Below are positions 1-64,000 of a DNA stretch of 64,000 nt, piece by piece. The translations under genes and the position numbers were made by a program. Numbering within the stretch: position 1 is the stretch's first letter; every line of letters begins with the position of its first letter. The stretch is from Dendrobates tinctorius (taxonomy: Eukaryota): NCBI RefSeq assembly GCF_039654945.1, contig NW_027361869.1, forward strand, positions 2,480,001-2,544,000, given 5' to 3'. The notes under the pieces were generated by a model. It made no database searches. It worked only from the letters and a program-made list of their open reading frames with translations, and was not told where the DNA came from.

Positions 1-3000
1 TCTTCATACAGTGACGTCCTCTTTCCTGTTGTGGCTCCCAGGCAGGTGCACTGTGCTGCAGCCATGACAGGAAGGAAAGAGGATGTCACTGTATGAAGTT
101 GGGCGTTGCTGTCTGGTCTGGCACCTCCCATCGGACCAGACTGCTGTAGATAAGCCCCTGATGGTGCCAGCAGCTCATATTTGAAAAAAGGGTGACAGAT
201 TCCCTTAACACCTTGCTCCGCTATCAGCCCTAGTAGCTGCAGTATGATTTGTGACAGCAGTGGAGACTTGTTGCTGATCCTGGGGAGGATGAAGAAACTC
301 TTTATTTACATTTTTTCTGAACTGCAGCTGAAAATGCAAAGTCTATCTTGTATCATCACCTTAATACTACAGGCTTTGTTTAATATTGAATCAAATTGTG
401 ATTTTCTGCCATGTAAAGAAGGCAGCCATTAAATTGAGTTATTAAATGGCAAAAATACTGCATAATGGTCTTACTAGAGATCAAGTTTAATCCTACTCTG
501 TAGTGCAGACTTTATGCTTATGACTATTAAAGGCAGGATGCCGGCTTACTACGCTGTGGTTGACGACAATGGAAGAGAAATTGCATGGTTTCTCAGTTTA
601 CTATATAAAATTCACTGAGTTCTTCTGTTAAACTATTTGGGTATTAAGCAAGTTGGATTACAGTATGCTCAATGCTGGCCATGTGCCTGCTGTAATGCAT
701 AGTCTCTGCCATTATGGTTCTCTAGAAATGGAGCAAGAAATGTGGAGATGTGTCAAACTCCAAAAAGCTTTAAGTGGCACACTGCAGGAGTTTTGAATAA
801 TGAGTCATGTCTAATGAATTCAGACAAACTTTGTTTCAGTGACAAGCTTTACCAGAATATTAGGGAAGTACTGATATGACCTGGATATAACATGTACTGG
901 CACTCAGTGTGGACAGTGTGAACAGCCTTGTCTGACCTCAGCACCCTGCTATCTCCAGTATTCAGATGCTCTACTGGGACCACATCTTCCGACACATAGC
1001 CTTCTCTTAAAGAAAGTCTTCTAATAGTATTCATTTTCCCATTGTTTGCTGTAGAGACTTGGATGAGCTGTACAACCATATTACCACTGTGTATGGGACT
1101 TTATTTCATGTGAGTTGTGATGGTTCCAGCACATGCAGCCATTGAGATTTTCTAGAATTATAGTCCTGATGTGTGCATACAGTAAGAACTCAATAGTTAA
1201 CTTCTCCATGCATGCTAGGGTACATACCAATCCCATACAAGCCTGAACCAGTGGGCTCTCAAAACACTTAAGTTTTGCATAATTAACAAGTATACTGTAC
1301 TCTTATGAAGCATGGTGATGTAACTTCAGCACCTGTCCCTTGGTCCAGGAACATCCTCAGCGTTCATTCTGACAGTTTTTCCCCCTCTATCAGATGGGCT
1401 TACATGCACTTGGCTTATTTTAGTAGTTCAGTTGGCTCCCTTACCCAATCTAGTATCTTCCTGGACCACACAACCAGCACTGCAATTGGGCTATCAATGC
1501 AGGGAACAATTGTTTTTCTTACAGTCTGCAAAACATATAAAAATAACTAACTTATGTCTATGGCAAATCCTATTAATGAATGTAAAAAAAAAGTCAGAAT
1601 CCAAGGGTTGATCAGTTAAGTGTGAAAGAAGCTTACAACCCTGCTCTGATCTAAGTGTCAACCACCAAATGCAGAGGGATTCTCAGCACAAAAATGATTG
1701 TGCAAACACCAAGCACATGAGGTCAGCCAACCTTTGGTGTGGCCGAGCAATGCCTTCACTTGTAGACAGTGTGCAGGTAGAGCAATCTGAATGTTGAAAA
1801 GGCTGCAGCGCTTAGACACCTTGTCCCTGTCAAACAGCTGATCAGTGGGGATAGTCAGATCCCCAGCGATCTGATTTTGATGACCTGGAAACTTTACCTG
1901 TAAAAAGAAGGTTGGCACAAACTTACTGTTCAAACTAAGCGCTGACACCTGATGTAGCCATGTAGTGGCCGATCAGGTCAGTGTACATGCCCTATCTCTC
2001 CTCCCTGCCTCCTGTAAAGCCAGAACTATCAATCAAAGGAGACAGGGTTAGATGGAAAACTACCAGAGTACTGTTTGGCTGCACCAGGTGCCTGGTTTGG
2101 ACAGTCGTTTTGTGCTGACAGACTGCTGTTATCAAGTTTACAATTAATAAATTGCTGCCAATGTATTAGGTTCCTAATTAGGAATGACCTAACGATCCAT
2201 GTGCCCTGGCACAGCTCTGATGGTACTCGGCCTGAATTAGCAAATACCAGGGAATAAAGATAATTTTGGGCTCAAGGAACGATTGTTAGGATCCTTATTA
2301 GGAAGGAAATAATGTCGGCAGGACCTTAATACCAGGAAGCTTGATAGCCTATTCCCTTTAGGGCCTTGACATAACATTGTGACAACTAGGGGAAAAGTTT
2401 GTTATTGATTGCCATTTTTTTTTTTTTTTTTTATACACACCTTGGAGCACCACCTCACATGTACAGTGAGCACCCCTTATATAACCTATAACTAGGGGAA
2501 AAGTGAGGTGGTTTAGATGTGTGTGGGACAGTAACTAGTTTGATAAAACAATAAATGTGAGCCAAATTTATAGCACATGATGGAAAGCTTTACCGATCCC
2601 TACAACAAGCAGTAATTGCATTTGGCTGTATTCACACAGCACCATTTTACAGTACCTAGAAAACCTGAGATCTCAGAAATGTCACTTTTTATGGCTGGGA
2701 GCACACATACGAGAAACACAGCCGAGTCTCGCATGTTACTCGCTGGCATCCTGGAGCAGAGAGTCAGCCGCATGTATTGCTATGCAACCACACACTCCGC
2801 TCCCGAGTGCCGGGTATTAACATGCGAGACTCGCCTGTTTCTCGCATGTGTGATCTCAGTCTGTTACACACTTAATTTTTGTTTTTCAGACCTGGCTCAT
2901 CAGGTAAAGTGTCTGTCCTTCAGAGCTGCACTCTCTGTGCTGATGACTCATTGATAGTATACAGTCTCGTGATTAACAATACCTGGAAGTTGGACTGGAA

Positions 3001-3609
3001 ACACAAGTTCCAAGACAAGCCGGAGGCTTGTAATCCTGCAAACCACGGGAACTATTGTTTTTTTGAGGGTGTGTGGAAATCACTGTATCAAACCTTGTAC
3101 ACATTTTATCTTGGGTGCATGCGATATATAGTAAGTGTATACCACACACTAAATCTTGCTGGGATATGCTGTATGGGAAAGCAGTTTGTAGCACCTTCCT
3201 GAAAAACCTGGAAGATTTGCAGCACATTTCCCCGGGGCCAAAAAGAAAAATCCATACAGGCCAAAGTTTTGAAGGACATCAGCTAAGATAAGGCTACATT
3301 CACGTGCAGTGACTTGCTGCAGCCAAAACATGCTCTGGGCAGTAAAAACTCAGGTTTGGTGCATTTTTTTATTTTTTCCTGCCTTTGTGTGCAAAGTACA
3401 TGCGTGTTGTCTATAGCACACATTCAGTAAAGTTAGTTTTATTCACCAAAACTGCATTTTTGCATTCTACAAATGCAAAAGAACAGCTGCAAAAACGCTG
3501 AAAAAAAAGTTGATATGCTGCAGTTCTCAGTCAGGGGAAAAAAAGATTTTTAGACGTGTGAGAAGATAGTAAGGCACCTGAATCTGGGGGAGGTATAGGT
3601 GACCACTTA

Positions 3610-3925
3610 GGGTGTGTGCACACGCTGCAGATTCTGCTGCAGTTCCGGCTGCTGCGGAGTCGCAGCAGTTTTTGCAGTGGGGGACAGTACCATAATATCC
3701 TATGGATATTGAAATCCACAGTGCAGACAGTGTGGATTTTTCCGCAGTTTCTAAACCGCAGAAAGAATTGACATGTCAATTCTTTCTGCGGATTCCGCTG
3801 CAGTTTGCCATCTCCATTGTGGAGATGCAAAACCGCAGGTCTTTTGACCGGCAGATTTACCTGCGGATTTTACAAAATCCGTGCGGCCAAATCCGCACCC
3901 CATTCCGCAGCGTGTGCACGTACCC
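3610..3925. mobile_element. Palindromic MITE, PIF/Harbinger-like
   Basis: Termini GGGTGTGTGCACACG and CGTGTGCACGTACCC, flanked by TTA/TAA; internally self-complementary GCGGA/TCCGC repeats. Confidence 0.7.
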
Positions 3926-5062
3926 TAAAAGGGGTTGTCGGAGTAATTATTTTTGGTTTTATAATGTGAATTACATGTGCTTGACACGTCAGAAGGTTTG
4001 ATTGGAACAAAGGTCTGTCTGTAGAGCCCCTCCACTAGCAGCGAGCTGATCAGCAGTGCACCCACGGTGTGTGTGTATATAAGTATGTGTATATAGCAGC
4101 GGTCACATTCCATGGTCAGTCGCCACCACTGCCTTCAGATGTTTTTAAAAAATTTTTTTTATTAGCGACGTCTCCTCCTGCATTTAAATCCACAGCCATA
4201 GACCAATTTACCAGTAAACAAAAGGAGCTCATCCCCAATTAAACCCAATCACAAGAAGTCTGGAAGATAATTCACTAATGCATTACAAGTCCACTTAACG
4301 TATGGACAAAATCTTTATCATTCATTTTTGGCATTGCCAAGGTGAGGTGTACAGTGTGACCATATCAGGTGGAGCTTAAATTTTTTCATTTTACTCCACG
4401 CAACAGTCCACAAGAGGTACATGGATCTCTGGCTATTTCTCATAGAGGGCTTATATGTGCAGTCTCTATAGTGGCTCGTCTTTGAATTTACTCCAATTTT
4501 GTTAGTATTGTCTTATGACTTTCTCAGATATACTTAAAGGGCACCTGTCAGACGATCAGTCGGCAGCATGAGTGATGCCAGGCATATTATTTTCTGATAG
4601 AGAAAATATACTTTAAAGATCCAGTTTGATATCATAAGGTGAGAAATGGCTAGTCCGTTTCCAATGCTGGCCAGATCATAGCGCTGCTGCTGGTGACTGA
4701 TAGGTGTGTATATGCGAAGGCGAGACCTGTCAATCATCTGTAACGGTGCTGGGAAGAGCCGGCCTGGGCCCACAATCAAAGGCAAAACTAGTCCAGTCCC
4801 TTTAGCCAGCTCTTCCCAGCACCTCTGCAGATAATTGAGAGGTCTCATTCACGTGTACACACCTGTTAATCACCTGCACCTGAATTAGTCTCGTCTACGG
4901 TTGTGATCCTTGGTCACAACGTCAAAGTAATTTTATATGTGGCTGCGAGTCATACTGCCTGTGGTTTGGGAAGCAGGAAATTAAGGACTGTGCCCCCGAC
5001 AGCAGATTTTTGGTCTGAAACCTGGGTGTGTGACAAGACCCCCTTGGGTGGTACACCCGTTA

Positions 5063-5228
5063 GGCTGGGATCACACGTGAGAAACTCCGATGAGTCTCGC
5101 ACGTCAATACCCGGCACTCTGGACCGGAGTGTGCGGCTGCATGTATTTCTTTGCAGCTGCATGCTCCGCTCCCGAGTGCCGGGTTTTGACGTGCGAGACT
5201 GCCGAGTTTCTCACGTGTGATCCTGGCC
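5063..5228. mobile_element. Hairpin MITE (Harbinger-like, TTA TSD); same family as 15896-16092 and a degenerate copy at about 2694-2861
   Basis: TIR GGCTGGGATCACACGTGAGAAACTC and GAGTTTCTCACGTGTGATCCTGGCC, with TTA on both sides. Confidence 0.75.
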
Positions 5229-6587
5229 TTATATGCACTATTCCCTCAGAAATGGTGAGTCGAGTGCGGAGAATCTCTGATCGTGAAGTCTAGCAGGTCG
5301 GAGATTTAGGCTTTAGAGGAATTGTACATCTTTAAGACACACATGACCGTATAAAGCGCACAGAGCTTGGAGTACAGTGCACCAACTGGCTGGCGGCTTT
5401 CCGGACCCAAATATGGGAACTTCATGTATTTCTATGCAGTTGTCGAGCTCTAGTAGGGAGAGCTGCCAGCCACTCCGAACAAGGCATTAAAACTTGCAAT
5501 CTCCCCGTCAGATGGAGTTCACAGCCGGATTCTTCGATAACTCCCCAATTCATGTATATATGTTAAAAAAAATGTCTCAATGTCCCCTTTAAATGCTCTG
5601 TATATGCCATACTGGAGAACAACATGGCAGCAATCAGTCTCTGGAGCACAGCCTGCATTGTTCTGCTGGTCACGTCCTCGCTCTGCTGACCACGACAGCA
5701 GCTTCTCCCTGCCGCTCTCCACCGCTGTACTATGGTGTCCGGCTCCAGAGGTCGCCCTCACCCCAACATGGGGATACCCAGCACTGAGTCCACATGCCTG
5801 ACCTGATTGTGATGGTACTGAACACTGGGAAAACCGGAGTCTCAAAAGAAACCAACATAAACGTGGGGAGAACATGCAAACTCCATACAGACCTTGCCCT
5901 TCACTGACCCCCAGACCTCCGCTATAGGGAATGAATGGGGGCCGATGGAGCGGCTCCATTCCAACGGGTGTAAAATTGGTGATCCCAGCGGTCGGACCTC
6001 CTCCAACTGCAACGTTATCACTGGACAACCCCTTTAAAGGAGTCTCCCGGGGAAAAAAAGGGGGACCTGGACTTTTGGAGGAGTTATCGGACCCCTCAGG
6101 TACATGGCGAAGCCAAACATTCTTGCTCATACCGTTTGGATGCTGCGTCCTTAGATGGAGCCCTGGAATCCCAACGTACACGTGGGGGTGGGGCAAAGAA
6201 AAGGCGTGGCCTGAAAGAGTGGGAGGAGCTATATAATTATTATAGTGCTATATTATATAAGAAGTCTGTAAGAGAAACTAGGGGAAGAAACGACCGCCAT
6301 ATCCAGCCGATGCTGTGTGTGAAGCCATGGCACTGGTTTACCGTAAAAAAGCAGTTTTTACATAAAGAACCCCCAATATCGATACACCAGGTCCATAATC
6401 CACAGAAGACCACCCAACCATCACAGTACCTATGCAGTAGCCCACTAAAAGGGCCGACAATGGGCAAGAGGCCTATAAAGCGGGCTTGGTTTCCCAATTT
6501 TATAACTAAATGTTTTAGAAAACATGAAGAAGGAGCAGATTATATCCCAGAATATTTCCTGCACAAGACGTAAATCTTGAAAAGGGC

Positions 6588-6732
6588 GACCTTCCCAAGA
6601 TGGCGGATCCGACCTTCTAAAGATGGCCGACCTGACCTTCTCAAGATGGCCGCGGGTGTGTCCCAGGTCACGTGGCGGCCGCCCGGACGTCCTTTCATGT
6701 GATTCGAGCTCACGTCACGTGACTGACTCAGC
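6588..6732 (+). promoter_or_regulatory. AMDHD2 proximal promoter: three YY1-type motifs, two E-boxes (one perfect CLEAR palindrome) and an AP-1/ARE-like site
   Basis: CpG-rich stretch 100-240 bp upstream of the ATG. AAGATGGC(G/C)G at 6597, 6620 and 6643; GTCACGTGG at 6667-6675; GTCACGTGAC at 6714-6723; TGACTCAGC at 6724-6732. Confidence 0.7.
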
Positions 6733-6824
6733 TTGTATTTTCCTTCCTACGAGCCAAAGGCCGGGTGGCGGATGAGGGAAGGCGGCAAGGGCAGAGGCAC
6801 TGACGGGTAAATTGATGCTCAGCG

Positions 6825-6907
6825 ATGCCTTCCAATAAGTCCGTGTCTGACGCCACCATCGTCCAATTCAGGAACTGCCGGATCCTCAGAGACCATAAAC
6901 TACAATG
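6825..6907 (+). CDS. AMDHD2: AMDHD2 coding exon 1
   Basis: ATG at 6825; [27 protein letters not shown](W); donor gtgagt at 6908. Confidence 0.93.
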
Positions 6908-9900
6908 GTGAGTGACCTGCGGGCTGGACTAATGTAGGGGGCGGGTTAGCAAACCTTGTCCAAAACTTGTCCAATCAAAAGTAGAATGGTAACCCTTAGC
7001 AACCTATCACAACACTTACCAAACACTTAGCAACCTATCAGAACGTTGCTTTAATTTATTATTGCACCTTAACGATATGTAAGGCCTATTCTGATTGGTA
7101 GTTATGGGGAAACTTCCCTTTTCCTCTGCTTTAGTTTTAACCCTTGATCTGTCACCATGGACACTATATTATGGTCTGTGGCCAGATTTCTGGGTATTTT
7201 ATTAAAAATGAATCTGTATTAAAAAAATGAGGATGCTGGTCGGCATCAGTCAACAGAAACGTGCTGCCTGCTGTAAAATTCATTTAATCTGGCAATTGAT
7301 AATTTGGAAAGCAGGAAAAAGGCAGATTGTGTATTGTATGGCACAGAGGTTGTCCCCATTCACATCAGTCTCTGCTAGAGGTGAGCAGTTTGGTTGCGCC
7401 ATTTTAGTCCAGTCCGGTCCTCCATGGCAGTCAGTCTTTGGCATTGTAGGTGCCATGACATTGTGTGAGGCCTAGGAAGTGCCCTGGATGCCCGGTTGCA
7501 GAAACGGAGATCGTCTGCCATGGAGGAGCGGACTGGACGCAGTATCAGGCCAGTGCATATCGAATTTCTCATCTGCAATCCCTACCTAAGGGGATGTCCA
7601 GACATGGCGGAATATCCCCCCGCAGATCTTGCTGCAACTCTGCGGTGAATCCACAGCAAAATCTGCAATTTGTTGCGTATCTGCCCTTCGCATGCAGCTA
7701 CTCGTACGGCTACTGAGGCCGTAGATCACTGAATGCCGATACTACATCACACCCGCAAGGCCTCAGCAAGCAAGTTTCAAAAAGTGGGAATTTTTGTGAC
7801 TTGCTTGCTTCGGTATTGTCACCTGTAGCAGCAGCGGGCAGCATACAGGTATCTGCTAAGTCACCACATAACCCCAACCTTACTGAGGCGTGAGGTGCGC
7901 TGGGCCTCGTTACTACAGGGATCAGGTGATAGCCTCTTCTCTTTGGGTACTACGAGGACTAGGTCGGGTCACCTGAGCTGATATCTGTCCCTTCTCTCAC
8001 AGGGAGGATCTCTGGGTGCGACAAGGGAAGATTCTTAACCCTGAAAAGCTTTTCTTTGATGAGAAAGGTGCAGCCGATGTCCAGGTGGACTGTCGGGGGA
8101 GAATCATTGCCCCCGGATTCATTGACCTCCAGATCAATGGTAAGAGACTGCTGCCTAGATGAGGCTCTCATTAGCTTATGTACATGGCGGAGGCGGCTCA
8201 TAGTAAGATTATATGATCTGGGCTTTGTGAGAGACGGCCAAGTAATACTTAAAGGGGTATTCCTATCCGCTAAGGCTAGGATAGGCCAATTATTATTGTA
8301 GGGGCCACAGTGTCAGTGTAGTGCTCCATCGCTGTACAGCTGGTTGATCTACAGATCGGCATCCCTTTTGAGCCACATTCAGACATACATTTTTTTCCCC
8401 TATGCAACTACTATGCTGAATCCATTTTTATCCACGTGTTCATTTTTACCTATAACGTGGCACCTGTTTTTTTTTCTCATATGCAGAAAAAAAAAATATG
8501 TGTTTCTCATTCCCAGTAAAAAGCCAATCTCTTCTAGGTCTGTGAAAAATGGACACCAATTTCAAAAGCAGATATGCTATTTTTTTTTTTTTCCCCAGAC
8601 TCGGCAAAACCCATGTGATCCACTCCATAGACTAGAATAGGATGCGCTCATAGCGTAAATGCTGCAAACTTGAAGCCAGATTTGTGCAGGGAAATTCCAT
8701 TCAAATTCCATGCAGTGCCAGCTATATGGCGAGATGATGAGAAAATCCTTATTCTTCTCAAAGCTGGGCGATTTTTCTTTTCTTTTTTCTTTTTTTTTTT
8801 TTTTCTTTTCTTTTTTTTTTTTTCCCTCCCTTTCTTCCAAGTTGCATAATTTCAACTTTTTTTTTTAATTATTTATATGTCTGCTTAGCCGTATGGGGTT
8901 TGGTTTCTGTGTGAGAGCTTGTTTTTTTGTGTTCTGTTTTGAAGTTCAAACAGTGTTTTGATCACTTTTTCTTGCATTTTTTTTTTTTTTTTTTAGGGGG
9001 AGAGTAGAGTGCGGCGATTAATAAATGGCAATTTGGGTGCTACCATTTAATAGCTTAAATAATTTTAATATTTTGATAGGTCAGACTTTTATGAACACGG
9101 CTCACCCGGCTGCAGCTTTGTTGATTCCTCTGGATCTTAATTATTTGTACAAAGACAGGGTGAGTGAGTGAAGCCAGCGCTGATTGGCCCCATGGATCGC
9201 GTGACGTAAAAATGTCACGCAATCTCCGAGAGAACCAATCCCAATAGGTGTTATTATTTTACAAGGGGCAAACATAGGGATTGAGAAGGGGTTGTCTGAG
9301 GAGTGGACAATCCCTTTAATCCATCAGCTCTTCGCACATGCTATATTATAAATGCCACAGTCAGTGATTGACAGCAGCATCTAAATGGTTAAACAGCTGT
9401 GACTGGAGATGGCTCTGGTTGCTGCTGTCATAGGCAGATGCCGGCTGTTTAGCACAGCCGGGATCTACTTAGTACGGACCGGGCACAGCTCCTTGGCCCG
9501 CTCCGTACACCACGCACCCTGTGGCGAAAACGTATGTTAGAGTTATCCAGAAGCCTTCACTTTCACACTGGAGGTGAGTGGCTCTGATGACGTAACATCT
9601 ACAGATGCCTACTGGGAAGCATGCACGATCGGCGGGTATCGGGCACCTCGCAATGCAGAAATGAGTGGTGCCACAAAACCCCTTTAAATCGTTGTGTAAT
9701 GCAAAATTCTGCAAATTTGTAAAATTGCGATTCCCTTCTCATGTTCGGGATCTCGGCTTGCTGTCAGTGAATGCGGGCTTTCTTGGATACATCAATCCTA
9801 GTTAATTCTGCACAGGTTACAGGTGGAACAACCCTAAATACTGGGATGGGGTAGGCTCTCGCTCTTCTGATAGCGGCTTTATCTCTTGCAGTCAGAAGGT

Positions 9901-12900
9901 TGTGACTTTTCAGACACTGTTTTCCTTCCTTTCTGTGTTTTTCTTCCTTTTAGGGGGGTTCGGTGTGGATTTTTCCCAGGAAACAGAAGATGCGGTATCA
10001 GGGATCTCTCTGGTGGCTCGCAATATCCTGCCGCACGGTGTGACCTCCTTCTGTCCGACCATTGTCACCTCGCCCTCATCCGTCTACTACAAGGTACGAG
10101 GCTTTCTAAGGGTTTGAGAATACAAACCGTGCCAAGATTTAATTCCCTCGCCCATGTACTATATGTAATTATTTTTAATCTATCCCTATATAGTATATTT
10201 CCACGTGGCACAGCCACGGACAGATATGACCACCAATGGGGCAATGCATTGGTTTCCTTTATAGTTCTAGCCCCAGGTATGTGTAAGCACAGTAATAATC
10301 GCACGTGCTGCACGGAAGACTAACCCTTGTCCTTCTCACAGGAATTATCATGTGCCTGTATGATTTGATCCTAGGGTATCTGCCAATAAAAATAAAACAA
10401 ACACTTGGTGCTGGACTTGACCTTCTGTTATGTTCTCATGTATTTTACGGACACAAAAATCGTAATATATATATATGTCGCTATGAGAGACTTGTTTTTT
10501 TATTTGCAATACAAAAAACTAATTATTCCATTTTTTTCCCCCTCCATAGGTGCTTCCCCAGATTTCTGTAAGAAATGGTGGACCAGAGGGTGCTGGAGTG
10601 TTGGGTAATGATATAGCTAACTCCTAATTTACCTAAATCACAGTTTCCAAACCAGGGTTAAAGTCTGGTAATTCTTGAAACCTGTACTGGATTAGAAAAG
10701 GTGGCGCAATACATCGAAAGGTTGTCTCTGATTTTGCAGCTCAGCCCCATTGACTTCTATGGAGATGAGCAGCAGTACCAGAGGCAGCCCAAAGGTGGCG
10801 CAACTTTATTTCTCCCATCTTTCCCATTCCTTATGGTGATCTATATATTGTTTAGTATTATGTTTGTCGCTTAACGTCACCTGTAATTCTACCGGTCGGC
10901 AGGTATCCACCTAGAGGGTCCTTACATCAGCGCTGAGAAGAAGGGAGCCCACCCTGAGCACTGCCTGCGTGCCTTCAGTAAGGGGGGATTCCCTGAGCTC
11001 CTGAACACCTACGGATCTCTGGATAAAGTCAGCATTGTCACTATTGCCCCTGAGATGGAAAAGAGCGAGGAGGTGATCAAGGAGCTGGTGAAGCGCGGGA
11101 TCTGCGTCTCCTTAGGTGCGTGCGGTCTTCTTCCATCACATTACAGAACTATCTATAAGAAATACTACCGCCATATGACGCCTGCTCTCCACTGTCTCCA
11201 GGTCACTCTGTGGCCAATTTATCTCAGGCTGAACATGCCGTCCGTTCTGGCGCCTCGTTCATCACACATCTCTTTAACGCCATGCTGCCGGTAGGTGGAT
11301 TGTTGCCACTTCATTATATGTCTGCCCGAGCCGTGTGCCAGATTAGTCGTTGAAAGGGGTTGTCCATCAGCCCACATTTCTTTGTGCCAAATGGGCAAAC
11401 CTGGCTGTCGCTGCAGGGGTAATTTATGAATGGTCATAGCCTCCCCCCCCCCTTGTGGTAACAGCTGAGGTGGATAAGATGAGCGCCATATTGTTTTAAA
11501 TTATGTTGCCAGCTATATTCGCCATTAAAGGGGTTTTCTGGCTCCGCTCTCTTCCGCATCAATAGGTAACGCCATATTCACTGACACCTGCCGGGTTTTG
11601 TGATTGATCGCCACATATTTACCAGCCCTGGGAAACCCCTTTGAATGACATCTGTTATTTCTGGTTGCACATAGTTGAGTGTATTCTGTTGTTCCCTGTT
11701 ATCAGCCATGATCTCCCTATTATACCTTGCTTCAATCAATACACATCTACTAAAGTAGCAAATATTCAATATTCATCATGTTTTCACAGTTTCACCACCG
11801 GGACCCTGGGATTGTGGGTTTACTGACGAGTGATCAGATCCCGGCTGGGAGGACGGTTTATTATGGGATGATTGCAGACGGAATACACACTAATCCCGCT
11901 GCTTTAAGGATTGCCCATCGTGCCCACCCTCATGGTATGTGTGGCTTATGCTGGCTAAACAGTGTATTGTGCTGCGCCCTTTAGTTGGGGTTTGTAAAAG
12001 ACTTGGGATTATTGAGCGTTTTTTTTAATTACAGATTTTTTTGCATTCTAGGTCTGGTGCTAGTGACAGATGCCATCACAGCCATGGGGCTCGGACCAGG
12101 CCGACACACCCTGGGTCAGCAGGAAATACTGATAGACGGCCATGATGCTTATGTAGCTGGTGAGTAGGGATGAGTGGACCCGTAGAATTTTGGGTTTGAC
12201 CGAACTTTGGCCCAAAGTTTGGTTTGGGTACCAGAACTCTCCACAAACTTGAACCTGAATCCCATAGAAATCAACGGTGACCCAAACTTTGAGTTGAAAT
12301 CTTTCTCTCCCTCTCACCCTTTACCTCTCTTCCCTCCTCTTGCTCCATCTCTCCCCTTCCCTTCGTCCTCCTTCTGCCTCTCCCCCGCCCCTTGTCCTCC
12401 TTCTCCATCTCTTCTCCCGCCCCTCGTCCTCCTTCTCCACCTCTTCCCCCTCGTCCTCCGTCTCCGTCACTTGCACCCCCCCCCTGTCCTCCTCCTACTC
12501 TCCCCCCTTGGTGCAAATCATTTTGCAGGACCCGATCCAGCGGTCCTGTCGCCAATCTGTTTCCATCGGCCTCTTGTTACCATATGGGATACCCAGCTCC
12601 TCTCTTGATTAGCCGGCTAGGCACAATGTCATGATTGGCTGTGTGGCACATATATAATGTCGCTCCATGCCGGCTAATCAAAAGAAGAGCCATGGATGCC
12701 GGGAGGTAGGAAGTGGTTCTCACGGCTCCCATCCAGTGACCACGGATTACCAACCTAGTTGCTGGAGCGGGTCCTGCGAATCGACTTGCACCATCTTTAG
12801 TGACCATGGTCTTGTTGGACCCTCCCCAGGTGCGGGTGCTTATTTTTGACGTTGTTTTCCACTCTGTGACTTATTGATGGTTTCCAGATATTTTTTTTCC

Positions 12901-13939
12901 TACACAGGCAAGTTAGATGTTATATTGCAAAGAGAAGTGTAATTGTCTAGTGCATTGTTATTTTTTTCACTTCAAGGTACTCGCATCCTGGCGGGCAGCA
13001 TTGCTACGATGGATATGTGCGTCCGGCACTTTCATGAAGCCACAGGTATGTGACATTTATCATTTATGCACAAACCGCGGTGCGGCAAAAGCCTGCACAT
13101 TACCACGGGTGGGCTGTGGGCCTGGATCCATGCCGGCAGCAGCGTATGGCCACTAGATCTACGGCATTGGGGGAAGTACGCTGGGATGTGATGAGAATAA
13201 ATCTTCTCCACTGACCCAGCAGTGACTCCCTGCTGGGAGTATTGATTATGCTGCCTGGGTTAAATGAAATCACATATTGACAGCGGCTGGTTGTAATGCC
13301 GGGGGCAGACGCCTTGATAACGCGGCTCCCCCTTTTTACCTCCGTGTCATCTAACAGATATCTGATCAAATGACTCGAAAATGATAACTTTCTGATGCAG
13401 CGACCCTGACTGACCGCCCTCGATTACTGTATATCCCCGCAGGCTGCACAGTGGAGGACGCATTAGAAGCCGCATCTCTTCACCCAGCGCAAGTTTTGGG
13501 CCTGCACCATCGTAAAGGGACGCTGGATTTTGGAGCAGATGCAGGTCTGACTTATAATGACCCTGATCACCTTTGTATATGTAACACTTCCTTTAAGGGT
13601 TTAGAAGAACACAACTCCTTACTTCCAAAACAGCGCCACATCTTGCCACAGGATGTATGGGGTACTGCAGTTCAACTTCATTGACTTTAATGGAGTTGCA
13701 ATACCAGAAATTTCTCCTTGATAGGTGTGGTGCTATTTTGGGAAAAATCAGCCATGTTTTCCAGGCCTGAGTCAACCCTTTCATGTAGAGGGAGTGGGCA
13801 CCACGTGTTCCCATGGATGTTTATTTTCTCAATATTTCTTCTCTCGTATTTCTCAGACTTTTTACATTTGGACGACAATCTGAACGTAAAAGCGACCTAC
13901 ATAGCGGGAGACGTTGTCTGGAGTTCTCCAGCAATCTGA
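6825..13939 (+). CDS. AMDHD2: N-acetylglucosamine-6-phosphate deacetylase (NagA family amidohydrolase), 11 coding exons, 407 aa
   Basis: Exons 6825-6907, 8003-8139, 9954-10093, 10550-10604, 10903-11115, 11202-11290, 11790-11934, 12052-12159, 12977-13045, 13443-13544, 13857-13939. All introns are GT-AG, phases are compatible, total 1224 nt. Translation [21 protein letters not shown]...[17 protein letters not shown]...GIHLEGPYI...GHS...THLFNAM...ADGIH...LVTDAI...LAGSIATMD...VVWSSPAI* contains the NagA metal-binding and catalytic motifs. Confidence 0.97.
8003..8139 (+). CDS. AMDHD2: AMDHD2 exon 2
   Basis: Acceptor ctcacag; [45 protein letters not shown]; donor gtaaga. Confidence 0.95.
9954..10093 (+). 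CDS. AMDHD2: AMDHD2 exon 3
   Basis: GGFGVDFSQ...[20 protein letters not shown]; ag/gt flanks. Confidence 0.95.
10550..10604 (+). CDS. AMDHD2: AMDHD2 exon 4
   Basis: [18 protein letters not shown]; ag/gt flanks. Confidence 0.93.
10903..11115 (+). CDS. AMDHD2: AMDHD2 exon 5
   Basis: [18 protein letters not shown]...VTIAPE...GICVSL; ag/gt flanks. Confidence 0.95.
11202..11290 (+). CDS. AMDHD2: AMDHD2 exon 6
   Basis: [30 protein letters not shown]; ag/gt flanks. Confidence 0.95.
11790..11934 (+). CDS. AMDHD2: AMDHD2 exon 7
   Basis: [12 protein letters not shown]...[23 protein letters not shown]; ag/gt flanks. Confidence 0.95.
12052..12159 (+). CDS. AMDHD2: AMDHD2 exon 8
   Basis: [36 protein letters not shown], containing the catalytic Asp; ag/gt flanks. 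Confidence 0.95.
12977..13045 (+). CDS. AMDHD2: AMDHD2 exon 9
   Basis: [23 protein letters not shown]; ag/gt flanks. Confidence 0.95.
13443..13544 (+). CDS. AMDHD2: AMDHD2 exon 10
   Basis: [34 protein letters not shown]; ag/gt flanks. Confidence 0.95.
13857..13939 (+). CDS. AMDHD2: AMDHD2 exon 11 (to stop codon)
   Basis: [27 protein letters not shown], then TGA. Confidence 0.95.
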
Positions 13940-15895
13940 GGCTCGTCGGGACAGCCATCTTAGGATATATTCTGCTGCTGTGCCTTACTTACCAGCTGCT
14001 CTTCTGCATCACCTCACGACGGCCACAAGATGTCGCCAGAGTCCTGATTCTGCTGCATGCTTGGTGGCCATCATCTGTTATTGTTTCTGAATAAGACCAA
14101 AGGGGCCGGTGACCGGACTGGGATCCGCAGACGTAAATGGGGGCAATACGATGCGGTCATGTAGTGTCGATCAGATGCAACTAAAGACAATTCAGTGTGA
14201 GCAATCAGGGGTACTGACCTAACTCTGGGCAGTGGAGGCAGCCATTTTGTGTCATCCTAAGATGGCCAACGATCATTTAAAGCATTGGAAATTAGAACAC
14301 ATTTCTGCTTTTACCAAAAATAGCGCCACTCATGACCACAGGTTGTGTAGGATATTGCATCCCTGACCCAGTCACTCGCGTGATACTGGACTGCACTACC
14401 AGAAGCGACCTGTGGACAGTGGTGGAGCTGGTCCCGAAAGAAAATAGTCAGATTTTTCTGAATCGGTAGCACCCCCCCCCCCCCCCCCCCCCCCGGACGT
14501 TTATAGGGGCACTCCTATCTCAGTCAGTTGTAGCACATTCGCTGGATAAATGTACATTTATGTGCACCTCTCTCCAGAAAGTGGGTACTGTACTCGCAGA
14601 ATGATTGGAGTGAGGACCGCTCCCAGCTATATGTACGGACGTGTCGTAAAGAGCTGAGCAAGCGCGCTAGCGGTCACCTCACCAAGGGGGACGGGTGTCA
14701 GGGAGACCCCCATTCTACCCATTCTAGAGATAAGTGCTGCCACAGAAATGAGGCCGGCATCTGTGTCTGATGTGCCGTAGATATGGGAGCTGTTATTACC
14801 CCCACTCTGGTAGATGGAAACGCCTATAAATTCACGGTATTAATTCCCTTTTCTTTAGATATTTTCTGTGGAATTGCTGGAAACCATCCCAGCTGTGGCC
14901 ACATGAAGAAGCGCTCCATCCAAACTCACAGCCATGGAAGCAGCCTCCATCGTATCCCAAATAAAGTGACTATTATTGATGAGCCAGCGGGCTGGGATAA
15001 GGAGTTATCCGATCATGCTCGTCTGATACTAAAGTATCTTCGGCGTGCTGGAATACTATGTTTGAGGCCCGGCGGCTGCATGGCTCGTGGCTGTTTGACA
15101 GCCGCAACACCTGCAGGGATTGTCTCCCTCATCACTAGTGACACTACCTCTGGCAATGTCAGGAACTTTCCCTGCTGACATCAGCTCGTCTTCATCCCTC
15201 AGCACCCGGAAGACCCCTACACATGGTTAGGCTTAACTCCTGATGCCCCCATGCCAGTCATGGTGGATTGCAGAGGACCCGAACGCTGGGAAAAGGATGG
15301 ATGTCAGTAAGGAAAGAGACGAGATGCAAAATGTATCATTGGTTCTCTAGGTGTAGGATGGAGGACCACTAGACTGAAGATTTATCCAAATTTTTCCCAG
15401 TGGTGCGCGCTGTGAGATTTTGCATCTCTCTGGACATGTTAGACCCTTTATTTTTTTTCACAATAATGCATTTTTCTTTTTTAGAGGCTTATCTACTTTT
15501 TGTTTTGCTTCTACGCCCAGGCGCTAAATGTTCTTCTTAGCTCCGTTTAGAAAGCAGGAGGCCAGATTATGTATAAAACATAGGCGCTGCTAGCTGTAAG
15601 CGTTCAGTTTGCAAAAACCTGGAATCTCACCTTGGAAATTTACTCCTTACTTAGGCCACGTTCAGACACCTGTGTGCCACGGTCTGTGTATGGACTGATC
15701 ACCGGTCTCCAGACCCAACCTCTGCACCCTCCTAGTTGGATGTAAGGCCGTTCCGTTCACAGCGGGAGCCCGGCAGTCAGTCTGTACACGGCCATGTTTC
15801 ACTGATGTCTGAATTCAGCCCTATCGGGATTTTATTGGGGAGGGTCTGTGAGTTTAGCCTTTCATCGATCCTATTTAAAAGGAGAGTCCATCTTA

Positions 15896-16092
15896 GGTCG
15901 GGATCACACATTCGAGAAACTCGGACAAGTCTCGCATGTTAATACCCGGCACTGCCGCCGGCACTCGTGAGAGGAGCGTGCGGCCGCATAGCTAATACAC
16001 GCAGCCGCACGCTCCGCTCCTGAATGCCAGCGGCAGGGCCGGGTATTAACATGCGAGACTTGTCCGAATTTCTCGAATGTGTGATCCCGACC
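15896..16092. mobile_element. Hairpin MITE (Harbinger-like, TTA TSD)
   Basis: GGTCGGGATCACACATTCGAGAAA and TTTCTCGAATGTGTGATCCCGACC form near-perfect inverted arms; TTA duplicated. Confidence 0.8.
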
Positions 16093-18689
16093 TTAGACTT
16101 TCCTCTGTATCGGTTATAAATGTCTGATTGCTGCAAGTCTCCCCCCATCTCCACAACAGGTGTCCTCCAATCCCCTCTTGCCTATTTAAATGGCTGCTCT
16201 GTGCCTCTTCTCCATTCACTTCCATGGAAGTTCCACAAAGGGGCAAACACACATTATAAAAGAGAATAAAGAGAGTAGCTGCTTTAACAAGCGGAGCAAG
16301 GTAGGTTCTGGTCCTTCAGTCGGACCAACCTCTGTCACACATATATTTCAGATCTGCTGGATATGCAATTCAATGTCTAAAATGGGAACAGATTTTTGAC
16401 ATCTGACCAGAATCTGCCATTACTTTGTGATTGCTGGGAGTCTGACCTTTGGAAACCAGACCAATGTGCAGGATAAAGGGGCTTCAGGGATACTCTTTAC
16501 ATTTTTTTTCCCTACACAGCAGCGCTCTTGCGCTCCTAGATGCGCAGGGAACGGCTGCGCTTCTGAGCTCCCGACTCCGCAGGGAATGGCTGCGCTACTG
16601 CGCACCTTCCTCCGCAGGAAACGGCTGCGCTCCCGACTCCACAGGGAACTGCTGTGCTAGTGAGATCTTTGCTGTGCAGGGAACAGCAGTGGCCCCCATA
16701 AACTTAAATGGAGCCCCTGTACAGATGTATCTCTTCAGTCTCCGAATCGTCGCAATATGTCATCATTTTCTGAGATCAGAATATCCCCGCCAGGAGGTCT
16801 GAGAAACTGAACCCCATCTGTCAGTTCACCACTGTACAATTATAACATGACTAACATAAATCTCAATGGCTTCATCATAACCACCAGTCATAAACTACAG
16901 CTCTCATTTTCTCATAATGGTGCTATAAACTGTGTTCCTGTCCACATCCTTCTCTGGTTCTTCCATTTCAGGTGTCATATATGCGGTACCAGGCTCTTGA
17001 TGCCAGATGCAGATTAATAAGGACCTGTAAGCCCTCCTGACAATTTTTTGTTTTACTCAATGATGTGTTATGCTGTCCCTCTATTATTCTTCCTGGAAAT
17101 GTATAACTAAATTTACCACTGTCATTAGGATATGTCCCTACATAGGCTGACACTGTGCCCCCAATGCTGACCCTATCGCCCATTTGCCAGTTTACTCCTC
17201 CGTTTCCTATAGGTATAACAGGGAAGCAGAACATTGCAGAGCACATTTGGATGTCTCTACACTCCGTCGTCCTTCGTTATGGATCATTATTATTGATAAT
17301 TGGCATTTGTTACAATCTGATTTCTAGATAATAAATATACTGTAAATTGCGCCTCCTATAAGTGTCATCTTTTTGTTAAAGACTCAACCAGTTTGGAAAG
17401 CTTTCATTGTAAGTATTCAGAATATAGGTTGGTTCACGACCGTAGATTATAACTACAGAACCGGAGGAGCACTTCACCGAACTCCAGCGGTAAAATCCTG
17501 GGTGCAAACATGGGGAAGATTCAGAGAGACCGAACAGTCTGAAAACGGAGCAGATTTCGTGTGGTTCAAGCTGAACGATCCCTTTACTACAACGCTGGAC
17601 ACTGTTCTCTAACTTTCCACAGCCTCCTCGTTGGATTAGTTTGTGCCAGTTTTTTACTCCCCATCCTTCTTCTCAGGTGACCTGTGTAGAACTAGATATT
17701 TGCTAAAATGTGCGCACAATAGGTTTTTTGGGGATTTTTTTTAAAGGGTCCCCCTTTTAAAAACATAAACACTCGTCCCCTTCATTTCTACTGTAAAACT
17801 AAAAATACTTTGCTGTTTATATTTTAGATCTTTTTAGTCTTTTTTTTTTCCCTGTTTCAAGTTTTGGAAAAATGCCTAATAAGAGAAAAAATAATTATAT
17901 GAAGCTTTTCCTGATGTAAAACGCTCCCAAATAAGCACTGTTCAATTAAAAGGCTAAAAAAAAAATGCAGCGGCAAAAAAAGTTTCTCGCACGTATGATC
18001 CTGGCCTAAGGGGCATGTGCATTGCTACTTCATTCTATGGGGCTGCTGACGGCTGCATTCGGCCGATCGATGTGGGTCCCAGAGGGCCAACCCCCTCCTG
18101 TCAATGAATTATTACCCATCCTGTGAATAGGTGATAACTTGTTTTACCGGACAGCAACTGAAAGCTTCCTGGTCTATAATTATGTGGGAAAAACCTACAG
18201 CCCTTCATAAAAACTGACTTCTCCAGCAAGACCTTTTCCTAAATCTAGGCCCATGTTCACACGCAGGCTGGATATGATGGGGAGCGCTCCCTTTTAGCAG
18301 TCCCAATAAGCACATCACTGTTTGGCACAGGATTTTTCGTTCCAGCAGAGCTCATCTTCTCTTTCTTATAAAGGCATTTCCTGCTTTTAGTCACCTCTAG
18401 AGCCGCACCTGGAGCCTTAGCTCAGTAGGTCTAGTGAACATCCCACCCTGGCTCTATAGTCACTCCTAAATCCCGGACCCTAGAACCCACAACTTGGCAA
18501 ATAAAAGTTACTCAGTGCACAAATCCTCAGGGCCATGTACCTCCCCATCCAACAATCTACCTGCTTACAAGGGGCCAGCAATAAGTGAGCATTGTACCTT
18601 AAACAGCAACCGTTCTTTTAATTTTTATTTCATACATCATTAGCACACCTGAAAATAAGAAATTGTGTAATATATCTTATGTGAAGGGA

Positions 18690-21600
18690 CAGTAGAGCGC
18701 GACAGACCCCGCACTACACATGGAGGACAGGTAGAGAGTGACAGAACTACACACGGAGGACAGGTAGAGAGCGACAGACCCCGCACTACACATGGAGGAC
18801 AGGTAGAGAGTGACAGAACTACACACGGAGGACGGGTAGAGAGCAACAGACCCCACACTACACACGGAGGACAGGTAGAGAGCGACAGACCCCGCACTAC
18901 ACACGGAGGACAGGTAGAGAGCGACAGACCCCGCACTACACACGGAGGACGGATAGAGAGCGACAGACCCCGCACTACACACGGAGGACGGGTAGAGAGC
19001 GACAGACCCCGCACAAAACACGGAGGACGGGTAGAGAGCGACAGACCCCACACAAAACACGGAGGACGGGTAGAGAGCGACAGACACCGCACTACACACG
19101 GAGGACAGGTAGAGAGCGACAGACCCCGCACTACACACGGAGGACAGGTAGAGAGCGACAGACCCCGCACTACACACGGAGGACAGGTAGAGAGCGACAG
19201 ACCCCGCACTACAAACGGAGGACGGGTAGAGAGCGACAGACCCCACACTACACATGGAGGACGGGTAGAGAGCGACAGACCCCGCACTACACACGGAAGA
19301 CGGATAGAGAGCGACAGACCCCGCACTACACACGGAGGACGGGTAGAGAGCGACAGACCCCGCACTACACACGGAGGACGGGTAGAGAGCGACAGACCCC
19401 GCACTACACACGGAGGACAGGTAGAGAGCGACAGACCCCACACTACACACGGAGGACAGGTAGAGAGCGACAGACCCCGCACTACACACGGAGGACAGGT
19501 AGAGAGAGACAGACCCCGCACTACACACGGAGGACAGGTAGAGAGAGACAGACCCCGCACTACACACGGAGGACAGGTAGAGAGCGACAGACCCCGCACT
19601 ACACACGGAGGACAGGTAGAGGGCGACAGACCCCGCACTACACACGGAGGACAGGTAGAGAGCGACAGACCCCGCACTACACACGGAGGACAGGTAGAGA
19701 GCGACAGACCCCACACTACACACGGAGGACAGGTAGAGAGTGACAGACCCCACACCGAGGAAAGGTAGAGAGCGACAGACCCCGCACTACACACGGAGGA
19801 CAGGTAGAGAGAGACAGACCCCGCACTACACACGGAGGACAGGTAGAGAGTGACAGACCCCGCACTACACACGGAGGACAGGTAGAGAGTGACAGACCCC
19901 GCACTACACACGGAGGACAGGTAGAGAGAGACAGACCCCGCACTACACACGGAGGACAGGTAGAGAGAGACAGACCCCGCACTACACACGGAGGACAGGT
20001 AGAGAGCGACAGACCCCGCACTACACACGGAGGACAGGTAGAGGGCGACAGACCCCGCACTACACACGGAGGACAGGTAGAGAGCGACAGACCCCGCACT
20101 ACACACGGAGGACAGGTAGAGAGAGACAGACCCCACACTACACACGGAGGACAGGTAGAGAGTGACAGACCCCACACCGAGGAAAGGTAGAGAGCGACAG
20201 ACCCCGCACTACACACGGAGGACAGGTAGAGAGAGACAGACCCCGCACTACACACGGAGGACAGGTAGAGAGAGACAGACCTCGCACTACACACGGAGGA
20301 CAAGTAGAGAGCGACAGACCCCGCACTTCACACGGAGGACAGGTAGAGGGCGACAGACCCCGCACTACACACGGAGGACAGGTAGAGAGCGACAGACCCC
20401 GCACTACACACGGAGGACAGGTAGAGAGAGACAGACCCCACACTACACACGGAGGACAGGTAGAGAGTGACAGACCCCACACCGAGGAAAGGTAGAGAGC
20501 GACAGACCCCTCACTACACACAGAGGACAGGTAGAGAGCGACAGACCTCACACAACACACGGAGAACAGGTAGAGAGCGACAGACCCCACACTACAAACG
20601 GAGGACGGGTAGAGAGCGACAGACCCCGCACTACACACAGAGGACAGGTAGAGAGCGACAGACCCCGCACTACACACAGAGGACAGGTAGAGAGCGACAG
20701 ACCCCGCACTACACACGGAGGACAGGTAGAGAGTGACAGAACTACACACGGAGGACAGGTAGAGAGTGACAGAACTACACACGGAGGACAGGTAGAGAGC
20801 GACAGACCCCGCACTACACATGGAGGACAGGTAGAGAGTGACAGAACTACACACGGAGGACGGGTAGAGAGCAACAGACCCCACACTACACACGGAGGAC
20901 AGGTAGAGAGCGACAGACCCCGCACTACACACGGAGGACAGGTAGAGAGCGACAGACCCCGCACTACACACGGAGGACGGATAGAGAGCGACAGACCCCG
21001 CACTACACACGGAGGACGGGTAGAGAGCGACAGACCCCGCACAAAACACGGAGGACGGGTAGAGAGCGACAGACCCCACACAAAACACGGAGGACGGGTA
21101 GAGAGCGACAGACACCGCACTACACACGGAGGACAGGTAGAGAGCGACAGACCCCGCACTACACACGGAGGACAGGTAGAGAGCGACAGACCCCGCACTA
21201 CACACGAAGGACAGGTAGAGAGCGACAGACCCCGCACTACAAACGGAGGACGGGTAGAGAGCGACAGACCCCACACTACACACGGAGGACGGGTAGAGAG
21301 CGACAGACCCCGCACTACACACGGAAGACGGATAGAGAGCGACAGACCCCGCACTACACACGGAGGACGGGTAGAGAGCGACAGACCCCGCACTACACAC
21401 GGAGGACGGGTAGAGAGTGACAGACCCCGCACTACACACGGAGGACAGGTAGAGAGCGATAGACCCCACACTACACACGGAGGACAGGTAGAGAGCGACA
21501 GACCCCGCACTACACACGGAGGACAGGTAGAGAGAGACAGACCCCGCACTACACACGGAGGACAGGTAGAGAGAGACAGACCCCGCACTACACACGGAGG

Positions 21601-23970
21601 ACAGGTAGAGAGCGACAGACCCCGCACTACACACGGAGGACAGGTAGAGGGCGACAGACCCCGCACTACACACGGAGGACAGGTAGAGAGCGACAGACCC
21701 CGCACTACACACGGAGGACAGGTAGAGAGAGACAGACCCCACACTACACACGGAGGACAGGTAGAGAGTGACAGACCCCACACCGAGGAAAGGTAGAGAG
21801 CGACAGACCCCGCACTACACACGGAGGACAGGTAGAGAGAGACAGACCCCGCACTACACACGGAGGACAGGTAGAGAGTGACAGACCCCGCACTACACAC
21901 GGAGGACAGGTAGAGAGTGACAGACCCCGCACTACACACGGAGGACAGGTAGAGAGAGACAGACCCCGCACTACACACGGAGGACAGGTAGAGAGAGACA
22001 GACCCCGCACTACACACGGAGGACAGGTAGAGAGCGACAAACCCCGCACTACACACGGAGGACAGGTAGAGGGCGACAGACCCCGCACTACACACGGAGG
22101 ACAGGTAGAGAGCGACAGACCCCGCACTACACACGGAGGACAGGTAGAGAGAGACAGACCCCACACTACACACGGAGGACAGGTAGAGAGTGACAGACCC
22201 CACACCGAGGAAAGGTAGAGAGCGACAGACCCCGCACTACACACGGAGGACAGGTAGAGAGAGACAGACCCCGCACTACACACGGAGGACAGGTAGAGAG
22301 AGACAGACCTCGCACTACACACGGAGGACAGGTAGAGAGCGACAGACCCCGCACTTCACACGGAGGACAGGTAGAGGGCGACAGACCCCGCACTACACAC
22401 GGAGGACAGGTAGAGAGCGACAGACCCCGCACTACACATGGAGGACAGGTAGAGAGAGACAGACCCCACACTACACACGGAGGACAGGTAGAGAGTGACA
22501 GACCCCACACCGAGGAAAGGTAGAGAGCGACAGACCCCTCACTACACACAGAGGACAGATAGAGAGCGACAGACCTCACACAACACACGGAGAACAGGTA
22601 GAGAGCGACAGACCCCACACTACAAACGGAGGACGGGTAGAGAGCGACAGACCCCGCACTACACACAGAGGACAGGTAGAGAGCGACAGACCCCGCACTA
22701 CACACGGAGGACAGGTAGAGAGCGACAGACCCCGCACTACACACGGAGGACAGGTAGAGAGCGACAGACCCCGCACTACACACGGAGGACAGGTAGAGAG
22801 CGACAGACCCCGCACTACACACGGAGGACAGGTAGAGAGCGACAGACACCGCACTACACACAGAGGACAGGTAGAGAGCGACAGACCTCACACAACACAC
22901 GGAGGACAGGTAGAGAGCGACAGACCCCGCACTACACACGGAGGACGGGTAGAGAGCGACAGACCCCGCACTACACACGGAGGACGGGTAGAGAGCGACA
23001 GACCCCGCACTACACACGGAGGACGGGTAGAGAGAGACAGACCCCGCACTACACATGGAGGACAGGTAGAGAGCGACAGACACCGCACTACACACAGAGG
23101 ACAGGTAGAGAGCGACAGACCCCGCACTACACACGGAGGACGGGTAGAGAGAGACAGACCCCGCACTACACACGGAGGACAGGTAGAGAGCGACAGACAC
23201 CGCACTACACACAGAGGACAGGTAGAGAGCGACAGACCTCACACAACACACGGAGGACAGGTAGAGAGCGACAGACCCCGCACTACACACGGAGGACGGG
23301 TAGAGAGCGACAGACCCCGCACTACACACGGAGGACGGGTAGAGAGCGACAGACCCCGCACTACACACGGAGGACGGGTAGAGAGCGACAGACCCCGCAC
23401 TACACATGGAGGACGGGTAGAGAGCGACAGACCCCGCACTACACACGGAGGACAGGTAGAGAGCGACAGACCCCACACAACACACGGAGGACAGGTAGAG
23501 AGCGACAGACCCCGCACTACACATGGAGGACGGGTAGAGAGAGACAGACCCCGCACTACACACGGAGGACGGGTAGAGAGCGACAGACCCCGCACTACAC
23601 ACGGAGGACAGGTAGAGAGCGACAGACCCCGCACTACACACGGAGGACAGGTAGAGAGCGACAGACCCCGCACTACACACGGAGGACGGGTAGAGAGCGA
23701 CAGACCCCGCACTACACATGGAGGACGGGTAGAGAGCGACAGACCCCGCACTACACACGGAGGACAGGTAGAGAGCGACAGACCCCACACAACACACGGA
23801 GGACAGGTAGAGAGCGACAGACCCCGCACTACACATGGAGGACGGGTAGAGAGCGACAGACCCCGCACTACACACGGAGGACAGGTAGAGAGCGACAGAC
23901 CCCGCACTACACACGGAGGACAGGTAGAGAGCGACAGACCCCGCACTACACACGGAGGACAGGTAGAGAG
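18690..23970. repeat. Minisatellite of about 5.3 kb, 39-bp unit CACGGAGGACAGGTAGAGAGCGACAGACCCCGCACTACA, with higher-order duplications
   Basis: Direct reading of the tandem units. Variant units recur at offsets of 422 and 2028 bp; the ORF track shows paired ORFs at 19753/21781, 20175/22203 and 20162/22190. Confidence 0.97.
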
Positions 23971-24072
23971 TATTATGTCTCCTTATAGTCTGCAGTGACC
24001 TGATATTGGAGCAGGTTACATACAGGGAGGACACAATGTGCACCTAGCTGCTGCTCCTCCACCTCTGTTGTC

Positions 24073-24230
24073 CTACGACGTCACTGCACTGATCTCTATA
24101 TTTCGCTTTTTAGTTTCCGGAACTGTTATTCTGGTCTCAGTTTCCACACGGGGAGATAAATTAAGCGGACCCAGCAGGGGAGTGAATTCACAGACGGACC
24201 GTTATGACCACGCGTTGTTAGGAAGGTGCT
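24073..24230 (+). promoter_or_regulatory. Probable C8orf33 promoter / first non-coding exon
   Basis: CpG-containing stretch with CRE-like GACGTCA (24077-24083) and the ETS-type palindrome TTCCGGAA (24115-24122), about 370 bp upstream of the ATG-bearing exon. Possible donor AAG/gtgctt at 24225. Confidence 0.45.
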
Positions 24231-24485
24231 TGTTCCCCAGCCTGTCATGTAGGTATACTGTGCATGTGGTCTGCATTGGTGTAGGGTCTGCATTGCCTCC
24301 GTTTATGTTATTTCTGTCTGTCCTTGTTCTTCTGCACTGTGCCTGACTCACTATAAGTCCCAGCATGCAGGGTGCACTGATACACTGATGACTATTTAAT
24401 ACGAGTGATTTGATTTATGTTTTTCTGAACCATTTATTCAGCATTGTTATGAAAGTGTCCTGGGGAGAAATAATATACCGCAGGC

Positions 24486-30699
<6,214 letters not shown>

Positions 30700-32040
30700 T
30701 GGGGACAGCCACACCACGGAGCAGCCATTTTGTTGTGGACTTCTCTGCACCGCTGTAACCTGCAGCAATACCGTGCCTTTTTCATTTGGACACTGAACAA
30801 TAAGCCAATGAATGAGAAATTGGCGCCATTGTTTATTACAAGTTATATTGTATGAACTATTTAGTTCTAGAAATGTTTTTGTTTCACTTTTTTTTTTTTT
30901 GCAACAAACTGGAAAGTGTGAATATCTGGGTGCAGCGACACTGCTGAATAAAGTGGTTACAAAGATGAGCTGTTCTGGATTCTGCATTGGGCGCTGGGAT
31001 CACTGTTTCTTTTTTATACAGGAGCTTTCATGAATGACAAATCGACCCCCCCAAAAATTGGAAAAATATTGAAGACTTGTATCAATTGATGCAAATAAAA
31101 AGTGGAATTTAACTGCTCTTCTTTTCCATTGCACCAATTTTGATATATATCTCCCTCATGGGTTAAATGTATTTTTCCAGCCAGTAGGTCTAGTTAAAGG
31201 GATTATCCTGCGCCCTGACTTCCATTTTACGTTGGGTATTGCAGTTTTGCAGGATGGATATTGCTAGGGAGTTGAAGTTTTGTAGAAGTTGTATAGTCGT
31301 AGGTTGGAGACCAGGTTGGAGACCACTGTTGCCTATCTGTGACCCACCCCGCCATTCTAGTAAAAGACATCCTCCATTACTGCAGCCTTAAAGGGGTATT
31401 ACACTACAGAAATTATCTCTGATGCAGAAAGCAAGCATGACCGGCTGCTCCATTCCACTCCTTGCAGTTTGACGGTCATAACTAGGTGACATATGGAGAC
31501 CTGAGTGCTCCTTTTAAGATTAATTTCACCGATAATGGGTGAAATTTATCAGAACTAGTGCAAGGGAAGTTTGCAGCAGCTGTTCGTAGCATGTCAAACA
31601 TAATCCAACGCTCATATAGGGGGTGAGCAGTGCCCTGCCTGGTTGTTTAGGGCATTTGCACTACTTTTCACATGCACCAAGTTGCTAAATGTTAGAATAT
31701 ATTGCACATAGGGTAGCCTATAATAAGTGCAAAGCATGACTCGGTCTCATGTCAGGAGGTGCAGTCTTAGCTCGCCCCACCAATCGCAGCCCCTGGGTAC
31801 CACAAGCCCTGCCCTACATACAGTGAAATATCCACTCGCTCCAGCAGATGTCCAGTGTGTGAACAGGGGGTTAAGGGGACACGTTCATTTTATATGATCC
31901 AGAATAAGAGGACGACAATCACAATCCAAAGGAAACTGGACTACAACTCATATCCAACATTCTATATTTATCCCTTTTTACTTACCTGGTGCATTGCTTT
32001 TGGATCTGTATTAGACCAGATATTTTTATATAATCGCTCG

Positions 32041-32188
32041 GCGCCATTTTCTTTGTGACGTCAATAGCAGGTGACATTTGACCTCCCATTATTTTATTAT
32101 TTTTTTCTCATTTTCTGACAGTTTTTTTACGGGGAATTTTGAACTCTTGGCAACTTCTGTAATTTTGTTTTTCTCTGGTGCTATAAAG
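32041..32188 (+). promoter_or_regulatory. Candidate promoter: YY1-type CGCCATTTT, perfect CRE, TATA box
   Basis: GCGCCATTTT at 32041-32050; TGACGTCA at 32056-32063; TATAAAG at 32182-32188, 47 bp before the ATG at 32229. Confidence 0.5.
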
Positions 32189-32228
32189 AGAGGATTTCTC
32201 AGAATCTACAGCTGAAAATAAGTGGGAA

Positions 32229-35200
32229 ATGGATGAAGTTTGGATCCTGTCTCTTTGCCTCACCTTACTTGGATTTTTCATTTTTATTTTATCCTTAAAA
32301 ACCAAGCAAGAGCCGGAGCCAGAAAGTATCAGCAAGTCGTCTGGATCCTCCGCAGCGGCCTATTCTAGCTCCGGGGGTAAGAGCCTGGAGGTCGGCGACG
32401 ATGAGCTGGAGAAGATGATGGAGCGGATGAATAAACTCTTAAGTGGAACGGAGCCGACCAAAAAAGAAATCCAACCGGAGAGGAAAAAAGTTCTTCTGGA
32501 GAAGCAAGAACACCTTCCCCATCGCAGAGCAGACACGGATAGCACTAATGAAACCCAAGAGCCAGTGGGCAAGGTGCCAGGGCATACCCAGCCCGCCAAT
32601 CAACTGAGTCATCACAGAGTTCAGGTATGGGCCAGCCCCGTCAGCAATGCCACCGAGAGCGAGCGCAGAATTAGCAGCTCGGGAATTATACAGGGATATT
32701 AATATCGCCTAGGTACCAGACCAGGGTCCAAATCTGGAAGTTTGATTTTTCCATATAGCCACATCTGAGTCATTCTGCTTTCTTTAAAGGGATTTTACAG
32801 TTTTTTATTTTACTTTTTTTTTTTTTTTTTTTTTCCTGCTAGAGCTTAACTGCTGCTTTGCGAAAAGTTCTGCCACTTTCACATATATACTTTGTGTATT
32901 AAGTTCCTGCCATTTTCCAGATTTACTTGATGTGAGTGACAGGTAAAAACTAGAGGAGCGCATAAAGATTTCCAGCGGCCACGACGGAGGACCATTAAAG
33001 CCCTTCGACCCTCCTGCCACCTTCTGACACCCCCAACTCCTCTTCTGATTAGTAGGCCGAACAATCGCGTCTCTCTGGAGCTACTAATCAGAAAGGATGC
33101 TGCAGGTAGGAGGCGAGTCGCAGGGCTTTGGTCCTGCGGCCACTGACTACCGACATGTCCAATGGATCCGAGTACTAAGAATGTTTTTGCTCATGAAAGC
33201 CCATCCTGATGTAGTCTGGCTCATTCAGCTGCTTGGGGGTTGTTGTGGAACACAGACCATGCTCCCTGTTCTTCGGGGGTCTCCTGCATGTCTACGAGGC
33301 AGTTCGCTCAGGTCAGGAGACCACGATCTGTGCTTCACTGACGTTTGATACCAACCTAAGTGCATTGATGCAATACACCTGCATATTTGGTGTTTGTGAA
33401 GCACCCCGACCTGACATTGTTTCGGGCCTATGCTGTAATTGCAGATCCTGATAAGGTAAGAAAAATATGGGGGGGGGGGGGGGGAGAGATGCAGCTGCAG
33501 GCTTTTTTTCTTTATTCAATCACTGAAACTGCATCATGTGACATGGGAGGTATCTGAATGGCTAATAGTCATCTGTAGAGCCCCAGCATCATAATAGGAA
33601 GAGCCTATCTACCCGGAGAGAGAAAATATGAGAAAACCAATATATTGTTTACAGGAGACACAGGCATTCATGTGAGGTCGTCCTTCCATTGTAGTCAGGA
33701 CTGAATTTCTGTTTAAACTACATTGTTCTTGCTCAGGGGCCCTCAATGTCCTCCAAATATGTCACGTCGCTTACTATTGATGGATGTAAAACATGAAATT
33801 ATTTAAAAAAAACATTTTTCTAGTTTTTTTTTTTAATTTTTTTAAAGTTCCAGAATGACTTTTGGTTGGCATATGTTATTCCTAGTTTAGAACTTCAGGG
33901 GTACAGCATGACATGAGGATTGAAAAAAAAAAAAAAAAAAATCGCAGAAGTAGGAATCCCTTCATTGCCTGACATCCAGTCAGCTTTACCCTGAGTGTTC
34001 TAGTAAAGGGGACACGGAACTTGTCATAAATATGTAATTTTTAATATGACATAAATGCCGCTGTTCGGCAACTTTATCGCTTCTAATTGATTGGGCAAGA
34101 GATACCAACAAACTCTGGACAGAGGTTGCGAACGAGTCATTATCAGTACCGATTTCCACTGTCCTCCACTCGTCTACAGGTTTTATAAAGAAAGTTCTTT
34201 CCCCAAATGCAATAACAAAAAATTTGATCAAGACCTGGGCCAGATTTTCAACCTCACTAACGCCGCTCCCATCGCCTCTGATAAAAGTAAGGGACCTACC
34301 TGGCCTTTATTTAGACCGCCCTTTTACTAGGGACACAGACTCTTTACATAAGATAGACGAAAGTCCAGATGCTTTCATAGAGGATGGCGCGATCCTCCCA
34401 CTGCAAGATTTACAAGCCAAATTCCCACATTACCATTTTAACTTTCTTCATTACAACAGGCTCAAAAATTCGATCAGATCCTATTTACAATCTGGACTTC
34501 CACATAGAGAGTTGACTGATTTTGAGAAGTTACTGTCTCAGAGAAATAAACCAAAGGGCGTGTTGGGTAAGTGCTACCAGGTGCTCTTAACCCACTCCAC
34601 TTCGGTTAAACCAGCGTTTATATTGAAATGGGAAAGAGACCTCGAGGTTAAATTGCAAGATTGGGAAGTTGAAAAGATATATAAAAACTCGCATGGTCCT
34701 TCTGGTTGTGTAAGGGTCGAAGAAAACTCTTATAAGGTCCTTACTAGGTGGTATACCACCCCTGACACAAGAAAGAGGTGGCAACCTGAGACATCCTCCA
34801 ATTGCTGGAGATGTCTTGGTGAGGGAGGATCATACCTCCTCATTTGGTGGCAGTGTGATAAAATTCAACCTTTCTGGGAAAAACTGCTTAAAATTTCTGC
34901 GGGACTTTGTCAGCTTCCAAACCCTCCATCCCTTAAGTTGATCTTTCTAAATTGGTCTAGTGACACTGCACAATATAAACACAAAAATCTTCTTGTGTAC
35001 TTGTTAACAGCAGCTAAAATGCTTATCCCCTTACATTGGCTATCACAGAACTGCCCTACCCTGGGAGAATGGTTGCACAAAGTAAACCAAATATATTACT
35101 TAGAAGAAATAATTGCCAGTACGACCTTTAAGATGAATAAATTCAGTTCGACTTGGGAGCCGTGGACACTCTTCAGAGAACCAGATGACTACTTAAACTT

Positions 35201-38200
35201 ACTAAACCCTCAGTAAATCATATCAATCTGCCCCAAGATCAGCTAAACTTGAAGCAACACTGACTAACCAGACAAACAGGGAAAAACAACTGCCGACTGG
35301 ACACCATTCCTGTTGAAATTCCTACCCCTCCCTACCCCCAAATATTTTCCTTTTCTATGTTTTTCCCCTTCTCTCTAACTTCTATCTTTATATTTAATTG
35401 AAAGTTAATACTCTGACGCGACTATTGTATATATAATTACCATTGATCCAAGTTAGTGATCTTGTTTTGGACTTACAAGTTTAAGTTCTTTATAACCTAG
35501 CTATTGTCCGACCTGTCATATGGCAAAATGCCACAATTAGCAATATTAGAGTTGCGAACAGTTGTTCGAAACGTCCGGACAGAAATCTATAAAGCCAATG
35601 AGGCTTGCTCGTACTTGTCGCATGTACAGTCATGGCCAAAAGTTTAGAGAATGACACAAATATTATATTTTCACATGATCTGCTGGCCTCTGGTTTTTGT
35701 GTGTGTTTGTCAGATGTTTTTATCACATACAGAAATATAATTGCAATCATATTATGAGTAACAAAAGGTTATATTGACAGAATGAGTTAATGCAGCAAGT
35801 CAATATTTGCAGTGTTGACCCTTCTTCTTCAGGACCTCAGCAATTCTCCCTGGCATGCTCTCAATCAACTTCTGGATCAATTCCTGACTGATAGCAGTCC
35901 ATTCTTGCAAAATCAATGCTTTTATTTTGTCTGAATTTGAAGGTTTTTGTTTGTCCACCCGTCTCTTGATGATTGACCACAAGTTCTCAAAGGGATTAAG
36001 ATCTGGGGAGTTTCCAGGCCATGGTCCCAAAATCTCTATGTTTTGTTCCCTGAGCCATTTAGTTATCACCTTTGCTTTATGGCAAGGTGCTCCATCATGT
36101 TGAAAAAGGCATTGTTGATCGCCAAACTGCGCTTGGACGGTTGGGAGAAGTTGCTCTTGGAGGACATTCTGGTACCATTCTTTATTCATTGCTGTGTTTT
36201 TAGGCAAGACTGAGAGAGAGCCCATTCCCTTGGCTGAGAAGCAACCCCACACATGAAAGGTTTCAGGATGCTTGACAGTTGGCATGAGACAAGACTGGTG
36301 GTAGCGCTCACCTGGTCTTCTCCGAATAAGCCGTTTTCCAGATGTCCCAAACAATCGAAAAGGGGATTCATCAGAGGAAATGACTTTACCCCAGTCCTCA
36401 GCAGTCCACTCCCTGTACCTCTTGCAGAATATCAGTCTGTCCATGATGTTTTTCCTGGAGAGAAGTGGCTTCTTTGCTGCCCTCCTTGAGACCAGGCCTT
36501 GCTCCAAGAGTCTCCGCCTCACAGTGCGTGCAGATGCACTCACACCTGCCTGCTGCCATTCCTCAGCAAGCTCTGCACTGCTGGTAGCCCGATCCCGCAG
36601 CTGAAACACTTTTAAGAGACGGTCCTGGCGCTTGCTGGTCTTTCTTGGGCGCCCTGGAGCCTTTTTGGCAACAAGAGAACCTCTCTCCTTGAAGTTCTTG
36701 ATGATGCGATAGAAAGATTGCACCTCAGTCAACAATCTAGCTGTGATACTCTTCCCTGTTAGGCCGTTTTTGTGCAGTGCAATGATGACTGCACGTGTTT
36801 CTTAGAGATAACCATGGTTAACAGAAGATAAACAATGATGCCAAGCACCATCCTCCTTTTAAAGTGTCCAGTGGTGTCATTCTTACTTAATCATGACAGA
36901 TTGATCTCCAGCCCTGTCCTCATCAACACCCACACCTGTGTTAATGGAGCAATCACTGAAACGATGTTAGCTGGTCCTTTTAAGGCAGGGCTGCAATGAT
37001 GTTGAAATGTGTTTTGGGGGATAAAGTTCATTTTCTAGGCAAATATTGACTTTGCAAGTAATTGCTGTTAAGCTGATCACTCTTAATAACATTCTGGAGT
37101 ATATGCAAATTACCATTAGAAAAAATGAAGCAGTAGACTTTGTAAAAATTAATATTTGTGTCATTCTCTAAACTTTTGGCCATGACTGTATTGTTATTCT
37201 TGTCTATGTTAAAACAATATAAGGATGTTTAAAACAAATAAATGCCGCTGTTCTCCTGAATCCGGCGTTGTTTTTCTTTTGTTCCTGAGCCTCTCTGTTC
37301 CTGAGATATGGCCTGTTCTTCCTTGGATATAAATTACTATTTTCAGCCAAGTGGGCAGGGTCTTCAAAAAGACTCTCATAGAGAAGAGTGGATGACCACA
37401 CCCAGTTGGTAAAAATATTTATATACCGGGAAAAGGAAGCCATATCTCAGGAACGGAGCGGAGCAAAAACAAAAGAAAAACATCTCCGGATTCAGGAGAA
37501 CAGCGGCATTTATATCGGGTACAAAAAAAATACATAGGTCATCTTTAAGTCAGAAAGAAATGACAGGATACACAAAGAAATTCATTCATTCCATTACAAC
37601 AGCAGGCGGGGATGTGATGGGTCAGCGTTGTTGTGCAACCTTCCATCGTAGGGAGTTTGAAGAAATGGAGAAGTGTCTGCTGCAAGAAATTGTGTCTGGG
37701 GAAGCAGGACAATGGAGACAAAGCATTGCTCAATAGATCAAAAACGTTTGGTAATGTTTCACAGCTCCTCTAGTGACAACTCTAACAATGGTGTTCAGTT
37801 CTTCATAGATTGGATGAATCTATAGGAACATTGGGTTGGTCGGAAATAGTAGTAAAGGCTCAGACCCAAATACGTATTAAGTCTTCATGCACCCAATGTA
37901 ATAGCGCACCTATACTTGGCAATGTGCTGAGCCTTACTGTAGGCCTCTAATATAAAGGGGTATCTCAGGAAGAAAAAAGTTATCACCTATGTACAGGATT
38001 ACGTCAAGATTGATGAGGGCACTATCACTGAGATCACCATTGATCACCAGAACTGGAGACATGTCCCTTGTTTGAATGGAGCAGTAGTCATCTCTGGAGG
38101 TCTCATAGGGAATGACAGGAGCAGCAGTCATCTCTGGAGGTCTCATAGGGAATGACTGGAGCAGCAGTCATCTCTGGAGCGCTTGTAGGGAATGAATGGA

Positions 38201-41200
38201 GCAGTAGTCATCTCTGGAGGTCTCGAAAGGAATGACTGGAGCAGCAGTCATCTCTGGAGGTCTCATAGGGAATGACTGGAGCAGCAGTCATCTCTGGAGC
38301 GCTTGTAGGGAATGAATGGAGCAGTAGTCATCTCTGGAGGTCTCGAAAGGAATGACTGGAGCAACAGTCATCTCTGGAGTTCTTGTAGGGAATGACTTTA
38401 GCAGCAGTCATCTCTGGAGGGCTTGTAGGGAATGAATGGAGCAGCAGTTATCTCTGGAGGTCTTGAAAGGAATGAATGGAGCAGCAGTCATCTCTGGAGG
38501 TCTCGTAGGGAATGACTGGAAAAGCAGTCATCTCTGAAGGTCTCGTAAGGAATGACTGGAGCAGCAGTCATCTCTGGAGGTCTTGTAAGGAATGAATGGA
38601 GCAGCAGTCATCTCTGAAGGTCTCATAGGGAATGACTGGAAAAGCAGTCATCTCTGAAGGCCTCGTGAATGGAGCAGCAGTCATATCTATTTAAGTATTC
38701 TTTCTATGGATTGGTGATAACTTTTCTAACAGAATACCCCTTTAATGCAGTGAAATATAGGATCTGTTTCTTTGAGCAGCGCATCCCATCAGACATAATA
38801 TGGTGTGACAATATGGCGGCCCATGAAGTGCCAAGGCTTCACACTGCAGAGCAGTAGGGATTGTGTGTTCTTAGAAAAGTATTTTAGCATTTTAATATCT
38901 GATACTAAAATCCTCACTGAATTTCCACATAACGTCACCAGAGTTTTCATTTTGTGGTCAGATAAAAAAGTGTGCACATAAGGGACACAATATTCAATAT
39001 ATTTAGAAAATGGAAATCTGTGCTATCGGGTGTAATATTCCCGGCCTGCAGTGACAGCGGCGTACTGCTAACGGCAGCCCTGATTGCCAGTATTAGTCAG
39101 GCCCAGGGAAATGATACTTCGAGCTCATCTGGATGTCGCAGTGTTAGTATTTTTCCCGTGTAGGAGTCTCTCCTGGTGACCCACAAAGATGATGCATCTT
39201 GTGTCCTTTGGATGTACGCTTCGTATACTGTAGTCCTGGGGGTTTTTGGAAGCGTTTCCTTGGTCACATTTGCACCCAGGATCCCGGTGCATTCAGCCAT
39301 TATCATCACTACTCTGCTCCTTTTGCCCCTTCTTCTTACTAAGAAGAACATGGTTGCTGAAATGTACATAATAATGCAGATTCATTATTGCATTTGCACC
39401 TGTTTTTGTCTAGTTTTTTGTGTTTTTAATTCACATGTTATATATGCAGATGGTATATCTGCAAAAAAGAAATTACAGTAGACATGTCCATTTTTGATTG
39501 TCATCTCGGATCAAGATTATCCAAACAAGTCCATGAGAAATAACAGATGGCACACATTGCCCTCAGTGTATAATCCCCATGCTGTCTGTTCTTAAAGTTT
39601 TTAGCACTCTGCTTTGTTTTGTTCCTCTGTTATTCTTCCTGAAAATGCTGACCCTACTGATAAGGTGAATGGCAACATCCCTAATGCGGTTTTCCTGGCT
39701 TGCGGCTCAAGTCTGCAGTTATTCTATGTGACTGCAGACTTGTGAATCCTCGCAGTGCGCACACTGCAAGCTGTCAGGATTCTCCAGTACCGGGAGCGGG
39801 TGGTTATGTGACCACAAGTATGCGATTTGCATACTTGCAGACACATTACGACTAAACGCATCCCACTTAGCTCAATTCACTTGCATTGAGCAACGCCGCT
39901 CACGTCTAGTAGGCACATGACCACACTTGCATTCAAGCGCCCTCCCGCTCCCAGCGCCGATACAGGAGAATCCTGACTGTGCACTGTGAGGATTTACAAG
40001 CCTGCAGTCACGTAGAGTGACTACAGACTTGAACCCCAGGCCTGGACAACCCCTTTAATCCTACTTTGCATGAGCAATAACAGAGGAATGCTAAAAAGTA
40101 GGGTTCTGAGAAAGATACGTGCAGAATCGGTATTGTATGGGGATACAAGAAGTGTCAGGATTGGAGTTCTTTCTCCTCCTGCTCTCCCACTGTATAAGTA
40201 CACATGAGATGACACTTTTCTGCTGCCCCCTGTCACCATCTGTACCCTATAGATGTAGAGTAAGGTGACTTATGGTGAAGTCTGTAACATGTAATAAGTC
40301 AGATACTGGTGTAGATTGCAGCTGAGGATATAAGATCTGTAGGACACAATTCTGCAATCTTTGTATTGAGTTACCCAGAGGCTTTCTCAGGAATCTTGGA
40401 CCGTCCGGCATCATGATCCAATATAATATCTGTTACTGAGATTATCATGGAGTAACCTCTTAAATGTCACAAGCGCAGTCCGGGGGATAATTGAGTAGAA
40501 GCAGCTGGATGGCGTAGTGCGGCTTCCTCACTGTAATTGCTTAATCCTACGTAAATCTTCAAGGATTTCTACAAAGAATCAGAAATTCAGACCTGAACTG
40601 CCCAATTTGATTGTCTGCGCAATCTGCAATCTGATTGTGATGCAAATGCATGACTTCCTGTTAGGAGTGGTGGAAGGCACTAAATAAAAATTATGAATAA
40701 AGTGCCTTCGCCACCCGGGGTCCACCGTGCGGCAGATGGTAAGACCGCTGCTAGGAGATGGCAGAATATAAGGCGGTAGAGTGCACGGGGTTAACGTCAC
40801 CCTGGTGCACTGGGCACGCTCAGTTTAGCTCACAGAGCTGCCAGGATAAACAGAAATGCAAAAGTGCTGAGTCTGTTTAACTCACAGAGGCTCAGCTACA
40901 CAGACGCGGTAACTGGTCACAGGAGAGGCGTGAGCTGACGGCACCAACTCCGTCTAGACCTACCGTATACGTCTGTGACAGAGACGTCGCAACTGCGAAC
41001 GTACACTGTGCTGCTACAGCAGCGCGGCAGGAACGCAACCGCTAAGAGAACACTGCTATCAGGCAAGCGCAATATGGACGCTAGGCTGCTGAGGCAGGGA
41101 TGCAATGGCGCGCTGGCGCTGTAACTGACTAAGACCGACACACTGTCACCCTTCGTAATAACCAAGGGAAGGGGTTTCATAATAAGTCAGTCACCAGTCC

Positions 41201-44200
41201 ATGCATCCATCACCATACACACACAGCATAATATGCTACACTAGCGCATGGCGGAACGGCCATGCGCACTTTTTATAGCGCGCGGGACCTTCCGGAAATC
41301 TCCAGCAGTCCAGGAAGAGCCAATAGGATCCGGAGCGGGACCTGAGCACATGACTCCCGAAGTCCAATAGGAGCTCGTCCCGTGAGCATGCCCAATAGAT
41401 GGAATAAAGGACTTAGCCTCTGGAGACAGTTGTTGTGAGACAATCTCCTCAGCAATCCCTTCTGCTGCAGCAGATGAGCAAGAGACTGCAGCATGTGAGA
41501 ATCTGGGTTTCTGTATAGACGTGTCAGAAACCAGATTCCTAACACTTCCATTCAGCATTTTATGGAAATCAGATGCTGTAAATGATGCAAGCACAGACAG
41601 TACTACCTCCTAGTCTCTCCCTGTGCATTGTTTAGACACAGATATGACTGCCCTCTTGTATCACCCTGTAAATAATGTAGGCACACATAGGACTGCCTTT
41701 CCTTTCACCTAGTAAATCCAGTAGGCAAAGATGATGATGTCTTTCTTTTTCTCCTTGTAAATGATGTAGTTGCAGATAGTACTGACTCCTTGTTTCCGCA
41801 CTTGCTTTCTTTAGACACAGATATGACTCTGTATGTAGGAACACACAGGGCTGCCTTTCTTTTCACCTAGTAAATACAGTAGGTAAATATAGTACTGTCT
41901 TCCTTTTTATATTTCTTAATGATAAAGGTACAGATAGTACTGCCTCCTTTTCTCTCCATGTGCATTGTTTAGACACAGATTACACTACCTACCATCACAG
42001 TAGCTCTCTGTATGTAGATACAAATAGGACTGCCTTTAATTTTCACCTAGAAAACATGATAGGTATAGATGGTAGTGCCTTCCTTTTTCTCTTTTTTTAA
42101 TGATATAGGTACAGATAGTGCTGACTCCTTGTTTCTAACTGTATTAATGTAGTTGTATAAAGTACTAACTCCAAGTCTGTCTCTGTAAATGATGTAGACC
42201 CTGCTATTACTACCTTTATATCTCTGTAAAGGATATTGGAAAGACTGTAATTCATCCTTATTTCTGGCTTTAATTGTAGTAGATATAGATAAATACGGTA
42301 GATAGATAATGTAAAAAAGAGAATGTTCTGCCTATCTGTATCACCCTGTACACTAGAGTGACCAGATCTCTAATCGGGGGAAAAAAATGTCGGAATCTTG
42401 TTCGTCTGGACCCCACAAAACGATTACCCTTTCCAGATATTGAGATAGCCAACATTTGAGCTCGATCAAACGACGTTAACCCGTGCCGCTCGTCGCTCAA
42501 AGTTTGAAAAAATCCAAATTTTTGGCCTTTTTTCAAACTTTGAGCGACGAGCGGCACGGGTTAACGTCGTTTGATCGAGCTCAAATATTGGCTATCTCAA
42601 TATCTGGAAAGGGTAATCGTTTTGTGGGGTCCAGACGAACAAGATTCCGACATTTTTTTCCCCCCATTAGAGATCCGGTCACTCTACTGTACACAGATAG
42701 TACTGGCTTCCTGTTTCTCTCGGTAAATGATGGCGGAAAGGTGCTGGGGTCAGATGAGATCAAAATTGAACTTTTTGGCCATCAAGATAAACGCTATGTC
42801 TGGCGCCAAACCAGCACAGTTCATGACCCCAAGAACACCATACTCACAGTGAAACATGGTGGTGGCAACATCATGCTGTGGGGATGTTTTTCGGCAGAGG
42901 GACAGAGAAAATGGTCCGAGTCATGAGGAAGATGGATGGTGTGAAATACAGGGATATTCTTGAGCAAAACCTGTTTCAGTCTTTCAGTGATTTGGGACAG
43001 GGATGGAGGTTCTCTTTCTAACAAAACAATGACCCAAAGCATACTGCTAAAGTAACACTCAAGTGATTTAGAGCATAAAAAGTACCAGCACAAAGTCAAG
43101 AAAATTTCATGTATATAAACTCAGAGTCTTGAAGATTGCTGTTCACCAGTGGATATCATCTTACTTGAAGGAGCTGGAGCAGTTTTGCCTTGAGGCATGG
43201 GCAAATATCCCAGTGGCAAGATGTGGAAAGCTCAGAGACTTTTCCAAAGCGACTTGCAGCTTTAATAGCCGCAAATGGAGGCTTTACAAAGTACTAACTT
43301 TAGGGTGCTAAATAGTTATGCACACAGAAGTTTTCAGTTATTTATTGTAAAAAAAAGACAAAACATTTTAGGCATGTTCTTTACATGAACTTATGCAAAC
43401 CCTAAAAAAACAGTGAAATTCCAGGTTGTGAGGTAGCAAAACACCAAAAATGACAAGGGGGTGAATACTTTTGCAAGCAACTGTATAGTACTGCCTCCCT
43501 ACCTTTTCCTATAAATAATGTACAAACACTATTGCTAGCCTGTCCGTAAATGATGCAGGTACAGATAATACTGCCTCCTTTTATCTTCCTGTAAATACTG
43601 CAGGCACAGATAGTACTGGCTTCCTATATTTGCCTGTAAGTATTGCAGCCACAGATAGTTCTGCCTCCTTGTCTCTATCTGTAAATAATGTAGACATGGA
43701 TATTAATATCTCCCTGTTTTTCGCAATAAATGATGTAGGTACGGAATTCTCCCTCCTTTCCTCTTCCTGTGAGTAATGCAGGCACACATAGTGCTACCTC
43801 CTTGTCTTTTCCTGTAAATAATGTAGGCACAGATAGTGCTGGCTCCATGTTTTAACTGTAAATATCATATTCATTGATCATTGATGCTTTCTATAGTGAT
43901 CAATATGGACTCTATGTGCAGTTTAGCAATAGGAAAGTGAACTGTTGGTTCGTTTGCACCCATTGGTGACACTGTATACGGCTGTTGAGTTCTTGCCACC
44001 TGTCTACAGTCTGCTGCTTGATGAATTGGATGTTTTCTATGTTTTAGGAAAGATCTGCCCATGCTGCTGTCGAAAATATAATGGATGAAATTGGTGAGTA
44101 AAAGTATTCTGCTATTGCATAAAGTGCTGTGTAGTGTCAGCCAACTACAATATTCTGTCTTTTTTCTAGAACAAGCTGTGCAGGAAACTGAGGAGTCAGA

Positions 44201-44618
44201 TTACTATGCCAGACGTAGGCAGGAACGGGCAGCAGCTCGGGCCAAGCAATGGCAAGTACAAAATAAGAATTTACTGGACACAGTGAAGGAGCCAGTACGC
44301 TCTTGTGAACAGCACCGCTTCTTCGTTCTGTTGATCGTGGGGTTTCAAGGGTGCAAGCTCCAGCCAATCATACATTGATGGCCTAATGAAGTGAACAGGA
44401 GCTGAGCTGCAGTACAGGCGAATGACCACTATAGAGTGAACAGAGCTGTGCTGTTCTGGCTCAGCCAATGAGTGAAATGTTGGACCTCCACCCATCTGAT
44501 ATTGATGACCTATCTTAAGTTTGCGTCGAGGTGTTGTGAAAAAAAAAATAAAAAATAAATTTTTTTTGCTTTTTTCTTAATCTGAATTAATTGTACTTTC
44601 TTTGCCAGGACTGAGTGA
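32229..44618 (+). CDS. Uncharacterised signal-anchor membrane protein, about 177 aa (candidate gene model)
   Basis: Exon 32229-32624 (MDEVWILSLCLTLLGFFIFILSLKTKQ...HHRVQ, donor CAG/gtatgg, phase 0). Exon 44048-44093 (ERSAHAAVENIMDEI, open only in phase 0, donor gtgagt). Exon 44170 to about 44251 (EQAVQETEESDYYARRRQERAAARAKQW). Exon 44609-44641 (ttgccag...CTG/gtaggt). Terminal exon from 48484 with ATTAAA at 48638. The C-terminal frame is ambiguous. Confidence 0.55.
34067..37237 (+). mobile_element. 5'-truncated L1-clade LINE (ORF2 C-terminus plus 3'UTR) with a 16-bp TSD
   Basis: Stop-free frame 34068-35216 with L1 ORF2 C-terminal motifs (KWERDL, YKVLTRWYTTP, CWRC...WWQC zinc-knuckle region, FSSTWEPW). 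A-rich end at about 37229-37237. ATAAATGCCGCTGTTC duplicated at 34051-34066 and 37238-37253. Confidence 0.92.
35627..37188 (-). mobile_element. Full-length Tc1-family DNA transposon (DD35E), transposase frameshifted at its 5' end
   Basis: Perfect TIR CAGTCATGGCCAAAAGTTTAGAGAATGACACAAATATT and TA TSD. Transposase 36815 to 35800 with GRPRK, SDES, FQHDGAPCH and SPDLNPFENLW (35 residues between the second D and E). The ATG at 36815 is out of frame by 1 nt. Confidence 0.96.
38075..38690. repeat. 40-bp minisatellite (GCAGCAGTCATCTCTGGAGGTCTCATAGGGAATGACTGGA, about 15 copies) inside a TAAAGGGGTA...TACCCCTTTAA MITE (about 37953-38745)
   Basis: Direct reading of the units and the flanking inverted ends. 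Confidence 0.9.
40680..41400. mobile_element. Possible LTR-retrotransposon (LTR/leader) fragment
   Basis: An abrupt CpG-rich non-coding block with TTTTATAG and several CCAAT motifs inside an AT-rich intron. No coding domain seen. Confidence 0.3.
42354..42686. mobile_element. 333-bp fold-back hAT-type MITE with an 8-bp TSD
   Basis: TAGAGTGACC...GGTCACTCTA termini; arms of about 157 bp nearly perfectly inverted around a short loop; CTGTACAC at 42346-42353 and 42687-42694. Confidence 0.9.
42731..43483 (+). mobile_element. 3' fragment of a decayed Tc1 transposon
   Basis: KVLGSDEIKIELFG...TVKHGGGNIMLWGCFS; ends GGGGTGAATACTTTTGCAAGCAACTG followed by TA. Confidence 0.88.
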
Positions 44619-45150
44619 ATGTGAGGAGATCCTCCTGCCTGGTAGGTAGACATACAGGATTGCCATGTTCTGCTATAGCAAGTTAAATATTATCTATTTG
44701 ATAGAAGCATTAATAAAAAAAAATTATTACCACCACTAGGTGGAGCTAACTGCATACTGAGTATACAATGCACTCTTTATTAATCCCTTCCCGACATCCA
44801 TCGTACATGCTAATGTATGGAGCGGGCTCAGAAGCTGAGCCTGCATCATCCCTGACAATTGTCGACTGTGTTACACAGCCAGCATCTGCCTCAGTAGCTG
44901 CGATTGGAGCTCAGCTGTCAACCCCTTAAATGCTGCTGTAAATCTCTGACAGCGGGCATTTAAGGTGAGCAATCCGGGTGAGCACTGTTTTGTACAGCCA
45001 TTATCCCCCTCGCCACATGATCGCGTGGTGCTGATTGTTTGCCATGGTAGTCAGGGGCCTGCAGTGTCTGTACTTTTGTGAAGCCCAGTAATCAGACGAT
45101 AACAGGTTTAAGTTCTCTAAAACCCATGGAGTACTACAAATAAGTAAATA

Positions 45151-45908
45151 ATTATAATCAGCAAAAATTGATCCAACAATTATCAATGTGCCTCACGCAA
45201 TGATATAAAATCCATCTATTCCATAGAAATGAATAAAGAACAGAAATAGCACAAATATAAGGAAAATACTACAAATAATTTTATTTCACAAGGAAAAATT
45301 TTTTGTAAATAACAAGAAAAATAGTCAAGCAAAGAAACACTCAGTGGTGGGACCAAAAAAGGCTATAGGCTACTTTAAACACATCAATGTAACAATAAAA
45401 AACAATAAATACCGGCCCTTTAAATGCTTGTAGCTAAGGGTTAATTATTTGTGACGCCCCCTTAAGAGGACGAAATGCGCGTCGGGGTGAGGGACGTGGC
45501 ATAAGGCTCCACACCTGTAAGCTTTTGTTTCTTATTTATCGTCATGGCTATGTGCTTTCAGCATTCGGGGATGAGATTTATTTTGTTCCAATGTTTTGTA
45601 CCAATTTATTAACCTATGGCTATTGTCGGGCTTAGTGCAATATTGGCGGAGGTGGACAAATAATTAACCCTTAGCTACAAGCATTTAAAGGGCCAGTATT
45701 TATTGTTTTTTATTGTTACATTGATGTGTTTAAAGTAGCCTATAGCCTTTTTTGGTCCCACTACTGAGTCTTTCTTTGCTTGACTATTTTTCTTGTTGTT
45801 ATTTACAAAAAAATTTTTCCTTGTGAAATAAAATTATTTTTAGTATTTTCCTTATATTTGTGCTATTTCTGTTCTTTATTCATTTCTATGGAACAGATGG
45901 GTTTTATG
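45151..45908. mobile_element. Penelope-like retroelement remnant: inverted terminal structure, degenerate hammerhead motif, 12-bp TSD
   Basis: Inverted arms 45205-45452 and 45656-45907; AATAAGTAAATA at 45139-45150 and 45909-45920; CCCC-CTTAAGA-GGAC-GAAA-TGCGC-GTC-GGGG at 45457-45487. Confidence 0.65.
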
Positions 45909-46030
45909 AATAAGTAAATAGTAAAAAAAAAAGTTAAAAAAAAATATAAATACCGGTGTATATATATGTAAAATATATACACACATGTATATAATATATA
46001 CAAATATATATACTATATATATAACATATA

Positions 46031-47345
46031 CAGTCATGACAGAAAGTGTTGGCACCTTTGAAATTGTTCCAGAAAATGAAATGTTTGTCCCAGAAAATTA
46101 TTGCAATTACACATGTTTTGTTACACACGTTTATTTCCTTTGTGTGTTTTGGACCAGCACAAAAAGAGAAGAAAAAGGCAAACTGGACATAATTTCATAA
46201 TACCCCAAAATCGGGCCGGACATAATTGTTGGCACCCTCAACTTAATATTTGGTTGTGCAATAAATAACTGCAATCAATCGCTTCGTATAACCATCCACA
46301 GGCTTCTTACACCTCTCAGCTGGAATTTTGGACCATTCTTTTTTTGCAAACTGCTCCTGGTCTCTCATATTTGAAGGCGCCTTCTCCCAACAGCAATTTT
46401 AAGATCTCTCCACAGGTGTTCTATAGGGTTTAGATCCGGACTCATTGCTGGCCACTTCAGGACTCTCCAGCGCTTTGTTTCCATCCATTTCTGGGGTGAA
46501 GTGTGTTTGGGGCCATTGTCCTGCTTGAAGATCCATGACCTAGGATGCAAACCCAGCTTTCTGACTCTGGGCCCAACTTTGCAACCCAAAATCATTTGGT
46601 AACCTTCAGAATTCATGATGCTTTGCACACAGTCAAGGCACCCAGTGCCAGAGGCAGCAAAACAACCCAAAAACCTCCACCATATTAGACTGTAGGTACT
46701 GTGTTCTTTTCTTTGTAGGCCTCATTACATTATCAGTAAGGAGTAGAATAATGTGCTTTATCAAAAAGCTCTATCATGATCTCATCTGTGCACAAGATGC
46801 TGTTCCAGAAGAATTTTGGCTTACTCATGTATATTTTGGAAAACTGCAGTCTACCTTTTTATGTCTCTGTGTCAGCATTTCATTCAAAAGTCGGCGGATT
46901 GTCCGCACTGACACTGATGCACCCTGAGCCGGCAGGACAGCTTGAAGCTCTTTGCAACTTGATTGTCGCTGCTTATCCACCATCCAGACTATCCTGCGTT
47001 TCAACCTTTCATCAATTTTTCTTTGCCATTCACGTCCAGGTAGATTAGCTACAGTGCCATGGGTTGTAAACTTCTTGTTTACGTTGCGCACAATGGACAA
47101 AGGACCTTCAATATCTCTGGGGATGGACTTGTCACCTTGAGATTGTTGATATTTGACAACAATTTGGGTTCTCAAGTTCTCAGACAGTTCTCTTCTCCTC
47201 ATTCTGTTCTCCATGCCTAGTGTGGCACACACAGACACACAATGCAAACATTGAGTCAACTTCTCCCTCTTTTCATCTGGTTTCAGGTGTGATTTTCATA
47301 TTGCCCACATCTGTTACTTGCCATAGGTGAGTGTGAACCAGCATA
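46031..47345 (-). mobile_element. Decayed Tc1 transposon, one end missing
   Basis: TA-CAGTCATGACAGAAAGTGTTGGCACC end. Minus-strand fragments RRRELSENLRTQIV..., GCFAASGTG, FKQDNGPKHT and WPAMSPDLNPIEHLW, with frameshifts. Confidence 0.9.
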
Positions 47346-47731
47346 TATATATAGTAAATCGCCTCTCTTTTCTCTAATAAAAAAAGATCTTTAAAAGTAA
47401 CCAATTTGGTATTGTCGTGTTCACAAAACTGTGATCTGACTAACCATAGAATGATTTAATCCATAAAGTAAAAAAGAGTTTGAAATGCCAGGATTGCCAC
47501 TGTTTGCTCGCTTCTCCTCTGCAAAATAAATGCAATAAAAAGTTAACAAAAAACATCATATTTACCCTAAAATGAGGTCAATAAAAACATCAACTTCTCC
47601 TGAGAAAAGCCATCCCACAGCTCAATTGTAGTAAATATAAAAAAAAGTTCAGTCTCAGAAAATAGCGACAAAAAATATATATTTTTTCTTCAAATTTCTG
47701 ACATTACCACTTAAATTAAAAAAATAAATAA

Positions 47732-47794
<63 letters not shown>

Positions 47795-50036
47795 TTTGTT
47801 ATCGGTGTAGTCACACTGACCCGGAAAATAATGTTATCAGGTCATTTTTATCATACAATAAACGCTGTAAAAACAAAATTCAAAAAACAGGGGCAGAATT
47901 GCAGTTTTTTGGTTATTTCATGGAACTTTTTCACATTTTCCATTGAATTATATGGTGAAATGAATAGCGCCATTCAAAACCCCAACTCTTCCTGCAAAAA
48001 ATAAGACCACATACTGCTATGTGAATGGAAAAATAAAAAAGTTATGGCTCTTGGAAGAAGAGGAGGAAAGAAACAAAAGTGCAAAACAAAATAAAAAGAA
48101 AAAACTGCATGCAGCGCGAATAGTATGCAGTGAGCTCCAAAGCTCCCTCTAGTGGTGGCTGCAATCAGAATCTTATAACTTAACTGCATGTTTACAGGAG
48201 ATTTGGAGCTCTGTATCGGCAAAACAAAGCATTAACCGCTATAAAGATATATTAGGAAATTAATTAGCACAGAATTTTATATAATCTTAGATTTAAAAAA
48301 ATATAAATAATTTTAGTATGTTTGAATTTTCGTGGCTGATTATCGATTTGAGTTTTTGATTTATGGAATTGTTATTTATTACGTTGGAATGTTATGTCTG
48401 ACTGCACTTTTTTTTCGGTGAAGTTCCTCTTGGCATCTAGACAACCTTCACATTGTTCCTGTTCTTCCGCTTGTCTTATACAGGGTCAGCCATGGAGTTT
48501 CCAAGAATGAATACCACATCCTGCCATCCTCTTCTGCTCACATCCATGCAGTCATCAGAATCGTCATTTCTAAAAAAAAACAAAACCATATGGTCACTGA
48601 CGTGTTTATATGTGACTTGTACCTATTTGTACTGTGGATTAAAGGCTTCATGGCACATTTATTGGATTGTTGCATGGTTTATCAGTACAGCCATTTACAT
48701 AGGATGGCCAGGGATTGAAGAACAAAGGGTCTTCCTTTTTTTTTCCAGAAACAGTGCCAATCTTCTGCAGTGGATGTGTTCGGTATTGCAGGTCAAAAGT
48801 AGGAACACAGTATGCAGTGAGCTCCATAGCTCCCTCTAGTGCCGGCTGCAGACAGTCACAATTTTATCATTTGACTAAGGATTTACAAGAGATTTGTAGC
48901 TCAGTAAGAACAAAATAAAGATAAATTGGGAAATTAATTGGCACAGAATTTTGGATCATATTACTTAAAAAAATATAATTTTAATATTTCTGAATTTTTT
49001 TAACTTATTTTCAAATTGAGCTTTTAATTTACAGGATGGTAATTTATTATGTCTCAATGGTATGTCTTGCTCTGACAATCTTTTTGTGAAGTTTTTCCCT
49101 TTTATGAATGAGACTGAGCTGCAATACCAGATTTGACATATGGACAAGAGTGGAGCTGTTGTCTGGAAAAGCAGGCATTCATTGTATTCTCCGACAACCC
49201 CTTTTATTAGTTCACATGACAGTTTTGCAACCCATATATGCAACTCTATAGGCATAAATGTCTATATAGCCCCCATCGTGGGTCATTTCTGACCCTAAAC
49301 TAATTAATCACTAATGAATCACTTATAATAGACCTGTATTGTTCCAATGTTATACGGTACATAGGATACAGTCACACTGCTCCTGGCAGGAATATTCCGA
49401 GGTAGACCCATAGTAGTGTCTACCAGGTGAACACACCCTGCATGTGTATACATAAGATTCTCCATTTTTTGGTTAATTCAGTGATCATGGACCCTATGGA
49501 TGAGACTGGTAATGAAGAGGAGCAAAGTCATAATCAAAGTGTGACAGTGTGAAATGACGTCTTTGGGTCAAGAACTACTCAAGGGTCAACCGTTCTAGAA
49601 GACCCTGGGGTCCATGAGAAGTGAATGACTTAGCTTAAATTGGCCCCTTCTTGACATAGTGGATAGAACTGTCTTTTTATGTTTTCCCGCCAAGGCCAAT
49701 TTTCATTTTTGCATTCTCAATTATTCCTTACCCATTCTTACAACAGTAATAACTTTTTTTAATGTTCCATCAACATACTCATTTTAGGGGTTGTTTTTTT
49801 TGCAGTTTTGAATGACCCCTGAAAACTTGCAAAAAAACACACACACAAAAAAAAATGAAATAAATTCCAAGTGTGGTGAATTCCATCATTGTTTTTAGGT
49901 TTTGTTTTTTTCACCAATTTTCTAAGTAAATATATATCTAAAGGTGCTATTGACCCAAAATTCTCACAAGATGTTAGAAACAAACCATCCAATACACACA
50001 GGCAAAAAAATCATACCATAGATGTCCATAAATTAA

Positions 50037-50992
50037 AGGGAATCTGTCACCCCATTTTTGGCCTATAGGATGCGGCCACCGCCATCAGGGGCTTATCTAC
50101 AGCATTCTGTAATGCTGTAGATAAGCCCCCTGATGTAACCTGAAAGATAAGAAAAACGAGTTAAGGCCCCGTCACACATAGCGACTCACCAGTGATCCCG
50201 ACAACGATATGAGCTTGTCAGGATCGCTGGTGTGTCGCTACATGATCGCTGGTGAGCTGCCAAACGGGCAGCTTCACCAGCGATCAGCACCAGCAACGAC
50301 GAGCGCACGTGTCGCTGTGTACCTTAGTTACCAGCTCACTGATCGCTGGTCTCCCGCCTGCCACGCGCAGCGATGCGTGCTGGCCAGCGGTAGACCAACG
50401 ATCGAAAAAATGTCCAGGGCTTTCCACAACGATCAGCGATACCCGGCAGGGGGGCGGTCGCTGAGAGGTGTCACACACAGCGATCTCACTGGTGAGATCG
50501 TTGTTGCGTCACAAAACTTGTGACTCAGCAGCGATCTCGCTAGCGAGATCGCTGTGTGTGACGGGGGCTTTAGATTATAATCACCTGGGGATCCTGTCTG
50601 ATCCGATGGGTGTCGCGGTCCAGTCCGGCGCCTCCCATCTTCAAACGATCTGCCCTGTTGAGGGCAGAGTAAAGTACTACAGTGCGCAGGCGCTGGGAAA
50701 GGTCAGAGAGGTCCAATGCCTGCGCACTGCAGTACTCTGCTCTGCCCTCAAAAGGTCCGATAAAGTACGCCTGCGCAGGAGCCGCGGCAGAAGTAAGAAG
50801 GAGGACGTCATCTCTAGAAGATGGGAGGTGCCGGAGTGGACCGCGACACCCACCGCACCCGCCCCCGCCCTCTGGTGAGTATTATCTAACTTGGTTTTCT
50901 TCTCTTTCAGGTTACATCGGGGAATACTGTAGATAAGCCCCAGATGGCGGTGGCCGCAGCTTTTAGGCCGAAAATGGGGTGACAGATTCCCT
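50037..50992. mobile_element. TTAA-targeting MITE (T2/Kolobok-like) inserted in the Tc1 inverted repeat
   Basis: TTAA-AGGGAATCTGTCACCCCATTTT and AAAATGGGGTGACAGATTCCCT. A related right end occurs at 190-208. Confidence 0.8.
50164..50569. mobile_element. Harbinger-like MITE nested in the previous MITE
   Basis: AGGCCCCGTCACAC and GTGTGACGGGGGCT, flanked by a TTA duplication (50161-50163 and 50570-50572). Confidence 0.78.
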
Positions 50993-53209
50993 TAAAGTTA
51001 TGTGCAATAATGAGAAATGACAGGGGAAAAATATTAAACACATTAAGAAAGAGAGGTGTAAAAAGCCGTGGAAAGTTATGACACCATCTGAAATCTACCA
51101 CTTAGTGAAAAAAAAAATATCAGCTGGTTCAACTGTGGCCTATAAAAAGGTGTCTCATTGCTAAGGTGCCACAGAAGAAACAATTCATGATGGGTAACAC
51201 AATTGAGCTGTCTCAAGATCTTCACAACCTTATTGTATACTGATCACGTTGGTTACAGAACAGCTTCAGGTTCCACTGAGCACTGTTGTAGCAATAATCT
51301 TGAAGTGAAAAGCCGGCCACGACCAGGTGTTCCACACATGATTTCAGGCAAAGGAGTGAAAGGAATTATCAGAATAGTTGACCAAGAACCAAGGACCACC
51401 TGAGGACAGCAACAGAAAGACCTGGATCGGCAGGTGCAATTGTTTTAATGAAAACTCTTGAGTAAAGCTTTCAACCTCAATGGGCTGTATGCTCGATGAA
51501 AAATTCATTGCTGAACATGAAGCATGTTCAAATGTGTTGCTCAACAACATTTAGACAAGCCTGTGAAATAGTGGGAGAATATAGTCTGGTCAGATGAGAC
51601 CAAAATTGAACTTTTTGTGTGCCATAATGCACGTTATGTTTGGAGGCCAAAAGGCGCTGCATATCACACCAAAAACACCATACCAACAGTAAAGAATGGA
51701 GGTGGGAGAATTATGCTGAATGGCTGTTTTTCAGCATACAGCACAGGCAAACTTCATATAAATAAAGCATTACTGGACAAATGTACAGAAACATTCTTGA
51801 TAAAAATTTGCAACCATCTACCAGGATGATGAAGATGAAGCGAGGGTGGACATTTCAGCAAGACAATGATCCCAAACACACAACCAAGGAAACTCACAAT
51901 TATTTTCAGATAATGAAAATAAAGCTGCGGGAATGGCCGAGCCGATCACCGGACATGAATCCAAGAGAAAATGTATGGACGGAACTAAAGCTCAGAGTTC
52001 ATAGAAGGAGACTTTAGGATGTGAAGTGTTTGTGTGGAGGAGTGAGCCAAAATCACACATGAGCAATGCCTGCGACTAGTTTCTCCATACAGGAGGCGTC
52101 TTGAAGCTTTTTCACTAAGAAAGGCTTTTGTATAATGTATTAAACAAATTTCAGTAAGCGTGTGCAATACTTTTTTCCTGTGTCACTTCTCATTATTACA
52201 CATAGCTTAATTTATGGACATCTATAGATGAATTCTTTGCCTGTGTGGATTGGATGGGTTGTTACCAACACCTGGAGAGAATTTCATGTCAATAGTGCCT
52301 TTAGAAATATATTTACTTAGAAAATTGGTGATGTGTTCAATACTTATTTCAGCTGCTGTATCCTACAATGGGAAGGGTTTAAAGACCAAGAAATAAAAAT
52401 AAAGTGGGGGGGCAATCATGGCGGCGTACCCCCTCTGCTTTCTCAGTAGCTCAGCTTTGGGAAGTATCAAGAGTCAACCTGCCTACTTAACATTTTGCAT
52501 ATTTTTTCACCAGCCTGCAACAAGCCCTAGTGGGAACCCGTCAGCTTGGAGATACCGTGCAATCTACCAGCAGCGCAGTATATCAGAACAGACAGATACA
52601 CAGATCAGTGGGACAAAATTACAACCCCATTCATCATTTACATTTTTTTTCTTTAAATCGCTTTTCTTTTTTTGTCTTGTATTATTTGTGGACTTTTTTT
52701 CTTGCACCAAATTCTTTAAACTTGGCACATGCGCAAAATAAAAATAAAAAATGCTCTTTATTTTTGCCTTTTACGCACCTTTTCTTAAAGCAAAAAGGCA
52801 TATGTTTGGCTTAAATGTTGCAAAATATACTAAAAAAAAAAGCAGGCTTACATAAAATTACTATGGGGGAGGAGGAGGCTGGACTGGAATACATTTGTAA
52901 AAAAATGTAACTTTTTGAAAAATTCACAATTGATGAATCAGCAATATTCTGCATCTGGAAAACAGAAACTACGTCTGCAGTGCAAAACATAACACAAGCA
53001 GGAGAACACATTGACTTAAAAAAGGCTCAAATTAAAAGAAAAATTTTAATAAAAAACAGGTGAAAAAAACATAAACTAGATGAAGAAAATGCAATAATGC
53101 AATAATGAATGGGGCCCTTTATATGTATTGTATTTTACTCATTCTATGGTTAGGAGTCCAGGGGGCGGTGCTACTCAGTAATGATAGATGAATAGATAGA
53201 TGGATAGAT

Positions 53210-54655
53210 AGTCTTTGTATGGGACTATCGGCTAAGATAGCTGCTGACCAAGCCATGGCTCCTTTGTATGGGACTATCGGCCGAGATAGCTGCTGGCTGA
53301 GCCAGGGCTCATTTGAATAGGGCAGTCGGGTGAGATAGCTGTCGGCTAAGCCAGGCTCCTCTCTACAGGACAATCAGGTGAAATATCTGCTGGCTGAGCT
53401 AGGGCTCTCTTTATGGGACTAATAGGTGAGATAGCTGCCAGCTGAGCCAGGGCTCCTCTGTATAAGACAGTTGGGTGAGATAGCTGCCAGCTGAGCCAGG
53501 GCTCCTCTGTATAAGACAGTTGGGTGAGATAGCTTCCGGCTGAGCCAGGGCTCCTCTGTATAGGACAGTCAGGTGAGATAGCTTCCGCCTGAGCCAGGGC
53601 TCCTCTGTATAGGACAGTCGGGTGAGATAGCTGCCGGTTGAGCCAGAGCTCCTCTGTATAGGACAGTCGGGTGAGATAACTGCCGGCCGAGCCAGGGCTC
53701 CTCTGTATAGGACAGTCGGGTGAGCTAGCTGCTGGCTGAGCTAGGGCTCTCTTTATGGGACTATCCGGTGAGCCAGGGATTCTCTGAATAGGACAGTTGG
53801 GCAAGATAGCTACAGGCTGAGACAGGGCTTGTCGGTATTGGACATGCGGACGAGATAGCTGCTAGCCAATCCAGGGCTCCTCTATATGGGATAGACTGGC
53901 GAGATAGCTGTCAGCTGAGCTAGGGCTCCTCTGTATCAGATAGTCGGACTAGATAGCTGCTGGCTAAGCCAGGGCTCCTCTGTATGAAACTATTGGGCGA
54001 AATAGCTGCCAGTCAATCCAGGGCTCCTGTATATGGGTCAGTTGGGAAAGATAACTGCCGGATGAGACAGGGCTCCTCTGTATGGGACTATTGGGCGAGA
54101 TAGCTGCCGGACGAGACAGGGCTCCACTGTATGGGACTATTGGGCGAGATAGCTGCCGGACGAGACATGGCTCCTCTGTATGGGATTATTGGGCGAGATA
54201 GCTGCCAGACGAGACAGGGCTCTAAAGTATGGGACTATTGGGTGAGATAGCTGCCGGACGAGACAGGGCTCCTCTGTATGGGACTATAGAGACAGATAGC
54301 CGCCAGATGAGACAGGACTCCTCTGTATGGGACTATTGGGCGAGATAGCTGCCGGACGAGACAGGGCTCCTCTGTACGGGACTACTGGGCGAAATAGCTG
54401 CCAGACGAGACAGGGCTCCTCTGTATGGGACTATAGAGACAGATAGCTGCCAGACGAGACAAGGCTCCTCTATATGGGACTATTGAGTGAGATAGCTGCC
54501 AGACGAGACAGGGCTCCTCTGTATGGGACTATTGAAAGAGATAGCTGCCAGACGAGACAGCGCTCCTCTGTTTGAAACAGTAGTGTGAGATAGCTTCCAG
54601 CTCAACTAGGGCTCTTCTGTTTTGGACAATAGGGTGAAATAGCTGCTGGCCGAGC
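53210..54655. repeat. 49-bp minisatellite (GGGCTCCTCTGTATAGGACAGTCGGGTGAGATAGCTGCCGGCTGAGCCA), about 29 copies, two subtypes
   Basis: Period 49 (for example 53451 and 53500). The 5' half carries CTGAGCCA/GACAGT and the 3' half carries ACGAGACA/GACTATT. Confidence 0.92.
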
Positions 54656-56261
54656 CCTTTTTCATCAGACAACCATCTTGAGTGTATGGGGTCTTTACTC
54701 TCACAGACACACACGATTTAATATGATAGTACTCATTGATGGCTGGTGGTCAGTGTGTGTAATCATGAAGGGTTAACCAGACTCCCATCAGCGGTGACCA
54801 ACATCTGGCAGTGATCAGGCCCTCTCTACTCCCAGCCCTAATCCCTTCAGTGGGGAAGGATCCTAAAACAGATCTTGGTGTTTTACAGCGACGTGTACAT
54901 TAAAGGTTTCGGATTTCAGAAAAAAGTAACAGCATTTTTTTTTTTATCCTGGGTTTCTGGGAATGAGAGGGGTGGAGAAGAGGAAGCTGGGAAGTGGCCT
55001 TCAGAAAAAATTAGGTCAGACATGCGGTGGAGGAGACAGGATGCTCAGTAAGTTTCTGGGGCCTGTAACTACTAAACTAGTGGTGGGATTATACTGATGA
55101 ATACAGTAGTGATGGGCCGGGGGGCCGAAAGAGGACAAACTTCTAAAATCACAGCAGTCAGTGATGTCGCCCAGCGCGTCCCGGGCGATTACTGTAAATG
55201 GTCAGCGAGGAAAACCATCTTATATTTCTTCCAGGTTTAATGCCGTTATCCATGATAATATGTGAATAGGGCGGAAAATAATCTGTTGTATTAGATGTAG
55301 ATAATTGTCACATTATATGTGTAAATAATGTTTTAATATCTATCTATCTATCTATCTGACCTTACTTGGGCTTTCATTCATTTGGCTGCCTTAACCCAAT
55401 GCAATGGATAAAGTAAGGTAATTTATCGGTGTCGCCCCCAGCACTCAGTGGCACATGTCTCCTTTGACCACCTAGCTACATTCTGATAAACGTTCATAGA
55501 AAAATGTCCTCCAACTTTCTTAAATCTCTAATTAACAAATATACATGAAAAATGAATAAACAAAGTCTAAAGATAGAAAAAATACGATACCAGATACCAA
55601 ATACGTTAAAATAAAATATTTGGTATCAGAGGGTGTGCGATTGCCTGGAGTAATTAAGTACTATAATATTTATTCCATGAACGACAAAATGAAAAAAAAT
55701 ATATAAAAATGTCACAATCGCTGTTTGGCTTTGGTCACTTTGCTATCAAAATATGACATAACAAGAAACGAGAAATTTATATAAACATCAAATTGGTAAA
55801 AATAAAAACTACAACTTGCGCTGAAAAAAAAGCAACAAGCCCCCTGATACAATACTATTGACTGAAAAATATAAAGTTATCGCTCTTGGAACGTGAATTG
55901 GAAAAGTAAAAACTGAAGAGAGGTCCAGGGGACGCTGACTTTGGCTAAACCTGGATCGGACCTTGTTGGGCTGGTGTACTTACACTTTCTGACAGTGTCC
56001 AATCGGTGTTGACAATATTGGGACACACCCCTATGACAAGGGAAATGGTTACACACATTTATTCGTAAATTTAAAAAATGAATAACAGATGAACAACATT
56101 GAGTAATCAGTAAAGATTCTCCAGAATTGTTATTTAACCACTTAGCTCATATGGACATAGCAGTACATCTGAACAGTGCTCCACAAGTGGGGAGGGTGAT
56201 CAGTAACTGAGCTCTCTTCACACGTCATCGATGCTGGCTGTGTTAAATAGTACTATGGGTT

Positions 56262-59200
56262 CATCATACTGTGTGTGTGGGTGTGGGGGAATGTACTGTG
56301 GGGATGTGGGGGCATCATACTGTGTGTGGGGGAATGTACTGAGGGGTATCATACTGTGTGGGGAAATGTACTGTGGGGACATCATACTGTGTGTGGGGGG
56401 AATGTACTGTGGGGGCATCATACTGTGTGTGGGGGAATGTACTGTGGGGACATCATACTGTTTGGGGAAATGTACTGTGGGGACATCATACTGTGTGTGG
56501 GGGGAATGTACTGTGGGGGCATCATACTGTGTGGGGGAATGTACTGTGGGGGCATCATACTGTGTGTGGGGGAATGTACTGTGGGGACATCATACTGTGT
56601 GTGGGAATGTACTGTAGGGACATCATACTGTGTGTGGGAATGTACTGTGGGGGCATCATACTGTGTGTGGGGAATGTACTGTGGGGCATCATACTGTGTG
56701 TGGGGGAATGTACTGTGGGGACATCATACTGTGTGTGTGGGAATGTACTGTGGGGTATCATACTGTGTGGGGGAATGTATTGCGGGGTATCATACTGTGT
56801 GTGGGGGGAATGTACTGTGGGGTATCATACTGTGTGGGGGAATGTACTGTGGGGTATCATACTGTGTGGGGGAATGTATTTCGGGGTATCATACTGTGTG
56901 TGGGGGGAATGTACTGTGGGGACATCATACTGTGTGTGAGGGAATGTTCTGTGAGGTATCATACTGTGTGGGGGAATGAACTGCGGGGTATCATACTGTG
57001 TGTGGGGGGAATGTACTGTGGGGACATCATACTGTGTGTGGGGGGAATGTACTGTGGGGACATCATACTGTGTGTGGGGGAATGTACTGTGGGGGCATCA
57101 TACTGTGTGTGGGGGAATGTACTGTGGGGACATCATACTGTGTGTGGGGGAATGTACTGTGGGGTATCATACTGTGTGGGGGAATGTACTGTGGGGACAT
57201 CATACTGCGTGTGGGGGGAATGTACTGTGGGGACATCATATTGTGTGGGGGAATGTACTGTGGGAACATCATACTGTGTGTGGGGGAATGTACTGTGGGG
57301 TATCATACTGTGTGGGGGAATGTATTGCGGGGTATCATACTGTGTGTGGGGGGAATGTACTGTGGGGACATCATACTGTGTGGGGGAATGTACTGTGGGG
57401 AATCATACTGTGTGTGGGGGAATGTACTGTGGGGACATCATACTGTGTGTGAGGGAATGTACTGTGGGGTATCATACTGTGTGGGGAAATGTACTTTGGG
57501 GACATCATACTGTGTGTGGGGGAATGTACTGTGGGGACATCATACTGTGTGTGAGGGAATGTACTGTGGGGGCATCATACTGTGTGTGGGGGAATGTACT
57601 GTGGGGGCATCATACTGTGTGGGGGAATGTACTGTGGGGACATCATACTGTGTGTGGGGGAATGTACTGTGGGGTATCATACTGCGTGGGGGGAATGTAC
57701 TGTGGGGGCATCATACTGTGTGTGGGGGAATGTACTGTGAGGCATCATACTGTGTGTGGGGGAATGTACTGTGGGGGCATCATACTGTGTGTGGGGGAAT
57801 GTACTGTGGGGACTTCAAACTGTGTGTGGGGGAATGTACTGTGGGGCTTCATACTGTGTGTGGGGGAATGTACTGTGGGGGCATCATACTGTGTATGGGG
57901 GAATGTACTGTGGGGACATCATACTGTGTGTGGGGGAATGTACTGTGGGGTATCATACTGTGTGTAGGGGCATCATACTCTGTGTGGGGGAATGTACTGT
58001 GGGGGCATCATACTGTGTGTGGGGGAATGTACTATGGGGCATCATACTGTGTGTGGGGGAATGTACTGTGGGGTATCATACTGTGTGTGGGGGAATGTAC
58101 TGTGGGGACATCATACTGTGTGTGGGGAGAATGTACTGTGGGGACATCATACTGTGTGTGGGGGAATGTACTGTGGGGCATCATACTGTGTGTGGGGGAA
58201 TGTACTGTGGGGTATCATACTGTGTGTGGGGGAATGTACTGTGGGGACATCATACTGTGTGTGGGGGGAATGTACTGTGGGGACATCATACTGTGTGTGG
58301 GGGAATGTACTGTGGGGCATCATACTGTGTGTGAGGGAATGTACTGTGGGGTATCATACTGTGTGGGGAAATGTACTTTGGGGACATCATACTGTGTGTG
58401 GGGGAATGTACTGTGGGGACATCATACTGTGTGTGAGGGAATGTACTGTGGGGGCATCATACTGTGTGTGAGGGAATGTACTGTGGGGGCATCATACTGT
58501 GTGGGGGAATGTACTGTGGGGACATCATACTGTGTGTGGGGGAATGTACTGTGGGTTATCATACTGCTTGGGGGGAATGTACTGTGGGGGCATCATACTG
58601 TGTGGGGGAATGTACTGTGAGGCATCATACTGTGTGTGGCGGAATGTACTGTGGGGGCATCATACTGTGTGTGGGGAAATGTACTGTGGGGACTTCAAAC
58701 TGTGTGTGGGGGAATGTACTGTGGGGCTTCATACTGTGTGTGGGGGAATGTACTGTGGGGGCATCATACTGTGTATGGGGGAATGTACTGTGGGGACATC
58801 ATACTGTGTGTGGGGGAATGTACTGTGGGGTATCATACTGTGTGTGGTGGCATCATACTGTGTGTGGGGGAATGTACTGTGGGGGCATCATACTGTGTGT
58901 GGGGGAATGTACTGTGGGGTATCATACTGTGTGTGGGGGAATGTACTGTGGGGCATCATACTGTGTGTGGGGAATGTACTTATGGGGTATCATACTGTGT
59001 GGGGGAATGTACTGTGGGGACATCATACTGTGTGTGGGGGGAATGTACTGTGGGGACATCATACTGTGTGGGGGGGAATGTACTGTGGGGACATCATACT
59101 GTGTGGGGAAAATGTACTGTGGGGACATCATACTGTGTGTGGGGGGAATGTACTGTGGGGACATCATACTGTGTGTGGGGGGGAATGTACTGTGGGGACA

Positions 59201-60945
59201 TCATACTGTGTGGGAGGAATGTACTGTGGGGACATCATACTGTGTGTGGGGGGAATGTACTGTGGGGACATCATACTGTGTGTGGGGGAATGTACTGTGG
59301 GGCATCATACTGTGTGTGGGGGAATGTACTGTGGGGGCATCATACTGTGTGTGGGAGAATGTACTGTGGGGGCATCATACTGTGTGTGTGGGAATGTACT
59401 GTGGGACATCATAATGTGTGTGGGGGAATGTACTGTGGGGGCATCATACTGTGTATGGGGGAATGTACTGTGGGGGCATCATACTGTGTGTGGGGGAATG
59501 TACGGTGGGGCATCATACTGGGTGTGGGGAAAGTACTGTGGGGCCATCATACTGTTTGTGGGGGCATCATACTGTGTGTGTGGGAATGTACTGTGGGGAC
59601 ATCATACTGTGTGTGGGGGAATGTACTGTGTGGCTTCATACTGTGTGTGGGGGAATGTGCTGTGGGGGCATCATACTGTGTATGGGGGAATGTACTGTGG
59701 GGACATCATACTGTGTGTGGGGAAATGTACTGTGGGGCATCATACTGGGTGTGGGGGGAATGTACTGTGGGGCCATCATAATGTTTGTGGGGGTATCATA
59801 CTGTGTGTGTGGGAATGTACTGTGGGGACATCATACTGTGTGTGGGGGAATGTACTGTGTGGCATCATACTGTGTGTGGGGGAATGTGCTGTGGGGGCAT
59901 CATACTGTGTATGGGGGAATGTACTGTGTGGCATCATACTGTGTGTGGGGGAATCTACTGTGTGACATCATACTGTGTGCGGGGGAATCTACTGTGGGGC
60001 ATCATACTGTGTGTGGGGGAATGTACTGTGGGGCATCATACTGCGTGTGGGGGAATGTACTGTGGGGGCATCATACTGTGTGTGGGGGAATGTACTGTGT
60101 GTGGGGGCATCATACTGTGTGTGTGGGAATGTACTGGGGGGCATAATACTGTGTGTGTGAGAATGTACTGTGTGTGGGGGCATCATACTGTGTGTGGTGG
60201 AATGTACTGGGGGGCATAATACTGTGTGTGGGGGAATGTACTGTGTGTGGGGGCATCATACTGTGTGTGGTGGAATGTACTGGGGGGCATAATACTGTGT
60301 GTGTGGGAATGTACTGTGGGGCATCATACTGGGTGTGGGGGGGAATGTACTGTGGGGCCATCATACTGTGTGTGGGGGCATCATACTGTGTGTGTGGGAA
60401 TGTACTGTGGGGACATCATACTGTGTATGGGGGAATGTACTGTGGGGCATAATACTGTGTGTGTGGGAATGTACTGTGGGGCATCATACTGGGTGTGGGG
60501 GGGAATGTACTGTGGGGCCATCATACTGTGTGTGGGGGCATCATACTGTGTGTGTGGGAATGTACTGTGGGGACATCATACTGTGTGTGGGGGAATGTAC
60601 TGTGGGGCATCATACTGTGTGTGGGGGAATGTACTGTAGGGCATCATACTGTGTGTGGGGGAATGTACTGTGGGGCACCATACTGTGTGTGGGGGAATGT
60701 ACTGTGGGGCATCATACTGTGTGTGGGGGAATGTACTGTGGGGCATCATACTGTGTGTGGGGGAATGTACTGTGGGGCATCATACTGTGTGTGGGGGAAT
60801 GTACTGTGGGGCATCATACTGTGTGTGGGGGAATGTACTGTGGGGCATCATACTGTGTGTGGGGGAATGTACTGTGGGGCATCATACTGTGTGTGGGGGA
60901 ATGTACTGTGGGGCACCATGCTGTGTGTTGGGATCATACTGTGTG
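56262..60945. repeat. G-rich minisatellite of about 4.7 kb, 32-36-bp unit CATCATACTGTGTGTGGGGGAATGTACTGTGGGGG
   Basis: Direct reading; unit length varies with the TG and G run lengths. Confidence 0.97.
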
Positions 60946-62069
60946 CTGTCTATGTCTTATGGCATCAGCTGAAGCTGAGTTCTGATCACTGCGGTTAACC
61001 ATAAAGATTTCGGACTTTTCATTCCTCACAGCCAATAAACTTTTCTGATATTTTTCTACATCTTTACAAGTTGAAAATCATATTTTATTATTTGCTTTTA
61101 TCATAATGACACAACATTTTTTGTGCTATTTATGACTTTTCATTAGTTTTGGAATGTAAACTTTTTTTCCACTTCTTAACGATTACTAAATATCCTGTGC
61201 AGTCACTACTGAGTCATCAGAATATCGGCGACTTATAAAAAACACCCTTCATTTTACGCTCATTTGTCTTTGTGTCTAAAAGGAGAGAAAATGTGACCTA
61301 TGTTGTAACCACTTCCCCGAGATGTCTGAATCCAGGAGCATCTGCATTTGGTTAGTATCAAGATACAAATTTGTTAGTGCATATTTTGTGTATTTTGTCA
61401 CTTTTTGCTCTGTGTCACCAGCTTGGAACTTCCACACAAATCGTAAAGCGAGCCTGGCAGCTTGGAAATGATGTGCGATCTATGGGCAGCGGGATAGAGA
61501 GCGCAAAGAGCTGAGCAGATTCATATATAGGTTCCTGGGAAAAGATTTAGAACGAATGTTTTTTTTTTTTTCCTTGAAATGACAGCATTTACTATTCGTA
61601 GGAGTCCGATAGGCAGTTCTACTCTATTAGGACCGCCCACTGGACTCTTAAATACAGAAAGAGTCAAGAATTCAATGAATGAATTACAAGTTATACTAAA
61701 TTTTATTTCCACAAACCAAGATATAAATCCGCTCAGCTCCTTCTGCGCTATAATATTCTGCGGGAAGATCAGACATCATGTTCAATATGGCAGGTTTCCA
61801 TTAAAAAATATAGGGGACTGAAAGTTCATATGGACTGTAAGAAATATATGGGCAGAAATATGTATTTTTGTTTAAAGCAGGGTTTTTTGTTAAATGCATT
61901 TTTTTCATTTTTACAATGTGTTTTTCATATCACAATCTGCATTGAAAAAATAGAAATCTTGCAATTTTCACACTGGCGCTATTATAGACTTATATTTCCG
62001 TTGTTTAGAAGACATTATAGACTTTTAAAAGTCTCATTATTATCACAGACAGGATTACAATATCAGGGA

Positions 62070-62595
62070 ACACCTCTATATACAGTAGATAACACAGGAT
62101 CTATCATTCACAGTAGGTGATGTCACAGCTCACCTCCTCTTCCTGTATAATGACTGATATCACTTCTATATACAGTAGATAACAGAGGATTCACTATTCA
62201 CAATAGGTAATGTCACAGCTCACCTCCTCCCGCACAATGACTGATAACACCTCTATATACAGTAGATAACACAGGACCCACCAGTCACAATAGGTGATGT
62301 CACAGCTCACCTTCTCCTGTACAATGACTGATAACACCTCAATATACAGAAGATAACAGAGGATCCAGCATTCACAATAGGTGATGTCACAGCTCACCTC
62401 CTCCTCCTGTACAATGATGGATAACATCTCTATATACAGAAGATAACAGAGGATCCAGCATTCACAATAGGTGATGTCACAGCTCACCTCCTCCAGAATA
62501 ATGACTGTCAACACCTCTATATACAGTGGATAATGCAAGATCCACCATTCACAGTAGATGATGTCACAGCTCACCTTCTCATCCTGTATAATGAC
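62070..62595. repeat. Tandem repeat of about 87-90 bp, 6 copies
   Basis: GTCACAGCTCACC recurs at about 62122, 62212, 62298, 62385, 62476 and 62562. Confidence 0.9.
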
Positions 62596-63466
62596 CTTTA
62601 CACACGCTTATTAGATGCTGCAATACAAAAGATAGTGTCAGGCACAGTGTATTGCTGCTAATGTACATGTGCATTTCCTGAAAGAACAGTAAGTATGAAT
62701 CTAGAATACTCCAGGGGCCAGTATGAAAATTGCAAGAATTCTATATTTTTTTCCAATACAGATCATGATATGAGAAATAAAAATAAATACCACATTTAAA
62801 AAAGAATAAATTTTACATAAACTGTAATTACATTTCTGATGGCACATTTTCTTTACGCACCTTATTCAGGTTCTGTAAAGTGTCAAATAGTAGTGAACAA
62901 ATTATAAATGCCAGACCCCAATACGTCTTCAAAGCTGTTGCTTGAAGCTACGAGGTCCGAATGCAAAACTGGTACGAACGTATCATTTGCCATATATACC
63001 TCGATATGCATTAAGTGTCCCTTTAAAGGCAGATGTTTTGGATTTATGATGCTATGCACTATACTATATTGTAAGATTAGTTTTTACATTTTTTTTAAAT
63101 AAAACAACAACAAAAAACTTCTCAAAGGAGAAGCAGTAATAAAATACCGTAAGTTAAAAAATTCTTCACTTTTGACCTGGTGACAGGTTCTCTTTGAGAG
63201 TGGAATGGACTGCGATATCCACCACATGTGAACATGCCCTAAGTTTGGATTTAGTTGTATAATTTAGATTGATGGATCATTGACACTTTTTTTTTAGATC
63301 TTTGATATGTTGAATCATTATACCTCACGTTCAGAGAATAGATACCATTGCCTCCTCAAGATCCCCATCATCATATTCCCTTATTCTCCACTAGATTGAA
63401 TGAAACCCTTTCCTTCTACCCAAGATTATCAATATTTAAGGACTTTGTAGAGAGGTAAAGAGAGAT

Positions 63467-64000
63467 ATGGCTTCTTCAAAATCAGCAGTGGTTGTGTTGC
63501 TTGGAATTTTCTTGGTTGTCAAAAGTCAAAACCTTATTAAAAATCCCAAGGAGGTGAATTTGGAAGGACGTCTCTTCATCAGTGAAGTCAACCCAGATAA
63601 CCCCGGGCATGATACTGCTGAATTTATTGAACTCCGTCACACAAGCGAACAAAATGTCTCTCTCGATGGTTATACACTGGTTCTCTATAATGGAAAAACG
63701 GACACAGCCTATAAAGTCCTCGACTTAACTGGAAACTTTACTGATAAAAAAGGATTTTTCCTAATTGGATCTGCAAGTGTTAAACCAGTTCCCACCATTA
63801 TCCTGCCACCCAATACCATTCAGAACGGACCGGATGCCATAGCTCTTTATTTTGGAAAGGGACCTTACGTCAATGCGATGGGTGTAATCCGTGACGGGCT
63901 GGTGGATGCCCTGGTACACAAGACGAAGAGCACGGACCAAGCTGATGGGCTTCTCAATGTCCTCACACCAGGAATGGAGGCCTTCTTGGAGGATGTCAAT
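63467..64000 (+). CDS. Secreted or membrane protein with a lamin-tail-like (LTD) domain of bacterial type; runs off the window (first 178 aa)
   Basis: Stop-free from ATG 63467 (context GATATGG) to the window end: MASSKSAVVVLLGIFLVVKSQ (signal-peptide-like)...RLFISEVNPDNPGHDTAEFIELRHTSEQNVSLDGYTLVLYNGKTDTAYKVLDLTGNFTDKKGFFLIGS...NTIQNGPDAIALY...LVDALVH... Acceptor ccactag at about 63394. Confidence 0.85.
   Translation, partial: MASSKSAVVVLLGIFLVVKSQNLIKNPKEVNLEGRLFISEVNPDNPGHDTAEFIELRHTSEQNVSLDGYTLVLYNGKTDTAYKVLDLTGNFTDKKGFFLIGSASVKPVPTIILPPNTIQNGPDAIALYFGKGPYVNAMGVIRDGLVDALVHKTKSTDQADGLLNVLTPGMEAFLEDVN

Follow-up and report, generated by a model that had tools for sequence, protein, structure and literature searches.

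A dendrobatid frog exon opens a conserved cell-surface protein with lamin-tail repeats of bacterial form

What does a lamin-tail domain (LTD) of bacterial form do behind a signal peptide in a frog genome, and how did it come to be there? The question is raised by the end of a 64,000-nt stretch of Dendrobates tinctorius DNA (the window; contig NW_027361869.1, positions 2,480,001 to 2,544,000, forward strand), where an open frame runs off the last nucleotide. An original prediction, made from the letters of the window, read the frame as an undescribed extracellular protein, possibly of bacterial ancestry. Here we analyse the frame, its relatives and the available reports on them, and we find that it begins a conserved membrane protein for which a receptor role in granulocytes can be tentatively proposed.

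The open frame and its gene

Translation of the plus strand from 63467 to 64000 gives 178 residues with no stop, and the frame, which begins stop to stop at 63440, continues past the window edge, in agreement with the original prediction. The hydrophobic leader named there is present (residues 7–18, mean Kyte-Doolittle hydropathy 3.43), and hydropathy places a putative signal peptide at residues ~1–20 (63467–63526, +), directly after which frog orthologues share a conserved QNLIKN start. The LTD sequence motifs that had been listed are found in the translation, as are both N-glycosylation sequons, matched by sequence pattern at N63 (NVS, 63653–63661, +) and N90 (NFT, 63734–63742, +). A Pfam scan, which had been suggested as a check, detects the LTD core (PF00932) at residues 33–128 (63563–63850, +), with 38.2 bits against a gathering cut-off of 34.3 and an E value of 2e-9. 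Because the Pfam match lies above its cut-off and 407 of 1387 longer candidate proteins match the window protein at E ≤ 0.001, the frame is real and no chance ORF. The closest of the 120 matches listed is a Ranitomeya imitator protein of 1058 aa (P0006), whose residues 1–178 are 94% identical to the frame over 100% of the query. The window frame is thus the opening part of a genuine frog gene for a cell-surface protein, specifically a coding exon, open at the window end, for residues 1–178 of a ~1060-aa type I membrane protein. The exon had been described as missed by the ORF track; it is absent from that track because it meets the window edge, but its orthologues are already annotated in RefSeq and UniProt.

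The 5′ end of the exon was expected to be spliced from 55047 to 63395. The donor GTAAGT after 55047 is indeed present and would close a putative 5′ exon (ATG at 55041, exon end at 55047; 55041–55053 with the donor, +) in which the ATG-Leu spacing matches that of Xenopus. The AG at 63395 has a better pyrimidine tract than the 63441 site but, like an acceptor at 63425, yields early stops once joined to this donor, and both candidates were rejected. Joining the donor to 63441, behind an acceptor AG that ends at 63440, gives an 11-residue in-frame extension that is as long as those of X. tropicalis and X. laevis and shares 6 of 11 residues with the extension in X. tropicalis and with the S version in X. 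laevis, although the putative 5′ exon supplies just the first two of these residues. The stretch between this likely exon start and Met 63467 (63441–63466, +) aligns with N-terminal extensions of Xenopus and Leptodactylus. Among 54 GTRAG sites in 40001–63394, six have an ATG at the required spacing and one has ATG-Leu. On this sequence evidence 63441 is more likely the acceptor than 63395, and the putative first intron measures ~8.4 kb. The downstream Met is the start in most frog gene models, so both translation starts may be used. Purine-rich sites a short way upstream of where the putative 5′ exon ends (54978–54995, +) are taken to be PU.1/ETS-like and regarded as a weak lead: RRGGAAG occurs twice in 347 nt where the window average predicts 0.21, and GGAAGT once where it predicts 0.125.

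Host repeats had been said to flank the frame, and frog tandem repeats and Tc1 elements do so. Arrays of 35 bp (134 copies, 56305–60932) and 87 bp (62069–62595) lie inside the putative first intron, an array of 49 bp lies at 53216–54654, and a long tandem array fills ~18600–24000. A Tc1/mariner transposase frame at 35800–36801 (−) has 333 codons from stop to stop with matches to HTH_Tnp_Tc3_2 and DDE_3, and further Tc1 fragments lie at 46365–47295 (−). Exons at ~9800–14100 (+), with no Pfam match in single frames, presumably belong to a gene resembling AMDHD2 (N-acetylglucosamine-6-phosphate deacetylase), and exons at 25380–29678 (+) belong to a DUF4615 gene (PF15393, E 8.5e-5, under the cut-off) that we take to be C8orf33-like. 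Two further plus-strand frames have no Pfam match: one of 171 codons (32187–32702) whose first Met is followed by a hydrophobic leader, and one of 388 codons (34050–35216) that presumably resembles the end of a LINE ORF2.

Architecture, fold and acidic sites

The window sequence ends at residue 178, and the full-length architecture is taken from the 94%-identical P0006. In order, the predicted protein comprises a signal peptide, a block of extended LTD, degenerate LTD and SEA-like domain that occurs twice, one transmembrane (TM) helix, and a ~20-residue tail bearing a YxxΦ motif. In the profile built from the matches, each repeat is a unit of ~190 aa made of the LTD core and a C-terminal extension ending in two cysteines; the window holds the first of the four (63557–64000, +; positions 4–146 of the 193-position profile). 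Four repeats are found in every one of the 119 full-length vertebrate orthologues. A C-terminal TM segment follows in 111 of them, and the tail contains YxxΦ in 108 of those 111; platypus has Phe in place of the Tyr. The motif lies about seven residues after the TM helix, behind a basic stop-transfer stretch, and is not C-terminal. The P0006 ectodomain contains eight sequons, and LTD is the sole Pfam domain found in P0006, which has no match to SEA, to nuclease domains (EEP, endonuclease I) or to DUF4876. Amphioxus and other non-vertebrate-type relatives carry up to 12 repeats, and 5 of the 12 such proteins examined have an FxNPxY tail. The earlier picture of a signal-peptide protein built on an extracellular LTD is therefore right about that domain but incomplete, because the orthologues are single-pass membrane proteins of ~1060 aa with four repeats and two SEA-like domains.

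The modelled window domain (pLDDT 85.5) is predicted to be a lamin-type Ig-like β-sandwich. Lamin structures are its top Foldseek matches (probability 1.00, E 1.7e-4), and it superimposes on the lamin B1 Ig-fold with Z 8.8 and an rmsd of 3.0 over 102 aligned residues. At the sequence level, a search of PDB sequences returns lamin B1 alone, at non-significant E values of 0.47–0.73. The likeness to lamins A/C and B1 is thus one of core fold; unlike them, the frog domain is extracellular and ~80 residues longer, and the protein lacks a coiled-coil rod. With its signal peptide, TM helix and lone LTD among Pfam domains, P0006 does not belong to the lamins or intermediate filaments. The best fold match across the whole extended repeat is the DUF4876 protein BT_1938 (4q1z; Z 13.0, 175 residues aligned, rmsd 3.1; Z 9.4 for the window domain model), a bacterial lipoprotein encoded beside a TonB-dependent transporter, with which it shares 13% identity.

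An AlphaFold model of P0006 from an 89-sequence alignment (mean pLDDT 77.6, pTM 0.39) contains four β-sandwiches, ferredoxin-like domains at 390–494 and 890–999, and the TM helix; at this pTM the packing of the domains is not fixed. When the full-length model was searched with Foldseek, all matches were multi-domain ones without meaning (TM-score ~0.1). The two ferredoxin-like domains match SEA folds at Z 6.4–6.8 (MUC16 6.8, Trop2 6.7), middling scores that are tied with or below those of RAMP and Cas6 folds, and their secondary structure fits the β-α-β-β-α-β order of SEA. Like the SEA-bearing type I proteins MUC16, Trop2, IA-2 and SorCS2 (Z 5.5–6.8), the frog protein would thus have a membrane-proximal ferredoxin-like domain; unlike them, it has no Pfam SEA match and carries LTD repeats as its ligand-side modules. 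The G-S-hydrophobic motif, at which SEA domains are cleaved, is seen in two non-vertebrate-type proteins alone. Taken as modelled, the protein has a membrane-receptor layout of SEA type built on the bacterial extended LTD.

The four repeats differ in two motifs. An acidic motif, E40-N42-D44-D49-E52-E55 in the window protein (63584–63631, +), is kept in repeat 1 of 118/119 vertebrate orthologues and in repeat 3 of 118/119, but in repeats 2 and 4 of none (0/119); it also occurs in 126/131 bacterial repeats and 52/88 non-vertebrate-type repeats. An apparent loss of D49 in repeat 3 (2%) was traced to an alignment shift, the pattern count being 118/119. The second motif, QNGPD at residues 119–123 (63821–63835, +), follows the same pattern, QxGxD being present in repeat 1 of 119/119, repeat 3 of 114/119, repeat 2 of 3/119, repeat 4 of 2/119 and 129/131 bacterial repeats. 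From their chemistry and invariance, the acidic residues may form a metal site that binds Ca2+. The repeats are net acidic (median charge −9 and −8), so DNA binding would need metal bridging. Furthermore, nearly all vertebrate repeats keep the RC and NxC cysteines, which occur in 35/131 and 30/131 bacterial repeats, respectively.

Distribution and origin of the repeat

By top similarity and tree placement with frog members, we assign the window gene as the dendrobatid orthologue in the family named si:ch211-183d21.1, MGC145260 or "LTD domain-containing protein"; the window protein is 75% identical to the X. laevis L copy. Among the matches listed, named orthologues of ~950–1100 aa, under names such as MGC145260 and si:ch211-183d21.1, come from frogs, caecilians, newt, turtles, alligator, birds, squamates, lungfish, coelacanth, bichir, bowfin and teleosts; none of the named matches listed is from shark or lamprey. 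Coelacanth has two paralogues (P0022 and P0059). Relatives in amphioxus (P0002 and P0005) are longer than the vertebrate orthologues and are of two types, both with eight repeats, one without and one with a SEA-like juxtamembrane segment and an NPxY tail. The family, presented earlier as vertebrate, is present in vertebrates but predates them, because it has relatives in amphioxus and among non-vertebrate-type records. One of the latter, EukProt P0129, joins a Frizzled CRD to six LTD repeats, which group within the animal-type clade, and to a TM helix.

The databases label the listed orthologues as uncharacterized or LTD domain-containing, and two of the labels are plainly wrong: a Pelobates orthologue (P0042) is misnamed glycerol-3-phosphate dehydrogenase and a Varanus orthologue (P0094) XPB helicase. 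A Zootoca model (P0090) is fused to Fn3 domains, probably by a gene-model fusion. For the two gene names we found list entries and no description in a literature search that lay mostly outside subscription papers, and the available text of PMC7820862, PMC6745481 and 10.1101/2022.05.18.492404 holds nothing on this LTD family. The sequence itself is thus already in databases under automatic names and a description of the family is absent from the literature found, which bears out the earlier view of it as functionally undescribed.

Loss in mammals, as first proposed, is ruled out by full-length monotreme orthologues in echidna (LOC119941760) and platypus (LOC114806082), and the loss has to be narrowed to Theria. 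The echidna protein aligns end to end with the frog protein at 34% identity. Used as a query, it retrieves the platypus protein first, at 85%, followed by turtle and bird proteins at ~41–43%, with no marsupial or placental orthologue among the 120 listed of 199 matches. This search covered the 8000 best candidates of 585–1862 aa in a protein set, where broken genes cannot appear. Since a therian orthologue should rank near the top of these matches, the gene was likely lost in therian mammals.

On the bacterial side, a GTDB pattern search found at least 615 stretches, of which 598 were confirmed. The best 78 loci come from Bacteroidota, Chloroflexota, Pseudomonadota, Cyanobacteriota, Planctomycetota and others and are 37–49% identical to the frog domain, in accordance with the prediction of an LTD of the ExeM-like QNGxDA type. 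We scanned 60 of the 78 carriers, the other 18 being left out as shortened, short or near-duplicate, among other reasons. An EEP or endonuclease I domain is present in 40 of the 60, a proportion given without a background control; many have a T9SS sorting tail and two a carbohydrate-binding module. The animal proteins share with these bacterial LTD-repeat proteins (ExeM/NucH, T9SS nucleases) the ~190-aa repeat and the acidic and QNGxDA motifs, and differ from them in lacking EEP and endonuclease I domains and in having SEA-like domains, a TM helix and a tail. They are not themselves ExeM/NucH nucleases: the window protein scores 16.5 bits against a cut-off of 1300 for the NCBIfam ExeM family (NF033680), the animal proteins scanned have no nuclease domain, and the LTD of ExeM has a weak likeness to the window domain (E 0.0016). 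Atlas searches returned LTD clusters alone, bacterial ones for the window domain and chordate ones, below 0.9, for P0129.

Phylogenetic analysis indicates that the animal repeats have a single origin and descended vertically within animals; for rows beyond vertebrates and amphioxus, the label "animal" is drawn from architecture. In a FastTree analysis of 294 repeats, 96 vertebrate, amphioxus and animal-like rows form one clade (0.993) that contains none of the 77 GTDB rows. In an IQ-TREE analysis of 86 rows (35 animal-type, 44 GTDB, 7 others), the animal clade is supported at 100/98 and occurs in 200/200 bootstrap trees, the bootstrap being not fully settled, and the window protein groups with Ranitomeya and Xenopus at 100/98. 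One candidate member, P0136, falls outside the clade in the FastTree analysis, carries PKD domains and was treated as non-animal.

The direction of transfer is a separate matter. The repeat is present in many bacterial phyla at an identity to the frog domain far above that of lamin (E ≥ 0.47), and every named eukaryotic match among those listed is a chordate; on this distribution, passage from bacteria to animals is the direction we consider probable. The trees are less decisive. With 14 short bacterial LTDs as outgroup, the animal repeats lie inside the long bacterial repeats with weak support (SH-aLRT 90/88/84), but a tree in which the long bacterial repeats form a clade excluding animals is not rejected (p-AU 0.757; constrained tree 10.25 log-likelihood units higher), and a transfer, plausible and consistent with the observed distribution, is therefore unproven. 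This result, together with the lack of a supported bacterial sister of the animal clade among the 86 rows and the presence of P0129 with its Fz domain in that clade, would also suit a long repeat with a deeper eukaryotic history, which a unicellular ancestor had either inherited or acquired and which was then widely lost; against the chordate-only matches and the bacterial spread just described, we rate such a history as the less probable one. No mobile vehicle was found, because the phage collection has no match and the three matching plasmid records among 72,556 are all non-mobilizable. Bacterial contamination or an assembly artefact, which the existence of close bacterial homologues might suggest and which had already been considered unlikely, can be dismissed in view of the grouping with Ranitomeya and Xenopus, the orthologues on vertebrate chromosomes, and the frog repeats and Tc1 elements around the gene.

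Expression and possible function

Expression of the Xenopus orthologue, MGC145260, points to granulocytes. Supplementary file 5 of PMC9314398 contains eight marker rows for the gene, all in myeloid clusters, and not in gut or skin as had been suggested. Specifically, the gene marks all four clusters labelled eosinophil (adult 5, 6 and 7, tadpole 11), being detected in 48% of cells in cluster 5 versus 3.2% elsewhere and in 42.8% versus 2.1% in tadpole cluster 11 (log2FC 2.66); it also marks cluster 52 (myeloid, with mpo as top marker) and cluster 49, one of five macrophage clusters, and has no marker row in that file in either of the two mast-cell clusters. Cluster 5 expresses mpo, epx, mmp9, ncf1, cybb and prtn3, plus itgb2 and other migration genes (PMC9314398), and file 5 has no cluster labelled neutrophil, so that "peroxidase-positive granulocyte" is the safe reading. 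In this one species and one atlas, the orthologue marks granulocytes.

Zebrafish data are of a different kind. In regenerating retina, the zebrafish gene is among the top 50 depleted in mpeg1+ cells (log2FC −10.3; PMC6423051); in the complementary fraction, photoreceptor, glial and progenitor genes prevail, and that paper's main text mentions no granulocyte marker there. The retinal enrichment in fish may thus reflect non-immune expression. A photoreceptor role was considered and is not supported, the gene name being absent from the supplements, possibly incomplete as files, of PMC8405809, PMC5806438 (one small file) and PMC9901936, and of the cell landscape in PMC8517238.

The function towards which we lean, without calling it probable, is that of a calcium-dependent capture and endocytic receptor of granulocytes. 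The exon would then start a single-pass surface or granule-membrane glycoprotein of peroxidase-positive granulocytes, in which the invariant acidic/QNGxD cluster lets repeats 1 and 3 bind Ca2+ and serve as ligand sites, while repeats 2 and 4 and the SEA-like domains make up a stalk. The YxxΦ tail, or FxNPxY in several non-vertebrate-type relatives, would sort the protein through adaptor complexes between granule or endosome and the surface. If the repeats, stalk and tail work in this way, the protein would capture some extracellular polymer and take it up. Since the repeat serves mostly as an accessory module in nucleases that bacteria secrete, the likeliest ligand class would be nucleic acid outside cells or a polymer of microbial surfaces. 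The repeat would have entered animals once, before the chordate radiation and probably from bacteria, and the gene would later have been lost in therians. LDL-receptor family tails bear NPxY, and LAMP and CD164 work as resident granule and lysosome glycoproteins. The frog protein resembles such endocytic receptors (LDL-receptor family, LAMP/CD164) in having a repeat ectodomain with putative Ca2+ sites and a short tail whose tyrosine motifs recur as counted above; its ectodomain is unrelated to theirs, and its uptake function is predicted from motifs. In favour of such a receptor, ExeM without its LTD is slower to degrade DNA in vitro (PMC6085458). Against it stand the Phe in the platypus tail, the weak similarity of the ExeM LTD, and the finding that this LTD is dispensable for DNA clearing in vivo, its removal having little effect on plates (PMC6085458). 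The same paper, in the parts available, calls the role of LTDs outside lamins open. DNA as the ligand, an analogy by association with nucleases, is doubtful.

The best-surviving alternative is a Ca2+-stiffened adhesion rod, with itself or a counter-receptor of the host as its partner when granulocytes adhere or migrate, and with no uptake of cargo. Ig-like folds that follow one another and bear acidic sites, SEA-like domains such as those of Trop2 and mucins, the high repeat numbers in non-vertebrate-type relatives and co-expression with itgb2 and migration genes in cluster 5 would all suit such a rod, and it would also fit non-immune expression in fish retina. We nevertheless consider it possible rather than likely, since the sorting motifs of the tail are conserved and the invariant residues, kept within repeats 1 and 3 and lost in their neighbours 2 and 4, are unlike those of a uniform rod. 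The protein might instead be, in the manner of LAMP or CD164, a resident membrane glycoprotein of granules or lysosomes whose ectodomain lines the lumen and scaffolds or shields against granule enzymes. The closeness of YxxΦ to the TM helix, the eight sequons and the granulocyte-restricted marker pattern would accord with this role, which seems unlikely to us because YxxΦ is not C-terminal and acidic sites kept almost unchanged for ~450 million years point to a specific ligand and not a coat. Improbable, finally, is the capture of metal or metal chelates for nutritional immunity in the manner of DUF4876 lipoproteins on TonB-dependent transporters: BT_1938 is the best whole-repeat fold match and DUF4876 proteins are described as putative transporter lids (10.1101/2023.03.17.533168, in the part available) and as iron-regulated (PMC10434189, likewise), but the identity is 13%, the close bacterial relatives (37–49%) are nuclease or adhesin modules and not lids, and a common fold alone shows no function.

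The family offers a single conserved vertebrate gene of bacterial LTD form that is testable in zebrafish and Xenopus and in which two degenerate repeats serve as an internal control for two intact ones. A fuller scenario, which we put forward as a speculative one, is that early animals captured an accessory module of bacterial extracellular nucleases, amplified it and anchored it to a membrane protein of the endocytic route, and that the vertebrate granulocyte receptor binds extracellular DNA, be it from traps, biofilms or microbes, through Ca2+; such a receptor class would be innate-immune, would extend from fish to platypus and would have been lost in marsupials and placentals. Should the granulocyte-receptor reading hold, innate immunity would gain a so far undescribed component that work on human and mouse could never show, granulocytes of non-mammalian vertebrates would gain a practical surface marker, and the family would be a candidate for an ancient bacteria-to-animal transfer with a clean therian loss.
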